64,000 nt of DNA from an uncultured Candidatus Saccharibacteria bacterium (lineage in GTDB: Bacteria > Patescibacteriota > Saccharimonadia > Saccharimonadales > Saccharimonadaceae): contig CAMZHH010000001.1 of assembly GCA_947306745.1 (NCBI GenBank), forward strand, positions 1,000 through 64,999, given 5' to 3'. The notes under the pieces are model-generated. The model worked only from the letters and a program-made list of their open reading frames with translations, searched no databases and was not told where the DNA came from. Both the position numbers and the translations under genes were made by a program. Below, in pieces: positions 1 to 64,000 of the stretch; position 1 is the first letter of the stretch, and each line of letters starts with the position of its first letter.

Positions 1-2
1 CT

Positions 3-218
3 GCTGATCCATATTATCAAGGTATCCTTGACGCTACCGAAGAAGAACTCGTTTCCATCGATTACCGTGGCAACTCCCACTCTTCGATTGTCGACCTTAA
101 GCTTACTGATGTTATTGGTGGCACCCTCATCAAGGTTGTTGCTTGGTATGATAACGAATGGGGCTACAGCAACCGCCTCGTCGAATTAACTGCCGATCTC
201 GGCAAGATGGGCCAATAA
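3..218 (+). CDS. gap: glyceraldehyde-3-phosphate dehydrogenase, C-terminal fragment (5' end outside window)
   Basis: Frame-3 translation reads ...SSIVDLKLTDVIGGTLIKVVAWYDNEWGYSNRLVELTADLGKMGQ*. WYDNEWGYS is the conserved GAPDH C-terminal signature. Stop TAA at 216-218. Confidence 0.85.
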   Translation, partial: ADPYYQGILDATEEELVSIDYRGNSHSSIVDLKLTDVIGGTLIKVVAWYDNEWGYSNRLVELTADLGKMGQ

Positions 219-222
219 TAAT

Positions 223-663
223 ATGCATGTCTACCTCGGCGCCGATCATCGCGGCTTTCAACTTAAAGATGAAATTTTAGCTTGGCTTCAGGGCCGCCAA
301 ATTCAATTTACTGATTTTGGTGCTCATGAATACGACGCCGAGGATGACTTTAATGACTATGCCAAAAAAGTCGCCGTCGCTATGACTTCTAATACCGACC
401 CAGACGATTTTGGCATCCTACTTTGCGGTTCTGGACAAGGTATGGCCATGCAAGCCAACCGTTTCAAAGGCATTCGCGCCGCCATCTGCTCTTCTGCTAT
501 GGAAGCCATGGAGGCTCGTATGCACAATAATGCTAATATTCTCTGCCTTTCCGCCGACGAAAATTCCCATAATTACATTGAAATCATCAATGCATTCATG
601 GACACTAAACCACTTCCAGACGAAAAATATCAACGCCGCTGCGCAAAATTAGACGAGATATAA
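223..663 (+). CDS. rpiB: ribose-5-phosphate isomerase B (RpiB/LacA/LacB family)
   Basis: 146 aa. N-terminal GADHRGFQLKDEI and the central LLCGSGQGMAMQANRFKGIRAA match the RpiB signature. Confidence 0.85.
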   Translation: MHVYLGADHRGFQLKDEILAWLQGRQIQFTDFGAHEYDAEDDFNDYAKKVAVAMTSNTDPDDFGILLCGSGQGMAMQANRFKGIRAAICSSAMEAMEARMHNNANILCLSADENSHNYIEIINAFMDTKPLPDEKYQRRCAKLDEI

Positions 664-664
664 T

Positions 665-1315
665 ATGCCAATTACAACAGTTGCACCAAGTATTCTCACC
701 AATAGTCCAACACAATATAAAGAAATTATTAAGAAATATTATCCTTTTGTGCGCCGTGCACATATTGATATTTCCGACGGCACACTCTCTTCGAGTGTCA
801 CGATTAACGAGACCGCCGTTTGGTGGCCAAAAGGCTGGAGTGTCGACATTCACATGATGACTGCACAGCCTTCCGTTCACGTTGAGAATCTTATTAAATT
901 ACACCCAAATCTCGTCATTCTGCACGCCGAAGCACGCGAAGATCTTTTGCCAATTTTTGACACGCTCAAGAAAAACGGCATGCGCGTAGGTGTTGCAATG
1001 GTTAAAAACGTCTATCCAGGCTCTATTAAGCCGATTCTCGCCGCAGCTGATCATGCTATGATTTTCTCCGGTAAGCTAGGCGAGTATGGTGGCGAAGCTG
1101 ATTTACTCCTCGCCGAAAAAGCAGAACTTATTAACGATCTTCATCATGGTATCGAAATCGGTTGGGACGGCGGCGCCAATCTCGAAAACATCCGCACGCT
1201 ATCCTTAGCCGGTATTCAAGTCATCAACGTCGGCAGCGCAATTGCTAAAGCCGATGACCCGGCAGATATGTTCGCCAAATTAAATGCCGAAACTGAGAAG
1301 GAGGAACCACTATAA
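665..1315 (+). CDS. ribulose-phosphate 3-epimerase-like TIM-barrel protein (divergent)
   Basis: 216 aa. APSILT...HIDISDG resembles the Rpe PSIL...H(V/I)D(V/I)MDG motifs. It is tightly packed between rpiB and a sugar kinase. The sequence is divergent, so the assignment is tentative. Confidence 0.55.
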   Translation: MPITTVAPSILTNSPTQYKEIIKKYYPFVRRAHIDISDGTLSSSVTINETAVWWPKGWSVDIHMMTAQPSVHVENLIKLHPNLVILHAEAREDLLPIFDTLKKNGMRVGVAMVKNVYPGSIKPILAAADHAMIFSGKLGEYGGEADLLLAEKAELINDLHHGIEIGWDGGANLENIRTLSLAGIQVINVGSAIAKADDPADMFAKLNAETEKEEPL

Positions 1316-2268
1316 TGGCACGCATCGTCTCTATCGGTGCTGCTCTTCAGGATGTTTATTTGATCGATCACGACGATTTCGGTACAAATAAACGTGGTTT
1401 CTTTAACCAACTCGAGCTCGGCACTAAAGTTGATATCGACAAAATTCAGTTTAGCACTGGCGGTGGCGCTACAAATGCTGCTACTACTTTTGCGCGCAAT
1501 GGTCATGAATCTATTTTTATGGGTTGCATTGCCGACGATACGGCCGGTACTGCTATCATTAATTCCCTCGACGACGAAGGTATCGATAGTAGCTACGTTA
1601 CATACGTTAATAATATTCATACTGGCTATTCAGTCCTTCTGCTCGCACCAAACGGTGAACGCACTATTCTCACCTGTCGAGGCGCATCAGCCAAGTTTGA
1701 CTCCTTGAATCCTGATGATTTAGATAACATTTATCCAGATTGGCTTTACGTCACCACTTTCCGTGGCAATATGGATATGCTCGATCAATTCTTCACCAAA
1801 GCTAAATCTCTTGGCGCCAAGATCATGTTTAATCCAGGCAATCTCGAGCTTGCGCATCAACGCAAATTACTCGGCTTACTTTCCGATGTCGATGTCTTGC
1901 TTGTCAATAAATCTGAAGCGAAAAAGATTGTTCAGGGCACTTCCCTACATGAATTAATTCTTCGCATCAAGAATTACGTCCCGGCAGCTATTATTACTGA
2001 CGGCAACCAAGGCGCCATCGCCAATGATGGCACCGAGGTCTATCGCCTAGGCCTCTACGAAGACGTGCCAATTAAAGATGCAACAGGCGCAGGCGACGCA
2101 TTCGGTTCGGGCTTCCTCGCGGCTTATGCTGGTGGCAAATCATTCAAAGATTCACTCATTTTTGCATCAGCCAATTCTACATCCGTCGTACGTAAAATTG
2201 GTTCCAAAGCTGGAATTATTAGCCAAAATACAAAATTACACACAATGCCAATACAGGAGATAAGATAA
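1315..2268 (+). CDS. PfkB-family carbohydrate kinase (ribokinase-like)
   Basis: 317 aa. It has the GGGATNAA di-glycine motif and the C-terminal DATGAGDAFGSGFL PfkB signature. Its ATG overlaps the upstream stop (TAATG). Confidence 0.8.
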   Translation: MARIVSIGAALQDVYLIDHDDFGTNKRGFFNQLELGTKVDIDKIQFSTGGGATNAATTFARNGHESIFMGCIADDTAGTAIINSLDDEGIDSSYVTYVNNIHTGYSVLLLAPNGERTILTCRGASAKFDSLNPDDLDNIYPDWLYVTTFRGNMDMLDQFFTKAKSLGAKIMFNPGNLELAHQRKLLGLLSDVDVLLVNKSEAKKIVQGTSLHELILRIKNYVPAAIITDGNQGAIANDGTEVYRLGLYEDVPIKDATGAGDAFGSGFLAAYAGGKSFKDSLIFASANSTSVVRKIGSKAGIISQNTKLHTMPIQEIR

Positions 2269-2991
2269 ATGGATGAAGCAATTACTAAATGGCTTGATCA
2301 AATTGCTGAAAATAAATTAAACCCAGAAGATGTTGAACGTTCTTTGCGCTATGCCAAAGACCTCGAGCAAGGTCTCGCCAAGATTCGCACCTATTCTCAA
2401 GGTGTATCCATCTTCGGCTCCGCACGCTTGCCGATGAATGGCAAATGGTGTAAACTTGCCGAACAGCTCGGTTATAAGCTCGCACAAAATGGTCACCCAG
2501 TCATTACCGGCGGCGGCCCAAGCATCATGGAAGCTGCCAATAAAGGCGCTTACGAAGCAGGCGGTCGTAGCATTGGCCTAAATATCCAACTTGCCCACGA
2601 GCAACATATCAATCAATATGTTACCGACGAGATGGAGTTCCATTACTTCTTTGCTCGCAAAGTTATGCTAACGATGAGCTCTAAAGTATACGTCTTCTTC
2701 CCTGGTGGCTTTGGTACGCTTGATGAATTTTCCGAAATCCTCATCCTCATGCAAGAAAACAAAATGCCAAAGATGCCAATGTTCTTAATTGGTAAAAGCT
2801 ATTGGAAACCGCTCGATCGCTTCTTTGCAAGCAAAATGCAACGTGCTGGTACAATTAACGCCGCCGACCGCAAGATTTATCGCATCACTGACAATATTGA
2901 CGAAGTCGTTGAAGCTGCGAACAAAATTGGTCACCGCAGCATTTACGACAATCTCTACAACGACAAGAAAAGTAATTTCAAACTAATCTAG
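2269..2991 (+). CDS. LOG-family / TIGR00730-type Rossmann protein (nucleotide 5'-monophosphate nucleosidase-like)
   Basis: 240 aa with the GGGPSIMEAANKGA and PGGFGTLDEFSE motifs typical of the LOG (lysine-decarboxylase-like) family. Confidence 0.8.
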   Translation: MDEAITKWLDQIAENKLNPEDVERSLRYAKDLEQGLAKIRTYSQGVSIFGSARLPMNGKWCKLAEQLGYKLAQNGHPVITGGGPSIMEAANKGAYEAGGRSIGLNIQLAHEQHINQYVTDEMEFHYFFARKVMLTMSSKVYVFFPGGFGTLDEFSEILILMQENKMPKMPMFLIGKSYWKPLDRFFASKMQRAGTINAADRKIYRITDNIDEVVEAANKIGHRSIYDNLYNDKKSNFKLI

Positions 2992-2996
2992 TTCAT

Positions 2997-3027
2997 CAAA
3001 AAATCCCCCTCGCAGGGGGATTTTTTT
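2997..3027. terminator. bidirectional intrinsic terminator between convergent LOG gene and dnaE
   Basis: An A-tract, the hairpin tccccc-tcgca-ggggga, then T7. It can be read on either strand. Confidence 0.75.
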
Positions 3028-6000
3028 ATTTCACTACTACACCTTCAGCACCGAACACGCCGACTAATTCGTCTACTAGAGCCTTACCTGGCTCACAACG
3101 GAACGGCATACGCATAGCCTTCTTCTCTTCACCGATTACCAGAATCACTTCCGAAAGACCCGGATATACTGAGCAACTCTGTTTTAGACTGATTAGAGCA
3201 TCCTTATTTGATGGATCCATTACCCGAATAAATAATTTCTTCGGTTTAATTGGCGCTGCATTAACGTCGCTTTCGGTCGTTCTAAAATGTGTAGCTGGTT
3301 TTTCGCCGCCACCTCGACGGAATCCACCACCGCCGCCACCGCCATTACTCGAGACACCGGTTGCCATTGCTTTACCGCGCGGTTTTTGCGATACGCCCTT
3401 CGTTGGCGTCTTTAGCTTAGCTCCCGTCGATTGGTAGTTCTCTAATTCTTCATCAGTAATAATATCAATCTCTTCGGCGTTAATCTTCGCTTCGTCAGTC
3501 TTATTACCATCACGGTCGGAGGCATTTACTCTACCGGTTACCTTCACAACCGCATCTTGGACCAACTTCGCGCCAACTTGCTCGTAAGTCTTCGGAAATA
3601 CAATCACCTCAATCTCGGTTACCTTATCCTCAATCTTCACGAAAGCCATCTTCGAGCCGCTCTTCGTTACAAGCGAGCGAACGTTCGTGATAATACCGCC
3701 TACAATCACACTAGCGCCATCAATTTTTGGCGTGATTTCAGCAATTGGCATCGTTTGTTCTTCGAAGTAAGTGTCATATTTATCCAGTGGGTGCGCCGAG
3801 ATATAAAGACCCATCAATTCGCGCTCCCACATCAACTGCTCTTTATCGGAGTACTTCGTTGGCGCAGGTTGAATTTCAACTTCTGGCACCTCGGCAGCAG
3901 CACCCATCGCGCCAAACAAATCTGTCTGACCATTCGCGGCATCCTTTTGCATCTTGTTGCCATAAGCCTGAATCTTTTCCAAGTTGAACAATAAATCTGA
4001 ACGATCGCCAAACCTATCAAAACAACCAGTCTTGATTGCTGATTCCCAACTCTTCTTGTTGAACTTTTGTCCCGAAACGCGTTTTGCGAAATCGCAAATT
4101 GACAAGAACTTACCATTCTTATCGCGCTCTTCAATAACTTCCTCAGCAAGCGCCTTGCCCATACCCTTAATCGCCGCGATACCGAAGCGAATCGTCTTCG
4201 ACTTACCTACCGTAGCGAAGTCGGCATAAGATTCGTTAATATCTGGACCAAGCACCTGAATGCCCATACGCTTACATTCCGTCATCTCAATTGCGAGACG
4301 ATCCGTCCAACGCATATCTGCCGTCATCAAAGCCGCCATAAAGGCTTCAGGATAGTAAGTCTTAAGATAAGCCGTCCAGTAAGCGACCAAAGCATAACAT
4401 GCCGCGTGACTCTTGTTGAAACAGTAGTTCGCGAAGTCGAGCAACTGGCTCCAGAACGTTTCCGCAATTTCTGCCGTTGCGCCACCAACCTTTACTGCAC
4501 CCTCAATGAAGAGCGGCTTCATCTTGTTCATGAGGTCGACTTTCTTCTTACCTACCGCCTTACGTAAGGTATCTGCCTGACCGCCCGTAAAGCCACACCA
4601 TTCCTTCGACGCCTGCATGAACTGCTCCTGGTAAATCAAAATACCGTAGGTGCTCTTCAAAGAGTTTTCCAGACCAGGGTGTAAATAAGTAATTGGTTCT
4701 TCACCGTGTTTACGTTTAATGAAGCTCTCGATGAACTGCATTGGACCCGGACGATAGAGCGCGTTCATAGCGATCAAATCGTCAAAATGCGTCGGTTGCA
4801 ACTCGCGCAAATACCGCTTCATACCCGCAGATTCAAACTGGAATACGCCCGTCGTATCGCCTCTACGGAATAAGTCATAAACATTATCGTCATCGAGCGG
4901 AATATCGCTCATCACGATTTGTTTGCCGTGGACTTTCTTAATAATACGCAACGCTTGCTGAATCACTGAAAGATTCGAAAGACCCAAGAAGTCCATCTTA
5001 AGCAAGCCGAGCTCCTCTACCTGTGGACCAGGATACTGCGTTGCCAGTGGACCTTTGGCTGAAACTTCTAGCGGCATGAATTTTACTAAATCATCTGGCG
5101 CAATCACCACGCCACAAGCGTGCACGCCGTGTGAACGAATCGTGCCCTCTAGACGCATCGCGAGGTCAATCACCTCTTTCGCGGTCGGATTCGTCTCGTA
5201 TTCATGTTTCAAATCCGGCTCATTTACAATCGCATCTTTCAATTTCACATGGTGCCCCATCACTGGATCTGGCACCAACTTCGCAATACGGTCAGCTTCC
5301 GCAAACGGCACATCCAACACACGCGCCACATCGCGCACGGCGTTCTTTGCCATCATCTTACCGAAGGTCACAATGTTACTCACGCGACCTTTACCGTATT
5401 TTCGCGTACAATATTCAATCACCTCATCGCGACGGTTATCCTGGATATCGGTATCGATATCTGGCATCGAAATACGGTCTGGATTCAAGAAACGCTCAAA
5501 GAGCAAATCGTATTCCAGCGGGTTCAAATCCGTAATGTGAATTGCGTAAGCCAACAACGAACCAGCCGCCGAACCACGCCCCGGACCATAAATAATTCCC
5601 TGACTTTTACCCCAGTTAATGAAGTCTTGCACGATTAAGAAGTAACCGTTATAGCCCATATGATCAACTGTCGCTAGCTCATAATCGATACGATCCAAAA
5701 TTTCTTTCGAAAGCAATGGGCGAATCTCTTCTACGGTCTTTTTCTGCGCTTCCTCTTTCGATAGATAGCCAAAGCGCTCCGCTAAACCTCGGAACACCAT
5801 ATTATCCAAATATTGTTTTTCCGTCTCGCCAGTATCAATCGGGAATTTCGGAATCAAAATCCTACCCAACTCAATCTTCACATTACAACGGTCCGCAATC
5901 ACCTTTGTATTGCGAATCGCCTCCGGACAAGTCTTCTCCCAACGTGGAATTAATTCTTCTGGCGGAATCACATTCAACTGGAAATCCTTCAAAGTCATGC

Positions 6001-6745
6001 GGTTTGTATCAGTAATACGACTTCCGGTACCCACGCAAAGCAATACCTCATGCGCATCCTGGTCCTCATGCCTCAAATAATGACCATCACATGTCACTAC
6101 TAACGGCAAACCAGTCTCTTTCGAGAATTCCATTAAAGCATTATTAATCTTCGTCTGCTCCGACCAGTGTGTTGGCGAATCTGGATGACCATGATCCTGC
6201 ATCTCAAGATAGAAACGATCCTTATAAACGCTAGCGTACCAATCAATTAATTCACGAGCTTTCTTTAGATCGTCATTACGAATCGCCATGGAAATTTCCG
6301 AACCAGCACAACCCGAGCAACAAATAATGCCTTCGTTATACTCTTCCATAATGCGATGGTCGATACGCGGTTTATAATACTTGCCATCCGTCTCGGCGAT
6401 TGTCATCAAACGGCAAAGATTCTCAAAGCCTTTTTCGTTCATCGCAAGTAAAGTAATGTGGAAGCGCTCCTTGTCATAAGCTGGATCACGATCTTCCAAA
6501 CGACGTGCCGCCACATAAGCTTCCAAGCCTAAAATCGGTTTAATTCCCGCATCCGTAGCAGTCTTATAGAGGTCAATCAAACCAGACATCGTGCCGTGGT
6601 CGGTTACCGCCACTGCTTCCATGCCTTTTTCTTTTACAAAACTAACCAACTCATCAACTTTCGTCAGACCGTCCAGCAAAGAATAATGCGTATGATTATG
6701 CAGATGCACAAAATCACTTGGTTTTAGATGTTCCTCCGTACTCAT
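3026..6745 (-). CDS. dnaE: DNA polymerase III alpha subunit with unusual Gly-run and C-terminal extension
   Basis: 1239 aa. It has an N-terminal PHP domain (FVHLHNHTHYSLLDG), a polymerase core and an OB fold. A TAAAAT box lies just upstream of the ATG, suggesting a leaderless transcript. Confidence 0.95.
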   Translation of the reverse strand: MSTEEHLKPSDFVHLHNHTHYSLLDGLTKVDELVSFVKEKGMEAVAVTDHGTMSGLIDLYKTATDAGIKPILGLEAYVAARRLEDRDPAYDKERFHITLLAMNEKGFENLCRLMTIAETDGKYYKPRIDHRIMEEYNEGIICCSGCAGSEISMAIRNDDLKKARELIDWYASVYKDRFYLEMQDHGHPDSPTHWSEQTKINNALMEFSKETGLPLVVTCDGHYLRHEDQDAHEVLLCVGTGSRITDTNRMTLKDFQLNVIPPEELIPRWEKTCPEAIRNTKVIADRCNVKIELGRILIPKFPIDTGETEKQYLDNMVFRGLAERFGYLSKEEAQKKTVEEIRPLLSKEILDRIDYELATVDHMGYNGYFLIVQDFINWGKSQGIIYGPGRGSAAGSLLAYAIHITDLNPLEYDLLFERFLNPDRISMPDIDTDIQDNRRDEVIEYCTRKYGKGRVSNIVTFGKMMAKNAVRDVARVLDVPFAEADRIAKLVPDPVMGHHVKLKDAIVNEPDLKHEYETNPTAKEVIDLAMRLEGTIRSHGVHACGVVIAPDDLVKFMPLEVSAKGPLATQYPGPQVEELGLLKMDFLGLSNLSVIQQALRIIKKVHGKQIVMSDIPLDDDNVYDLFRRGDTTGVFQFESAGMKRYLRELQPTHFDDLIAMNALYRPGPMQFIESFIKRKHGEEPITYLHPGLENSLKSTYGILIYQEQFMQASKEWCGFTGGQADTLRKAVGKKKVDLMNKMKPLFIEGAVKVGGATAEIAETFWSQLLDFANYCFNKSHAACYALVAYWTAYLKTYYPEAFMAALMTADMRWTDRLAIEMTECKRMGIQVLGPDINESYADFATVGKSKTIRFGIAAIKGMGKALAEEVIEERDKNGKFLSICDFAKRVSGQKFNKKSWESAIKTGCFDRFGDRSDLLFNLEKIQAYGNKMQKDAANGQTDLFGAMGAAAEVPEVEIQPAPTKYSDKEQLMWERELMGLYISAHPLDKYDTYFEEQTMPIAEITPKIDGASVIVGGIITNVRSLVTKSGSKMAFVKIEDKVTEIEVIVFPKTYEQVGAKLVQDAVVKVTGRVNASDRDGNKTDEAKINAEEIDIITDEELENYQSTGAKLKTPTKGVSQKPRGKAMATGVSSNGGGGGGGFRRGGGEKPATHFRTTESDVNAAPIKPKKLFIRVMDPSNKDALISLKQSCSVYPGLSEVILVIGEEKKAMRMPFRCEPGKALVDELVGVFGAEGVVVK

Positions 6746-6833
6746 ATAAATATTTTATCACGCCACCCCGCTGACGATATGGCTATTTTTCGTTATTCTC
6801 ATCTTTAAACAACCCCGCTTTCTCGCCGCCATC

Positions 6834-6862
6834 TTGACAAAACGTAAGCTTTTTGATATAAT
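6834..6862 (+). promoter_or_regulatory. consensus sigma-70-type promoter (TTGACA-17-TATAAT)
   Basis: TTGACA at 6834-6839, an exact 17-nt spacer, and TATAAT at 6857-6862. This is followed by a ~45 nt leader, a GGAG RBS and the ATG at 6915. Confidence 0.75.
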
Positions 6863-6914
6863 TACAACATTGGGTATCGTTACATAACTAAAAACAAAAA
6901 AACGGAGAAAAAAC

Positions 6915-7163
6915 ATGAATCCAGAAAAACCAAGCAACGATAACAGCCCCAGCGAACCAAGCCCTTGGGATATTTTAGTCCCAGAGACTCCAGAAGCTCC
7001 ACCAGAACCTGAACCAATGCCAGAACCAGAACCGGAACCAGAACCTGAACCAATACCAGAACTGGAACCAGAACCTGAACCAATGCCAGAGCCGGAGCCG
7101 GAGCCGGAATGGTTAGAGCCTAAAAATTCAATGCCAGAAACAGAGCTATCGCGCGAGCCGTAA
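6915..7163 (+). CDS. small highly acidic Pro-Glu repeat protein (hypothetical)
   Basis: 82 aa with (PE)n tracts encoded by in-frame CCA-GAA hexamer repeats. It has a perfect promoter, a GGAG RBS and a downstream terminator. No signal peptide or TM segment is visible. Confidence 0.6.
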
Positions 7164-7241
7164 CTAATGCCAGATTAGTTTCGAGCGATTTCACTCAACC
7201 AGAAAACGATAATTAAATCGTCCATCATATTAAGTCATATT

Positions 7242-7270
7242 AAAGATACCCCCCGTCGGGGTATCTTTTA
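7242..7270. terminator. bidirectional intrinsic terminator
   Basis: Hairpin gatacccc-ccgtc-ggggtatc flanked by an A-run and a T-run, between the convergent PE-repeat gene and the tlyA-like gene. Confidence 0.7.
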
Positions 7271-7819
7271 TTTTCCAAGTTTCAAATAATAAAACCGCTC
7301 TACATTACCAAAGCGTCCAGCTAGTTCATTATCTCTCTTCCCCAGCACGACAAACTTATTGCGTCGCAGCCAATTTTCAAAATCTGCAATAATCTCACGA
7401 CGCATCTTATTATTTTTCACTACGCCATTTACTAATTGATCTGGTCGCGCTTCAAATTGCGGCTTTAACATTACGAGAAAATCCGTCTTACGTGTCGCAA
7501 ATACCTTTCCCGCATAAGCCAACACGTCGCGCAAACTAATGAAACTCACATCCGCCAAAATCACATCTGGCTTAACACCGGAAAACTCAAAAATATCCGT
7601 CTTCTCGTGAAGCTCAATCCGCGGATCGAAGCGTAAAGGCGCCTTCATTTGATTCGTACCCTTTTCTACCGCAATCACCTTCGTAGCGCCAGCGCGTAAA
7701 GCCATCTCCGTAAAACCGCCTGTCGATGAGCCGATATCGAGCACGGTTTTGTCACGCAAATCCACCCGAAACGCTCTTAAAGCGCCTTCCAATTTATACT
7801 CAGCACGTCCTACTACCAT
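7268..7819 (-). CDS. TlyA-family rRNA 2'-O-methyltransferase-like protein lacking the S4 domain
   Basis: 183 aa. LDIGSSTGGFTEMALRAGATKVIAVE is the FtsJ/TlyA SAM-binding motif. The protein begins where the TlyA methyltransferase domain begins, so no N-terminal S4 domain is encoded. Confidence 0.7.
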   Translation of the reverse strand: MVVGRAEYKLEGALRAFRVDLRDKTVLDIGSSTGGFTEMALRAGATKVIAVEKGTNQMKAPLRFDPRIELHEKTDIFEFSGVKPDVILADVSFISLRDVLAYAGKVFATRKTDFLVMLKPQFEARPDQLVNGVVKNNKMRREIIADFENWLRRNKFVVLGKRDNELAGRFGNVERFYYLKLGK

Positions 7820-8743
7820 TTATTTCATTATAGCAAGCAACGGTTTCCGCGACTTGCGCACTTCCACCAGTTCTACGCCATCAATCTTCTTATATTCGCC
7901 TTCGGCTTGAAACATAATCTTAGCCGGTTTCTTAAACACTAACTGGTCGTATTCGCTTTCCGTTCCTGGTACGCGATGGAAAATACTCTTAAACATCATG
8001 CCGCATAGGCGGAAAAACTTCGTCATCAAACCGTTGTAGCTGAGGAAGGTCTCATTCTGCAAGAAGTACTTCCCACCCTTCATCATCTTCGCTACCGTGC
8101 GACCATTCACCGCCATATAATCTGACGTATTCTTAATCTCAAGATACTCTTCCGAAGAGTTGCCCAACACATAATCTGGCATCGCATGTTTTTTGCGCTG
8201 CTTCAGCCACCAACGCGCTAATACGCCAAGACTAAAGAAGGTTCGCTTACGACCACTCTGTAGAGCCTTCCTCGTCTTTGGATGATCAAACACCGCACAA
8301 GCTTCTGCAAACATGCCCAGTGTGAAATAACACATACCATAGCGCCAGTGTTTGCCGTTAATCGATAGTTCGAGTGGCCATACCTCTTGCGCATCCCCTT
8401 TCAGGATATCCTCAAACTTCTGTACGCCAAAAGTGCGCGCCGTGTCATTAAAATTCCCGTAACCAAGCACGCCAATACGTACACCAGTCGCCTTCGAAAG
8501 CATAATTCCATTAATCGCAATGTTTGCCGTACCGTCGCCACCAGCCGCAACCACCAAATCATCATCATTCAAAATCAACGCCAAGCGCTTAGCATTATCA
8601 TCAACGTCAGTATCAGCCACTTCAAACTTCCCCACCATCCAGCCTTCCAACTTTGGAGTTTTACTCAAAATATCACGTTTTACTAATCTGTAATGCGAGC
8701 TGCGCGGATTATAAACAACAATCAAGCGTTTTCGTTTTATCAT
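7820..8743 (-). CDS. diacylglycerol/lipid kinase family protein (YegS/DAGK catalytic domain)
   Basis: 307 aa with the AAGGDGT motif of the DAGK catalytic domain. It abuts the downstream gene with no gap. Confidence 0.7.
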   Translation of the reverse strand: MIKRKRLIVVYNPRSSHYRLVKRDILSKTPKLEGWMVGKFEVADTDVDDNAKRLALILNDDDLVVAAGGDGTANIAINGIMLSKATGVRIGVLGYGNFNDTARTFGVQKFEDILKGDAQEVWPLELSINGKHWRYGMCYFTLGMFAEACAVFDHPKTRKALQSGRKRTFFSLGVLARWWLKQRKKHAMPDYVLGNSSEEYLEIKNTSDYMAVNGRTVAKMMKGGKYFLQNETFLSYNGLMTKFFRLCGMMFKSIFHRVPGTESEYDQLVFKKPAKIMFQAEGEYKKIDGVELVEVRKSRKPLLAIMK

Positions 8744-8747
8744 AGTA

Positions 8748-9416
8748 TCAATCTTTATTCTTCAACAAATCTATTGTGTCATAAAACGCCAAGATGTCAT
8801 CTCTTGACATTTCTAGAACGTCCACTAAGTTCATTTTGGCATAACGTTGCGTCAATTCCTCGCCAAGCTTCACTAGCGCGTCCTTTGCCGTATTCATTTC
8901 ATCATTTTTGCTAATATCAACATCTTTATATTGCGTATAAAACTCCGCAACTTTCGCTTTATAATCACCCAAATCTGTCGCATAGGCCGAAATCGTGCCA
9001 ATTTCCGATTCTTTCATTTTCGCGATATCTTCATCGCTCAATTCACCATCGGTCGCGAGTTTAATTACCTGCTCGGCTTTATATAATTTCTCAACTCGCT
9101 TCCATTCCTCGTCTGTTTTATCGCGCTCAGACCTCATTAAGTCATAATTGCGCGCTTTATTGTAGCTATTGTTCGCTTTGCTATAAGCTTCCTCAAAATC
9201 CGTCCAAACCTTCAACTCTTCATCGGTTAACTTCACATCTTCGGCCTTTGAGTCAATAAATTTCTCAATCGCACTGCGCGTACTAGCCACCTCAGCTAAA
9301 CTCGCCCGACATTCATCATTAGCTCGAATTCGCCCCACCAATAGCATACTGAATACGATTCCCGCCGCAATAAAAGCTGCCCCAACCGTAGACCCCACAA
9401 CAACTGCCTTCTTCAT
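8748..9416 (-). CDS. hypothetical membrane-anchored protein
   Basis: 222 aa. It has an N-terminal TM segment (VVVGSTVGAAFIAAGIVFSMLLVG) followed by a charged helical region. It is in operon packing and ends in TGA. Confidence 0.6.
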   Translation of the reverse strand: MKKAVVVGSTVGAAFIAAGIVFSMLLVGRIRANDECRASLAEVASTRSAIEKFIDSKAEDVKLTDEELKVWTDFEEAYSKANNSYNKARNYDLMRSERDKTDEEWKRVEKLYKAEQVIKLATDGELSDEDIAKMKESEIGTISAYATDLGDYKAKVAEFYTQYKDVDISKNDEMNTAKDALVKLGEELTQRYAKMNLVDVLEMSRDDILAFYDTIDLLKNKD

Positions 9417-9417
9417 C

Positions 9418-10038
9418 TTATAAACCTCTTACCCATAATTCGTTATTCAGCGGCCACTCGTTTGCCAAACAGCCACGCAATCCTGTCGACTGTTGTAGCA
9501 TTATCGGTGCATAGCCATTTACACATCCCGTCACATGATCGTGTCCGAGGAAATGCCCTACTTCATGATTAATCACCATTTGACGATATTTCTTCAATGA
9601 TTGCCCAGCATTATTATAGCTATCCGTCGACAAACGCCAACGCGTATCGTTTATTAGCACATATGGCTTTACTGTACAGCTAAGCTCGGTCGAGCAGCCA
9701 GACGGCGATACTGCCTTCACCTGGTCGCCCGAGGCTAATACTACGTGCAGACGACCACCCGAAGAAACTTCTTTAAAAGTTACGCCAGCACGCGCCCATC
9801 CATTAGGAGAAGTTAATGTTTCGCGCACTAAGTTTCGGAATTCTTCCTTATCCGCCTGAATCGTTCCGCGATAGCTTACATCGTAAGTAACGGTATAAGT
9901 AGCTGTTACTTTTGGAGCGGCAGTCTTCTGCTTTTCTAACAAAATAGCTGCAGCGTAACTATCACTAGTTTGCTGCAGCTCTAGATTAGTACGGTTTACT
10001 TCCGCCGATAAAATCAAGCTCAGTAATCCGTCAATCAT
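9418..10038 (-). CDS. putative secreted zinc metalloprotease-like protein (HExxH)
   Basis: 206 aa containing NHEVGHFLGHDH (HExxHxxGxxH, metzincin-like). Confidence 0.6.
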   Translation of the reverse strand: MIDGLLSLILSAEVNRTNLELQQTSDSYAAAILLEKQKTAAPKVTATYTVTYDVSYRGTIQADKEEFRNLVRETLTSPNGWARAGVTFKEVSSGGRLHVVLASGDQVKAVSPSGCSTELSCTVKPYVLINDTRWRLSTDSYNNAGQSLKKYRQMVINHEVGHFLGHDHVTGCVNGYAPIMLQQSTGLRGCLANEWPLNNELWVRGL

Positions 10039-10040
10039 TT

Positions 10041-10886
10041 TTACTCTTCAGTTTTAGTTTCGTCGTCGGTCTTGGTCTCTTTATCGTCGGTCTTCTTCTG
10101 TTCGCTAGACTTGGCAGCCTCTTTCTGCTCCTCATCTATCTCTTCTTGGAGAGCCTCACAGTCGATAATGCCCTTGATTGCTTCCGCTTCGTCGCCCTCG
10201 ACGTCTGCGCATGGCTTGAGCTCGTTTACATTGAACTTGCCCATTACCCACTCGCCGCTTGCGATCTTCTGATAAAGCACTACACGCTTCGTGCCAGTTA
10301 CTTGAACAATACCTAAACTAAGTACTTTATATTTACCGTTGATTTTCAAAAAGTTGATATTTGACTCATCGTAATCAATCACATAGTTGGAGCCAAAACG
10401 TGCAGTCAATAATTTGTCTACTGACGCAAAGTCGCTGCCATTCATGTACTGCTTATCAAGCGACAATGCTTCGGCAGCACTAACTTGATCATCAGCACCA
10501 ATCAATTCGTATAGCTGCGAAATCTGAGACTTCGTATTTTGCTTCTCTTTATCGGCTTGCGTAGCATTATTGATTTGCATAACACAAATCACGACCGAAA
10601 TTACCATACCTACCAAGAAAATTGCCGAAACGCCCATCAAAGCCTTCGCAATATTCTTCCAGGAATAGTCTACCGTTGGACGGCCACTTACAACGCCGTT
10701 AGCGTTCGTCAAAGAAATCGTAACTTCTTCTGGTTTTTTCTCAGTGTCAATTTTTGCTTGTTCTTCTGGCGAGTTAAAACTTTCGTAAGAAATATTTGGC
10801 CCACCAAATCCATCGAAGCCATCACCAGAATTATTACCGTTTCCGGCATCCGGATTTGGCGTAACTATATCACCGTTTGGATACAT
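10041..10886 (-). CDS. hypothetical membrane protein
   Basis: 281 aa with a central TM segment (ALMGVSAIFLVGMVISVVICVM) and an acidic, Lys-rich C-terminus. It is the first gene of the minus-strand operon 10886->7268. Confidence 0.6.
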   Translation of the reverse strand: MYPNGDIVTPNPDAGNGNNSGDGFDGFGGPNISYESFNSPEEQAKIDTEKKPEEVTISLTNANGVVSGRPTVDYSWKNIAKALMGVSAIFLVGMVISVVICVMQINNATQADKEKQNTKSQISQLYELIGADDQVSAAEALSLDKQYMNGSDFASVDKLLTARFGSNYVIDYDESNINFLKINGKYKVLSLGIVQVTGTKRVVLYQKIASGEWVMGKFNVNELKPCADVEGDEAEAIKGIIDCEALQEEIDEEQKEAAKSSEQKKTDDKETKTDDETKTEE

Positions 10887-11136
10887 TTATTTCTCCTAAT
10901 AGCGTATTACTGAAAATATTTTACCATAAACGCTATTACTTTGATAATAATTTATTTACGATAACTTTTTTCGCCGGTCATTAGACGAACCCCTGAGCTT
11001 CTCATCCCCACTCTCCATATAATAAATATTTTTAAGAATAAAAGCCGGTAGATTGGTATTTTCTTATGCTCTCGCGCTATTTCTCATAGAGCGACGAGCA
11101 TAAAAAATGCCGAGATATCGGCTTTTAACTTAAAAA

Positions 11137-11226
11137 TGGCGGAGAGATGGGGATTCGAACCCCAGATACGGTTGCCCGCATACACGCTTTCCAAGCGTGC
11201 TCCTTCAACCACTCGGACACCTCTCC
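11137..11226 (-). tRNA. tRNA-Ser (anticodon GGA), CCA encoded
   Basis: The reverse complement GGAGAGGTGTCCGAGTGG...CTTGGAAAG...GGGGTTCGAATCCCC...CTCTCCGCCA folds as a cloverleaf with a long variable arm. The anticodon loop is TTGGAAA. Confidence 0.9.
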
Positions 11227-11358
11227 AGCTCCACTCATTCTAGCATAAAAAACCTCTCTTGTCATCCCACTCGCCTATCTTGACTTTTTGCACAATCCGT
11301 GATATAATTATAAGATAGCTTTTGTCTATAGATCTTTAATGAAAGAGAGGTGATTTTT

Positions 11359-11682
11359 ATGCCAACACGTAGAATTTTCATCCTTACCAAGGATGGCTCT
11401 ATTGTTGACAAATCGGTGAAAGATCAACTACCCATCATGCTCAATGATCCCGACGACGTCGAATATCAATATATGGAGGGCGAAGACTGGCTGCCTGCTT
11501 ATCGCGTAGGCTACAACCTACATCCGAACCATGCATTAGTCTTCTATGAGCAAAGCGACACTCGTCGCGGATTCTTTGTCTTTACCGACCCAGAGCTTTT
11601 AAAAGAAATTTCCAAACGCCTGATTGCGGTCGATAAAGCCCGTACTTCCTGGGAAGTTGTTCGCGAATTCATGGAAGAATAA
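11359..11682 (+). CDS. hypothetical protein
   Basis: The ORF track starts at GTG 11350. ATG 11359 sits 7 nt after AGAGAGG, so it is the preferred start. A terminator follows. Confidence 0.6.
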   Translation: MPTRRIFILTKDGSIVDKSVKDQLPIMLNDPDDVEYQYMEGEDWLPAYRVGYNLHPNHALVFYEQSDTRRGFFVFTDPELLKEISKRLIAVDKARTSWEVVREFMEE

Positions 11683-11690
11683 CCACTCAC

Positions 11691-11720
11691 CCGCCGGGGC
11701 TCCGCGCCCCGGCATTTTTT
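11691..11720 (+). terminator. intrinsic terminator
   Basis: GC-rich hairpin ccgccggggc/gccccggc followed by T6. Confidence 0.7.
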
Positions 11721-11783
11721 AGTCTAACTTTTTTAACATATTCATTTTTAATTCGGGTTTTTAAGATATATAATGATAAAAGC

Positions 11784-12857
11784 ATGCCAAATCAAGATAA
11801 TGAAACCATAATTGAGCTCAAGGCCGTTTCGAAGCGCTACGGCTTTGGTGACGCAGAATCTTATGCGCTTCACAACTTTGATTTAACCGTTAAACGCGGT
11901 GAATTTATTATGATCATGGGGCCATCCGGCTGTGGTAAAACCACCCTACTCAACATTATTGGCCTCCTAGATAAAGCTACCTCTGGCGAATATAAGCTCG
12001 CCGGCAAATCTGTCGATCGCATTTCTTCCCGCAAGAAGGCTCGCTTCCGCGCCAAAGAAATCGGCTTCATTTTCCAGAGCTTTAACCTTATTCCTAATCT
12101 TTCCGTTATTGAAAACGTTTCTCTTCCGCTCATCTATAACGGCTACAGTAAGACTCGTCGTCTCAAAATGGCAGACACTATTCTTGAGCACTTCCATCTC
12201 CGCGAACGCGAATATTACATGCCATCTCAACTTTCCGGCGGCCAGCAACAGCGCGTCGCTATCGCTCGCAGCTTAATTGCCAATCCAAGCATCATTCTCG
12301 CTGATGAGCCTACTGGTAACCTCGACAGCCGCGCCAGTCACATCATTATGGAAGAACTCCAAGATATCCATGCACTTGGCAATACCATTATCATGGTCAC
12401 ACATAATCCCGCTTTAACCACCTACGCCACCCGCGTCATTAATATGCTTGACGGCGAAATAGATACGGATATTAAGACTGTCGCCGACCAAGATTTGCCA
12501 AAACCAGGCGATCCAGAAAAAATATCCGTCCGTGTTCTCTCTAAGAAGAAAAAGGCCGTCGAGCTCGAAGTTGATTCCTCTTCCCCAGTCATCGTTTCCG
12601 GCAACAATATCACCATCGCCGGTCTTGACGATGAAGATAAGCCTGCAAAATCTACCAAAAAGGACAGCAAGAAATCCGATTCCAAGTCTGAAGAATCTGA
12701 AAAGGTCGAGAAAAAGACCCGCTCTACACGTAGCCGCTTCGGCAACATTATCAATAAAGCCAAGAAAGCTAAGTCTGAAAAAACTCCGAAAAAGACCAAA
12801 ATCGAAGTAAAACCAGAAAAGTCTAAAAATACTAAAACTACGAAGAAGGAATCATAA
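11784..12857 (+). CDS. ABC transporter ATP-binding protein (MacB/LolD-type) with Lys/Ser-rich C-terminal tail
   Basis: 357 aa with Walker [10 protein letters not shown], signature [14 protein letters not shown] and Walker [12 protein letters not shown]. The last ~130 aa are low-complexity and K/S/E-rich. Confidence 0.9.
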
Positions 12858-12859
12858 TC

Positions 12860-14089
12860 ATGGGCTTACTAATCAATACACACTTCCACCTCGCCATCGA
12901 TAGCCTTCGTCGCAATCGTGGGCGCACTTTCCTTTCCGCGCTCGGCATTGCAATTGGTGTCGCTAGCATCGTCTTAATTCTTTCTCTCACCGGTGGCGTC
13001 AATCGCTTAATCAGCACCAATACCAACCGCGACAATGCCAACCTTATCTTGGTTCGTCCAAGTAATGGCAAGAATGTCACAGAAAACATCATCGACGAGC
13101 TCACTTCAAACGCGCAATATATCAAGTCTAACCTTGCGCTTGATGACGTCGACGTACTCAAACGCATCGACAACGTTTCTGCCGTCACGCCACTCGCCAT
13201 CTCGAATTCTCCAGTAACCGTCAGCGACAAAATCTACCAATCTATGACCGTTGTCGCTACTAACTCCGACTTCGCTAAAATGGCAAATGTTCATCTCAAA
13301 AACGGTCAATTCCTCGATTACGATATTCGCGACGATGTTGCCGTTATTGGCTATAAGGCCGCTCTTACAATGTTCGGTGGACCAGAGGCTATCACTAAAA
13401 CTTTCAAATACAACGGCAAACAATTCATGGTCATTGGCGTCATGGACGAAGTTGACGACCCAATTAACTACAATAACTTCGACCTAGACAATTCCATCTT
13501 AATTAACATCGAATACGCCAGCACTTTTGAATCTTCCCTCCAAATCCAACAAATCGATGTACGTACCTCCACGACCGATGCTGTCGGCGACGTTGCAAAT
13601 AATATCAAAGATAAGCTCACCCAGATTAAAAACGGCGACCAAAACTTCTCCGTCATCACTGGCGAATCTAATATGCACCCAGCTGGCGGTTTACTATCAA
13701 TTGTTTCCAGCATGCTCACACTCGTAGCGTCCATCTCGCTCATCGTTGGTGGCGTTGGTATTATGAATATCATGCTCGTCTCCGTCTCGGAGCGTACGCG
13801 CGAAATTGGCATCCGTAAAGCCGTGGGCGCATCTGGTGGCAATATTCTTTTGCAATTCCTCTTCGAATCGCTCATTCTGAGTATTCTAGGTAGTTTAATG
13901 GGTTTTGCGCTCGGCTACATTCTCGCCTTCCTCATCTCCCTTATTACACCATTCGCACCGCATATCTCATGGCAGATTCTCGGCATCACCGGCTGCGTAT
14001 CAGTTGCTGTTGGTATCATCTTCGGCATCTATCCTGCCGTTAAAGCGGCCAGCAAAGATCCAATCACTTCCCTTAAGTTCTACCGTTAA
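12860..14089 (+). CDS. ABC transporter permease (MacB periplasmic domain + FtsX-like)
   Basis: 409 aa. It has an N-terminal TM, a large extracytoplasmic domain and three C-terminal TM segments, with ERTREIGIRKAVGA typical of FtsX/MacB permeases. Confidence 0.85.
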   Translation: MGLLINTHFHLAIDSLRRNRGRTFLSALGIAIGVASIVLILSLTGGVNRLISTNTNRDNANLILVRPSNGKNVTENIIDELTSNAQYIKSNLALDDVDVLKRIDNVSAVTPLAISNSPVTVSDKIYQSMTVVATNSDFAKMANVHLKNGQFLDYDIRDDVAVIGYKAALTMFGGPEAITKTFKYNGKQFMVIGVMDEVDDPINYNNFDLDNSILINIEYASTFESSLQIQQIDVRTSTTDAVGDVANNIKDKLTQIKNGDQNFSVITGESNMHPAGGLLSIVSSMLTLVASISLIVGGVGIMNIMLVSVSERTREIGIRKAVGASGGNILLQFLFESLILSILGSLMGFALGYILAFLISLITPFAPHISWQILGITGCVSVAVGIIFGIYPAVKAASKDPITSLKFYR

Positions 14090-14100
14090 TTAAATCCATC

Positions 14101-14130
14101 AAAATACCTCCCATCTGGGAGGTATTTTTT
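14101..14130. terminator. bidirectional intrinsic terminator
   Basis: A4, the hairpin tacctccc-atct-gggaggta, then T6, between the convergent ABC operon and the giant gene. Confidence 0.8.
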
Positions 14131-14138
14131 ATGTCGGA

Positions 14139-17100
14139 TTATTCGCGTCCGCTTTCTGGCCTAAAGGCACTAATATTGTTCACGGTGCGCTCAAAGCTTG
14201 GCGCAAACTTCATCGCCTCACCCTTACTATTCCTAATCGTAAAGGTCATCTTTTCACTTTCACGCTGAATCAATCCAAGTCCTTCGAGGAGTTGAAGGTC
14301 ATCATCGCTAATCTCGCTACTATGGTATTTCGCATTAGCTAGAATCTTGCGCTGTTCTTCTTCAGTAGAGTAGTTCCAATTCTTTAGCGCCATGCGAATT
14401 GCATCGTAGTCGGCCTGTGACATGACCGGATTATGTGATAATTCACGAATTTGGTCATCCGAAACGTTAATGCGAATATCTCCATCCGTATACAATCGAA
14501 TTGTATCTTTGAAATCTGGGAATACATCCGGCCCCCAGAAAGCATCTGGATCTATTGCGTCTAGCGCATCAGCGTGCGCGCCTTTCTCAGGAGCCGCCTT
14601 TACACCTTCCGCCAACTTGCCATCATTATGGTCGGACTTGATGATACCGAGCCCCTCCAGAGTCTTTGCAACATCGAGCGAATCTGCGTCCATACCGGCT
14701 TCTTCGTCACTTTCAGCTAATAAGTACTTACGACGCATCTCGACTGGTAATTTATTCCAACGGTCAATCGCCGCACGTGCTACCGATGTTCTATTCTCTG
14801 GCACGATCTTCGTCAAATCGCCATCACTAATCTCAACCAAAGTCGAGTAAGAGTCGCCATCGACCATTTCATATTTTTCGGTCAAGACATTTGGCAATTC
14901 AACTTCGCCCGGACGAACCACCTTAATCTCGTTATTATTCGAAGCGGTAAATTCTTTCGTTTCACCTGGCTTATTATTTTCCATTTCTCTACGAGCGGCC
15001 TCAACTGCTTCAGCTGGTGACATCGTTGGATCAACATCAATAATCCGATCGCCGTCGTGTACCCATGCCATAGTACGCTGCAATTTTCCAATTTTTCTGT
15101 AATCAATACTCTGCTCGCCATCGTCTACCGGAGAACCTTCACTCACCGCTGAGGTACTTGCTGGAGTCTCACTGGCCGTTGGTGTAGTGCTCGGCGGAGT
15201 TTCACCACCACTCCGTACATCCGAAGGCGTATTGTCGCCAGGATTATCTTCGATAATAACCTTCGCTCCAGTTGGTACACGTACATCAACAGTTCCATTC
15301 CCTCTTCTACCGCGCGTCAAATTCTTACGTCTAGCAGCGCCTAGAGCTGGGAAACTTGCAACGGCACGCTCGATTGACTGGTTAAAGCCAATAACATCCC
15401 ATACCGTTTCCGATGTACTAACTTGTGTCTTAATCATATCAGGCACATCACCAGAGCCACCGAAAGTCCAAAGCGACGCGAATAGTTCTTTACCATTTTC
15501 GACGCCAGTCGCAAAACCACCTTGAATCTGATAGAATGTGCGATCGCGAAGCATATCGGTAATTGCGCTATCCATATTAGAAGTATCTGGTACAATTTCG
15601 CCAGCACTATTAACCATACCATTAATTGCAATTGGAGAACTATCTGGTGTTGCACGCATATAGAACTTAATCTGGTCACCCATCTTACTCAAATCATACG
15701 TTTTACCGCCACCAGAAGCCATACCGCGAGCAAATGTATATGGACCTTCGCCTGAGCGGAAATAACCTTGTAATTCTGTACCATCCGAGCCACTTGTACC
15801 ATTATCCAACCAGCTTTCGCAAGACGAGTTACCACGCTCGCCGAAGTATTGCGACGCCGGCACCTCACCTTCTTTTATGGTACCTACCTCACGGCTCTTA
15901 ACTGTATATCCCATTTGCTCAAGCTCTTGCTTATGCTCAGGAGTCATGTCGGAATCTTTTATGCCTTGAGCAGCTTCCACATCGATAAACGTCGAGCCCT
16001 TATTTAATCCAAGTGCGCCAGCCATCAAGGTAGCTTGCGCATCCTCATTATTCTTTAGATGAAATACATTATCGAAGATACCGTATTGTTTCGGACTGAC
16101 CATTGCGACTACTTCCTGTGAAGCAACAGACATTACGCCAGCGACGGCAGCAGATTTAACACCCTGACCTACCATACGGCGACGACGAAGTTTCCTAAAG
16201 GCTGCATCCTTTGCGGAAATATCCTTCTCAAAGGTCTGCGTGGCACCCTCAATGGCTCTCGTCATCACTTCACTATCAAAAGCAACGCCTTGTCTCTTCA
16301 GTTCAGCCTTCGCCTTCGCGCGCTGAACCGCTAAATCCATACGCTCTTGTTCAATTACGTCAGTATTACCACTCGAATAGCGGATTAAATCAATCTTGCC
16401 ACGGTCGCTCAAACGAGTTGCCGCTTCGGCGGAAGCTAACGCTGTCTTAATTTGATCTGCGTTACCACTCTTTAACGCCCTCTCAAGATCGTCAGTGTAG
16501 GCCTTAGCGCTACGCGCCTCATATTGCGTACGCTCCATTCTTTCATCGTAAGACGTATCGCCAGCACTTTCGCCTTGTGCCATACGACGAGCCTGAGTTT
16601 CACGATCAGTTGTTGAACGGTTGCGTTCACGAATACTTGCCAATACGCCAGTAGTAACCATACCGACCGCGACTGGAACCACAGCAGGAGCCACAGTAGC
16701 GCCAACCACAATGGAACCAGCACTAATTAAAGCCGTACGAAGACCACTCTTGCCGAGATTTGTCGCTAAGCTCGCGGCCGTACCGATGACTTCCGGTGGA
16801 AGCACACGACCAATTGCGCTATTAGACAACCTTTCCGTGATCTTATCTAACGCATCGCGATGAGCTTCCGTACGGACGTTTCTACGCGCCTCGCCATTAA
16901 TGAAGGTAAAGCCCTCCATAATAGATTCGATACTCTCTTCGTGGTCATAACGATCTCTCGCGGCTTCTGCAACGTTCATATAGTTGCTAATCATCAAATC
17001 AGTATTAGCACCCTCATCGTTTAGACTCTTTTGAATCAAGCGCATCTGGTTTTCGAATTGCTCTCTATTTAATTTGCCCTGAGCATATTGAGCAATCGCA

Positions 17101-19322
17101 TCATGCATACTTCTCGTAGCAATCGCTTCATTTGAATTATCGTCGAGACGTTCTTTCTTACGATTACCGTCTTTGTCTTGATCGTAGCGATAGGCATGTT
17201 CCGTACCGTCTTCATCTTTTTCGAGACCATAAACGTCCATCTTTTCGCCCGCATCGGTCGAAATTAGCTCGGTCTTCATGCCTTCAACGTAAGCCGCCAC
17301 AAAGCGTTCAATACCAGCCTTTGAGCCAGACCAATCACGATCATCTAATTCAGTTGATTCGCCACGTTGTTTGGCTTGAATCATCTCGTAAGCTTGCTTC
17401 TGGTAGCGTTGCAATACACCTTCACGGAACATCTGCCCCCATACGATACCTTTAATAATGCGACCTACCTTATTTCCTTGCGACAATCTTTCAGCCAACA
17501 TATTCTGTGCAATTAGGCGCGCTGCATCTTTCGCATCTTTTTGAAGGTCAATCGATGCGACAATCAACTCTTCTTTCATCTTCGGCTCTTTTGGCTCACC
17601 CTCGCCTTTGCCGTCGTCTTTACCTGGTTTCTCTACGCCACCACCAGCGGCCGCACCGCGGTTATTATATTCATCAATTAATTTCTGCAACTCATCGGTC
17701 GACATTTTATCCAAGTCGCCACGAGTCAGACCTTTTTCTTTCTGAATCCAGTCCGCAATTGCACCGGCAGACAATTCACGCATCAGACGCTTCTTTAATG
17801 CTTCATCGTCTTCCTTGCCCTCAGACTTTTCATATTCATCAATTAATTGCTGCAATTCATCAGCCGACATCTTGTCTAGATCACCACGAGTCAGACCTTT
17901 TTCTTTTTGAATCCAGTCTGCGATTGCGCCGGCGGACAATTCACGCATCAGACGCTTCTTGCGCGTTTCTTCGTCTTCCTCGTCTTCCTTCTTCTCACTG
18001 TCTTCTTGCTTGTTTGGATCTTCCTCATTATTGTCAGATTCTTGTTCTGCGCCAAAAATACGATGACCTTCCGAAGCCTCAATACGCTTAGCCCAATCTT
18101 CCGTACTCTCGCCTTCATTGCGTGGATATTTGTGAATTAAGGCATCTTTTTCTTCATCAGACATCTGACTCCAACGAGACTTCGTCGGATCATATTCACC
18201 GCCTTCGTCGTCTTCCCCATTTGGACGCACTTCTGAACCGAGATTTGGCTGACCGTCATTGTCCAACATATCTGGGTTAGCATTCGACTTTAACCAAGCT
18301 TCATAAGAAAGGTCGTCTTGGGTTGGGTTTTCAATATCACGAGTGTCGAAAGGTTTATCTGGCGTAACAGCACCAGTTGGATTACCGTCTGCGTCAAGTT
18401 GATCTGGATTTGCATTTGAGCGCAACCACGCCTCATAGGAGAGGTCATCCTGAGTCGGGTTTTCAATATCGCGCGTATCAAATGGTTTGTCTGGATTTTC
18501 GCCATCAATATCCGAAGAATCAGTTTCTTCTTCGGCCATTGCATTAGATTTCAACCAAGCTTCATAAGAGAGGTCATCTTGGATTGGGTTTTCTACCTTT
18601 GAGGCGTCGAATGGTTCATTTGGAGTATCATTATTCTCTTCAGCTTCCTGCTCGGCTTTCTGTTGTGCCGCCTGGCTAAGAACATCAACTAATTCCTGGC
18701 CAGCTTTCTTGCGAGCAACTTGCTCAAGCACATTCGCCAAATCTTGCTCAGCCTGTTTCACTTCTTCATTATTTTCTTCGGATGGAACTTCAGCGGATAC
18801 ATCCTCGGCTGACGTGCCTTCATCTACGCCTTCATTGCCCATATATTCAGCAAGTGTTGGCGCACCCACACGTTCACGCCAAGCTGCTTCCGTAGCCGCA
18901 GCATCGCGTTCGCCGTTTTCTTTATAGCGATAATCGCCCTCTTCGAGTGGGCTCTCTATCGCTTTCTCGGCCATCAATTTCTGCCATCTTAAACGTTGAC
19001 CGTATTGGCTATTCGACTCGCCCTCTTGTCGCGGCGTGTAATCAAAAGGATTTCCAGTCGCAGAACGCTTGCGCATAATCGGGTCACCATTCTCGTCTTG
19101 CAGAATCTCGCCATGATCAGTAGCGAAAGTCTCATTCTTTTCGCCGCCAAATTCCCCTTCCTCTTCGGCAGCCTCACCACTCAAACGTTTCTCATATCTT
19201 TCGCGGTCTTCATCGGACATTTCCTCCGCCATCGAATCTTTGAATGGCGGCCATTCCTGATCAACGAATCCATTTCCGTCGGTATTCGGATTATCTTCGT
19301 TTCTTCCTTCTTTTTCGCTCAT
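14139..19322 (-). CDS. giant repeat-containing membrane protein (hypothetical, 1727 aa)
   Basis: A single uninterrupted 5.2 kb ORF. It has an acidic N-terminal third with internal tandem repeats, hydrophobic segments near the middle, and a Ser/Thr/Pro linker. No family was recognised. Confidence 0.8.
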   Translation of the reverse strand: MSEKEGRNEDNPNTDGNGFVDQEWPPFKDSMAEEMSDEDRERYEKRLSGEAAEEEGEFGGEKNETFATDHGEILQDENGDPIMRKRSATGNPFDYTPRQEGESNSQYGQRLRWQKLMAEKAIESPLEEGDYRYKENGERDAAATEAAWRERVGAPTLAEYMGNEGVDEGTSAEDVSAEVPSEENNEEVKQAEQDLANVLEQVARKKAGQELVDVLSQAAQQKAEQEAEENNDTPNEPFDASKVENPIQDDLSYEAWLKSNAMAEEETDSSDIDGENPDKPFDTRDIENPTQDDLSYEAWLRSNANPDQLDADGNPTGAVTPDKPFDTRDIENPTQDDLSYEAWLKSNANPDMLDNDGQPNLGSEVRPNGEDDEGGEYDPTKSRWSQMSDEEKDALIHKYPRNEGESTEDWAKRIEASEGHRIFGAEQESDNNEEDPNKQEDSEKKEDEEDEETRKKRLMRELSAGAIADWIQKEKGLTRGDLDKMSADELQQLIDEYEKSEGKEDDEALKKRLMRELSAGAIADWIQKEKGLTRGDLDKMSTDELQKLIDEYNNRGAAAGGGVEKPGKDDGKGEGEPKEPKMKEELIVASIDLQKDAKDAARLIAQNMLAERLSQGNKVGRIIKGIVWGQMFREGVLQRYQKQAYEMIQAKQRGESTELDDRDWSGSKAGIERFVAAYVEGMKTELISTDAGEKMDVYGLEKDEDGTEHAYRYDQDKDGNRKKERLDDNSNEAIATRSMHDAIAQYAQGKLNREQFENQMRLIQKSLNDEGANTDLMISNYMNVAEAARDRYDHEESIESIMEGFTFINGEARRNVRTEAHRDALDKITERLSNSAIGRVLPPEVIGTAASLATNLGKSGLRTALISAGSIVVGATVAPAVVPVAVGMVTTGVLASIRERNRSTTDRETQARRMAQGESAGDTSYDERMERTQYEARSAKAYTDDLERALKSGNADQIKTALASAEAATRLSDRGKIDLIRYSSGNTDVIEQERMDLAVQRAKAKAELKRQGVAFDSEVMTRAIEGATQTFEKDISAKDAAFRKLRRRRMVGQGVKSAAVAGVMSVASQEVVAMVSPKQYGIFDNVFHLKNNEDAQATLMAGALGLNKGSTFIDVEAAQGIKDSDMTPEHKQELEQMGYTVKSREVGTIKEGEVPASQYFGERGNSSCESWLDNGTSGSDGTELQGYFRSGEGPYTFARGMASGGGKTYDLSKMGDQIKFYMRATPDSSPIAINGMVNSAGEIVPDTSNMDSAITDMLRDRTFYQIQGGFATGVENGKELFASLWTFGGSGDVPDMIKTQVSTSETVWDVIGFNQSIERAVASFPALGAARRKNLTRGRRGNGTVDVRVPTGAKVIIEDNPGDNTPSDVRSGGETPPSTTPTASETPASTSAVSEGSPVDDGEQSIDYRKIGKLQRTMAWVHDGDRIIDVDPTMSPAEAVEAARREMENNKPGETKEFTASNNNEIKVVRPGEVELPNVLTEKYEMVDGDSYSTLVEISDGDLTKIVPENRTSVARAAIDRWNKLPVEMRRKYLLAESDEEAGMDADSLDVAKTLEGLGIIKSDHNDGKLAEGVKAAPEKGAHADALDAIDPDAFWGPDVFPDFKDTIRLYTDGDIRINVSDDQIRELSHNPVMSQADYDAIRMALKNWNYSTEEEQRKILANAKYHSSEISDDDLQLLEGLGLIQRESEKMTFTIRNSKGEAMKFAPSFERTVNNISAFRPESGRE

Positions 19323-19333
19323 TGCCTATTCCT

Positions 19334-19675
19334 TTATTCCGCAACTTCGGCGCTTTCTTCCGCCTTAGGAGCTTCAGCTTCACCTAAGTAAAGCATTCTA
19401 AATTGCAACATCGTTTCAAGCGCAATTCTTTGCAAATCAATACCGCTATCTTGCATAAACTGCGTAACTTTTTCATCATCGAATGACTCATCATCCAACT
19501 TATCAGCAAGCTCAATCGCCTTATCTTCCGGCAAGGCATTAATCGCTGCCTGATCAATCTGATCCATCAAACGTTGAATCATATCAACCTTTAGCTCTTG
19601 ACGTACATCATCATCCAGATCCGAATAACCTTTTTCATCAATCAACTGATTGATAAAATCCTCGACATTTTCCAT
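19334..19675 (-). CDS. small acidic hypothetical protein, co-transcribed with giant gene
   Basis: 113 aa with an AGAGAGG RBS and an extended -10 (TGGTAAAAT on the minus strand) upstream. It ends 11 nt before the giant ORF start. Confidence 0.65.
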   Translation of the reverse strand: MENVEDFINQLIDEKGYSDLDDDVRQELKVDMIQRLMDQIDQAAINALPEDKAIELADKLDDESFDDEKVTQFMQDSGIDLQRIALETMLQFRMLYLGEAEAPKAEESAEVAE

Positions 19676-19769
19676 TTGTTTTTGACCTCTCTTGATATAT
19701 TTATCCTTATGTTAATTTTACCACATCCCGCTCATGTCTAAAAACCTTTTAAGTATAAATGAACTATTA

Positions 19770-19888
19770 GGATACATTAGCTACCTCTGAAGACGATTAT
19801 GGAACCGAGCCGGCGAGTAACAAGCACTCGTCGCCCATAAAGATGAGCCGACGAGATGCTGTGTCTTCAGAGGTAGCTCAATGTAGCC
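19770..19888. repeat. 119-bp element bounded by 25/26-nt imperfect inverted repeats (structured RNA or MITE-like)
   Basis: The left arm ggatacattagctacctctgaagac pairs with the right arm gtcttcagaggtagctcaatgtagcc: 16 bp perfect, one bulge and one mismatch. The interior has two mutually exclusive hairpins. Confidence 0.5.
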
Positions 19889-19909
19889 TTTGATGTTATA
19901 ATATCTTCA

Positions 19910-20947
19910 ATGAAAATCTTGGGAATTGAGTCCAGTTGCGACGAAACCGCCGCCGCCATTGTTGAAGATGGCGCTAAAATTTTGTCGAACGTCGTTGTTT
20001 CACAAATCGATATCCACGCATCTTATGGTGGCGTAATTCCTGAAGTTGCCGCTCGTTCTCATATTGAAGCCATTCAGCCAGTCATCCAAAAAGCTTTTGC
20101 GGATGCAAATCTTACTTGGGATGACATAGATGCAATCGCCGTTACGCATACACCAGGCCTTGTCGGTTCTCTGCTCGTCGGCACATTAGCCGCTCGCACC
20201 GAAGCAATTTTACACAATAAGCCCTTCTATCCAACTCATCACCTTAAATCTCATATTTATGCCAACTGGCTAAGCGGCCACCAACCAGAATTCCCTCTTC
20301 TCGCTGCTGTTATTTCCGGAGGACACACGCAGATTATTTACATGGAGCGTCATGACCACTTCGAAATTATCGGCACCACGCGCGACGACGCAATCGGCGA
20401 ATGCTTCGATAAGGTCGCTAAAATTCTCGGTCTCCCCTACCCTGGCGGCCCAGCCATCGCCAAAGCAGCCCAATCTGGTAATCCACATAAATACCATCTG
20501 CCAATTCCACAAGTTAACGACCTCGACTTCTCTTTTAGCGGCCTCAAAACCGCCGTTTTGCGTGCCGTTCAAAAGGAGCTTGGTCTACCAATCACTACGC
20601 CAAGCCACGAATTGAAGGACCATCTCACTGAGCAACAAATTTCCGACTTTGCAGCAAGTTTTCAGTTCACGGCCGTAAAAATTCTTATTCAAAAATTACA
20701 AAAAGCTAGTACAACTCATCCCGCCAAATCTGTGTTGCTGGCTGGCGGCGTCTCCGCCAACCAAGTCTTGCGCGAAGAACTCACTAAAGCCTTCAGCAAA
20801 ACACACCAAGTCTACTTCCCTGAGCCGCAATATAGTACCGATAATGGCGCCATGGTTGCCTCCGCCGCCTACTTCTCTGCCCAATCTGGCGACCAGCCGA
20901 CCGACCCATACGAGCTCGACATTTCTCCACGTTCAGTCATTTATTAA
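19910..20947 (+). CDS. tsaD: tRNA N6-adenosine threonylcarbamoyltransferase
   Basis: 345 aa. MKILGIESSCDETAAAIV is the canonical TsaD/Kae1 N-terminus. An extended -10 (TGTTATAAT, 19894-19902) lies 7 nt before the ATG. Confidence 0.9.
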   Translation: MKILGIESSCDETAAAIVEDGAKILSNVVVSQIDIHASYGGVIPEVAARSHIEAIQPVIQKAFADANLTWDDIDAIAVTHTPGLVGSLLVGTLAARTEAILHNKPFYPTHHLKSHIYANWLSGHQPEFPLLAAVISGGHTQIIYMERHDHFEIIGTTRDDAIGECFDKVAKILGLPYPGGPAIAKAAQSGNPHKYHLPIPQVNDLDFSFSGLKTAVLRAVQKELGLPITTPSHELKDHLTEQQISDFAASFQFTAVKILIQKLQKASTTHPAKSVLLAGGVSANQVLREELTKAFSKTHQVYFPEPQYSTDNGAMVASAAYFSAQSGDQPTDPYELDISPRSVIY

Positions 20948-20968
20948 AATGGTAAAATAACTATAGTT

Positions 20969-22174
20969 ATGAATATTAGTCTATCTAATCTCGAGGTGCG
21001 CAAAAAACTTGCCAAGTATTCCAACACCAATCCAGACGATTGGTTCCTCTGTTTAAAGGCGCGTTACGGCATGGCTACCGTTTTTAAAGCCATCCACGAT
21101 CGCATGGGTACCGGCGAAGTTATTACTTGTCCATATACTTGCATTACAGCAGTTAATCCTATTATTGTCGGTGGGTTAAAACCGATTTATTGCGATATTG
21201 ACCCCTCTACCCTATCGATGGTCGGCGCTTCGGTTTTAATTAAACCCCGCACGCGCGCTATCGTCGTTCAGCATACGCTCGGCATCATGAACCGCGAAAT
21301 TCAACGCGTTTATAAAGCTATCAAAGATCGCAATATTGTATTAGTTGAAGATTGCGCACATTGCCTCGCACGCATGTCGCTCACGCACAAACTCGAACCC
21401 CTAGCAGATATTTCGATTCATTCTTTCGGCGTAGAGAAAGTTCTTCAAAACACCAAATTCGGAGGCGCAATTTACGTCAATCCGAAACTCAAGGATCGCA
21501 ATCCTAAACTCTACAACGATATCATTACCGCTTTACTAGATTTGCCAGAACCACCAACAAGTCTTAATCTTAAAATTCGAACTTATCGTACCCAAAATGC
21601 CATCATTCAACGTCTACCAGGCAACCTAAAAGGCGGCGTTCGCTCTGCCCTACTTAAGGCGCACGTTTTCGAACCGGCAGTTTCCGCTATAGAACAAGAA
21701 GCCGACCAAGGAAAAGCTTATACAACCAATGAGTTTATCAATAAAACAATTCTCGACCATATCGACGAATTGCCATCCAATTATCGACGACGCGAGCAAA
21801 ATGTCGATATCTATCTGAAAAACCTCCGACACGGTCGCAAATTTAAACTATTAGTACGCGAAAAATCGGCACTACTAGCCTTCCCTATCGTATTTGAGAA
21901 TACCGCCAAGGCTACTGAAGCCTATCAAGCACTCACCGCCTCAGGCTACTTTATACGTCGTTGGTATTCCCCGTTGCTTTATCCAGGCCCAACACAAAAT
22001 CGTTACTATTATTACGAGCCAAGCATGGCGCCAATCGCAGAAGATATTTCAACGCGAATTCTTTGCCTCCCAACAAATTATTCCGCAGCAGACACTAGAA
22101 AAATCGTCAAAATCCTTAACCCGGTGGAAAACCCTGTGCAAAAAAATTCCAAACCTGTGGAAAAGTCAAAATAA
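20969..22174 (+). CDS. DegT/DnrJ/EryC1/StrS-family PLP-dependent aminotransferase-like protein
   Basis: 401 aa. The pattern ...VEDCAHCL...HSFGVEKV... (a candidate PLP lysine) and the overall spacing resemble sugar aminotransferases. The sequence is divergent. Confidence 0.65.
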   Translation: MNISLSNLEVRKKLAKYSNTNPDDWFLCLKARYGMATVFKAIHDRMGTGEVITCPYTCITAVNPIIVGGLKPIYCDIDPSTLSMVGASVLIKPRTRAIVVQHTLGIMNREIQRVYKAIKDRNIVLVEDCAHCLARMSLTHKLEPLADISIHSFGVEKVLQNTKFGGAIYVNPKLKDRNPKLYNDIITALLDLPEPPTSLNLKIRTYRTQNAIIQRLPGNLKGGVRSALLKAHVFEPAVSAIEQEADQGKAYTTNEFINKTILDHIDELPSNYRRREQNVDIYLKNLRHGRKFKLLVREKSALLAFPIVFENTAKATEAYQALTASGYFIRRWYSPLLYPGPTQNRYYYYEPSMAPIAEDISTRILCLPTNYSAADTRKIVKILNPVENPVQKNSKPVEKSK

Positions 22175-22364
22175 CGGCAAAAATATCACCAAACGCATAA
22201 AAAACTACCGCCCAAACTGGCGGTATTTTTTGAATTTTTAACGAAAATCAATTAAAATATACCTAAAGTTATCAGAAAAATAGAAATCAAGACCTAAAAT
22301 TTATATTTTTTCGCGCCACAGACGAAAATTTTTTGTCAATTCTTGACACTATCTGTAAAAAATA

Positions 22365-22440
22365 AAAAATTCGGCAGCGCCGAAAAAATTTTTTAGAAAA
22401 AAATAAGCTTTAATGCGCGAAGCGCAAAAAAAATTTTTTT
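22365..22440. terminator. two tandem A-tract/hairpin/T-tract bidirectional terminators
   Basis: aaaaaa-ttcggc-agc-gccgaa-aaaaatttttt and gcgc-gaa-gcgc-a8t8, between the convergent DegT-like gene and the transposase-like fragment. Confidence 0.55.
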
Positions 22441-22454
22441 TGGAAAATCGACCC

Positions 22455-22670
22455 CTATTTTTCGGTTTTTTTATCGAAATCACGCAGATCGAAAAGCGGA
22501 CGCTTCCCTTCATCCATTACTTTTTGGGCTTTTTTAAGTAATTTTTCCAGGCCCAAATCGGAATTTGCGGAACCAATATGCACAGTTTTTACTACTTCCC
22601 CGCCCTTTTTCCAACAAACCTGGACACCAGTCGCACCGGAAGCAGTTTTAAATTTCCGTATAAAAGCCAT
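22455..22670 (-). pseudogene. transposase-like N-terminal fragment (71 codons), probable IS remnant
   Basis: From the internal ATG the ORF reads MAFIRKFKTASGATGVQVCWKKGGEVVKTVHIGSA.... From memory, this resembles the conserved N-terminus of an IS4/IS1634-type transposase family common in Actinobacteria. No catalytic domain follows, and the surrounding DNA is AT-rich non-coding. Confidence 0.4.
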
Positions 22671-23103
22671 ATCCACATCTATTTTGCCACTTTTTCCCAC
22701 AAAAGTGCAAATCATAATCATAGTGCTTATCTTTATATTAGCCACCGTTTGACTTAGCATCCCGCTTACGATAAAATTTAATCAACAAATAGCCATGAGC
22801 TGTTTGGGAAAACAAAAAGGTGTGGTTTGCAACTACCACGACACAAAAAAGAAAATTTGTGAAATTCTCCACGTGAAATATTTTAAGGTTCGCGAGTATT
22901 TTCTTGTGAAAAAATTAAGCCCGAAAGGGCATTTTTTAAACTCATAACAGGGGTAGAGCATAACTTTTCGATCCATAAAAAACATATTAGAACATATTTT
23001 CAGAAACTTGATTGACTGGGACTTTATGTTATACCTAAAGCGAACGTTAAGCGGGGAAGTGCAGACAGGGGTAAAAACGGTCATACTATGGTATAATTAA
23101 CCC

Positions 23104-25659
23104 ATGAAATTTAGTAAAACCTATGAGCCGAATCAATACGAGCCAGACATATACGCACTCTGGGAAAAATCCGGCGCTTTTAGACCAAAAGACAATCCCG
23201 ACGCCGATCCTTACACTATCGTCATGCCTCCACCAAACGCCAATGGTAATCTCCATATTGGCCACGGCTTAACAATCGCATTACAAGACATTCTTATCCG
23301 TTATCACCGCTTAAAGGGGGATAATGCATGGTATATTCCTGGTGCTGACCACGCCGGCTTTGAAACTTGGGTCGTTTACGAACGCCGCCTCGAGTCGGAA
23401 GGGAAGACACGTTTCGATTATTCCCGAGACGACCTCTATAACCAAGTCTGGAACTTCGTCCACGAGCAGCGTGGCAATATGGAGCTCCAAATTCGCGCTT
23501 TAGGTGCATCTTGCGACTGGGAAAGTCTCACTTTCACTCTAGATCCAAAGGTTATCGACACCGTTTACGGCACTTTCGAAAAACTCTGGCACGACGGCCT
23601 CATCTACAGAGGTGAGAAGCTCGTTAATTTCTGCACGAAGCATCAAACCGCCTTCGCCGATATTGAGGTCACCCACAAAGACGAGAAAGGCAAGCTCTGG
23701 CAAATCGCTTACCCACTCGTCAAAGAGACGCACGGCGTAAAAGAACTTATCGTTTCCACAACTCGCCCAGAAACACTTCTTGGCGATACCGCCGTCGCAG
23801 TAAACCCTAAGGATGACCGCTATAACGACCTAATTGGCCAAATGGTCAAACTACCTCTTACAGACCGCGAAATCCCAATCATTGGCGACGAACATGCCGA
23901 TATGGAATACGGTACCGGCGTAGTTAAGATAACTCCAGCACACGATCAGAACGATTACGAAGTTGGCCAACGCCACAATCTACCGATGATTACCGTAATC
24001 GGTTATGACGGTAAAATGAACGCCAATGCCGGCGCCAACTACGAAGGCCTCACTACCGAGCAAGCTCGTAGAAAATGTCTCGAAGTTCTCAAAAATCAAG
24101 GTCTCTTAAGAGGCGAAACCGAGATTGAGCACTCCGTCGGTCACTGCTATAAGTGCGACACCGTTATCGAGCCGCTCCTTAAAGAGCAATGGTTTATTAA
24201 CGTCAAACCTCTTGCTGAACGCGCCATAAAGGTACTTAAGGAAGGGAAAATCAAATTCCATCCTGCTAGCAAGAAACAAGTACTCATCAATTACCTCAGT
24301 CAGCTTAAGGACTGGAACATCTCCCGCCAAATTCCGTGGGGCATCCCAATTCCTGCCTTCGTAAATACCGAAGATCCAACCGATTGGATTTTTGATACTC
24401 GTGTCGATCAGCCAGAAATTAAGGTTAAAGGCAAGACTTATCGACGCGATAATGACACCTTCGACACTTGGTTCAGCTCTGGTCAATGGCCATACATCAC
24501 CACTAGTAGCAGAGAAGCGCATTACCCAACTTCTGTCATGGAAACCGGTGCCGACCTCTTATTCCAGTGGGTAGGCCGCATGATCATGCTTGGCCTCTAT
24601 GTCACTAACGACACCCCATTCAAAGAAGTCTACATGCACGGTATGGTTTTAGACGAAAAAGGCCAAAAGATGTCCAAATCTAAAGGCAACGTCATCAATC
24701 CTATTGAAGTTGTCTCGAAGTACGGATCAGATGCACTCCGTCTCGGCTTAATCGCAAGCCGTTCGGCTGGCGTCAATCAGGCCTTCAGCACCAGCAAGGT
24801 CGTAGCTAGCCGCAACCTCTGCAATAAGCTCTGGAATATCGCTCGCCTAATCCAAGATCTCGTAGATAAGGGCAAAGAATCCGACGAAGTCGTCGTCGAT
24901 AACCTCTGCGAAGACTGGATTTGCCGCGAAATCAACAAAACCAGCAAAGAGTTGCAAAAGCTCCTTGAGCACTATCGTTTCGCCGAAGCTGGCGACCTCA
25001 TCTATGATCTCATCTGGAACAAATACGCTGACTGGTTCATCGAATGCGAGAAACTCTGGAAAGATACCGCTTTGCTTAAATCCACTTTTGAGCAAATTCT
25101 CATCATGATGCACCCATTTGCACCATTCGTCACCGAGACCATCTGGCAGACTCTCAGCTGGACCGAAGGCATGCTTATCAACCAAAGCTGGCCAATCCCA
25201 TACAAGTACGATGAAGCCATGGCTAACCACTTCGACGAGCTTATCGCTATCATCACTGATATCCGCAGCCATTATCAGGCACTCCCTGGTGCACAAAAGT
25301 ATCCAGTCGCCTTCCATGACGACCCACTCATGTACAAGAATCAGCTTCTAATTCAACATCTCACTAAATGCCCATGCGTACCACAGATTAATCTTAACGA
25401 GATTAAGGGCCTTCGCCTTGCCGTCCAAGGCCACAACATCTATCTACAGATTCCAGAAGATATTCACAAGAAGTACAAGGCCAACCTCGAAGATCGTATC
25501 CTAAAGCTTGGTCGCGAAATTGAAACTCTCGAGGCTCGCCTCCGTAGTCCAAACTACGTCCAAAAGGCACCAAAGGAGCTCGTTGAGGAGACACGCAATA
25601 CGCTCGCCGAGAAGCAAGATCTCCTTGGCAAGATGAAAGCTGAGTTTAGCTACATCTAA
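23104..25659 (+). CDS. valS: valine--tRNA ligase
   Basis: 851 aa with the HIGH motif (PPPNANGNLHIGH), KMSKS, and a C-terminal coiled coil. An extended -10 (TGGTATAAT) ends 6 nt before the ATG. Confidence 0.95.
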   Translation: MKFSKTYEPNQYEPDIYALWEKSGAFRPKDNPDADPYTIVMPPPNANGNLHIGHGLTIALQDILIRYHRLKGDNAWYIPGADHAGFETWVVYERRLESEGKTRFDYSRDDLYNQVWNFVHEQRGNMELQIRALGASCDWESLTFTLDPKVIDTVYGTFEKLWHDGLIYRGEKLVNFCTKHQTAFADIEVTHKDEKGKLWQIAYPLVKETHGVKELIVSTTRPETLLGDTAVAVNPKDDRYNDLIGQMVKLPLTDREIPIIGDEHADMEYGTGVVKITPAHDQNDYEVGQRHNLPMITVIGYDGKMNANAGANYEGLTTEQARRKCLEVLKNQGLLRGETEIEHSVGHCYKCDTVIEPLLKEQWFINVKPLAERAIKVLKEGKIKFHPASKKQVLINYLSQLKDWNISRQIPWGIPIPAFVNTEDPTDWIFDTRVDQPEIKVKGKTYRRDNDTFDTWFSSGQWPYITTSSREAHYPTSVMETGADLLFQWVGRMIMLGLYVTNDTPFKEVYMHGMVLDEKGQKMSKSKGNVINPIEVVSKYGSDALRLGLIASRSAGVNQAFSTSKVVASRNLCNKLWNIARLIQDLVDKGKESDEVVVDNLCEDWICREINKTSKELQKLLEHYRFAEAGDLIYDLIWNKYADWFIECEKLWKDTALLKSTFEQILIMMHPFAPFVTETIWQTLSWTEGMLINQSWPIPYKYDEAMANHFDELIAIITDIRSHYQALPGAQKYPVAFHDDPLMYKNQLLIQHLTKCPCVPQINLNEIKGLRLAVQGHNIYLQIPEDIHKKYKANLEDRILKLGREIETLEARLRSPNYVQKAPKELVEETRNTLAEKQDLLGKMKAEFSYI

Positions 25660-25670
25660 TCTAATCGCAA

Positions 25671-25700
25671 AATAGCCACCCACAAAGAGGTGGCTTTTTG
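25671..25700 (+). terminator. intrinsic terminator of valS
   Basis: Hairpin agccacc-cacaaaga-ggtggct followed by T5. Confidence 0.7.
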
Positions 25701-25707
25701 CTTGTAC

Positions 25708-25736
25708 TTGACAAATTAAACCATCTATGCTATAAT
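25708..25736 (+). promoter_or_regulatory. sigma-70-type promoter (TTGACA-17-TATAAT)
   Basis: TTGACA at 25708-25713, a 17-nt spacer, and TATAAT at 25731-25736. It would give a ~105 nt leader before ATG 25848. Confidence 0.7.
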
Positions 25737-25847
25737 GAACAGGTCCGAGTGAGACATCGCGGATTAATTTCGGAGTCTCTAATTCAAAACGGGCTTTATT
25801 TGAGCTACCAGTTATTTCCTCAAATAAATTTTCAGGGGGTGAACTTT

Positions 25848-26120
25848 ATGGCAAGACAAAAAATTCTTGCCGTACCTGGCACCGGTCGCATTGACATTCA
25901 TTTCGATGAGAATCTCTACAAGCCTGATGGCGAGATGCTTTCCGAAATTGCCTTAGCGACGGTCGTGGACGGAGAATCGAAAGGATTCGATCTTACACGC
26001 GCCAGCGAAGGCTGCGTGGTCTGCTACTTCAATCCGACCAATATGACATTGGATCAGGCCCAGAAGGGCAGCAAAAAAATGATCGAATACATCGAATCTT
26101 GCAGCACTGCGAATGCCTAA
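25848..26120 (+). CDS. small hypothetical protein (90 aa)
   Basis: The internal ATG is preceded by a GGGGGTG RBS. The longer ORF-track start at 25698 lies upstream of the promoter and was rejected. Confidence 0.6.
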   Translation: MARQKILAVPGTGRIDIHFDENLYKPDGEMLSEIALATVVDGESKGFDLTRASEGCVVCYFNPTNMTLDQAQKGSKKMIEYIESCSTANA

Positions 26121-26133
26121 TCGCATTCACACC

Positions 26134-26163
26134 GGGGCGCCACACGGCGCCCCATTTTTTTTT
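26134..26163 (+). terminator. intrinsic terminator
   Basis: Hairpin ggggcgcc-acac-ggcgcccc followed by T9. Confidence 0.8.
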
Positions 26164-26255
26164 AGCTCACCGCCGTTCACTACCTCTTGACTTTTTAAAG
26201 CGTTTATGCTATGCTCAACCATAGAAATCAACAAAAACAAACACAGCCGAACAAC

Positions 26256-27362
26256 ATGTCAAATCCAGAATCAAGAATCTTTCGCGAGATGGAAGAAAAC
26301 ACTCGTCGCGAAAACGAACAGAAAGCTCAATTATTTGAGCGCGCCGCCGCACATAATACTCCGACGCTTGAGGATTTCCGCGCCGACGAGAACTCACGCC
26401 AAATTAATGCCGACGAGCGCTACGTCGAGCGCACAAAAGAACGTTTCAATAACGAGGAAAATTCTTACCATGCCAAGGCATTTGAGCACATTTTTCAGCT
26501 CAACGTTGCTCAAGGCCGCTGGCTAAACAACCCAGAAGACGATTCCTATCGTGCTGAAGCCATCCCAGTCACTGAGTACGATGATTTTCGCAACCGCATC
26601 GACATCGCCTCTACTGTCCATATCCCAGGCGAACATAGCGACAGCGGAGAAGACGAGGAGTACACCTTTGGTATCGACCTCACGACTAGCGCCGATGAGG
26701 CGACTATTCGCAAAAAGATTCTCTACGCAAGCAATGATCCAGACTTTGACGGCCCAGTTGGTTTCAGTCAGCTCCGCTATTATCGCAATCATGCTGGCCA
26801 AATCGGTAAGAAACCATTGATTCCACGCTATTGTATCGGCGTAAACCGCGACAGCGTTGATGATGTACTCACCAATACTAATATCCAAAACGGCCACATC
26901 CGTTCTCGCAAGCCAGATTATCTCCAACAGTTCAAAGTGCTACACGAAATGGCAGTTCAAAACGAGCTCTTTGAAGGCCCTCTCTACACAAAAGAGGACG
27001 ACGGTACAATTTCCGAAGAAGAAGAGCAAGCTCTTCGCGGCATTGAGCAACTCGACCGCGTCTATCTTGATGAACGCGAACGTATCGCTAAGCTACTTCC
27101 AAAATGGACTACCGAAGGCGCTATCGATAAAAACGGTAACTTCAACCTCGATCGCATTGCACAGAACATTATCACTAACGACGAAGATCGCACCTTTGCT
27201 ACCATTCTAAGCGTCACCGAGCGTCTCTCGCTCGACGCTTTTGCCGACCCCGATCAACTCAAAATCGAAGCCAGACGTTATGGCCGCCGCCAATCCGGTG
27301 AAACCGATCGAAATCTTGGCCATAGTGCGATACGCAACATTCATGCGGAAGGAGTGAACTAA
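26256..27362 (+). CDS. hypothetical protein (368 aa from ATG 26256; ORF open from 26211)
   Basis: TTGACT (26187-26192) with a 17-nt spacer to TATGCT (26210-26215) places the ATG at 26211 inside the -10 box, so the next ATG (MSNPESR...) is the likelier start. No family was recognised. Confidence 0.6.
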   Translation: MSNPESRIFREMEENTRRENEQKAQLFERAAAHNTPTLEDFRADENSRQINADERYVERTKERFNNEENSYHAKAFEHIFQLNVAQGRWLNNPEDDSYRAEAIPVTEYDDFRNRIDIASTVHIPGEHSDSGEDEEYTFGIDLTTSADEATIRKKILYASNDPDFDGPVGFSQLRYYRNHAGQIGKKPLIPRYCIGVNRDSVDDVLTNTNIQNGHIRSRKPDYLQQFKVLHEMAVQNELFEGPLYTKEDDGTISEEEEQALRGIEQLDRVYLDERERIAKLLPKWTTEGAIDKNGNFNLDRIAQNIITNDEDRTFATILSVTERLSLDAFADPDQLKIEARRYGRRQSGETDRNLGHSAIRNIHAEGVN

Positions 27363-28577
27363 ATGTCTGAACAACTCAAAACCGAACAGACCAACGAAAG
27401 CTCTGCATGGGACATGCAAGAGCCACGTTTTCCAGAAGATCCAAATCAGTACACCGAGCAAGAATTGCAAGCCGACCCTGCTAAACGCTATCATGTAGAT
27501 CCGAAAGATTTTCCAATCTTTTCTAAGCAAGCTGAGATGGGTTCCCGTTGGGGCGATAAAGCTAAAACTCTTCCGTTAGACGAAACGATGGGACGCTTCG
27601 TAAAATCTACCGCCGACTGCATTGCCGTCATCGCCGGCGAAGATGAGGGCTTTCGCTCTACCGAAAAACTCCCAGCCGCCGATCATGTCATTTACCTAGA
27701 TAAATCCGCCCGTCCAGTCAGTTGGTTAAATAATGTTTTCTGGGATTCTTTCACCGACAAACCGCGTCCTAAACATTCCTATCTCGCCATCGACCGCATG
27801 GAGTGGTTCGCGCGTACAGATACTCCCGTCGACGCTACTGGTTACATTAAGGACTCCGACGGCAAATCGTCTCACGTTGCTAGATTTGAGGACTTCTTAA
27901 GGGAAAACGTTTCCGATGAAGATATTGCCCGTGTTCGTGCTCTTTATATTCCGGGCGGCATCGAAGACGAAGACGTTGAAAAAATCATGAGCACCCCAAC
28001 TGGCCTCGAGGGGAAGAATATTACCATTATCGACGAGGTAGGCCGTAGCGGCTCTACCCTAAATATCGCAAAATATCTCGTATCGCGCGCCATTCCAGAG
28101 GCAGCAAGCGTCAACGGCTACACTTATTGGAATGCTGGCGTACAGATCGGACCAGACGGCCAACAACAAATGCGTGGCGTACCGGTTTGGTATGACGCTA
28201 GCTCTCACGTCGGCCGCGGTATTGGCGACGTTAATGAACAATTCTTCGCCGAACGCTACGAGAAACATCCTACCCCAAAAACTCGCGCCCAAAAATTTGG
28301 CTCCATCGTCTTAGGCGAATTCATCAACCTCGCCGAAGAACCAGGCCAACGCTCACGCGAGCTTGCTAAAGAAATTAAAACCATGCGCAAAGAATGGGAT
28401 GCCGGCCATATTATGATGCCAATGCCAGAGCATTACGACACAGATAAGTGGTCCGAACGCCTCGAGGAGCAGGGTATAGTCTTTATGCGCCAACAGCCGA
28501 ATATGCCAAAAAACGCCTACGTAAAGGTTCAAGCGGATATTCAAAGTCGCGAACCGGTCAAACCATATCAGCAGTAA
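27363..28577 (+). CDS. hypothetical protein with phosphoribosyltransferase-type PRPP-binding motif
   Basis: 404 aa. KNITIIDEVGRSGSTLNIA matches the PRTase PRPP loop (hydrophobic run, two acidic residues, xxxSGST). Its start abuts the upstream stop (TAAATG). Confidence 0.6.
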   Translation: MSEQLKTEQTNESSAWDMQEPRFPEDPNQYTEQELQADPAKRYHVDPKDFPIFSKQAEMGSRWGDKAKTLPLDETMGRFVKSTADCIAVIAGEDEGFRSTEKLPAADHVIYLDKSARPVSWLNNVFWDSFTDKPRPKHSYLAIDRMEWFARTDTPVDATGYIKDSDGKSSHVARFEDFLRENVSDEDIARVRALYIPGGIEDEDVEKIMSTPTGLEGKNITIIDEVGRSGSTLNIAKYLVSRAIPEAASVNGYTYWNAGVQIGPDGQQQMRGVPVWYDASSHVGRGIGDVNEQFFAERYEKHPTPKTRAQKFGSIVLGEFINLAEEPGQRSRELAKEIKTMRKEWDAGHIMMPMPEHYDTDKWSERLEEQGIVFMRQQPNMPKNAYVKVQADIQSREPVKPYQQ

Positions 28578-28601
28578 TAGAAAAGCCAGATAAAAGAGAA
28601 A

Positions 28602-28628
28602 CTCCGCTAGAAACTAGCGGAGTTTATT
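28602..28628. terminator. bidirectional hairpin terminator
   Basis: ctccgctag-aaa-ctagcggag (9 bp) with flanking A and T residues. It overlaps the last codons of the minus-strand ORF. Confidence 0.6.
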
Positions 28629-28949
28629 GATCATTGATGGCGGTGCCTGAGGAAAAACGGCGATGGTATCAGATTTGGGTTCATTCTTATGCAAACGGAT
28701 TTCAACCTGATGATATTCGCCCGCAGGGGCGTCCTGCAATTTACCGTAAATCCAACGCTGCCACCTGCCAAGGTGCGCGTCTCGCGTCACGCGAAACTGT
28801 AAGATCATTGCCTCATTTTGGTCGTTTTCGACTTCCATTACTACGATGGAGCCAACTTTAATGCGCTCGAGTTCCTTACGTTTGTTTCCTTTGAAGAAAT
28901 AAACTTTCTTCTTGAGTGCTTCGTCAAAAACAACGCTGTTCATCTTCAT
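28614..28949 (-). CDS. hypothetical protein
   Basis: ~111 aa, preceded by a G-rich RBS (GGGGGGGG). The start is ambiguous among GTG 28952, ATG 28949 and ATG 28943. Confidence 0.55.
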   Translation of the reverse strand: MKMNSVVFDEALKKKVYFFKGNKRKELERIKVGSIVVMEVENDQNEAMILQFRVTRDAHLGRWQRWIYGKLQDAPAGEYHQVEIRLHKNEPKSDTIAVFPQAPPSMINKLR

Positions 28950-29029
28950 CACCCCCCCCTTCGATACAAGATGACAGGCAATAATTAGATTATATCACAC
29001 TTTGGCAAAAATGTCAATACAGCTCAAGC

Positions 29030-29404
29030 TTAGAACGCTAACTTAGCGCGAATTTCTTCAAATTCATCCTCGCGCAATTTGAGAGTCTTTCCATACTCCC
29101 AAGTTTCACTCAGTGGCGTTAAATGCACGTGTGCGTGCGGCACATCAGTACCTACAACCTTCATTACTACACGACGACCGGTCACTTCCTCCATGTGCTT
29201 TGCCACTTTCTTAACAGAGGCCCATAAAGCATTCCAATCATCATCTTCAAGATCATAAATCTTATCCACTTCAACTTTTGGTACTACAAGGGTATGACCT
29301 TTTGCTTCTGGATTTATATCAAGAAACGCATAAGTCTTCTCGTCTTCGTAAATCTTATAACTCGGAATTTCACCGTTAATAATCTTCGTAAAAATACTTG
29401 CCAT
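29030..29404 (-). CDS. HIT-family (histidine triad) nucleotide hydrolase
   Basis: 124 aa with the N-terminal IFTKIINGEIPS and the triad HAHVHL. Confidence 0.9.
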   Translation of the reverse strand: MASIFTKIINGEIPSYKIYEDEKTYAFLDINPEAKGHTLVVPKVEVDKIYDLEDDDWNALWASVKKVAKHMEEVTGRRVVMKVVGTDVPHAHVHLTPLSETWEYGKTLKLREDEFEEIRAKLAF

Positions 29405-29424
29405 ACCTTCATTATAACAGAGCA

Positions 29425-29450
29425 GGAAAAACCGGGCCTTACGGCCCGGC
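29425..29450 (-). terminator. intrinsic terminator
   Basis: On the minus strand: ccgggcc-gtaa-ggcccgg followed by T5, directly after the MraZ-like stop. Confidence 0.7.
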
Positions 29451-29452
29451 GA

Positions 29453-29734
29453 TTAGGCTTCAACCAGACGCAATACAACGCGACCAGATTCGTCCTTACA
29501 GACAAAAGCACTCTTTGCCTCACGGCGGAAATACTTCGACAAGGCGATTCGACCCTTCATATCGCATTTGCGCCTGCATTTTTCGGGCACTGGCTGATCG
29601 GTATAGGGTTCGATATAAACCAAGTCGACGCGCTCGTCCTCAACATAAATCACATAAGTGTTTCCAGGCTCAATATAACCGCTCAGGCAAATGCGTCCGG
29701 CTTTATCGATGCTAATTCCATCGTAAAACTTCAT
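29453..29734 (-). CDS. mini MraZ/AbrB-like protein with two DxxxR motifs (93 aa)
   Basis: The internal ATG 29734 is preceded by GGAGGTGG. The sequence has SIDKAGRICL and CDMKGRIALS, i.e. two D-x-x-G-R-I motifs like the duplicated MraZ DXXXR motif. The 49-aa hydrophobic N-terminal extension in the ORF track was rejected. Confidence 0.55.
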   Translation of the reverse strand: MKFYDGISIDKAGRICLSGYIEPGNTYVIYVEDERVDLVYIEPYTDQPVPEKCRRKCDMKGRIALSKYFRREAKSAFVCKDESGRVVLRLVEA

Positions 29735-30020
29735 GTTATCCACCTCCAGGAATGAAACTATAGCAAATGCTATCTCTATAATTATAACATAATTCACATA
29801 TTTAATCAACCAAACCGTATATGCTAAAATAAATATAAGCATGGACAACAATACGAATCCAACCAACCCAAGCCCTACCAATCCTCAGCCAACGCCACCT
29901 AATCCACCCGTCGCCAGTCCGTTTTCCAACTACCCACCAATGGGCACTATGACTATCGGCACCCCAGCTGGCGCTATGGGCACGACTCCATAACAACCAC
30001 AACCGCAGGGCGCAGCACCT

Positions 30021-30530
30021 ATGCCAAGTTCAGCTCCAATTCCGACTGTCGTACCGACTACTTATGGCGATAATCATATGCCAGAGGGGAAGCATAATAA
30101 AACCATTCTTATCATTATTATTGCTATCGTCGGCTTACTAATTCTCGGTGGCATTATTGTTTGGATTATCATATCAAACGGCAATAGTGTTCTATCATGT
30201 TCCAACACAATCACTGAGCAAAATGTCACTTATTACACTGAATTTACCGTCAACTTCAAGATGTACGTCGCGGACTCAGGCTCAGCTTATCAAAAAATCA
30301 CTTTCCCTTATCACATTAGCGAACGTTACGCGGAAGAATATCGCGAAGCACTTAAACAGAGCGAAACAGATAGCTTATACGATACTCTAAGCGTTCGCAT
30401 TGATGGAAATAGTATCATTACCGAAGGATCACTCCGCATCACAAATCTCGGCAAGAATCGCATCGGGAAGAGTAAAGAAGAGGTCATCGACATCCTCAAG
30501 GAAGACGGATTTGCCTGTAGAGAAAAATAA
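30021..30530 (+). CDS. single-pass membrane protein; probably the 3' part of a gene (from 29841) interrupted by an in-frame TAA
   Basis: 169 aa with the TM segment ILIIIIAIVGLLILGGIIVWIII. There is no RBS or promoter at 30021. An in-frame 50-codon Pro-rich ORF (29841-29993) with its own extended -10 lies upstream. Confidence 0.55.
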   Translation: MPSSAPIPTVVPTTYGDNHMPEGKHNKTILIIIIAIVGLLILGGIIVWIIISNGNSVLSCSNTITEQNVTYYTEFTVNFKMYVADSGSAYQKITFPYHISERYAEEYREALKQSETDSLYDTLSVRIDGNSIITEGSLRITNLGKNRIGKSKEEVIDILKEDGFACREK

Positions 30531-30534
30531 AAAA

Positions 30535-30563
30535 GCGACCCCCAACAAGGGGGTTGTTTTTTC
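30535..30563 (+). terminator. intrinsic terminator
   Basis: Hairpin cgaccccc-aacaa-gggggttg followed by T6. Confidence 0.75.
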
Positions 30564-30574
30564 GCTAGCCCTCG

Positions 30575-30765
30575 TCCTCTCGCAGAAGATTAAAAAATAC
30601 GACCACAAGGGTCGTCTTTTTAATCCTGGCGGAAGCGAGAGGATATAAACAATGCGCCGTTGCTTCGCCGGGCATTGGACGAACCTTAGGCTCTCATCCT
30701 CTCGCAGAAGATTAAAAATACGACCACAAGGGTCGTCTTTTTAATCCTGGCGGAAGCGAGAGGAT
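30575..30765. repeat. direct duplication (~70 nt x2, 52-nt spacer) of the tRNA-Ser(CGA) 3' end plus its 3' flank
   Basis: Copy 1 (30575-30644) and copy 2 (30697-30765) are identical except for one A in a homopolymer. Each contains the hairpin acgacc-acaa-gggtcgt and the last 18 nt of the tRNA (tggcggaagcgagaggat). Confidence 0.85.
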
Positions 30766-30835
30766 TCGAACCTCCGAGACATTGCTGCCCACACGATTTC
30801 GAGTCGTGCGCCTTCAACCACTCGGCCACGCTTCC
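30748..30835 (-). tRNA. tRNA-Ser (anticodon CGA), CCA encoded
   Basis: Reverse complement GGAAGCGTGGCCGAGTGGTTGAAGG...CTCGAAA...GGAGGTTCGAATCCTC...CGCTTCCGCCA, with a long variable arm. Confidence 0.9.
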
Positions 30836-30901
30836 ACGTATTATCTTATCATATTTAAGGCCACTCTGCACGTCCTGTATGCTAAAATTATCTTAAGCAA
30901 T

Positions 30902-31180
30902 ATGAAGAACGTTCAACCAAGCAAAAACGCGTCAGAGAGCCTCTCAGCCACTCAGAAGGACAATAAAGTCCTCATCTCGACTGTCTATCCTACAAAACAT
31001 CCACTTGAAACACCAAAAGAATACAAACCCCTACGCGAAATTGAATCTGCAACTTATATTAGCGACTATCGCAAAGAAAAATCTCGCAAAAATAGCATCA
31101 TTTTAACCATTGTCTTGCTCGGCATGGTCCTATTCGTCGCCGCTATCACTAGCTTGATTTTTGTTATTACCGGCCGATAA
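30902..31180 (+). CDS. small membrane protein (92 aa, C-terminal TM)
   Basis: The internal ATG lies 13 nt after an extended -10 (TGCTAAAAT). The upstream part of the ORF-track ORF overlaps the tRNA and was rejected. The TM segment is IILTIVLLGMVLFVAAITSLIFVI. Confidence 0.5.
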   Translation: MKNVQPSKNASESLSATQKDNKVLISTVYPTKHPLETPKEYKPLREIESATYISDYRKEKSRKNSIILTIVLLGMVLFVAAITSLIFVITGR

Positions 31181-31201
31181 CACAGAGAAGAAAAGCGCAA
31201 C

Positions 31202-31399
31202 AAAAAATGCCCAAATAGGCAACTTTTGATTCTCAAAAAATATTTCATAGAAAAAAATCGCCTAGATTGGTATTTTCTCTCTTTGAAATATTTTGAAGAC
31301 AAAATCGTCCAGATGGGTGTTTTCTTGGTGCCTCGCGCGACTAATGGTCGAGCGATGGCAACAAAAAACGCCCAGATGGGCGACTTTTGATTCAAAATA
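31202..31399. repeat. array of four A-tract/short GC hairpin/T-tract modules downstream of tRNA-Arg
   Basis: Two well-formed modules (tgcc-caaata-ggca at 31208-31221 and cgccc-agat-gggcg at 31369-31382), both followed by cttttgattc. Two degenerate modules lie in between. Confidence 0.6.
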
Positions 31400-31476
31400 T
31401 GGTATGCCCGATACGATTCGAACGTACGACCTTCAGCTCCGCAAGCTGACGCTCTATCCAACTGAGCTACGGGCAC
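31400..31476 (-). tRNA. tRNA-Arg (anticodon GCG as read), CCA encoded
   Basis: Reverse complement GTGCCCGTAGCTCAGTTGGATAGAGCGTCAGCTTGCGGAGCTGAAGGTCGTACGTTCGAATCGTATCGGGCATACCA. It folds as a 77-nt cloverleaf with anticodon loop TTGCGGA. Confidence 0.85.
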
Positions 31477-31605
31477 ATATGTGGATAACATCAGTCATTT
31501 GAGACTGATATTATTCCACCGTCAAAGATTAAAAGACCATCGCACCATAGATGCAACGTAGCTATTATAGCACAAATCTTCAAGAGGTGCTATACTAATT
31601 TTATT

Positions 31606-32346
31606 ATGGCAGATCCAAAGAATAAATCAGGTGGAATCAAACCAAAACTTCAAAAAGCCAAAGCTAAATTTTTACAGACATACTACAGCAATCCCGCCAA
31701 GGATCTTCGCATTATTGCAGTCACCGGCGACCATGGTCGTGATGTTACTGCTCATTATATCCAGAGCATCCTTAAGTCTAAAGATGAAAAGACTGGTATT
31801 ATCCTCGATCCGAAAACTACTTCTGAACTCTATAAAAAGCTCTACCAAATCTGGAAGACCGGCACTGACCATGTAGTCATTTCTGCCGATAGTGCCGCTA
31901 TCGCTAATCATCTCTTCTATGGAATGCCAATTTATACTGCCGTTCTCACCGACACCACCGAGCCAAAAACTATTGCCACCGATAGCATTTCCGCCGACGA
32001 CGCCAAGGGCATCCTCTTTAATACTCAGCCTACCTTCAGTATCCTCAATCGCGACGATGCCAACTACGATTTCTTCACTAAGTACCCAACTAAGACCGCT
32101 ATGCTCAGCTACGGACACGAGCGCAGCTCTGACCTTTGTATTCAGCGCCATAAAGTTTATAAAGTTGGCACTGAGGCTACTTTTAAGTACAAAGAAGAGA
32201 AGTTCGACGTCGCTACTTACATTACTGGCGAAGAGGCTACACACTACATGGCCGCTGCTGCTCTCACCGCTTTCGCACTCGGTCTCAGTTCTTCCGATAT
32301 TACCGACGGCATTGCCGACTACGAGCCTCAGGAATCGAAAAAATAA
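31606..32346 (+). CDS. Mur-ligase-like protein with degenerate P-loop, lacking the C-terminal domain
   Basis: 246 aa. IAVTGDHGRDVT replaces the Mur ligase VTGTNGKTT P-loop, and the layout otherwise resembles a Mur ligase central domain. The protein ends where domain 3 would start. Confidence 0.5.
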   Translation: MADPKNKSGGIKPKLQKAKAKFLQTYYSNPAKDLRIIAVTGDHGRDVTAHYIQSILKSKDEKTGIILDPKTTSELYKKLYQIWKTGTDHVVISADSAAIANHLFYGMPIYTAVLTDTTEPKTIATDSISADDAKGILFNTQPTFSILNRDDANYDFFTKYPTKTAMLSYGHERSSDLCIQRHKVYKVGTEATFKYKEEKFDVATYITGEEATHYMAAAALTAFALGLSSSDITDGIADYEPQESKK

Positions 32347-32361
32347 TTTGTAAAGGACAAT

Positions 32362-33213
32362 ATGATTAACCAAAAACTTATGGTTTCCGGTGCCGACTAT
32401 TTTGCGGACACCTACGAAATTAACCCTTACTACACTCAAAGCGCTATCGATATCGAAAAAGCTAAAGCCGAGCACGCTCTAATTCTTGACTGCTTTCGTG
32501 AAGCTGGTATTGAACTAGTTAAAGTCGATCCACCAAAAGATTGCCAAGATGGCGTCTATACCGCCAACTGGGCCCTCGTTAAAGACGGCGTAGCCGTTCT
32601 CGCGCGTTTGCCAGAAGCTCGTCGCGCCGAAGAAGCTGTTGCATGCAAATATTTACAAGAGCAGGATATTAAAGTAGTTCAGGTTCCAGATAATTACTTA
32701 TATTCTGGCCAGGGCGATTCGCTCCGTTGCGGTAAATATCTCATCGGCGGTCGCGGTTACCGTTCAGATCCTGAAGCTCAACAATTCGCCGCCGAGACTC
32801 TTGGTCTCGAATTAGTCCAAGTCCACGCCAAGCCACAGCTCAATTCTGATGGTAGCCCACATATCAACCCATACACCAACCATGCCGATAGCTTCTGGTA
32901 TGATCTTGATCTTGCCGTTTCTGTCATTGATGAGCAAACAATCGCTTACTGCCCAGGCGCCCTTGACGAAGAGTCTAATCGTAAGCTTGAAGACCTTCAT
33001 GATCTCGATAAAATCATCGTCGATTACGACGAGTGCACAAAAGGTTTCGCTAATAATCTCGTCAGCACCGGCAAGCATGTCATTATGTCCAATAAAGCTC
33101 CAAAGCTCCAAGCCGAACTCGAAAAGCGTGGCCTTATCTGCCTCACGCCGGACGTCACCGAGCTTAAAAAGGGCGGTGGTTACATTCGCTGCGTCAGTCT
33201 CTGGCTTAGCTAA
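32362..33213 (+). CDS. amidinotransferase / DDAH / arginine-deiminase-fold (guanidino-group modifying) enzyme
   Basis: 283 aa. The C-terminal GGGYIRCVSLWL matches the catalytic-Cys motif (GGGxxxC) of the superfamily. Confidence 0.65.
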   Translation: MINQKLMVSGADYFADTYEINPYYTQSAIDIEKAKAEHALILDCFREAGIELVKVDPPKDCQDGVYTANWALVKDGVAVLARLPEARRAEEAVACKYLQEQDIKVVQVPDNYLYSGQGDSLRCGKYLIGGRGYRSDPEAQQFAAETLGLELVQVHAKPQLNSDGSPHINPYTNHADSFWYDLDLAVSVIDEQTIAYCPGALDEESNRKLEDLHDLDKIIVDYDECTKGFANNLVSTGKHVIMSNKAPKLQAELEKRGLICLTPDVTELKKGGGYIRCVSLWLS

Positions 33214-33261
33214 AAATTATTGTTGAATAATTTTTTGCATCTCTTGGTATAATTATTTTGT

Positions 33262-34176
33262 ATGGCCAAAGCATTTACCACCAAAGCAGAGACCCGCAAT
33301 GGCTTTTTCGTCTCCGAAAAGCGCAAAGCTGTTTGGAAAATCCAACTTGAACTTTTTGACGAATTATACCGCGTCTGCAAGAAGCATCATCTTAAATTAT
33401 TCGGCGACAGTGGCACATTACTTGGCGCAGTACGCCACAAAGGCTTCATTCCGTGGGATGATGACATGGATTTCGTAATGTTCCGAAAAGATTACGACAA
33501 ACTTATGAAAATTGCGCCCGATGAGATTAGGGCGCCTTACTTCTTCCAGACACCATATACCGATCACGGTTTCGTGCGTCCTCATGCGCAACTTCGCAAA
33601 AACGGCACTACCGCCATGCTTTTGAACGAATCCACCAAAGTTAAATATCACCAGGGCATCTTCATTGATATTTTCCCGCTCGACTTTATTTCCGAAGATG
33701 AAGAAATCGAAAAGGCCCGTTTCGACGAGAAGATGTCTCGCATGCGCCTAGTCGAACGATGGTACGGTGATATGTTTGTCTCGAATGGCATTAAAGGCTC
33801 TATCAAAAAAATCCTACGCAGCCTAATCCCACATCCAAGTATTAAAAAGCTTTATAGAGATTTTGAATATTCCTGCTCCCACGTCGAAAAACCTAGTGAT
33901 ATCGTAGCACAAGTATCATTCTATGGAAAATATACCGACTATAAGCCCACCCCAGCAAAGTGTTTTAGCGAAATTATCTATTTACCATTTGAAGATCGTA
34001 AAATACCATTTCCGAAAGATACAGATACCGTCCTAAAAGCGTACTATGGAAAAAACTACATGAAGCCGGTCATGGATTCTTCTGCACATGGCGAATTAAT
34101 CCTCGATACTAAAAAAGATTATAAACAAGTTCAATCGGAATTGAAGAATAACACATATAAAATAGTTAACTTATAA
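33262..34176 (+). CDS. LicD-family phosphotransferase (phosphocholine/phospho-alcohol transfer to glycopolymers)
   Basis: 304 aa. GTLLGAVRHKGFIPWDDDMDFVM is the LicD signature. An extended -10 (TGGTATAAT) lies 8 nt before the ATG. Confidence 0.8.
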   Translation: MAKAFTTKAETRNGFFVSEKRKAVWKIQLELFDELYRVCKKHHLKLFGDSGTLLGAVRHKGFIPWDDDMDFVMFRKDYDKLMKIAPDEIRAPYFFQTPYTDHGFVRPHAQLRKNGTTAMLLNESTKVKYHQGIFIDIFPLDFISEDEEIEKARFDEKMSRMRLVERWYGDMFVSNGIKGSIKKILRSLIPHPSIKKLYRDFEYSCSHVEKPSDIVAQVSFYGKYTDYKPTPAKCFSEIIYLPFEDRKIPFPKDTDTVLKAYYGKNYMKPVMDSSAHGELILDTKKDYKQVQSELKNNTYKIVNL

Positions 34177-34185
34177 GGATCACAT

Positions 34186-35151
34186 ATGAAAGTAATCGAC
34201 TTTAATCAAATTAATTCTTTACATATTGAACCTTCCCAATGCTACGAATGGGCAGAGGAGATGATTAAGCACAAAGCCGACACATTATTACCCCCGAAAA
34301 CACACCTAAATATGCCAGATGGTGTTTTCTGCAACGTTATGCCAAGCCTATTATATCTACCAAACGGAAACTGGGGTGGCGTTAAGATGGTCACCCGTTA
34401 TCCAAAACGCGAGCCCGCTCTCGACAGTAAAATTGTTCTATTTAATTCGGACACCGGTGACTTTCTAGCCATCCTCGACGGCAACTGGATTACCGCTATG
34501 CGTACTGGCGCAGTTGCCGCTCATTCCATCATTACTTTGGCTAAGAAAAATTATTCTACCATGGGCATGCTTGGACTCGGCAATACGGCCCGCGCTACCT
34601 TACTTGTCCTCGCGTCACGAATAGGGAATAAAGAACTCAACATTAAACTTCTACGTTACAAAAACCAAGCCGAATTATTCCAAAAGCGTTTTGCAGACTA
34701 TAAAAATCTTCATTTCACAATCGTCGATTCCGTCAAGGAACTAATCACCGGCTCTGACGTCGTGGTTTCTTGCGCTACCTACTTCGATCACGACATAGCT
34801 AAAGATAGTTATTTCGATAAAGGCGTATTAGTCGTACCAGTCCACACGCGCGGCTTCACAAATTGCGATTTATTCTTTGATAAAATTTTCGCCGATGATA
34901 CCGGCCACGTACAAGATTTCAAAAACTTCAATAAATTTAAATCATTTGCTGAAATGACCGAGGTTGTAAATGGTCGCAATCCTGGCCGCGAGTCCGACGA
35001 TGAGCGTATCTTAGCTTACAACATCGGCGTATCTATGCACGATATTAACTTTGCAGCTCATGTATACGAGCAATTCGAGCAACAACCATCGAAGTTCAAT
35101 AAGCTCCAAGATATTGATATGCACGAGCCAACCGAAAAATTCTGGATTTAA
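34186..35151 (+). CDS. ornithine cyclodeaminase / mu-crystallin family protein
   Basis: 321 aa. ITAMRTGAVAAHSI and the LGLGNTARA Rossmann motif are typical of the OCD/mu-crystallin family. Confidence 0.7.
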   Translation: MKVIDFNQINSLHIEPSQCYEWAEEMIKHKADTLLPPKTHLNMPDGVFCNVMPSLLYLPNGNWGGVKMVTRYPKREPALDSKIVLFNSDTGDFLAILDGNWITAMRTGAVAAHSIITLAKKNYSTMGMLGLGNTARATLLVLASRIGNKELNIKLLRYKNQAELFQKRFADYKNLHFTIVDSVKELITGSDVVVSCATYFDHDIAKDSYFDKGVLVVPVHTRGFTNCDLFFDKIFADDTGHVQDFKNFNKFKSFAEMTEVVNGRNPGRESDDERILAYNIGVSMHDINFAAHVYEQFEQQPSKFNKLQDIDMHEPTEKFWI

Positions 35152-35725
35152 TTTAATAGAATTTTCTCAATTTCTTTCCAACCGGTGCGCCATTCGCGAC
35201 CAGCACAAATAATACCTTTTTGCCGCAATTCGTTTTCATCAAAATGTTTATTGTGATACGAAGGGAAGAGAATTTTCATCTCTACGTTATTATCAAAATT
35301 CTCAACCCGATCATCAATCTGAATATCCGCCGTAAATAAATGCTTCACCGACGTAAAAATGAAATGCTCAGGATCCAAAAACGGCAAATACTTAATTAAG
35401 AAATCGTATTTATCCGCAAACATTCTACCAGAGCCAGCAATATTCAGACGCGTCACGCAAGAAGAGTAGATGTAAATCTGATATTGTTGATTTAATTTCT
35501 CAATTACTTCAATCGCATCTGGCAATATATCTGGATTCTCATAGAAATTTCGTCCAGCCATAAATTTTTGCCATTCCTCAACTCTCTCTGGCGGGATTAA
35601 AGTCCGATCAATATAGAAATCCTCAATATCATCAATCTCATAATTTGTTCCCAAAAATTCATTTACCGCCGGCAAAAACCAGAAAAAGTTATGACTTCAT
35701 CAACATCAAGCAAGATGCTTTTCAT
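35148..35725 (-). pseudogene. HAD-superfamily 5'(3')-deoxyribonucleotidase-like gene with a frameshift in a T5 run
   Basis: ATG 35725 overlaps the murE stop (ATGA) and encodes MKSILLDVDEVITFSGF (HAD motif I, DxDxV), then stops. The main ORF (35148-35675) continues in another frame as LPAVNEF.... One extra T in the run at 35674-35678 would fuse the two. Confidence 0.6.
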
Positions 35726-36981
35726 TTCTTCTTAATCGTTTTAAGCGCTTTCTTGATTTCGTCTAACTCGTAATAATCATGCGCACCATCCGCGCGTTCA
35801 ATCGTTTTCTCGTTACCTTTGCCGAGGAAGAGCACCGTATCGCCTTTCTTGGCCATCTTACAACATTCCAAAATTGCGCTTGGACGATCGAGCACCTTAA
35901 AGAGATTGACGCCATCTTTTTTGCCTTTTTCGCGCGCACCTTCAGCAATCATCTCAAGAATTTCATCACCTGGTGTATCGCGGTCATCTTCTTCAGTTAA
36001 CATTACAATATCTGCGTACTTACCAGCTATTTCGCCCATCGGTTTACGCTTTGACGGATCGCGACGACCACCAGCCGAACCAAACATTACAATCAAACGA
36101 CCGCTCGTAGCTTTCTTCATATCTGGCAACAGCTTCTCAAAGGCATCTGGCGTATGTGCATAATCCATAATTGCCGTAAAGCTCTGACCTCCATCAATCT
36201 TTACCATCCGGCCTTCTACCTCAGTCAACGCATAAATACCTTTTGCAATTTCGTCATCCGTTAAGCCAAGACGTTTACCTACCGCTACACAGGCCAGGGA
36301 ATTGGAAACGTTAAATTGACCTGCAATACGCGTCTTAATGTGTAGATTCTCCGATGGAATATCATACTCAACGCCATCCGGCATCAATTTAACTTTCGCC
36401 GCCTTTAGCTTGCCACTCTTAATACCGTAAGTTGTGTATTCTTTAATATCCGTCTCAAAGTATTTTGCCGACGGATCGTCCGCATTAATCACGCCGTAAC
36501 GTGCTTTTTTGAAAAGTTTACGTTTCGCATCACGATAGCGTTCAAAGGTTTTGTGATAATCTAAATGCTCATGCGTTACATTCGTCATCACCGCAACATC
36601 AATCGGTATACCTAAGTCACGATGTTGAGCCATCGCATGACTCGTTAACTCAAGCACTAAATATTCCGCGCCTTCATTCGCAATCGTACGAATTCTTTCA
36701 TTTAACACCTTAGAATCGACCGTTGTCATATGTTCCATTTGTTCGTGAATCTCCGTCACGCCCCAACCAACTGTTGTCATTACACCAGTTTTATGGCCAG
36801 CCTCATTCAACATCTTCCAAATCATAAACGAAGTTGTTGTTTTACCATTCGTACCAGTGACACCAATCACGGTCAATTTTTTCCCAGGGAAACCGCTCTT
36901 TATACCATAAAAAGCCGCCTTACCGATGTGGTAGGGAATTACTAAACTATCATAAAAAGGAATTTTCTCTTTAATGCTCAT
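35722..36981 (-). CDS. murE: Mur ligase, MurE-like (UDP-MurNAc-dipeptide:diamino acid ligase), short N-terminus
   Basis: 419 aa with the P-loop IGVTGTNGKTTT, DYAHTPDAFEKLL and the C-terminal GKGNE. Only ~40 aa precede the P-loop, whereas typical MurE has an N-terminal domain of roughly 80-100 aa. Confidence 0.75.
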   Translation of the reverse strand: MSIKEKIPFYDSLVIPYHIGKAAFYGIKSGFPGKKLTVIGVTGTNGKTTTSFMIWKMLNEAGHKTGVMTTVGWGVTEIHEQMEHMTTVDSKVLNERIRTIANEGAEYLVLELTSHAMAQHRDLGIPIDVAVMTNVTHEHLDYHKTFERYRDAKRKLFKKARYGVINADDPSAKYFETDIKEYTTYGIKSGKLKAAKVKLMPDGVEYDIPSENLHIKTRIAGQFNVSNSLACVAVGKRLGLTDDEIAKGIYALTEVEGRMVKIDGGQSFTAIMDYAHTPDAFEKLLPDMKKATSGRLIVMFGSAGGRRDPSKRKPMGEIAGKYADIVMLTEEDDRDTPGDEILEMIAEGAREKGKKDGVNLFKVLDRPSAILECCKMAKKGDTVLFLGKGNEKTIERADGAHDYYELDEIKKALKTIKKK

Positions 36982-37009
36982 ACCTTTATTTTATCACTAT
37001 CTGATAACA

Positions 37010-37040
37010 AAAATATCCCCACCGTATGGGGATATTCTTT
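37010..37040 (-). terminator. intrinsic terminator
   Basis: 9-bp hairpin atatcccca-ccgta-tggggatat with a T-run on the minus strand, after the stop of 37052..37669. Confidence 0.7.
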
Positions 37041-37051
37041 TATTCGATATT

Positions 37052-37669
37052 TTAATAATCGTAACAGTAGTACATATTGTAACTAGATGTAAATATCGTG
37101 ATAGCTTGTTTGCCATCTTTCGTCTTCGTAATACCCATTTCCATCTCGGATAAATTATTCTGCTGATCCTGCACTACGCCATCCGTCATGAATTCATCCG
37201 ACTTAAATGTTACCATGTAGTAACTATAATCACCACTGCCATTCTTCTTATCTTCATCCTTGAAAGTATAAGTACCTTTATAATGATTATTCTTCAAATC
37301 ACCATATGGACCATAACGGAAAGTCATATCTTCGTTCAACTCAAGGGTAGTGCTATAGTTGTCGCGATCTTTTTCAGAACCCGTACCAGCAGCGCAATTC
37401 CATGTACCAGCCACATAATTATCCGAATTCGTACGCTCAATTTCTTTACCGATATCCTCAATTACTTGTTGAGTTTCATCACTTGTTGCTAGCTGAAAAA
37501 TTCCATTAAAAATCAAGAAAAATCCCACACATGGTAAAACCACAAATATCACAATCGCCAACACCACAAGACCAATAATCAAACCAGTATTCTTCTTTTT
37601 TGGTTCTACTGGCGCCGGTGTCGGCGTCGGTGCTGTTGGTTGTGCTGGAGGAACTTGTCCGTTATCCAT
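37052..37669 (-). CDS. hypothetical membrane-anchored protein
   Basis: 205 aa with a Pro-rich N-terminus, a single TM segment (GLIIGLVVLAIVIFVVLPCVGFFLIF) and an extracytoplasmic domain. Confidence 0.6.
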   Translation of the reverse strand: MDNGQVPPAQPTAPTPTPAPVEPKKKNTGLIIGLVVLAIVIFVVLPCVGFFLIFNGIFQLATSDETQQVIEDIGKEIERTNSDNYVAGTWNCAAGTGSEKDRDNYSTTLELNEDMTFRYGPYGDLKNNHYKGTYTFKDEDKKNGSGDYSYYMVTFKSDEFMTDGVVQDQQNNLSEMEMGITKTKDGKQAITIFTSSYNMYYCYDY

Positions 37670-37679
37670 ATTTTCCTTT

Positions 37680-38516
37680 CTAATTCTTTATATAATTATA
37701 ATAATTTTCTAGCTCAAATACTAAATTCATCACTTCTTCATACAACTTCTGATCACGTCGCCAGTCTTTCGCGTAAATAAACTCCAACCAGCGCATCTTT
37801 CCATTCACGCAAACATACTTCAAATATTCGCTATCGTTAAAATCTGCATATTTCCGATATTCCTTGAGATATGCTTTAAATTTTTCGTCGTCAATCTTAC
37901 CTTTCTCATAAGAAAAAGTTAACGCACTCTCATATGCGGCGCAGGTAGGATTCACCTTACTTACTGCATCAAAATCTACCAAGTATGATTCATCGTCGCG
38001 CCATAAAATATTTTTTGGCTTATAGTCGTTATGCGAAATTACGACGTTTTTCTTTGCGTTTGCAATTCCTTTATTACATCTCTGAATTAAATCTTGAATA
38101 TTATCGTTCTTTATATCGAGCTCTATCTTCTTATAGTCGCAACTAAGGGAAGAGTTAGTATTCAAATTATGTATTTGCGCCTGAATTTTCGCTAGTTTCT
38201 TAATATCATCTAAGCTCAGACGTTTTCGCGTATCATTATCGAAGTACTCGTATATCACATAATACCCTTGCGCCCCCATACAAAAATCACTAATCGGCAA
38301 AATGCACTTAATGCCATTTTCGTTCCATATCTTACTGACTTCTACTTGCGCACGTCGCTTTTCCAATAAATCGTCGTCGTAATACTTAATCACATAGTGG
38401 CCGACATTCGTAAATACGTCGAAAACCTGGTTCTGATAGCTGTCTATACCTCGAATACCACTAATTGCACCGAGACTCCTATTTGCTAAGATTTTCTCTA
38501 TTTCATCGTGCATCAT
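37680..38516 (-). CDS. APH/choline-kinase-family phosphotransferase
   Basis: 278 aa. ISHNDYKPKNILW....LVDFD is the Brenner/APH catalytic motif (HxDxxxxN...D). Confidence 0.7.
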   Translation of the reverse strand: MMHDEIEKILANRSLGAISGIRGIDSYQNQVFDVFTNVGHYVIKYYDDDLLEKRRAQVEVSKIWNENGIKCILPISDFCMGAQGYYVIYEYFDNDTRKRLSLDDIKKLAKIQAQIHNLNTNSSLSCDYKKIELDIKNDNIQDLIQRCNKGIANAKKNVVISHNDYKPKNILWRDDESYLVDFDAVSKVNPTCAAYESALTFSYEKGKIDDEKFKAYLKEYRKYADFNDSEYLKYVCVNGKMRWLEFIYAKDWRRDQKLYEEVMNLVFELENYYNYIKN

Positions 38517-38552
38517 ATCTATTATTATACTATTTATGCTATATTTTTATTA

Positions 38553-39242
38553 ATGAACCCCAATTCAGCGCCAAAATCAAAAACAAGAAAATACGTCATT
38601 ATCTTACTTGTTATCTTATTGATTGTGATACTAATCATCGTAGCCGTATTCAGTTATCCCTTTATTCTCGCGGCTACTAGTCGTGAATATCGCACTATCG
38701 ACAATATACCGAGTCCAATTCAAAACTCCGTTTCGGGGAACGTCAACACAAGATTATCTGGCTCCAACTGGAGCGCTAACGCTAAGCATCTCGCCTCATA
38801 CCAAATCGAAGGTTTAGTTGTTGGCTTAGACGACTACACTACTAATTCGCTCTATGATAGGGTTTCACCAAGAGATATCAGTCTCGCTTGGGGTGACATG
38901 GCTGCTCATAACAATCTAATCACTTGGGAGCGCAGCCATCGCGAGATGAATGCAGAGGTTAGCCTTTTTGCTGAAATCGTCATCGGTAAAAAGTATGACG
39001 AACTGTTTTCACAATATTCTAACAACCATCTCATATTTAACGACGACTCCGTTCGTGAAACCGCCCTTAGCGTTAAGCGCGGCGACCATATTATAATCAC
39101 CGGCTCTCTTGTCGATGTCACTATTCGCGATAATAATGATCGTAATGCCTACTACAAACTCACCTCTAGTCTGCGCCGTGACGATGACGGCGATGACTCT
39201 TGTGAAGTAATCTTAGTAACAGATATAAAGATACTAGATTAA
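38553..39242 (+). CDS. hypothetical single-pass membrane protein
   Basis: The internal ATG (MNPNSAPKSK...) follows a TATATT box and avoids overlap with the divergent kinase gene. The TM segment is VIILLVILLIVILIIVAVF. Confidence 0.55.
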   Translation: MNPNSAPKSKTRKYVIILLVILLIVILIIVAVFSYPFILAATSREYRTIDNIPSPIQNSVSGNVNTRLSGSNWSANAKHLASYQIEGLVVGLDDYTTNSLYDRVSPRDISLAWGDMAAHNNLITWERSHREMNAEVSLFAEIVIGKKYDELFSQYSNNHLIFNDDSVRETALSVKRGDHIIITGSLVDVTIRDNNDRNAYYKLTSSLRRDDDGDDSCEVILVTDIKILD

Positions 39243-39285
39243 TCCCACCCCTTATATTAAAATTACCCTATAAGAGGAGTGTGTG

Positions 39286-40773
39286 ATGAAGAAATATAAC
39301 TTCAAATATCTTTTGTGGGCAATTATTACAGCGCTAAGCATCAACCTGCTACCATTTGCAGCCATCTATGCTGAAGGGGAATCATCAAATCAAATCGTTA
39401 GGACTTCTAACCAGTCCTATGCGACAACAGTCGAGGTACGTTATAACATCTATAACCGCTCACTCAATATCAGTTACGAGCGCATTCTCACTTCCGACGA
39501 AATTATGGGTGATATTGATAGCGCAAGTGTTAAAAAAGTTGTCGAAGAATATACAACTCAGATTAAAAACGAAATTGGTGGCTATGAGACTCACGCCGAC
39601 GTCGTCACTAATATCGAAGATAATACTCAAACCGTCGTCACTAAAACCGACGAAATGACTACGATTACTGGCAAGAAAACGGATGGCACAGAGGAGGTTA
39701 TTAAAGCTGATCCATCTATGCTCGATGAGCTATATCCGGATTATGACGGCATCTTTTATATAAATACCGCCCAGACGAGGCATCAAAAATATACCGTAAC
39801 TCATACTTCTACCGTTGAATACCAATTAATTGATAATGTCGATGTTACCGTCGCTCAACCGACTGTTGGTACCGAGATATCCAGATGCGAAGAGCGTTGC
39901 ACGAACGAGCAAAAGAACACGCCAATCGTAGCTCCTTCTGAATCTATCAAAACAGACTCTAGCAACTGGGTTACAGAAGAAAGCAACTATAATCAAAACT
40001 ATTACGGTACTATCGAAAAAGATACCGATTATTATGCCTATCTAAATCTTTCCACCAAACATGGCTTCATGTTTAGTAATACGCCAGATATTACCGCTAA
40101 TGGCGAAAAGCCGTATGATAACCTCGGCTTCCGCGACAATCTCGCCGTTACTATTATTGTAAAAGTTCTTAGCACAATCCAACCGTCTAAGTACACCATT
40201 CTCTATGGTGCGAATCAAACCTACCAAAAGGAAGACGTCATCATTAAAGCCAGTGGTGATCTGGAAAAACTTCATGACATTATGTTAAACGGCGCAAAAC
40301 TAAGTCCAGATTTCTACAGTCTCGTTAGTGGCAGTACAGTTCTTACTATAAAATCCTCTTATCTCGACACCTTACCTGCCGACACATACACCGTAACCTT
40401 CGTTTATGAGGATGGGGAAGTTGAAACTAATCTAATTATCCCGGAAGGGACCACTACTCCAGACGAACCAACCACCCCAGATGAACCAACCACCCCAGAC
40501 GAACCGACCACTCCAGTCACACCAGGCCAAGACCCAGTCGCTCCAAGCGAGGGTGAAACTGACGATACTCAAGATGAAGACGATCCAATCGTACCAGCTG
40601 AAACCAACCCTACGCAAACCGCAGAGACTACGCCAAAGGCTGTAGCTATTACAAAATCGACTGGTATTAAAAACCCTCAAACATCAGACGACATTCAAGC
40701 TAACTTCGCAATTTTCCTACTTAGCATCGTCGGCTTCTTAGGCGCTGCTATTACTATTAGCAAGAAAAAATAA
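39286..40773 (+). CDS. secreted surface protein with PTTPDE repeats and C-terminal sorting-signal-like tail
   Basis: An AGAGGAG RBS precedes ATG 39286. It has an N-terminal signal peptide, three PTTPDE repeats, and then NPQTS, a hydrophobic stretch and KKK at the C-terminus. Confidence 0.75.
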   Translation: MKKYNFKYLLWAIITALSINLLPFAAIYAEGESSNQIVRTSNQSYATTVEVRYNIYNRSLNISYERILTSDEIMGDIDSASVKKVVEEYTTQIKNEIGGYETHADVVTNIEDNTQTVVTKTDEMTTITGKKTDGTEEVIKADPSMLDELYPDYDGIFYINTAQTRHQKYTVTHTSTVEYQLIDNVDVTVAQPTVGTEISRCEERCTNEQKNTPIVAPSESIKTDSSNWVTEESNYNQNYYGTIEKDTDYYAYLNLSTKHGFMFSNTPDITANGEKPYDNLGFRDNLAVTIIVKVLSTIQPSKYTILYGANQTYQKEDVIIKASGDLEKLHDIMLNGAKLSPDFYSLVSGSTVLTIKSSYLDTLPADTYTVTFVYEDGEVETNLIIPEGTTTPDEPTTPDEPTTPDEPTTPVTPGQDPVAPSEGETDDTQDEDDPIVPAETNPTQTAETTPKAVAITKSTGIKNPQTSDDIQANFAIFLLSIVGFLGAAITISKKK

Positions 40774-40776
40774 CTA

Positions 40777-40803
40777 TTAGCACTCGACGCTTGACAGTGC
40801 TAA
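40777..40803. promoter_or_regulatory. CIRCE operator (HrcA binding site) overlapping the groESL promoter
   Basis: TTAGCACTC-gacgcttga-CAGTGCTAA versus the consensus TTAGCACTC-N9-GAGTGCTAA (one mismatch). TTGACA (40791-40796) lies within it and TACACT is 17 nt downstream. Confidence 0.85.
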
Positions 40804-40850
40804 TTTACCGCGCTACACTAAAGATATACCAATTCATTAGGAGGAAATAC

Positions 40851-41105
40851 ATGGCAATTAAACCACTAGCTGATCGCGTCGTCGCAAAGAAAGATGCCGC
40901 CCTCGAGCAAACCGCCTCTGGTATTCTTCTCGGCGAAGCCAAAGAAAAACAGAATACCGCTATCGTTGAATCCGTCGGTCCAGATGTCAAAAATGTAAAG
41001 AAAAATGACCGCATTCTTTATCGCGAATTCGCTGCTACTGAAGTTAAAGTTAATGGGGAAGAATATCTCATTATTAAAGAAGAAGATATTCTTGCCACCC
41101 TCTAA
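40851..41105 (+). CDS. groES: co-chaperonin GroES
   Basis: 84 aa from the internal ATG after the AGGAGG RBS. MAIKPLADRVV...ASGILL... is canonical GroES. Confidence 0.95.
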   Translation: MAIKPLADRVVAKKDAALEQTASGILLGEAKEKQNTAIVESVGPDVKNVKKNDRILYREFAATEVKVNGEEYLIIKEEDILATL

Positions 41106-41121
41106 GGAGATTATATAAATT

Positions 41122-42744
41122 ATGGCAAAGAAAGTATTCTATGATGCTGAAGCGCGCGAGAAAGTTCTCGGTGGCGCTAAGGCTCTCTATGATGCCGTTA
41201 AAGTTACATTTGGTCCAAAAGGCCGTAACGTCGTAATCGAAAAAAGCTATGGCGCTCCAACCATCACACATGATGGCGTAACTGTTGCCGAAGCTATCGA
41301 TCTTGGGAAAGAAGACGATGAATCCCTCGGTTATCAAATGGGCGCAAAACTCATTAAGACCGCTGCGCAAAAGCTTAATAAAGTTGCCGGCGATGGCACG
41401 ACTACTGTTACCGTATTAACCTACAACATTATCGCTGAAGCTAATAAGCTCATTGCCGCCGGCCATAACCCAATGGATCTCCGCAAAGGCATCGAAGCTG
41501 CTGGCGCCGAAATCGTTAAAGGCATCAATAAAACTGCCGAAAAAATCGATGGCGACAGCCAAAAGATTGCCGAAGTTGCCACCATTTCCGCTGGCGACGC
41601 CGAAATCGGCAAACTTATTGCTGACGTAATTGAGAAAATCGGCAAAGATGGTGTCGTCACTGTCGAGCAAGGTCAAGGTCTCGAAATGCAATCCGAAATT
41701 ACCGAAGGCTATACCTATGATAAGGGCTTCGCTTCCGCATTCTTCGTAACTGATCCAAACCGCCAAGAAGCCACATTCGACAAGCCTGATATTCTTATCA
41801 CCGACAAGAAAATTTCCGCCGTCAATGATATTGTTCCTTTCCTCGAAAAAATGGCTCAGGCTGGTCGTAAAGACCTCGTCATTATCGCCGAAGAGGTTGA
41901 AGGTGAAGCACTCAGCGTGCTCGTACTTAATAAACTCAAAGGCGTCTTTAATACGCTCGTTTTGAAAGCTCCAGCCTTTGGCGATCGCCGCAAGGAGATT
42001 ATGGAAGATATCGCTATCCTTACTGGCGCTACCGTTGTTTCCTCAGAGAAGGGCATGAGTCTTGAAAGCTCCGGCCTCGAAGTCCTTGGTTCTGCGCATA
42101 AGATTATTGCCACAAAAGATGAAACTACAATCATTAAAGGCGCTGGTTCTTCAGCTGAAGTTAAAGCTCGTATTGCTCAAATTGAGGCTCAAGCCGAAGC
42201 TTCTACTTCCGATTACGAAACTGGCGAATTTAATAAGCGCGCAGCCGCTCTCAAGGGTCGCGTTGCTGTTATTAAGGTCGGTGGCGCTACCGAAACCGAA
42301 ATCGATGAAAAGAAATACCGCGTCGATGATGCTGTAGCTGCCACAAAGGCTGCTCTTGATGAAGGTATTGTCCCAGGTGGCGGTGTCACTTTAGTTAATC
42401 TCAGCAAGAAGCTCAAAGACGACAATGCTGGTGTAACTATTCTTAAGAACGCCCTCAAGGCACCATTTACCCAAATCATGGAGAATGCCGGTCTTAATAG
42501 CCAGGCCCTCTTAGCCCAAGTTGAAGATGCTAAAGACGGTCAGGGTATTAACGTTATGACTCCTGAAAAAGGCCTCATTGACCTCAAGAAGGAAGGCGTC
42601 ATTGATCCAGCTCGTGTTACTCGCGAAGCTGTCCAAAGCGCAGTCAGCATTGCAGCTACAACTATCACTATGGGCGCACTTATCGTGGAGCTCCCAGAAA
42701 AGAACCCAGCCCCAGCCGGTGGCGACATGGGTGGAATGTACTAA
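41122..42744 (+). CDS. groEL: chaperonin GroEL
   Basis: 540 aa. AKKVFYDAEAREKVLGG...AGDGTTTVTVL...GGVTLV with a C-terminal GGDMGGMY tail. Confidence 0.97.
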   Translation: MAKKVFYDAEAREKVLGGAKALYDAVKVTFGPKGRNVVIEKSYGAPTITHDGVTVAEAIDLGKEDDESLGYQMGAKLIKTAAQKLNKVAGDGTTTVTVLTYNIIAEANKLIAAGHNPMDLRKGIEAAGAEIVKGINKTAEKIDGDSQKIAEVATISAGDAEIGKLIADVIEKIGKDGVVTVEQGQGLEMQSEITEGYTYDKGFASAFFVTDPNRQEATFDKPDILITDKKISAVNDIVPFLEKMAQAGRKDLVIIAEEVEGEALSVLVLNKLKGVFNTLVLKAPAFGDRRKEIMEDIAILTGATVVSSEKGMSLESSGLEVLGSAHKIIATKDETTIIKGAGSSAEVKARIAQIEAQAEASTSDYETGEFNKRAAALKGRVAVIKVGGATETEIDEKKYRVDDAVAATKAALDEGIVPGGGVTLVNLSKKLKDDNAGVTILKNALKAPFTQIMENAGLNSQALLAQVEDAKDGQGINVMTPEKGLIDLKKEGVIDPARVTREAVQSAVSIAATTITMGALIVELPEKNPAPAGGDMGGMY

Positions 42745-42773
42745 ACATCTCCTATTTAAACCTCACACACAAC

Positions 42774-42798
42774 AAATCCCCCAAATGGGGGATTTTTG
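42774..42798 (+). terminator. intrinsic terminator of groESL
   Basis: Hairpin atccccc-aaat-gggggat followed by T5. Confidence 0.8.
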
Positions 42799-42876
42799 TT
42801 GCATATCATTATTTTTCATGTTATAATAATCAAGCTTTGTAACAAAGTGTTCTTTGTTCGAAAGGAAGGTAAGAAT

Positions 42877-43095
42877 ATGAGTTTTTCATCAATTCTTCAG
42901 TCCATTTTACATCCTCGCAAAAAAGCAGGGAAGCATTCGACGCACCAGCACATTGGCTTTGATCCGAACCTTGGGCTTGTTTGCCCGTACTGCCATGGTA
43001 CTGGTTTCCGAAACAACAGTAACCCTATCACCGCTATTTCACTCCAGCCTCAACGCTGTAATGTTTGTGGCGGCAGTGGCCGCATTCCCTGTTAA
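42877..43095 (+). CDS. DnaJ-type zinc-finger miniprotein (two CxxCxGxG motifs)
   Basis: 72 aa from the ATG after the AAAGGAAGG RBS. It contains CPYCHGTG and CNVCGGSG. Confidence 0.6.
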   Translation: MSFSSILQSILHPRKKAGKHSTHQHIGFDPNLGLVCPYCHGTGFRNNSNPITAISLQPQRCNVCGGSGRIPC

Positions 43096-43116
43096 ACGGG
43101 AATCCTTTCATCTACA

Positions 43117-43141
43117 ACCGCCCAGCCTTGGGCGGTTTTTC
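43117..43141 (+). terminator. intrinsic terminator
   Basis: Hairpin accgccca-gcct-tgggcggt followed by T5. Confidence 0.8.
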
Positions 43142-43147
43142 CATTGC

Positions 43148-43180
43148 AAAAATACCACCGGAGGAGTGGTGGTATTTTCC
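43148..43180 (-). terminator. intrinsic terminator for minus-strand gene 43195..43746
   Basis: Hairpin ataccacc-ggaggagt-ggtggtat with a T-run on the minus strand. Confidence 0.7.
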
Positions 43181-43194
43181 TAGATTAGATATTT

Positions 43195-43746
43195 CTACTG
43201 TGCAGGATTCTCATCAACTTTCATTGCAATACCGAGACGGTCGATCGCGTCAACGATATAAAGCAATGCTTCCGCGCGAGCCCTATCGTCTTCGATTTGC
43301 TTCGCAGCGTTATAGGCAAGCTCAATACAAGCTTTATCATCAGTTAAATCAATAATTTCTTTATAAATCATGAATTTCTTCTCCACTGGAATATCGACAG
43401 TTTCGAGAATAGGGCGCAAATCACTTAATGCAGAAGCTTTCACGCGGGCTAAATCAGGATCGCCATAAGCAGCCTTAATTGCCTCTTCCATCACGTTCTT
43501 CGTCTCCGGGCTAACGGTATTAGCTGCTACTGGTTCTGGAGCTGCCGCTGGAGCAGAAACTGGAGGCATCGCCGCTGCGAGATCTGCCGCTGAAACTTCT
43601 GGGACTGCCATTGCCGGTGCCGCACCTGCTGCTGAATTGTCCAACATTTGCGACATATCGACTGCGCCGGTCTGTCCACCGCCACCCGTTATACTATTAA
43701 TCGCTGCTTGCAACTCATCTTGAGTCGCCCCATTTGCTTGGTCCAT
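43195..43746 (-). CDS. hypothetical protein (Ala/Pro-rich N-half, helical C-half)
   Basis: 183-aa ORF with coding-like composition. No family was recognised. Confidence 0.6.
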   Translation of the reverse strand: MDQANGATQDELQAAINSITGGGGQTGAVDMSQMLDNSAAGAAPAMAVPEVSAADLAAAMPPVSAPAAAPEPVAANTVSPETKNVMEEAIKAAYGDPDLARVKASALSDLRPILETVDIPVEKKFMIYKEIIDLTDDKACIELAYNAAKQIEDDRARAEALLYIVDAIDRLGIAMKVDENPAQ

Positions 43747-43805
43747 TTATTGCCCACCTTTTAACATTTATCTAATCTATTTTATTCAACTATAACACGC
43801 TTAAG

Positions 43806-44276
43806 CTAAATTCTCAACCATCGAACTAGCTTGTCTAATGCATCCAATTTGACTGGTTCCATCGGTAGGTGACCACCAAATACGTCTACAATCTGCTCTC
43901 CCTCAGTTTCAGGGAAGGCCACAATCATACGTGGCGCTAAGCGTTGTTTTGGAATTAAGACAATCGAATAATGCGTAGATTCTTCTAGCACGCCAAAAGA
44001 CTTAAACTGATCAAAGGTATGCAAATTATTACCTTCAGATAAACCTTTATCGGATAGGGAATAGTGCAGCACGCGCGGCTTACGCAAAGTGTAAGTCAAC
44101 AGTGCTACTACGGCCACTATAATTAAAATCAAAAATGATATTTGCTTTAACCAAATTGCTAAGCCACATAACAATAGAGTAACAACAGCTAGGCCTACGT
44201 ACCACCCAGCGTTTTTCTTGTACTCAACGTACTCCTTGGCCTCCCAATTCACGATCGTCTTATTTGCCATAACCAT
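43806..44276 (-). CDS. hypothetical membrane protein (two TM segments then soluble domain)
   Basis: 156 aa with a hydrophobic hairpin WYVGLAVVTLLLCGLAIWLKQISFLILIIVAVVALL. An alternative start is at 44270. Confidence 0.6.
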   Translation of the reverse strand: MVMANKTIVNWEAKEYVEYKKNAGWYVGLAVVTLLLCGLAIWLKQISFLILIIVAVVALLTYTLRKPRVLHYSLSDKGLSEGNNLHTFDQFKSFGVLEESTHYSIVLIPKQRLAPRMIVAFPETEGEQIVDVFGGHLPMEPVKLDALDKLVRWLRI

Positions 44277-44331
44277 ATTGTATCATTTTTTTACACGTAC
44301 AACAAAAAATGCCCATTTAATGAGCATCTTT

Positions 44332-44424
44332 TGGCGGAGGGTGAGAGATTCGAACTCTCGCACCAGCTTTCGCCAGTCTAACGATTTAGCAAACCGTCCC
44401 CTTCAGCCACTTGGGTAACCCTCC
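44332..44424 (-). tRNA. tRNA-Ser (anticodon GCU), CCA encoded
   Basis: Reverse complement GGAGGGTTACCCAAGTGGCTGAAGGGGACGGTTTGCTAAATCGTT...GAGAGTTCGAATCTCTCACCCTCCGCCA, with a long variable arm. Confidence 0.9.
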
Positions 44425-44551
44425 AGGTAACTCCTATTTTATCATGTTTTCGTTCATCTGAAAAGCAAGCAATTTTTAGCTCCTTATGTTTGCATAATGC
44501 TAAATATTTATGTATAATTTAAATAACTTTTAAGGATAAGTTTATATAAAT

Positions 44552-44953
44552 ATGAAAAACATCATCAAAACTGCGAGCAGAGTAATGACCGGAGCAGCCG
44601 CCACCGTCACTATTCTTGCTGGTCGCGTTATGGCAACTGTTGGAAATTATGAAAACCCTGCTCAGGCTGGCGCTGAAGCCGCTCGTGCAAATGGCATGCC
44701 GGCCGAATTAGTTGGCGTTAATGGCGTTTTCACTAAGATTACCAATACGGTTCTTTATGCCGTTGGCATCATTTCCGTTATTATGCTTATTTACGGCGGT
44801 TTACGTTATGTAGTATCCGGTGGCGACAGCAAGAAAGTTACCGATGCAAAAAACACCATCATGTACGCTATTATTGGCCTCATCATTGCAATCCTTGCAT
44901 ACGCTATCGTTAACTTCGTCATCAGCGCCGTTGGTGGCGGTACCACCGTCTAA
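44552..44953 (+). CDS. VirB2/TrbC-like T4SS pilin-like protein, paralog 1
   Basis: 133 aa with an N-terminal signal-like segment and a C-terminal two-helix hydrophobic hairpin. The loop motif GGLRYVVSGGDSKKVTDAKNTIMYAIIGLII...IVNFV is shared with the six genes at 46338-49193. Confidence 0.7.
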   Translation: MKNIIKTASRVMTGAAATVTILAGRVMATVGNYENPAQAGAEAARANGMPAELVGVNGVFTKITNTVLYAVGIISVIMLIYGGLRYVVSGGDSKKVTDAKNTIMYAIIGLIIAILAYAIVNFVISAVGGGTTV

Positions 44954-44955
44954 AC

Positions 44956-45660
44956 TTATCCACTTTTTGCAATTATCATTGCGCCAACTCTAGTTATCTC
45001 TCGCTCGCAAAATCTTCGTGCAGCCTCAAGCATGCTACTTCCAGTAGTTCAAACATCATCTACTAAAATGTAGTACTTATCACAGCTTATATCTCCTTTT
45101 AAGGTATAAGCCGTTTTTGCTTGCTCTTTACGTTTATCCGCATCAGCACCAACTTGTGTCGCATTATTACCACGTACCAATAGCCGAGCGCATTCTACAC
45201 GCTCTAGGCGCGCTAAGCGCCGCACTAGCAGTCATGTATGATCAAAACCTCTTTCGCGTATGTGCTTGCTAATTGTCGGCAGGGGAACTAAAACGGCATT
45301 TTCTGGGAGCGATACGCATCGTGCTACCATTTCAGATATTATTTCGCCGCATGACCGTACAGAATTGTATTTGTAATTATTCACTAACTCCTTTAGTACA
45401 CCAATCCTTTTTCCTAAATGGAATTGCCATTTAAAGGGAAGAGGGCAGTTTAGGCATTCATTATTTCACAACAATTCGCCACACGACAAACATCTTTCCA
45501 CATGTGCCGATGTGATGTATTTTTTACAACATTCACATAGAATTCCACCATATTTTCCACAGGATAGACAGGGTTGAGGGCAAAAAATCTCACCCAAATG
45601 CCAAAATATTGTATTTTTCACAACAAAAACTCCGTTTTTCTTGATTTTAAGAGTAAACAT
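44956..45660 (-). pseudogene. comF: comF (ComFC-type amidophosphoribosyltransferase-like competence gene) with three in-frame TGA codons
   Basis: The 235-codon frame has no frameshift. It has an N-terminal CxxC zinc-finger pattern, LVPLPTISKHIRERGFDHT and the PRT motif YYILVDDV*TTGSS. TGA codons are at 45466-45468, 45232-45234 and 45049-45051, and the terminal stop is TAA at 44956-44958. Confidence 0.75.
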
Positions 45661-45708
45661 CCATATAATAAAGCTTAAGAGTGTAATTAGTGGAGGAAAA
45701 AAATTATT

Positions 45709-46224
45709 ATGGCTCGCAAACAAGACGAAATGAGCTTAGACGATGAGCTCACTGCTGCCTTCCTCGACGAGAGCAGCGAACCTGGTTTAGCAGAGGAGGA
45801 ACCGGTGGAAACTCCAGCTAGCGCTCCAGTCGCTACGGTCGAAGAAGAAACCTATATCGAAGAAGATGGCGACGGTTGGGATGATGTCGATGACAACGTT
45901 CCTGGTCAGCTTGCAGTAGATGTCTACGAAACTGCCGATAAATTAGTTATTAAAGCTCGTACTGCCGGTATCGAACGCAAAGATCTCGATGTTTCTATTT
46001 CTGATAACATCCTTACTATTTCTGGTGTTCTTAATGGTGGCGAAGACGACAAGGCTACCCAATGGCACATTCAAGAGTGCTACTGGGGTGAATTCAGCCG
46101 TACTATCGCTTTGCCAGTACAAGTTAAAGAAGATGGCGTTGAAGCCGTCCTCAAAGATGGTGTTCTTACTATTTCCTTCGAAAAGGAAAAGGTTGAAGCT
46201 CCAAAGCGCATCACCATTAACTAA
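45709..46224 (+). CDS. Hsp20/alpha-crystallin family small heat-shock protein
   Basis: 171 aa with a GGAGG RBS, an acidic N-terminus and an alpha-crystallin domain (LAVDVYETADKLVIKARTAGIERKDLDVSI...DGVLTISFEK). Confidence 0.9.
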   Translation: MARKQDEMSLDDELTAAFLDESSEPGLAEEEPVETPASAPVATVEEETYIEEDGDGWDDVDDNVPGQLAVDVYETADKLVIKARTAGIERKDLDVSISDNILTISGVLNGGEDDKATQWHIQECYWGEFSRTIALPVQVKEDGVEAVLKDGVLTISFEKEKVEAPKRITIN

Positions 46225-46246
46225 TTCTTATACCATCGTCAAACCG

Positions 46247-46274
46247 AATACGCCTCGTAAGGGGCGTATTTTTA
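46247..46274 (+). terminator. intrinsic terminator of hsp20
   Basis: Hairpin atacgcc-tcgtaagg-ggcgtat followed by T5. Confidence 0.75.
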
Positions 46275-46288
46275 TATAGTACATTCAC

Positions 46289-46321
46289 AAAAAATCTTCC
46301 TCGACTACCTCGAGGAAGATT
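46289..46321 (-). terminator. intrinsic terminator of the pilin gene 46338..46706
   Basis: 10-bp hairpin atcttcctcg-actacct-cgaggaagat with T4 on the minus strand. Confidence 0.7.
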
Positions 46322-46337
46322 CACTATATATAGTATA

Positions 46338-46706
46338 TTAAGCGCCAAGCTGAGTTAATACGAAGTTCGTAATAGCAAAGGCGAGGAGAACCACGATCAA
46401 ACCAATGATACCGTAAAGAATAGTGTCTTTACCTTTCTTTACTTTAGATGCATCACCTTGGGAAGTAGCATAGCTAACACCACCGAGAATAATCATAATA
46501 ACGGCAACCATACCGACTACTACATATACAGCGTTAAGGATTAGCTGAATTTGCGATTCGAGAGTAACGTTTTTATCAGTATTTGGGTTTACGCTATCGA
46601 GACCAGTCTTAGCTTTACCGGCCGCAGCAAACGTAGAAACAGCTGGAAGAGTAGCGCTAAAGACTGTAGCTGCACATCCTTTTGCGATAGTCTTAATTTT
46701 ATTCAT
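46338..46706 (-). CDS. VirB2/TrbC-like pilin-like protein, paralog 2
   Basis: 122 aa from the ATG after the AAGGAG RBS (the ORF track starts 11 codons upstream). It has a signal peptide and the C-terminal motif IILGGVSYATSQGDASKVKKGKDTILYGIIGL. Confidence 0.75.
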   Translation of the reverse strand: MNKIKTIAKGCAATVFSATLPAVSTFAAAGKAKTGLDSVNPNTDKNVTLESQIQLILNAVYVVVGMVAVIMIILGGVSYATSQGDASKVKKGKDTILYGIIGLIVVLLAFAITNFVLTQLGA

Positions 46707-46763
46707 TTTATAGGTTTTCTCCTTATCTATACTTAGCATAACATAAACGCATTATTTTCGCCA

Positions 46764-46792
46764 CAAAAAGCGCCCTTTGAGGGCGCTTTCTC
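46764..46792 (-). terminator. intrinsic terminator between pilin paralogs 3 and 2
   Basis: Hairpin agcgccc-tttga-gggcgct with T5 on the minus strand. Confidence 0.7.
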
Positions 46793-46805
46793 TTCTATGA
46801 TTCTA

Positions 46806-47312
46806 TTACGCAGCGATAGCTTGGAGTACGAAGTTGACAATTGCAAATGCAAGAATTGCAACTACGAGACCAATGATACCGTAAAGAATGGTATCTTTGC
46901 CTTTCTTGACCTTAGAAGCATCACCTTGGGAAGTAGCATAGCTAACACCACCGAGAATAATCATTACAACGGCAACCATACCAATGACGAAGATTACAGC
47001 GTTAATAATAGTCTGAACCATCGTGTTAAGGTCGTTACCATTACAGCTTTCTGGGTTAGAAGCAAGCGAACCTGCTTTTGCACAGTCAGCAGTACTTTTA
47101 CCGTAAATAGTAGTGACGGTAGCTTTTGAGCCCGTACCTTCCTTCACGGTCGTACATTTGATAGTGAAGGTCTTATCTTGCTTTGCGGAAAGGTTTGCAT
47201 ACTCACCCTTACCGAGACAATCCTTTACGGCAGCCATAGAAGGTGCTGCAATAATAAGCACTGCAAATACGGAGAGTGCCGCAATTTCAAATGCTTTTTT
47301 AAGTTTATTCAT
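46806..47312 (-). CDS. VirB2/TrbC-like pilin-like protein, paralog 3 (Cys-containing variable domain)
   Basis: 168 aa with a GAAGGAG RBS and a signal peptide. Its C-terminal motif is identical to paralog 2 over most of its length. Confidence 0.75.
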   Translation of the reverse strand: MNKLKKAFEIAALSVFAVLIIAAPSMAAVKDCLGKGEYANLSAKQDKTFTIKCTTVKEGTGSKATVTTIYGKSTADCAKAGSLASNPESCNGNDLNTMVQTIINAVIFVIGMVAVVMIILGGVSYATSQGDASKVKKGKDTILYGIIGLVVAILAFAIVNFVLQAIAA

Positions 47313-47390
47313 GTTTTCTCCTTCTTTTATAATTTTCGAAAAACCTTAACCTTATTTTAACATAAAATAATTATTTCAATACCACTATGT

Positions 47391-47702
47391 CTAAATCGTC
47401 CCCTGTAATGCTCTAATTACGAAGTTCACAATCATGAACGCAAGTAAACAAATAACTAAACCAATTACGCCAGCGATAATGGCGTCTTTACCTTTCTTTG
47501 CTTTTCCTGGATCGCCTTGAGAAGTCGTTAATTGAACACCACCGATAATAATCGCAATTACTGCAATTACCGCAAAGAAACCAGTAACAAAATTAATAAT
47601 CGTGCCTACAGAAGACTGCAAATTGCCACTTGCACCAGTACCGCCTTGCGAGGTAGTTACCTGATCTTTAATACTTGCACCAAATACTTGAATAATATTC
47701 AT
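47391..47702 (-). CDS. VirB2/TrbC-like pilin-like protein, paralog 4 (short, no obvious signal peptide)
   Basis: 103 aa with the motif IIGGVQLTTSQGDPGKAKKGKDAIIAGVIGLVI...IVNFV. Its ATG overlaps the upstream stop (TAATG). Confidence 0.7.
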   Translation of the reverse strand: MNIIQVFGASIKDQVTTSQGGTGASGNLQSSVGTIINFVTGFFAVIAVIAIIIGGVQLTTSQGDPGKAKKGKDAIIAGVIGLVICLLAFMIVNFVIRALQGTI

Positions 47703-48076
47703 TAGCCGACTGCCCTCAAAATAAAGTTAACAATTGCGTACGCTAAAATAGCTACAATTAAGCCGATAATAGCGTAGAGAATAGTATCTTTTGCTGATTT
47801 AACTTTGCCGGGATCGCCTTGCGAGGTCATATATTTTACGCCACCGATAATAATTACAATTACCGCGATGATACCCATCCAAATAAAGACAGTGCTCAAG
47901 ATATTTTTAACATGCCCCTGCAAATCTGCCTCTGTGCCACCACCGCAAAGCGTTTGATAGTTTGGCAAGTTTTTAGCCTCAGCACTATTACAAATGTCAT
48001 CAACTGCAAATGCCGAAGTAGTTCCAATCGTAATAATCGCCACTAAGGCTACTAATACCGCTAATATTCTTTTCAC
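47702..48076 (-). CDS. VirB2/TrbC-like pilin-like protein, paralog 5
   Basis: 124 aa with a signal peptide and the motif IIGGVKYMTSQGDPGKVKSAKDTILYAIIGLIV...IVNF. Its GTG start overlaps the upstream TAG by 1 nt. Confidence 0.7.
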   Translation of the reverse strand: MKRILAVLVALVAIITIGTTSAFAVDDICNSAEAKNLPNYQTLCGGGTEADLQGHVKNILSTVFIWMGIIAVIVIIIGGVKYMTSQGDPGKVKSAKDTILYAIIGLIVAILAYAIVNFILRAVG

Positions 48077-48729
48077 TACAATGCTCCTAACACAGTATTA
48101 ACAATTGCGATGGATAGAATAACAATCAATAAACCGATTGAAGCATACATAATAGTATTCTTCGCTTTCGATACTTTGCCAGGATCGCCAGTACTGGTTG
48201 CATAATAAATACCACCGATAATAATCATCGCAACCGCTACAATCGCCGCCCAAGTAAAGGCGTGGTTAAATACGTTTACAAATATATTCTTTGCACCGGC
48301 TTCACCAAGAATGCCTGTAATCGTCTTTGAAATTGTGGATGCTAAAACGGTAATTACTAAGCCAATCATGGCATTACGAATCGTGGTTTTACCCTTAGCT
48401 GCCTTCGCTGGTTCACCTTGGGAGAACATATATAAATAACCACCCCAAATCACCATCAAAATCGCAAGATAACCTACGACACCCACCACGTCACCGACAA
48501 TATTTAATACAATTGTCCAAATCGACACGGTAATTTTATCTTCGCTCTTCCAGTTGCTATCCTCAAGCAGACAAGAGCCGGATCCAGACTTGTACCATGG
48601 AGTTAGACCCATGAAATCAGCCATCGAACCGCAGTCTGCAGCGTAAGTATTTGTAGCCAATACGCCACTAAAGCTCAACGCTAATACTGCGAAGAGGGAA
48701 GCGAATAGCAAATATATCTTCTTTCTCAT
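48076..48729 (-). CDS. tandem (two-domain) VirB2/TrbC-like pilin-like protein, paralog 6
   Basis: ~217 aa with two copies of the motif (WGGYLYMFSQGEPAKAAKGKTTIRNAMIGL and IIGGIYYATSTGDPGKVSKAKNTIMYASIGL). ATG 48729 overlaps the upstream TAA (TAATG). The ORF track offers TTG 48735. Confidence 0.7.
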   Translation of the reverse strand: MRKKIYLLFASLFAVLALSFSGVLATNTYAADCGSMADFMGLTPWYKSGSGSCLLEDSNWKSEDKITVSIWTIVLNIVGDVVGVVGYLAILMVIWGGYLYMFSQGEPAKAAKGKTTIRNAMIGLVITVLASTISKTITGILGEAGAKNIFVNVFNHAFTWAAIVAVAMIIIGGIYYATSTGDPGKVSKAKNTIMYASIGLLIVILSIAIVNTVLGAL

Positions 48730-49193
48730 TACCAAACCCTTACATTAATTACCGTTAACATGCTTGTATCAGCACCAGGCAAGATAAATCCTACCAATAC
48801 CGCCGCTAATACCCACAAAACTAGACCAATCACAATCTCAAAGATACGCTTCTTCGCTTTTTCGACCTGCGCCGCATTATCTCGGGCCGTTAGCATTGTA
48901 ATACCACAGATAATTACACCAATCGTACCAGCTACGACTACACCAGCGGTCAAAATCGTAATCACAAGCTTAATTAGGCTCATTATATCGTCACCCGAAC
49001 CATTGCACATCCATGTCAGCAATGACGCACACTCACCCTCCTCAGCGGTGTCTAATGTTTTGTCCGTCGCGGTTGGAGTATCGTCGCCCGAATCCGGATC
49101 GGCATATACACTCTGTACCGATGTTACGCCTAAGCTAAAAACCGCTAGAAATGCGGCTAATACGAGGCTAATTACTTTTCGTTTTTTCAGCAT
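48729..49193 (-). CDS. divergent VirB2/TrbC-like pilin-like protein, paralog 7 (first gene of the pilin operon)
   Basis: 154 aa with a signal peptide, a Cys pair and a looser motif (CGITMLTARDNAAQVEKAKKRIFEIVIGLVL). Confidence 0.6.
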   Translation of the reverse strand: MLKKRKVISLVLAAFLAVFSLGVTSVQSVYADPDSGDDTPTATDKTLDTAEEGECASLLTWMCNGSGDDIMSLIKLVITILTAGVVVAGTIGVIICGITMLTARDNAAQVEKAKKRIFEIVIGLVLWVLAAVLVGFILPGADTSMLTVINVRVW

Positions 49194-49389
49194 TTTTTAT
49201 CCTTTTTGACCTATCTATAATAAATTATACGATATTTTCGTAAAAAATCTCTATTTACCTAAATTATAACATAAGCGATAATATAGAGGCACAAGTAACC
49301 AAGGGAAACACTTAAACACTATATCTAGCGTAGTTATAAAGCTTATGTTCGCTAAATCTAGCGGAATGTTTAGTTTTCACTTATAATAC

Positions 49390-49418
49390 TTGACTAAAAT
49401 GCTTATGTGTGCTATAAT
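49390..49418 (+). promoter_or_regulatory. sigma-70-type promoter (TTGACT-17-TATAAT) for the T4SS-like operon, leaderless geometry
   Basis: TTGACT at 49390-49395, a 17-nt spacer, and TATAAT at 49413-49418. The ATG at 49428 is 9 nt downstream with no SD. Confidence 0.7.
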
Positions 49419-49427
49419 AAAAGAGTT

Positions 49428-52139
49428 ATGGGTAAGTGTGTTAAAAACATAATCTTATCTCTGTTAGCGACCGTATTTAGCCTAGTGGCGTTCTCCGGTC
49501 CAGTTTTTGCTGTAACCCCAAATACAACCGTAAACACGGTTACTTCTTTTGCTACCGTCACGCCAAATCCAACCAACCCAGACAACCCTGATGACCCAGA
49601 AAACCCAGAAGAGGAGACCACTACAGAAGAAAATCCTTCCTGTTACGATCAAGTCGGCGGTATTGGCTGGCTTATTTGTCCTGGTACCGGCTTCCTCGCC
49701 AATGTTATCGATGGCGCTTACGATGTTCTTGAGAATCTTATCAAGGTTAATCCAATCCCAACCGATGAAGAAAGCCCAATCCATGTTGTTTGGGAATATC
49801 TCCGTAACATCACCAATGTAGTATTTATTATCTTCCTCTTGATCGTCATCTATTCTCAGCTCACTGGTTTCGGTATTAATAATTACGGCATCAAGCGTGT
49901 TCTTCCGCGCATTATTATCGCCGCCATCCTCGTAAACCTTAGCTACATCGTCTGTATCTTTGCCGTAGATATTAGCAACATCATCGGCGGTGGCCTTCGT
50001 GGCGCTCTGAATGATATTCAGCAAGCCGCTCTCACTAGCGGAAAGGTTAGCGAGGTCGCAGCGAATGCCTCTGTTGCTGGCATCGTCGCTACAATTCTTG
50101 GTATTGGCACTGTCGGCACAGTAGTAGCATTCACTTTTGCTGGTGGCCTTAGCGGTATCTTATGGTTGTTGATCCCAATCGTCTTATCTGGCGCCATCGC
50201 CATTCTTTCTGCGGTCGTCACAATGGCGGCTCGTCAAGCACTCATCTTCTTACTCGTCATGGTATCGCCATTAGCATTCGTCGCTTATCTGTTACCGAAT
50301 ACAGAGAAGTGGTACAAACGCTGGCTCAATCTCTTCGCCAGTATGCTTTTCTTCTACCCAATGTTCAGCCTCCTTTACGGCGCTAGCCGCCTCGCAGGCT
50401 TAGTAATTATTACATCTGCCACTAACTGGCTCGGCGTCGTCTTGGGTATCGCTGTAGAAGTTTTGCCATTATTTATGTCAATTCCACTCATGCGCATGTC
50501 TAATACGATGCTCGGCCGTATCGACGGTCTCATCCATCGCGCAGGCGCACCAGTTCATGGTATGGCCGTCCGCCGCGCTACCGAAGGTCAAATTTTGGCC
50601 AAACAACGCCAACTTTCTTCCACTAGCCATCGTCCATCCACTCGTCTTGCTCAATATCTCGAGCAACGCCGCTTGAACCGCAAACTCGATACCGATGACG
50701 CTATCGCCACTGGCCACAAGATGCGCATGGCTAACTATAACCGTAGTATGTACGACAGCTACGGCCGTCTCACCAACCGCGGTCTTCGCCGTTACACTAA
50801 TATTCAACGTGGCATCGATGCCGATAATCTCATCACTAAGACCGCTATCGACTTCGATGAAGGATTCGGCGATGACGGTACCGATACTCGCGTCCGCACT
50901 CGCGATCTCCAGCGCATCCGCACCGTAAACTCCGCCTTAATCCAAGGCGTTGATACGGCTCAAATTCTCAAATCTCGCCAACGCGCAGTTGAGCTCGAAA
51001 ATACTCGTAGTCGCGCTGAGCGCATCCGTAGTGAAGCAGAGAATGAGCACTCCGAAATCCATCGCCAAATTACCTCCGCATTTAATATGCGCAACACGTC
51101 AAATAACCCAGCAGAGCAACGCGCAATTCAAAGCTCTATCAATGCAACACTTTCCGATGCTATTACTGATAGCCGTAAGGTTGACGCTATCGCCAAGGGT
51201 AACTACCGCGAACTCTACGACGATATGCCAGCCGGCCACGGCCCGCAAGATAAACTCGTCGAGGCATTCGGCCAGCAAGATTACAACTCCATGGCTGCCG
51301 CTATTGAAGTTATGGCTAAGCGTGGCGACTTCAAAGATATCCAAGAAACCCTCTTCGACAACTCTGGTGCCGTTGCTGATAATATTCGCATGCAGAAACA
51401 ACTTGCCGACTCGCTTATTACTCAAAAAGCCGACGACCAGATCCTCTGGGCATACGCTAAGGCTAATATGGTTCGCCGCGGTATGAACAGCGGTGGCAAG
51501 CAAATCGCACCATTTATCGATTTCAAGACCTTTATTAATGGTGGCACCATGCCAGGCGACGTCGATGCTGACGCTATAAAGACCACTTCGCTTGATAAGA
51601 TTCTCGAAGATGTTAAGGGTGCTGGCACCACCGCAACTCAGGACCGCACGGTCTTCAAGGCTATGCTCAGCTTTATGAAGAAGGGCGAACTCTCGGTTGG
51701 TACTGTTGACAATCCAAACCTCCATATCCCAATGAAGTATCTCCGCTCAGCTGCTGTATCTGGCGCTATGGATGGTGAGCAACTTGGTACACTTAACAAA
51801 TTCATCACCTTCGGCTTCGATCCAAACGCTACAACTCAAGATGCCTTCTTTACCGCTAACCAAGCCATTGTCCAGAAGAATATCGAAAGCTTCTTCAAAG
51901 ATATGGCCGCTTCACAGCTCGTTGGCATTAAGAGCTCTACCTTTAAGTCGATGAACTCCGCAATGCTCGCTATCGATCCAGCTTCCGCTGTCACTCAGCC
52001 AAACGGTTCCGTAGTCAGCCAGCACGTCCTCGACGCACTTGCTCCACAAATCGCTGCAGTCAGCAAGCAGAACTATACGGCTCGCGGTGGCATGAACCCA
52101 GAAATCCGCGGCATGCTCAATATTCCAGTCGATCGCTAA
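49428..52139 (+). CDS. VirB6/TrbL/TcpH-like polytopic T4SS membrane protein with ~520-aa soluble C-terminal domain
   Basis: 903 aa from ATG 49428 (the ORF track start 49407 lies inside the promoter). It has a signal/TM segment, an acidic Pro/Asn-rich segment, ~7 TM helices (aa ~120-390), then a long hydrophilic region. The call rests on topology and context. Confidence 0.6.
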   Translation: MGKCVKNIILSLLATVFSLVAFSGPVFAVTPNTTVNTVTSFATVTPNPTNPDNPDDPENPEEETTTEENPSCYDQVGGIGWLICPGTGFLANVIDGAYDVLENLIKVNPIPTDEESPIHVVWEYLRNITNVVFIIFLLIVIYSQLTGFGINNYGIKRVLPRIIIAAILVNLSYIVCIFAVDISNIIGGGLRGALNDIQQAALTSGKVSEVAANASVAGIVATILGIGTVGTVVAFTFAGGLSGILWLLIPIVLSGAIAILSAVVTMAARQALIFLLVMVSPLAFVAYLLPNTEKWYKRWLNLFASMLFFYPMFSLLYGASRLAGLVIITSATNWLGVVLGIAVEVLPLFMSIPLMRMSNTMLGRIDGLIHRAGAPVHGMAVRRATEGQILAKQRQLSSTSHRPSTRLAQYLEQRRLNRKLDTDDAIATGHKMRMANYNRSMYDSYGRLTNRGLRRYTNIQRGIDADNLITKTAIDFDEGFGDDGTDTRVRTRDLQRIRTVNSALIQGVDTAQILKSRQRAVELENTRSRAERIRSEAENEHSEIHRQITSAFNMRNTSNNPAEQRAIQSSINATLSDAITDSRKVDAIAKGNYRELYDDMPAGHGPQDKLVEAFGQQDYNSMAAAIEVMAKRGDFKDIQETLFDNSGAVADNIRMQKQLADSLITQKADDQILWAYAKANMVRRGMNSGGKQIAPFIDFKTFINGGTMPGDVDADAIKTTSLDKILEDVKGAGTTATQDRTVFKAMLSFMKKGELSVGTVDNPNLHIPMKYLRSAAVSGAMDGEQLGTLNKFITFGFDPNATTQDAFFTANQAIVQKNIESFFKDMAASQLVGIKSSTFKSMNSAMLAIDPASAVTQPNGSVVSQHVLDALAPQIAAVSKQNYTARGGMNPEIRGMLNIPVDR

Positions 52140-52192
52140 AATCATATATTATACTGAGCCAAAAATCATTTTGTTTATGTTAAAATGAAAGT

Positions 52193-53392
52193 ATGGCTCA
52201 GTATAAGGTCCCACAAGATGTTGAGGCGGACGATAAACTTCTTGGTCCGTTTACTTTTCGTCAGTTTGTGTATCTTATGATTATCGGCGGTCTTGTCGCC
52301 ATCGGATTTTTGCTCTGGCAAATTTTCCCACTATTAATTATTATTTTGATTCCACCGATTCTTTTATTAGGCGTTCTCGCCCTACCATTTAAGAAAGATC
52401 AGCCGATGGAGACTTATCTTTCTGCTATCGTTTCGTATCACTTGAAGCCTCATACTCGCATCTGGGAGCCAGGCGAGCCAGAGGCTACTATTGTTATTAC
52501 CGCACCGAAGAAAACCGATGAGGTTCACTTGAAGGGAATTAGCCAAGAGGAAGCTACTCATCGTCTGTCTTTCCTTGCCGATATCGTCGATACGGAAGGT
52601 TATGCTATTAAAGGCGGTGTCAAAGAGGAAATCTACGCTGAGGCAAATGCCACAAAAGATATCTTCGAAATGGCGCAAACTTCCACCCTTAATCAGGCAT
52701 TACAATCCAATGCTACTTCACGTCATGACGAGTTAGTCAATCAAATGCGCGAAGCTATTGAACGCAATAATTCATTCAATGCCGCGAATGGCCCAGCCAT
52801 CAATCATCATTTCAATAATCCTCAAGTTCAACCACTTAATCAGCCTACACCATATCCAAGCACTCCAGCTTATAACCCAATGCCAACTGTTGCTCCTATG
52901 CCAACGGTTACACCTATGCCGACCGTAGCACCACAACCAACTATGGATCAAGCGCCTCTTTCTGCCTATGGCGGAAATAATCTAAACACTGATCCATACC
53001 AAAATTCTTCAGCTGTCATTCAGCCAGATCTTCCATTGCCAGAAGCTACTGCTCCGCCGTCTTATGATGAGCAAATCGCCGAATCTAGCGAATATTTACC
53101 AGAAGACGAAAAAGAGCGCCTCGAAGGAAATGGCCCTTCTGAGCACCATACAGAAGAGGAGCAACCAATCTCCGAAGAAGCACAACAAGATGTAGATTAT
53201 TACGATAATACCGATGCTGACCAAGTCGACGAGCCACAGCCAGAACTGGAACCAGAGCCAGAACCAAATCAGCAAATGATTGACCTAGCTAATAATCCTG
53301 ATTTCTCGATTGAAACTATTGCGCAACAAGCCAATCGTATCAATAACGAAGAAAACAATAATAAAGACGAAGTTTACGTATCATTACATTAA
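52193..53392 (+). CDS. PrgI-family (VirB3-like) T4SS membrane protein with long Pro-rich/acidic C-terminal extension
   Basis: 399 aa. The N-terminus MAQYKVPQDVEADDKLLGPFTFRQFVYLMIIGG... plus two TM helices matches the PrgI family pattern. Confidence 0.65.
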   Translation: MAQYKVPQDVEADDKLLGPFTFRQFVYLMIIGGLVAIGFLLWQIFPLLIIILIPPILLLGVLALPFKKDQPMETYLSAIVSYHLKPHTRIWEPGEPEATIVITAPKKTDEVHLKGISQEEATHRLSFLADIVDTEGYAIKGGVKEEIYAEANATKDIFEMAQTSTLNQALQSNATSRHDELVNQMREAIERNNSFNAANGPAINHHFNNPQVQPLNQPTPYPSTPAYNPMPTVAPMPTVTPMPTVAPQPTMDQAPLSAYGGNNLNTDPYQNSSAVIQPDLPLPEATAPPSYDEQIAESSEYLPEDEKERLEGNGPSEHHTEEEQPISEEAQQDVDYYDNTDADQVDEPQPELEPEPEPNQQMIDLANNPDFSIETIAQQANRINNEENNNKDEVYVSLH

Positions 53393-53401
53393 GGAGTTAA
53401 C

Positions 53402-54271
53402 GTGCAACCACAATATCAATACCCAAATCAAACTCCGCAAATGGGCGGACAAATGATGGCCCCAATGCAAGCTGGCCAAACTCAAATGCAGCCACAAGCT
53501 AATAATCAAATCGCTACCGCCCAACCACAGCAAGGTCAAGGTCAGCCGAATGCTATCCCAGTCCCATCCAAAGAAAACCCAAACTCTACCCAGGCTACAT
53601 TATTAATATCTGAGCTTCGTGACTCTATGGTCATTATGAAAGATGGTTCTTTCCGTGCAGTGGTTGCCTGCAAATCCATCAACTTCGACCTTATGAGCGA
53701 GACTGAAAGGGAAGCTGTTGAGTATTCGTACCAAAACTTCCTTAACTCCTTAAACTTCCGTATTCAAATCCTCATCCGCTCTCAGCGCGTTGATATTGGC
53801 CCATATATTGATCGTCTCTCCGAACTTCGCCGTAATAACGACAATATGCTTCTTGGTATCTTGATGGACGATTATATCAACTTCATCGATATCCTTTCTC
53901 AGGAAGCGAATATTATGGATAAATCATTCTTTATCGTAATTCCATATTACACTTCCGCTGAAGCAGAAAAGGCTATGGAAGCTACAAAAAACTTCTTTAA
54001 GTCATTTAGTAAAACTAAAGCTCCAGCCATCAACCGCATTGACCGCGCCACCTACGATAAAGCCGTTACTGAAATTAATAACCGCGTTGAAGCTGTCATT
54101 TCCGGCCTCTTCCAGATCGGTATTCACTCAGTTCGCCTCAACACTAAGGAACTTGGCCAGCTTTATTACAACTTCAATAACCCAGATACAGCCGTTCGCG
54201 AACCACTCGGAGACTTTAATAAACTTGCGCATCTTTATGTAAAGAAAGGCGAAAAGGGAGAACAACAATAA
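53402..54271 (+). CDS. hypothetical T4SS-associated protein resembling a VirB4 N-terminal domain, Gln-rich N-terminus
   Basis: 289 aa with an AAGGAG RBS and a GTG start. The segment ISELRDSMVIMKDGSFRAVVACKSINFDLMSETEREAVEYSYQNFLNSLNFRIQIL follows the pattern seen at the N-terminus of Gram-positive VirB4 homologs. Its stop overlaps the next ATG (TAATG). Confidence 0.5.
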   Translation: MQPQYQYPNQTPQMGGQMMAPMQAGQTQMQPQANNQIATAQPQQGQGQPNAIPVPSKENPNSTQATLLISELRDSMVIMKDGSFRAVVACKSINFDLMSETEREAVEYSYQNFLNSLNFRIQILIRSQRVDIGPYIDRLSELRRNNDNMLLGILMDDYINFIDILSQEANIMDKSFFIVIPYYTSAEAEKAMEATKNFFKSFSKTKAPAINRIDRATYDKAVTEINNRVEAVISGLFQIGIHSVRLNTKELGQLYYNFNNPDTAVREPLGDFNKLAHLYVKKGEKGEQQ

Positions 54272-56076
54272 TGGCAAAACAACCACAACTTAGCGCCGCC
54301 GATATTGCCGCGCAAGCCCAACTTCAAGAAGAAGTTGAAATCCAGAAGGCGTTCGAAACTGGTATTACTACGCTTCGTGATCTTATTTCGCCATCTTCCA
54401 TCGAAATCCACTCCGACTATTTCCGTCTCGGTACAAAATATGGCCGCACTATTTATGTTTACGGTTACCCACGCTCACTTTATACCGGCTGGCTCAGCTC
54501 GATTATTAACATCGATGAAGTTCTCGATATTTCTATGTATATTTATCCAGTCGATACCACCGTCGTCATGAAGAACCTTCAAAAGAAGGTGACTCAGCTC
54601 GAGGCTAGCGCAAACATCAACAGTGAAAAAGGTAAGATTCGCGATCCAGAGCTCGAAGCCGCCATCTCCGATGCTGAGGAACTTCGTGATCAACTCCAGG
54701 TTGGTGCTGAGAAATTCTTCCGTTACGGTCTCTATGTAACCATCTATGCCGACTCGCTTGATGAGCTTCAGTTCGTTCAACACAAGATTGAGAATATTTT
54801 CGGTCAGCAAATGGTCTTCAGTAAAGTTGCTAGCTCGCAGCAAGAGCAGGGCATGAATACCACTATGCCGCAATGTACCGACCAATTACAGATTCGCCGT
54901 AACATGAACACGGGCGCTATTTCCACTAGCTTCCCGTTCACCTCAGCCGACCTTACTCAGGAAAAAGGCATCCTTTACGGCATTAATATGCACAACAACG
55001 GTCTTGTCATCTTCGACCGCTTCTCACTAGAAAACGCCAACATGGTCGTCTTCGCTAAGTCCGGTGCAGGTAAATCTTTCACCGTCAAGCTTGAAGCGCT
55101 TCGCTCTATGATGGTTGGTACCGAAATCTTGATTATCGACCCAGAAAACGAATATCAAAAACTCTGCGACGCTGTTGGTGGTGCATATATTCGCTTGAGC
55201 CTTAACTCTGACGTACGTATTAACCCATTCGACCTACCAAAGGTTGTCGACTCCGAAGATGCTAACGATGCACTTCGCGCTAATCTCGTTACACTCCACG
55301 GTCTTTTCCGTTTGATGCTTGGTGGCGCCGCTGGCGGTACTGCTCAGCTCACACCAAATGAGGAAGCCGATCTCGACCAAGCCTTAATCGATACTTATGC
55401 GCGTGCCGGTATTACTAACGATCCACTCACGCATACTTCCACACCGCCTACCATTATTAACTTGTTTGATACTCTACTTCATATGGGCGGCACCGGTCCA
55501 AGCCTCGCTCAGCGTCTCCGTAAATATACCACTGGTACTTTCGCTGGTATCTTCTCACAACAATCCAACATCGATATCAATAACCAGATGGTCGTCTTTA
55601 ACATTCGTGACCTCGAAGATGAACTCCGTCCAGTCGCTATGTATATCGTACTTAGCCACATTTGGAACATTACCCGTGCCAACCAAAAGAAACGCCTTCT
55701 CCTCGTAGATGAGGCCTGGCAGTTAATGAAATACGAAGACTCCGCAAACTTCCTCTTTAGCCTTGCGAAGCGTGCCCGTAAATATTATCTCGGTCTTACT
55801 ACAATTACACAGGACGTTGAGGACTTCATGTCGTCCAAGATGGGACGCGCCATCGTGGCTAACTCTTCCATGCAGCTACTTTTGAAGCAGTCCGCATCCG
55901 CCGTCGATGTCTTGTCTGACGTCTTTAAGCTCACTGATGAGGAACGCAAACGTCTATCAAACTTCCCAGTTGGTCAAGGTCTCTTCTTTGCCGGTCAAAA
56001 CCACGTCCATATTCAAATCGTGGCGTCCGAAACTGAGGAAAGCCTCATTACGACGAATCCGAACGCTCGCAAGTAA
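54271..56076 (+). CDS. virB4: VirB4-family T4SS ATPase
   Basis: 601 aa with Walker A KSGAGKSF and Walker B LLLVDEAW. The N-terminal ISPSSIEIHSDYFRLGTKYGRTIYVYGYPRSL pattern is typical of VirB4/TrbE/CagE proteins. Confidence 0.85.
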   Translation: MAKQPQLSAADIAAQAQLQEEVEIQKAFETGITTLRDLISPSSIEIHSDYFRLGTKYGRTIYVYGYPRSLYTGWLSSIINIDEVLDISMYIYPVDTTVVMKNLQKKVTQLEASANINSEKGKIRDPELEAAISDAEELRDQLQVGAEKFFRYGLYVTIYADSLDELQFVQHKIENIFGQQMVFSKVASSQQEQGMNTTMPQCTDQLQIRRNMNTGAISTSFPFTSADLTQEKGILYGINMHNNGLVIFDRFSLENANMVVFAKSGAGKSFTVKLEALRSMMVGTEILIIDPENEYQKLCDAVGGAYIRLSLNSDVRINPFDLPKVVDSEDANDALRANLVTLHGLFRLMLGGAAGGTAQLTPNEEADLDQALIDTYARAGITNDPLTHTSTPPTIINLFDTLLHMGGTGPSLAQRLRKYTTGTFAGIFSQQSNIDINNQMVVFNIRDLEDELRPVAMYIVLSHIWNITRANQKKRLLLVDEAWQLMKYEDSANFLFSLAKRARKYYLGLTTITQDVEDFMSSKMGRAIVANSSMQLLLKQSASAVDVLSDVFKLTDEERKRLSNFPVGQGLFFAGQNHVHIQIVASETEESLITTNPNARK

Positions 56077-56087
56077 TATCAAAGCAC

Positions 56088-56118
56088 TAAATCTCCCTAA
56101 AAATAGGGAGATTTTTTG
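56088..56118 (+). terminator. intrinsic terminator after virB4
   Basis: Hairpin atctccct-aaaaat-agggagat followed by T6. Confidence 0.8.
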
Positions 56119-56190
56119 TTGTAAATATTACAACATTATCCCTTAAAAAAGTTGCGTATTTCAGATAAATATTATAAAATATATACATCT

Positions 56191-59100
56191 ATGGTCTCCA
56201 CACCAAATGACGGTCGCTATCGCGGCAAACATGATCCATATAATAATATGGAAGAGGCGAGTATTCGTCCTAGCAACATCGCTCGCCAAGAGCTATCTGC
56301 CGCAGAAAAAGCCGCTACGAAAAATCCTAGCGACTCCGCCTCGTCAGGCCAAAAATCTTTTACTTCAAATCGTATTACGCGCTCACTTCAACAATCCGAA
56401 AATAACCAAAAATCCCAACTCCAGAATCAATTCCGCAACTCCGTAAGAGGGAAGAATGAGCCGAAAACTACCGGACGCACACGTTTCTTAAAGAAAGTTG
56501 CCCCACTTACCATTATTGTTGGTGTTTTGTTTGGTGGTGGTGCGTTTTTCTATGGTGCTCAATCCTTGCTTGCACCACATCTCTCCGCTTTATACACTAA
56601 TGCTACCGACTTACAGTTTACTTCCTACTCTATGCGCAACTCGCGATTAATTTCCTATATGATTAATGGCGGCGGACAAGTAAAAATTAGTGGTTTCACT
56701 ACTAAATATGCCGCTTTTTCGCCATATCTAAAAAGCCGCTTAGCCAAAAATGGTATCGAAGTTGGACATCTCGACTCGTCTGGCGCTTTTCAGTCCGGCC
56801 AAATCGGCGGCAAAACCGTTTTAAAATTCGAAGATAAAATTATCGACGCGGGTTCATTCCAAACCGAATTCGCAAATAATGCTAATTTTCGCGACGCCTA
56901 TTACCAAGCAAAGCGTGGTAGAATTGCTGGTTTCTTTGATGATTCAGCCGATTATTACTACAAGAAGAAAGGCGCTACGCGTGATATCTTTGACCAATAT
57001 AAGTCCACTGGCGATAACGATGCTGATACCGAAAAATTCGAAAGTACAGTTTCTGAACGTGTCACTGGCTCCGACGCATCCGTAAATACCGTTCGTCATG
57101 AGACTGACGAAGAAACCGGCGAAGACCATATTCGCGAAAATGGTGAAGATATCGACACCACCAGAGTTTCCGGCGACACGCCAGAGTCAAAAGCGCGCGC
57201 CATGGTAAATAATATTGCCGGTAAAGTTTCGTCAATTGGTGTACCAGTTTGTTCTGCTTTGCGTATCGCAAATATTGCCGCCGTCACAGTTTCGGCGTAT
57301 CAAATATATCAATCCATCGCGTACTTCTTAAGCCTCATGGAACCGATTAGTAAAATGATGGCCGGCGAAGGTGAAGCTTCGGCGATTAATGAAAACTTAA
57401 ACTTCCTTACAACTTCAACTTATTCAGATGTTAATTATGTAGATAGCCAAGGCAATCAACAGACTAAACAAGTTTACGGTTCACCAGTTGAATCGGCTGG
57501 CGCTAAACTTGTTATGGGTAACACTTTATCGAAAAAAGAAGATTACGAACCATATTCCTTCGATAATATTACTCGCGCCGCAACAACTATTGCAGTTTCT
57601 ACTGGCGTCACTAATACTGCCTGCGCTGGCGTTATGGCTGCTTCTGCAATTATGTCACTCTCCGCAACCGCAATTCCTGGCGGTAAACTCGCTACTTTCA
57701 TCGTTGGCGCCATTGCGCAAACTGTCGGTGGTATCGTTTTGACAGGCATTGTCGCTGCAATTGTCAGTGCGATTATTCCATATGTCGCTAAAATCTTCGC
57801 TAGCAACATTTTTGAAACCTACACTGGTATCCCAGCTGGCGAGCTATTCTCACAAGGTGCCGCCACCGCTAACTTTAATCTCGCTACACAGGGCAGTGCT
57901 TATATGCCATCTGATAAATCTGCTGTAAAAACCCAAAATCGCAACACTACTCTCGCGCTCGCCCAGGAAGCTGAGCTTGATCGTCTCCATCGTAGCCCAT
58001 TTGACGCAACGAGTCCAAACACCTTCCTCGGCTCACTACTATCCAACTTCACTTATTTATCCTCCAGTAATAATGCAATGAGCAATATTGCAAACTTCAC
58101 AAACGTAGTTGGTAAATCTATCCGTAAAATTAATACTGTTTCTGCCGCTGACGAAGAATTAACTTACATTTCCAATAACCAAGATTGTACTTTCTTACCA
58201 GGCGCCGTCTGCGATATGTATGGCTTGCCAATTCCGACTTCTGATTATTCTACCATCGACGTTTCACCAGATGATCCCAACTATATTGCAGCCATCTCTC
58301 CAAATCTCGATTCAGACGGCAAAATTAAGGAAGGCTCCGAATTAGCGAAATTTATTAACTTCTGCGGCAATCGTCAATCTCCATGGGGCGTCAAAGATGC
58401 AAATATCCTCAATGCGCTTCAAACTGATTTCGGCATTGTCGGAAACAACCTTCCAGTTGTGAATGACATTGTAGACGTTATCAATGCCGCCGAAGATGTT
58501 GCGAATGAAGGTTGGGCTACCGGTTCAGTTTGTATGAATTCCGCAGATAATCCACGTTGGGATAGTGAATTCAAATATTATCAACGCTACATTGAAGATA
58601 TGCGCATCTTATCCAGTATGGATGGTAGTAATAATACTTCCGCAAGCGCATCAGGTGGCCTTAATGATGATTTAGCTCAAAAAATTGTCGAACATTTTAA
58701 AGATTCATCCAACGACGATAAATGGACCCCATCTCTAACTAAATGGAACTGTGTTAGCCTGAGTACTTATTTCGTGCAATTATTTACAAACATTGACGGT
58801 AAATCCGCCCTAAACGGCGGCGGTAAAAAGGGATGTATCTCTTGTAGTAATGGTGTTACAGTAGCCGATGGTCTAGCCGCCTATGGCGTACCAGTCGGCA
58901 CCGAGCCTCGTCCATATTCAATTTTTAGTGTCTCCGGCCCAAGTGCCTATGCATCAGGCGAAGCAGGGCACACGGGTGTAGTATTAGCTGTTAATGGTAC
59001 TGATTTAACCATTATCGAAGCTGGTTGGGGCGCCGATGGCTATGCTGCCGTTCGCCACTACGACCTAAATCAAATGCAAGATCGCAAATTCGCTTATCTT

Positions 59101-59487
59101 GAAGATTATATGGACTGGGATGCATTATCAAAAGCTACCGGAACCAAAGTAACGAATAATATTTCATCTACCGAACCAACCACTCCAAGTAATCCAGTTC
59201 TAGCATACCTCCAAGAGTATGATGCCACTCATCCAGAAGATAATTCTTTTGAGGGGATCCTTGCACGCATTTCTGGTCAAACAAAAGACGATATCGCTAT
59301 GATGCTCGAATTCGTGGATTATAGTACAAAGATTGCTAATTATGATCCATCTACACGCTATGTTTTCGGCCAAAACGAAACGTCAGAAACGCAAATATCC
59401 TTCGAGGAAGAAAACTTACCAAATATTACTGCCGTAATTCGTAATTCCAATCGTATTTTTATCGATAAGAGGAACTACGTTTTATGA
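56191..59487 (+). CDS. large polytopic membrane protein with C-terminal CHAP peptidoglycan hydrolase domain (VirB1/PrgK/TcpG analog)
   Basis: ~1098 aa from ATG 56191, which lies 10 nt after TATAAAAT. The ORF track start 56152 overlaps the -35 region. It has TM helices at aa ~115-140 and a cluster at ~360-560. The CHAP motifs are KWNCVSLSTYFV (Cys) and GHTGVVLAV (His). Confidence 0.7.
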   Translation: MVSTPNDGRYRGKHDPYNNMEEASIRPSNIARQELSAAEKAATKNPSDSASSGQKSFTSNRITRSLQQSENNQKSQLQNQFRNSVRGKNEPKTTGRTRFLKKVAPLTIIVGVLFGGGAFFYGAQSLLAPHLSALYTNATDLQFTSYSMRNSRLISYMINGGGQVKISGFTTKYAAFSPYLKSRLAKNGIEVGHLDSSGAFQSGQIGGKTVLKFEDKIIDAGSFQTEFANNANFRDAYYQAKRGRIAGFFDDSADYYYKKKGATRDIFDQYKSTGDNDADTEKFESTVSERVTGSDASVNTVRHETDEETGEDHIRENGEDIDTTRVSGDTPESKARAMVNNIAGKVSSIGVPVCSALRIANIAAVTVSAYQIYQSIAYFLSLMEPISKMMAGEGEASAINENLNFLTTSTYSDVNYVDSQGNQQTKQVYGSPVESAGAKLVMGNTLSKKEDYEPYSFDNITRAATTIAVSTGVTNTACAGVMAASAIMSLSATAIPGGKLATFIVGAIAQTVGGIVLTGIVAAIVSAIIPYVAKIFASNIFETYTGIPAGELFSQGAATANFNLATQGSAYMPSDKSAVKTQNRNTTLALAQEAELDRLHRSPFDATSPNTFLGSLLSNFTYLSSSNNAMSNIANFTNVVGKSIRKINTVSAADEELTYISNNQDCTFLPGAVCDMYGLPIPTSDYSTIDVSPDDPNYIAAISPNLDSDGKIKEGSELAKFINFCGNRQSPWGVKDANILNALQTDFGIVGNNLPVVNDIVDVINAAEDVANEGWATGSVCMNSADNPRWDSEFKYYQRYIEDMRILSSMDGSNNTSASASGGLNDDLAQKIVEHFKDSSNDDKWTPSLTKWNCVSLSTYFVQLFTNIDGKSALNGGGKKGCISCSNGVTVADGLAAYGVPVGTEPRPYSIFSVSGPSAYASGEAGHTGVVLAVNGTDLTIIEAGWGADGYAAVRHYDLNQMQDRKFAYLEDYMDWDALSKATGTKVTNNISSTEPTTPSNPVLAYLQEYDATHPEDNSFEGILARISGQTKDDIAMMLEFVDYSTKIANYDPSTRYVFGQNETSETQISFEEENLPNITAVIRNSNRIFIDKRNYVL

Positions 59488-61688
59488 AAAAACATCTCTC
59501 TATTCGTATAGTTCAAATCATTAAATCAAGCTTCTTAATTTTGATTGCTTTGACTTTAGTAAAACCGGCTTTTGCTGTAATTCCAGATGAAAATATTCTC
59601 GATTTTTATAATCGCAACGGCATTTATTATTACAACCCAGTCGGCAATGAAGATGAATGCAACACAAGTTCAACCACTCTAGTCGGTAATGATTTAACTG
59701 AAAAAATGTGGAACTTTTTCATCCAGAACGGCTTCAATGATGCACAGACCGCAGGCATTCTTGGAAATGGCATGGCTGAATCCGGAAATCAACCGACGCG
59801 TGCTAGTAATAGTTCTTATTTTGGTCTATTTCAATGGGGTGGCGGTCGCAAAGATGCGCTTTTCGCAAAATTCCAAAAAGCCGGTTTGCTAAAATATACG
59901 TCCACCGAATATTGGGGTGTTGATGCTTATAAAAATATTCCAGAAGCTGACCTAGATAAACTCTTGCAAATCGAGCTCGAGCATACCATAGAAGAGAAGG
60001 ATCTTGACTGGCAAAATGAGATTAAAAAGACTAATAAACCAGAAGTTGCAGCTGAAATTTTCTTAGTACTATTCGAGCGCGCCGTTGGTGGTAATTCCGA
60101 AGTATTATATTACGCGCCATATGCTGGCCAGCTTTACCAGGGCACTAAAGCACGTCGCGATTTCGCCACGGAATTTTACGAAAAATATGCCGGTAAAGGC
60201 GTAAGCTCTACCGGTAGCTCGGGCAGCGTCGCACAAAATGGCGAGAAACTCACGATTATTGGCGATTCAATTACCGTAGGATCACAAGACGCACTTCAAA
60301 AGAAATTCCCAAAACTTTCTAATTCTAATATCAACGCTCGTATTAGCCGCCCATGGAGTGAAGGTATCCAAATTGCTAAAACTATGCCACTTCAAAGCAC
60401 AGTAGTATTTGCTTTAGGTACTAATTCACCAGGCTTAACTAAAGCTCAAATCCAAGAGGCTATTACCACTATTGGTACCGACAAAAAAATCGTCTTCGTT
60501 ACGAATTATGATGGTACATCCGCCTTCGATTCAAATAACCGCCTATTCCAAGAACTCGCAAAAGAAAATTCCAACATTATTATTGCAGACTGGGCTACTA
60601 CGGTCAGTAAAGAACCTAATACCTACCTTTATAGCGACCACGTACATCCAAATGCCGCCGGCGCCGAATTATTCGCTGAAACAATTTGGTCTGCCATCAA
60701 TAGTAATACGAATGATAACGGCTGTAGCGTAAATGGCGAATTTCAAGCACTCGTTTTAGGCTATGCATGGCCAGAATATCATCCAGCACCATGGCACGAT
60801 CGTATGCCAGCTTACGCCGAAGCCGTAACGCAATCTATTAGCGAAGGCCGCTACGTAGGTGGTTCCGTTGCTGGTGTTCCAGGTATTGACTGTGGCGGTT
60901 TCGTAACTATTCTTGTACAAAATTCCGGTCTAGAACCGAACTATAATGACGGAGGCGGCGGCACTGATACGCAGGAAGCCTGGGTAAAGGCGCATAACTG
61001 GACGTTAATTAATGCTAATGCCGGCACTCGCGTCGACACGAGTCTATTACAACCGGGCGATGTTGCGTTTTCTAGCGGTCACACTTTTATTTATGTTGGC
61101 GAGATTGAAGGCTTCGGCTCCGTAATCGCATCAGCCTCATATTCCACCCATGGTGCCGGACGCGCCCCAATGGCTGGTAAAGAAGATTTACAATTCGGCA
61201 ATGGCGCCATTGTACGCTGGTATCGTAATCCAGACTTCCATCCAGCCGAAACCACTAATGCGCAGGCAATGGTAGCCGGCGGTAATGTTTCAAATACTGC
61301 TCCGAGTGGCTCAAATCTTATTAGCGACCATCACATCACATTCTATAGCGCCGCCGCAGAAGAAAATGGCGGTTACGCCGGCCGCAATGCAAGCGAAAAA
61401 TATAATAACGGTTACCTCGCTCCAGGCCAGGCTGCTAGCGACTCGTTGCCACTTGGTACAGTCGTATATGTCCAAACACAAGCTAGCGGGGAAGCATCTT
61501 ACGCTCATGGTAAGTATTTCCTAATTACCGATCGTGGCGCAGGTTCTGGAAATCTTGATATTTATCACGATGTCGCAAAGCCATCTGATAATAATTATCC
61601 ACCGTACGGCTCAAGTAATTCCGCCAAAATCTATAAAGTTGCAGAAAACGTTTCATGGCAAACATTTAAAGCTAAATACGGGTGGTAA
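59484..61688 (+). CDS. secreted four-module cell-wall hydrolase (tail-lysozyme-like + SGNH/GDSL + NlpC/P60-like + 3D/RlpA-like)
   Basis: 734 aa with a signal peptide. The modules are marked by TAGILGNGMAESGN...GLFQWGGGRKDAL, GDSITVG...DHVHPN, DCGGFV...GHTFIYVG, and the C-terminal LPLGTVVYV...FLITDRGAG..LDIY. The ATG overlaps the upstream TGA (ATGA). Confidence 0.7.
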   Translation: MKKHLSIRIVQIIKSSFLILIALTLVKPAFAVIPDENILDFYNRNGIYYYNPVGNEDECNTSSTTLVGNDLTEKMWNFFIQNGFNDAQTAGILGNGMAESGNQPTRASNSSYFGLFQWGGGRKDALFAKFQKAGLLKYTSTEYWGVDAYKNIPEADLDKLLQIELEHTIEEKDLDWQNEIKKTNKPEVAAEIFLVLFERAVGGNSEVLYYAPYAGQLYQGTKARRDFATEFYEKYAGKGVSSTGSSGSVAQNGEKLTIIGDSITVGSQDALQKKFPKLSNSNINARISRPWSEGIQIAKTMPLQSTVVFALGTNSPGLTKAQIQEAITTIGTDKKIVFVTNYDGTSAFDSNNRLFQELAKENSNIIIADWATTVSKEPNTYLYSDHVHPNAAGAELFAETIWSAINSNTNDNGCSVNGEFQALVLGYAWPEYHPAPWHDRMPAYAEAVTQSISEGRYVGGSVAGVPGIDCGGFVTILVQNSGLEPNYNDGGGGTDTQEAWVKAHNWTLINANAGTRVDTSLLQPGDVAFSSGHTFIYVGEIEGFGSVIASASYSTHGAGRAPMAGKEDLQFGNGAIVRWYRNPDFHPAETTNAQAMVAGGNVSNTAPSGSNLISDHHITFYSAAAEENGGYAGRNASEKYNNGYLAPGQAASDSLPLGTVVYVQTQASGEASYAHGKYFLITDRGAGSGNLDIYHDVAKPSDNNYPPYGSSNSAKIYKVAENVSWQTFKAKYGW

Positions 61689-61690
61689 AA

Positions 61691-62623
61691 ATGGATAAGA
61701 TTCAGAAAAAAGCAAAAATCTTTTGGAATAACCTTGATCAGAAAAAACGCATTATCCTTATTGCGGCTGTTGCGCTTTTTATCTTTATAATTATTTATTC
61801 TGTCGCAACTTTAATATTTCGTTCCGGCAAAATTGAAACCACTGTCAAATTTGCACCATATAAATCAACAATTACTTTAAATGATGCAAAAATATCTAAC
61901 AATACTACTATTTGGCTCGAACCTGGCACATATAATCTCAAAGTAGAATTTGAACATTTTGAATCATTAGAACGCCAAATAACCATAGATAAGGATCATC
62001 ATTATATTGTTGGAATTCTAAACTCGAGCGACGAGCAGGGCGTTGAGTATTATAATAAACATAAAGAAGAATTTGCAGAGACTGAAGGTATTGTTGGCCG
62101 TTTTCTAAACGAAGAAGGTCTTGCAATAAAGAAAAAATATCCAATTTTAAATTATCTTCCAATTAATAATTCGCTTTATTCTATAGGCTACGATTATACC
62201 GACGAAATGGTGCCGATTATTTCTGTTAAAACTCAACCAAAATACCTCGATGCGGCTGTCGCAAAATTAAAAACACTCAAAAATGTCGACCTCACCGCAT
62301 ATCAAATTAACTTTACACCAGCTAATCCATTCGCCATTTATAACGACATTACCGCCGACGAGCCTTTAAATGTAATTAAAAAAGCATTTAAAGATATCGA
62401 CAGTTACTATATCCTGGAAGGCCAATATATCGGCGGTGAATACTTTACTACACAAATCTACACGTACGATTACGATTCAGATTTATCTTTTGCACACTAT
62501 CGCGCACTATTACACAAAGATGGGGATAAATGGAAACTGGTTTCCGCTCCGCAACCATTATTAACGACTGAAAATACCCCAAATACCGAAAAATCTATCC
62601 TCGATTCTGCAAATTCATTTTAA
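61691..62623 (+). CDS. bitopic membrane protein, candidate VirB8/TcpC-type T4SS component (topology only)
   Basis: ~310 aa with one N-terminal TM segment (IILIAAVALFIFIIIYSVATLIF) followed by a beta-rich extracytoplasmic region. It is the last gene of the operon. GTG 61682 is an alternative start. Confidence 0.5.
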   Translation: MDKIQKKAKIFWNNLDQKKRIILIAAVALFIFIIIYSVATLIFRSGKIETTVKFAPYKSTITLNDAKISNNTTIWLEPGTYNLKVEFEHFESLERQITIDKDHHYIVGILNSSDEQGVEYYNKHKEEFAETEGIVGRFLNEEGLAIKKKYPILNYLPINNSLYSIGYDYTDEMVPIISVKTQPKYLDAAVAKLKTLKNVDLTAYQINFTPANPFAIYNDITADEPLNVIKKAFKDIDSYYILEGQYIGGEYFTTQIYTYDYDSDLSFAHYRALLHKDGDKWKLVSAPQPLLTTENTPNTEKSILDSANSF

Positions 62624-63639
62624 AGCTCAGCGTTTACGCGCATATCGCTAGGTACCGTCGTACTCGTAATAATCATTTGGTAATCTTTAAAATTCGCAAT
62701 CAAGTGTTTTTGACGCATTTCATCCAATTCCGAAAAAATATCATCTAATAACACTACGGGCGCCTTCCCAACTTCCTGCTCTAAAATTCGCGCTTCAATA
62801 AACTTTAGGGCTAATATCATACTACGATTTTCGCCGCGCGACGCGGAGCCGTCAGCTTTTTCGCCATTAAATCTAAACTCATAATCATCGCGGTGTACAC
62901 CAAAACTTGTATATCCTAAAATCCGATCTCGCTCATAATTCTGCTCTAAGTGCTGTAAATATTGACTCTCATCACACTCTAAACCGATATATTTAATACC
63001 GCATTCATCATTATTATTTGCAATATTTCGATAAACTTCAGTCATTTTTTCATTTATTTTCGCTAAGTTTTGCACACGCCAGTGGATAACTTTTGCGCCA
63101 TAATTTGCGCACATAATATTCCACGAAAATAAATCATCACGCGACACATTTTCTTGCTTTAAAAGATCATTTCTTTGTTTTAAAGCCTTATTATATTTAC
63201 CTAACGCTAAGCTATAATTCTCATTAATTTGCTTAAATAACTCATCAAAATAATCACGTCGTCGCGACGGGGAAGAACCTACCAAATAAATATCATCAGG
63301 TTCAAATAACACTACCGGATAACGATTTTTCTTTGGTAAACGTAGGCTTTTCTTACCATCAATTTCGAAACTTTTTTTCACTCCATCAAAACGAATAATG
63401 ATTTTTTGCGCATCAATTAAGTCAATTTCTGCCCGATAAAAATCCTGTTCTCGCTTCATGATCTCACGATCTATACCTTTAAAACTTTTTCCACGTAGCG
63501 CAAGATAAATCGCTTCAAGAACCGATGTTTTTCCGCTTCCATTTTCGCCAATAATTAAGGTTGTTGGTCGATTACAATCCAACTCGAACTCATCATGGCA
63601 GCGAAAATTCTTCAAACTAATTTTCTGAACAACATTCAT
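62620..63639 (-). CDS. recF: DNA replication and repair protein RecF
   Basis: 339 aa with Walker A GENGSGKTSVLEAI and the C-terminal LLDDIFSELD signature. Its stop overlaps the convergent gene by 4 nt. Confidence 0.9.
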   Translation of the reverse strand: MNVVQKISLKNFRCHDEFELDCNRPTTLIIGENGSGKTSVLEAIYLALRGKSFKGIDREIMKREQDFYRAEIDLIDAQKIIIRFDGVKKSFEIDGKKSLRLPKKNRYPVVLFEPDDIYLVGSSPSRRRDYFDELFKQINENYSLALGKYNKALKQRNDLLKQENVSRDDLFSWNIMCANYGAKVIHWRVQNLAKINEKMTEVYRNIANNNDECGIKYIGLECDESQYLQHLEQNYERDRILGYTSFGVHRDDYEFRFNGEKADGSASRGENRSMILALKFIEARILEQEVGKAPVVLLDDIFSELDEMRQKHLIANFKDYQMIITSTTVPSDMRVNAEL

Positions 63640-64000
63640 TAGCTATTTAAAGGCATAATAATATGCGTATAATCATCACTCTTAGCATTCTTAATCTTGA
63701 TTGGATCAAGTTTATTCGACATACTAAAGATAATTTTTCCTTCAACCGTGGAATTCAAAGCATCAAGAAGATAACGTGAGTTTAAAGTAACTTTCGCATC
63801 TTTTTCCACTTTTGCCTCCATTGCAGAGGAGTTTTCCCCAACTTCACTCGCAACGGCAGCAATAGAGAATGTACCATCATCAGCTTTCGCTTCACAGACA
63901 ATTGAGCCGCCAGAATCACGCGCAAACAATGCAGCTACTTTAGTCATACGAATTAATTCCGCCTTATCTAGCTCAATATTAGAGATACAATTTTCAGGAA
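63639..64000 (-). CDS. dnaN: DNA polymerase III beta sliding clamp, C-terminal part (5' end outside window)
   Basis: The C-terminal domain reads ...VTLNSRYLLDALNS...IIMPLNS*. The dnaN-recF order is the classical origin-proximal arrangement. The ORF runs off the window edge. Confidence 0.8.
   Translation of the reverse strand, partial: PENCISNIELDKAELIRMTKVAALFARDSGGSIVCEAKADDGTFSIAAVASEVGENSSAMEAKVEKDAKVTLNSRYLLDALNSTVEGKIIFSMSNKLDPIKIKNAKSDDYTHIIMPLNS

Follow-up and report, generated by a model that had tools for sequence, protein, structure and literature searches.

The VirB1 homologs of Gram-positive bacteria are extracellular, multi-domain hydrolases that are anchored in the membrane (PMC12857230). 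PrgK (pCF10), TraG (pIP501) and Orf14 (Tn916) are encoded in the T4SS operons of conjugative elements; they are built from SLT/MUR, LytM and CHAP modules and join a glycan-cleaving domain to a cysteine peptidase (CHAP or NlpC/P60). In PrgK, the enterococcal T4SS hydrolase, a single one of the three domains is active in peptidoglycan (PG) degradation, the LytM and CHAP domains are reported to play a wall-binding, targeting or regulatory type of role, and inactive VirB1 homologs serve as adhesins (PMC12857230). Saccharibacterial genes of this kind have been proposed for the VirB1 role (PMC12102498). In Ca. Southlakia epibionticum ML1 the T4SS cluster SEML1_0006-0019, which is without coupling and relaxase proteins, is essential, as is by Tn-seq its member SEML1_0006, in which two lysozyme modules are fused to a cysteine proteinase (Wang et al. 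2023, PMC10633639). Another multi-module wall-piercing enzyme is phi29 gp13 (3CSR/3CSQ), a virion component of the tail knob that combines a lysozyme with a LytM-type metallopeptidase.

The window, the whole 64,000-nucleotide stretch that we analysed of the DNA of a very small, parasitic Saccharibacterium, encodes a 734-aa protein in the same position as SEML1_0006. We propose, with a probability of roughly 0.7, that this protein is the exported PG-remodelling enzyme of a chromosomal, origin-proximal Saccharibacterial T4SS, a VirB1/PrgK analogue made from different modules. The features of the locus are as follows:

46806..49193, minus strand: five VirB2-type T4SS pilin genes in an array (PF18895 T4SS_pilin in each of the consecutive ORFs)
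49407..52139, plus strand: putative VirB6/TrbL-like protein, 910 aa (its positional counterpart in L001 carries the annotation PF19590 TrbL_3)
52193..53392, plus strand: PrgI/VirB3-like T4SS protein (PF12666, E 9e-12)
54271..56076, plus strand: VirB4-type T4SS ATPase (TraG P-loop domain E 8e-30, AAA_10, DUF87)
56152..59487, plus strand: 1111-aa membrane protein (hydrophobic segments), CHAP-like in its C-terminal part; the stop codon overlaps the start of the next ORF
59484..61688, plus strand: the 734-aa ORF, with an ATG start
59484..59576, plus strand: predicted signal peptide, residues 1-31 (hydrophobicity and homolog pattern)
59577..60188, plus strand: module 1, phi29 gp13-type phage-tail lysozyme, residues ~32-235 (PF18013)
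60246..60698, plus strand: module 2, OatA-C-like SGNH acetyl-esterase/transferase domain, residues ~255-405 (profile match)
60723..61238, plus strand: module 3, divergent NlpC/P60-CHAP-clan cysteine peptidase/amidase, residues ~414-585 (Pfam in relatives, model)
61326..61685, plus strand: module 4, divergent 3D (MltA/YuiC-type) double-psi beta-barrel, putative lytic transglycosylase, residues ~615-734 (model, Foldseek)
61682..62623, plus strand: PEGA-domain protein (PEGA PF08308, E 5e-6)

The ORF coordinates agree exactly with those of the original prediction, and so does the ATGA coupling to the preceding gene, whose TGA (59485-59487) overlaps the ATG (59484-59486); a Shine-Dalgarno-like AGAGGA lies about 9 nt 5' of this ATG. 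The linkage to a T4SS that had been claimed holds as well. T4SS genes (VirB2 pilins, PrgI and VirB4) lie directly upstream of the hydrolase gene, which stands at the end of the T4SS operon, and the order VirB6-PrgI-TraC-VirB4-~1000-aa protein-hydrolase-PEGA-recF-dnaN is Saccharibacteria-wide, being identical around the hydrolase in four-module and three-module relatives. The Pfam scan of the 910-aa protein gave no match. The 1111-aa protein, which had been called a CHAP protein, matches CHAP PF05257 (residues 863-957, E 1.5e-4) below threshold, at 22.7 bits against a cut-off of 26, and has no convincing PDB sequence match. Its positional counterpart, the essential SEML1_0007, has an M15B/DD-peptidase domain instead (PMC10633639). 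The likely true start of the PEGA gene is the ATG at 61691, 2 nt past the hydrolase stop; its position is kept in relatives and in S. epibionticum, where the counterpart SEML1_0005 is essential (PMC10633639).

SEML1_0006 and the 734-aa protein occupy the same slot (PEGA protein, hydrolase, ~1100-aa protein, VirB4), and both contain the phage-tail-lysozyme module (PF18013) and a C-terminal module with the cysteine-proteinase fold. SEML1_0006, at 643 aa, begins with a glucosaminidase-like lysozyme module and has neither SGNH nor 3D/DPBB, whereas the protein studied here combines lysozyme, OatA-like SGNH, peptidase and 3D modules; it represents an elaboration, specific to its lineage, of a slot whose gene is essential in a cultured relative. 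Its homologs form more than 120 clusters, and every relative found is from the Saccharibacteria. Some three quarters of the orthologs contain three modules only. The fourth position is a variable slot whose content is swapped in and out: it may be taken by a 3D domain or by an alpha/beta-hydrolase-like module, or be empty. The earlier argument that four distinct chemistries exceed by far the needs of a channel-insertion hydrolase is weakened by these orthologs, by the variable slot and by the three domains of PrgK. The gp13-type lysozyme, SGNH and 3D domains are absent from PrgK, TraG and Orf14, and in contrast to the systems of those conjugative elements the T4SS here is chromosomal and pilus-bearing, with relaxase and coupling proteins lacking in S. 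epibionticum.

The N-terminus has a basic n-region followed by a hydrophobic core, with a predicted SPase I site between AFA and V after residue 31. The protein has no other hydrophobic segment (Kyte-Doolittle values exceed 1.6 solely in 19-residue windows starting at residues 5-18), and homologs keep P-T-(F/Y)-A-A-(I/L)-P, also given as P-x-(F/Y)-A-(A/V)-(I/L)-P, in the cleavage region. The signal peptide had been predicted originally; the protein would be exported by a Sec-type pathway, and we infer cleavage rather than membrane anchoring. The apparently cleavable signal weighs against the VirB1/PrgK analogy, since the known Gram-positive VirB1 homologs, PrgK, TraG and Orf14 among them, are membrane-anchored.

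Conservation of modules 1-3 was counted in 93 homologs and that of module 4 in 26 members of its domain family. Module 1 matches PF18013 over residues 73-235 (E 2e-19; 70.5 bits, cut-off 28.2), and its family profile matches the gp13 structure 3CSR at E 8e-6. Glu45 and Gln54 of gp13, whose roles are taken from PMC10394673, align with E99 and Q117, both unchanged in 93/93 homologs; the module is homologous to the N-terminal lysozyme domain of gp13 and predicted to be a glycan-strand hydrolase. Both proteins pair a glycosidase with a peptidase; unlike gp13, the 734-aa protein is cellular, probably Sec-exported, and has three additional modules.

Module 2 had been described as an SGNH/GDSL esterase of a type that is often a wall de-O-acetylase. 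The fold and the intact Ser/Asn/Asp-His catalytic set stand, but the generic label does not. Pfam GDSL_2 gives 23-29 bits (below the 32.9-bit cut-off) and Lipase_GDSL, in a scan of the isolated domain, 23.9 bits (cut-off 23.6), while the family profile matches the OatA C-terminal domains of S. pneumoniae (5UFY/5UG1) at E 2e-17 and of S. aureus (6VJP/6WN9) at E 1e-12. Ordinary SGNH esterases reach only E >= 0.08, and a generic SGNH esterase was rejected, the sole close characterised relatives being OatA O-acetyltransferase domains. At about 150 residues, module 2 is as compact as OatA-C, and it shares the motifs GDS(V/I), (V/I)(G/S)(R/V), G(T/V)N and Dx(I/V)H, the atypical Block II among them, in the form G260-D-S262-I, I287-S-R289, G312-T-N314 and D385-H-V-H388, with S262 and N314 conserved in 92/93 homologs, H388 in 91/93 and R289 in 93/93. 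Half of the family departs from OatA-C at the first position of Block II, where Ser or Asn replaces Val/Ile. OatA supplies acetyl from its own N-terminal AT3 membrane domain, whereas no AT3 domain is fused to the 734-aa protein or was found among the window ORFs in a non-exhaustive scan, and module 2, unlike OatA-C, sits between PG-degrading modules.

The NlpC/P60-like Cys-His peptidase that had been proposed is recognizable in module 3 as a divergent member of the clan. PF00877 scores 17-19.4 bits on the protein itself, below its cut-off of 23, yet E <= 0.01 is reached by 27/42 relatives, the best having 6e-6. In the AF2 model (pLDDT 93.8) C470 lies at a helix N-terminus and H533 at a strand start, and both are unchanged in 93/93 homologs. 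Foldseek searches of the PDB placed MepS, Tae1/Tse1, PlyPy, PcsB and Ly7917 at the top (E 0.025-1), and in BFVD the top matches were CHAP proteins and PG hydrolases (E >= 5e-3); all structural neighbours are papain-like PG peptidases.

Module 4 of the protein itself gave no Pfam match and no PDB sequence match. Its AF2 model (pLDDT 88.5, pTM 0.82) is a double-psi beta-barrel for which PA4485, YuiC and MltA are the top Foldseek matches (probability 0.96-1.0), followed at lower probability by expansin and cerato-platanin, with overall E values of 4e-3 to 0.1. PF06725 ('3D') is matched by 10/26 domain-family members, one of them above cut-off (26.4 vs 23.8 bits), with the match spanning the two-Asp region, and also by two direct orthologs. 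The model, Foldseek and these transitive Pfam matches agree with the 3D/RlpA-like barrel originally suggested, the nearest type being that of MltA and YuiC, lytic transglycosylases with a 3D domain. With B. subtilis YuiC, an Sps protein, module 4 superposes at an rmsd of 2.9 A over about 100 columns (Foldseek probability ~1.0). Their T-x-Y motif and two active-site aspartates are kept: T619 (22/26), Y621 (24/26), D683 (24/26) and D692 (23/26) correspond to YuiC T91, Y93, D151 and D162 (PMC4499186). In contrast to YuiC/MltA, module 4 is too dissimilar in sequence for Pfam recognition, does not conserve the first of the three '3D' aspartates, spaces the two others by 9 residues rather than 11, and has an added C-terminal strand-helix extension with a conserved PYG...W..Y...Y. 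Against the proposed reading, the structural similarities of modules 3 and 4 are weak (Foldseek E >= 2.5e-2 and >= 4e-3, TM 0.3-0.58), and in the query itself both stay below Pfam thresholds.

All four motifs quoted in the original prediction are present, each within a separately supported module, and where at least three hydrolase folds had been required we found four wall-active folds with unsubstituted catalytic residues. A chance match was dismissed because there are more than 120 homolog clusters and these residues are 98-100% conserved.

The role that we propose for the 734-aa protein in the T4SS is as follows. Once exported by Sec, it would bring four catalytic modules, joined by flexible linkers, to bear on one PG patch, in the wall of the producer, the host or both. 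Glycan strands would be cleaved by the gp13-type lysozyme, with Glu99 as catalytic residue, and by the 3D/MltA-type lytic transglycosylase, with Asp692 as the acid and T619, Y621 and D683 positioning the sugar; the Cys470/His533 peptidase of NlpC/P60-CHAP type would cut peptide stems or cross-links. Lytic transglycosylases and lysozymes are controlled by O-acetylation (PMC6627197), and the acetyl group on MurNAc O6, which blocks both types of glycan cleavage, would be handled by the OatA-C-like module (Ser262/His388/Asp385, Asn314). Of the two directions that this reaction may take, de-O-acetylation is favoured because no AT3 donor domain is attached and the neighbouring modules require a free O6; given the OatA-specific homology, it is argued from context and not from homology. 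Through the local opening, the T4SS with its VirB2-type pilus would cross the wall.

The resemblance of module 2 to a transferase rather than to the known PG esterase type tells against this scheme, and the esterase efficiency of OatA-C domains is 45-252 times below that of Ape (PMC5697884). Module 2 could instead be a genuine O-acetyltransferase, with acetyl donated by a distinct AT3/MBOAT protein in the membrane or obtained from acetylated glycan by transacetylation. Its closest relatives by far agree with this, and so does the full set of OatA-C motifs, in which Block II reads I-S-R and has the Val/Ile position, as do the stand-alone AT3 proteins of Saccharibacteria, e.g. SEML1_0704; in SpOatA, changing that position to Gly lowers transfer and raises hydrolysis (PMC5697884). 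However, the missing AT3 and the Ser/Asn found in half of the family argue otherwise, and a protective transferase within a degradative fusion would be unprecedented, making transfer rather doubtful. Equally doubtful is its corollary, a self-limiting wall opener in which MurNAc O-acetylated round the cut limits or seals the lysozyme and lytic-transglycosylase hole. The original prediction pointed to a foreign wall, for example an O-acetylated actinobacterial one; on this reading the protein would act mainly on the wall of the actinobacterial host at the contact site, stripping O-acetyl before it cuts glycan and peptide bonds. An O-acetylated actinobacterial wall would be a plausible target for an epibiont. 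Obligate epibiosis with an essential T4SS devoid of coupling and relaxase proteins (PMC10633639) is in keeping with this, two glycan-cleaving modules and one acetyl-handling module would make a coherent kit against lysozyme-resistant walls, and modules that vary by lineage (the slot 4 contents, the glucosaminidase in S. epibionticum) are expected from host-range adaptation. We regard a host-wall enzyme as a tentative possibility, since a Sec signal peptide brings it to the producer's own wall first, an immunity-type gene was not identified and the three-module core suffices in most species. Its purpose, either access of the pilus or channel to the host membrane or release of muropeptides for the auxotrophic epibiont, is as tentative.

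Secreted multi-domain PG hydrolases are commonly autolysins and the locus adjoins the housekeeping genes dnaA/dnaN/recF, yet a general growth/division autolysin that neighbours the T4SS genes without a functional tie to them is improbable: the gene is translationally coupled within the T4SS operon, and divergent species strictly keep it behind VirB4 and the ~1000-aa protein even where modules change. Because one domain of three is active in PrgK, some modules of the 734-aa protein could be regulatory, and we think it unlikely, though with precedent, that one or two alone are catalytically relevant and the others serve in wall binding, targeting or regulation. The LytM and CHAP domains of PrgK and the inactive VirB1 homologs used as adhesins (PMC12857230) are that precedent, and the non-conserved first '3D' aspartate of module 4 and the lack of an assigned third catalytic residue in module 3 point the same way; against it, each of the four modules keeps its catalytic residues at 85-100% across its family, which argues for selection on catalysis.

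The 734-aa open reading frame at window positions 59484..61688 (forward strand) is encoded inside a T4SS operon, as VirB1-like hydrolases are. The best-supported reading of its product is a Sec-exported peptidoglycan (PG)-remodelling enzyme, an analogue of VirB1 and PrgK assembled from different modules. The ORF listing returned exactly the coordinates of the original prediction, with an ATG start. The ATGA coupling claimed for the gene is likewise present, as the TGA (59485-59487) of the preceding 1111-aa ORF overlaps its ATG, and an AGAGGA Shine-Dalgarno-like motif lies ~9 nt before this start. The downstream PEGA gene has two possible starts, a GTG at 61682 that overlaps the last codons of the hydrolase gene and an in-frame ATG at 61691, 2 nt past its TAA stop, the latter being the most likely. 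The three genes thus lie close together within a single transcription unit.

Hydrophobicity is confined to the N-terminus of the protein, where a basic n-region and a core of ~12 hydrophobic residues precede an AFA|V site after residue 31, and homologs keep P-T-(F/Y)-A-A-(I/L)-P here. A possible membrane anchor could only be this one segment, which is followed by the AXA-type site; the pattern is that of a typical Sec/SPase I signal peptide, and the protein may be cleaved rather than anchored.

Upstream of the gene are a PrgI/VirB3-like gene, a VirB4 ATPase gene and the gene for the 1111-aa membrane protein, and downstream are the PEGA gene, recF and dnaN; the remaining genes of the window are housekeeping genes. 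The neighbouring features discussed here are:

46806-49193, reverse strand: five consecutive VirB2-type pilin genes (PF18895 T4SS_pilin)
49407-52139, forward strand: 910-aa ORF before PrgI, Pfam scan empty
56152-59487, forward strand: 1111-aa membrane protein, sub-threshold CHAP match in its C-terminal region

The pilin array and the core genes of the T4SS are divergently transcribed, and the array matches the "essential pilin array" described for Ca. Southlakia epibionticum. Since the 910-aa ORF has no Pfam match and its positional counterpart in a related locus (L001) is TrbL_3 (VirB6-like), it is read as a very divergent VirB6. The order TrbL/VirB6 - PrgI - TraC-like - VirB4 - ~1000-aa protein - hydrolase - PEGA - recF - dnaN - dnaA recurs in two relatives, one with a four-module hydrolase (86% identical) and one with a three-module protein 59% identical to the query, and a 4-nt overlap of the ~1000-aa gene with the hydrolase gene is part of this order. 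All relatives are Saccharibacteria MAGs, many of them from the ruminant gut. A mobile-element or conjugative origin was considered for the locus and rejected, as it is chromosomal, adjoins dnaA, dnaN and recF, and is syntenic across species. One and the same 732-aa protein (P0003) is found in two contexts: in L001 it follows VirB4 and a 1102-aa protein, whereas in a second locus (L002, GCA_900089685.1) it is preceded by small unrelated genes, MurB and FolD, and farther up by a TrbL_3 gene. The T4SS locus there is either rearranged or chimeric through assembly.

To our knowledge, no T4SS before that of Saccharibacteria had been shown to be essential for the organism carrying it. In Ca. Southlakia epibionticum the essential T4SS cluster comprises SEML1_0006-0019, and its first gene, SEML1_0006, which occupies the position of our hydrolase between a PEGA protein (SEML1_0005) and the genes leading to VirB4 (SEML1_0008), encodes a 643-aa protein with glucosaminidase-like, PF18013 and cysteine proteinase domains that is essential in Tn-seq (PMC10633639). 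As this positional ortholog is essential but differently built, the slot is conserved and important, but the modules that fill it vary. The adjacent SEML1_0007 (1113 aa) is also essential and has a C-terminal M15B/DD-peptidase fold (PMC10633639). The corresponding module of the ~1100-aa neighbour in the window is CHAP-like, below threshold, and a search of this region against PDB sequences gave noise only, plus a CHAP lysin at E 0.35. That the neighbour's module differs by lineage suggests that both paired genes swap wall-active modules.

The first of the four modules spans residues ~32-235. PF18013 Phage_lysozyme2 covers residues 73-235 (E 2e-19) with a score of 70.5 bits, above the gathering cut-off of 28.2, and a profile of 93 homologs matches the N-terminal lysozyme domain of phi29 gp13 (3CSR/3CSQ) at E 8e-6. 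In the profile alignment, E99 and Q117 of the query, each present in 93/93 homologs, fall on gp13 Glu45, the suggested catalytic residue, and Gln54, thought to stabilise the substrate (PMC10394673). Module 1 is thus a predicted glycan-strand hydrolase of the Phage_lysozyme2 or phi29 gp13 type.

Module 2 (residues ~255-405) was originally proposed to be an SGNH esterase, perhaps a de-O-acetylase. Its match to PF13472 (23.3-28.8 bits) is below the cut-off of 32.9, PF00657 reaches 23.9 bits against a cut-off of 23.6 only when the domain is scanned in isolation, and half of the relatives (21/42) match PF13472 at E <= 0.01. Among solved structures the single sequence finds the C-terminal SGNH domains of the PG O-acetyltransferase OatA at E 1e-8, and the family profile finds those of S. 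pneumoniae (5UFY/5UG1, E 2e-17) and S. aureus (6VJP/6WN9, E 1e-12), with the next-best SGNH proteins at E of at least 0.08. OatA is marked by the motifs GDSV, G(T/V)N and Dx(I/V)H and by an atypical Block II, (V/I)(G/S)(R/V), which stands in for the canonical oxyanion-hole Gly turn of SGNH hydrolases (PMC5697884). All four have counterparts in the query: G260-D-S262-I and D385-H-V-H388 align with GDSV and DQVH/DGIH, G312-T-N314 with the oxyanion Asn motif, and I287-S288-R289 with V-G-R of SaOatA and V-S-V of SpOatA. The catalytic residues are well conserved (S262 and N314 each in 92/93 homologs, H388 in 91/93, and DxxH in 88/93). Within Block II the first position is V/I in only 50/93, the rest being mostly Ser or Asn, while G/S is found in 89/93 and R289 in all 93.

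The fold and the intact catalytic residues of module 2 therefore agree with the SGNH claim, but its nearest characterised relatives are OatA transferases and not de-acetylases. In SpOatA, changing the Block II valine to Gly or Ala (V460G, V460A) reduces transfer and increases hydrolysis, and when OatA-C domains act as esterases their efficiency is 45-252 times below that of the true esterase Ape (PMC5697884). The domain scan of the query found no AT3 acyltransferase domain, and there is a single N-terminal hydrophobic segment only; without a fused, acetyl-supplying AT3 membrane domain the protein resembles OatA-C but is not itself an OatA. We lean towards de-O-acetylation of PG, because no acetyl donor is in sight and because the two neighbouring modules that cleave glycan both require a free O6 on MurNAc. 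A role as a lipase or phospholipase effector was rejected as the primary reading in view of the strong and specific similarity to the PG-acting OatA-C domains.

Module 3 (residues ~414-585) is divergent. PF00877 scores 17.1-19.4 bits in the query, below its cut-off of 23, and is matched by 27/42 relatives at E <= 0.01 (best 6e-6), with no rival family in the region. The family profile retrieved no NlpC/P60 structure from the PDB at E <= 1, so the assignment rests on the fold search, the sub-threshold Pfam matches and residue conservation. An AlphaFold model of the module (pLDDT 93.8, pTM 0.90) has C470 opening a helix (model residues 63-74) and H533 opening a beta-strand (model residues 126-130), which is the papain-like arrangement, and both residues are found in each of the 93 homologs. 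On the strand corresponding to the third triad position, I-A-S550-A-S552, the model has no evident His or acidic residue; S550 is invariant and S552 near-invariant. The top 15 Foldseek matches in the PDB are all PG cysteine peptidases, among the matches MepS, Tae1/Tse1, PlyPy, PcsB, the S. aureus CHAP amidase and Ly7917, at weak scores (E 0.025-1, TM 0.3-0.38), and the top viral matches in BFVD are CHAP or PG-hydrolase proteins, also weak (E of at least 5e-3, TMq <=0.45). Module 3 is best treated as a probable divergent member of the NlpC/P60-CHAP clan rather than a canonical PF00877 domain. A homolog search with this module alone returned mostly fragments and relatives only modestly more divergent. 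One protein, P0182 (294 aa), joins a module-3-like cysteine-peptidase domain (50% identical) to Beta-lactamase2 (PF13354), another wall-related fusion.

Module 4 (residues ~615-734) has no Pfam, NCBIfam or PDB sequence match in the query, PF06725 being absent even at E <= 10; a weak match to a collagenase domain (E 0.8) was dismissed as chance. An exhaustive HMMER search found the module in 49 representative clusters. The proteins carrying it are 275-2204 aa long, its position in them varies, and it is shuffled among Phage_lysozyme2, GDSL, NlpC/P60, C39-like peptidase and glucosaminidase domains, which makes it a mobile domain tied to wall hydrolases. Two giant repeat proteins, P0164 (2974 aa) and P0168 (1009 aa), matched the module's N-terminal half weakly and in part, 10-13 times in tandem, and were excluded as carriers because their homology is doubtful.

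The original description of this module as a 3D/RlpA-like double-psi beta-barrel proved right. A model built from a 26-sequence domain alignment (pLDDT 88.5, pTM 0.82) is a double-psi beta-barrel whose Foldseek neighbours (probability up to 1.0, E 4e-3 to ~0.5) include PA4485 (RlpA-like), the 3D-domain lytic transglycosylases YuiC and MltA, expansin, cerato-platanin, kiwellin and the NSF-N domain; it aligns with YuiC at an rmsd of 2.9 A over ~100 columns. PF06725 matches 10/26 family members, one of them above the cut-off (26.4 bits against 23.8), and two direct four-module orthologs (E <= 0.0053), and the matches span the profile region that holds both aspartates. Catalysis in YuiC and MltA relies on T91-x-Y93, on D151 for binding of the -2 sugar and on D162 as catalytic acid (PMC4499186); YuiC D162 and D151 correspond to MltA D308 and D297, and the first "3D" Asp is YuiC D129 or MltA D261. 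Counterparts assigned by motif order, spacing and Pfam match region, as distinct from residue-level superposition, are T619 (22/26), Y621 (24/26), D683 (24/26) and D692 (23/26). The first of the three "3D" aspartates is unconserved, its candidate D653 being Asp in only 4/26 members of the family. Module 4 thus represents a divergent 3D subfamily, with transitive homology support, and is a putative lytic transglycosylase.

The fourth position is not constant. Among 120 homolog clusters ~28 carry module 4 and ~90 end directly after module 3, and P0026 and P0029 show 79-81% identity in the core, yet lack module 4. The conserved unit is lysozyme, OatA-like SGNH and peptidase, followed by a variable slot. 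In P0105 (808 aa) and P0117 (727 aa) this position is taken by an alpha/beta-hydrolase-like module (LVFLHGSGE...GFSMGA), annotated by JGI as "predicted esterase"; the tail of P0117 appears frame-shifted or degenerate.

Gram-positive VirB1 homologs have 1-3 extracellular domains, as in PrgK (LytM + MUR + CHAP), TraG (SLT + CHAP) and Orf14 (NlpC/P60), with PG degradation in PrgK confined to the middle domain (PMC12857230). The domain scan of the query found no SLT, MUR or LytM domain, so its relation to the VirB1-like hydrolases of the Gram-positive classes ALPHA, BETA and DELTA is one of analogy, not membership. A survey of Patescibacteria T4SS did not retrieve the slot hydrolases as VirB1 homologs and suggests that other glycosidases, these genes, fill the VirB1 role (PMC12102498). 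In such a role modules 1 and 4 could provide two glycan-cleaving chemistries on PG, module 3 would cut the stem or cross-link as a peptidase, and module 2 may handle acetyl groups at MurNAc O6, the position gating both glycan cleavers. The folds, the conserved residues, the place in the operon and the synteny are shown; what the modules do, which way the SGNH reaction runs and which wall is the target are inferred.

The argument that four chemistries exceed the needs of channel insertion, and would suit breaching a foreign, for example O-acetylated actinobacterial, wall, is weakened, because PrgK is multi-domain too and most orthologs have only three modules; breaching of a host wall is nevertheless a reasonable hypothesis for an epibiont. 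A more ambitious proposal makes the protein a self-contained cassette for PG demolition and control at the epibiont-host interface, combining acetyl shuttling, muropeptide feeding and host-range tuning. The SGNH module would remove O-acetyl groups from the host so that the lysozyme and lytic-transglycosylase modules could cut a lysozyme-resistant wall, and would possibly move the acetyl onto the epibiont's own wall for self-protection, while the swappable fourth module would tune host range and the freed muropeptides would nourish the auxotrophic parasite. We consider this combination unlikely as a whole, and prefer the PG-remodelling enzyme of the T4SS operon.

In the only species open to genetic work the hydrolase slot at the operon end is essential. 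The slot is filled by a family of shuffled wall-active modules with catalytic residues intact, and nearly every one of the 93 aligned homologs keeps an OatA-type acetyl-handling domain. An OatA-C-like SGNH domain inside a T4SS hydrolase, without an AT3 partner, is new, as is a 3D subfamily not annotated before; they widen the known range of hydrolases linked to T4SSs and add to the settings where an OatA-like SGNH domain has no AT3 partner. Residues E99, S262, C470 and D692 are provided as targets for point mutation, with O-acetylated and de-acetylated sacculi of self and host as substrates, and together these offer a route to asking by what means an ultrasmall epibiont makes an opening in a Gram-positive wall.

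Elsewhere in the window, positions 14139-19322 (reverse strand) hold a 1727-aa ORF with no Pfam match at E <= 1e-5, a very large orphan in a reduced genome. GC skew over positions 1-64000 is below zero in each 2-kb bin (-0.05 to -0.27) and cumulative skew falls monotonically, consistent with the window lying wholly on one replichore, beside the dnaN/recF end.
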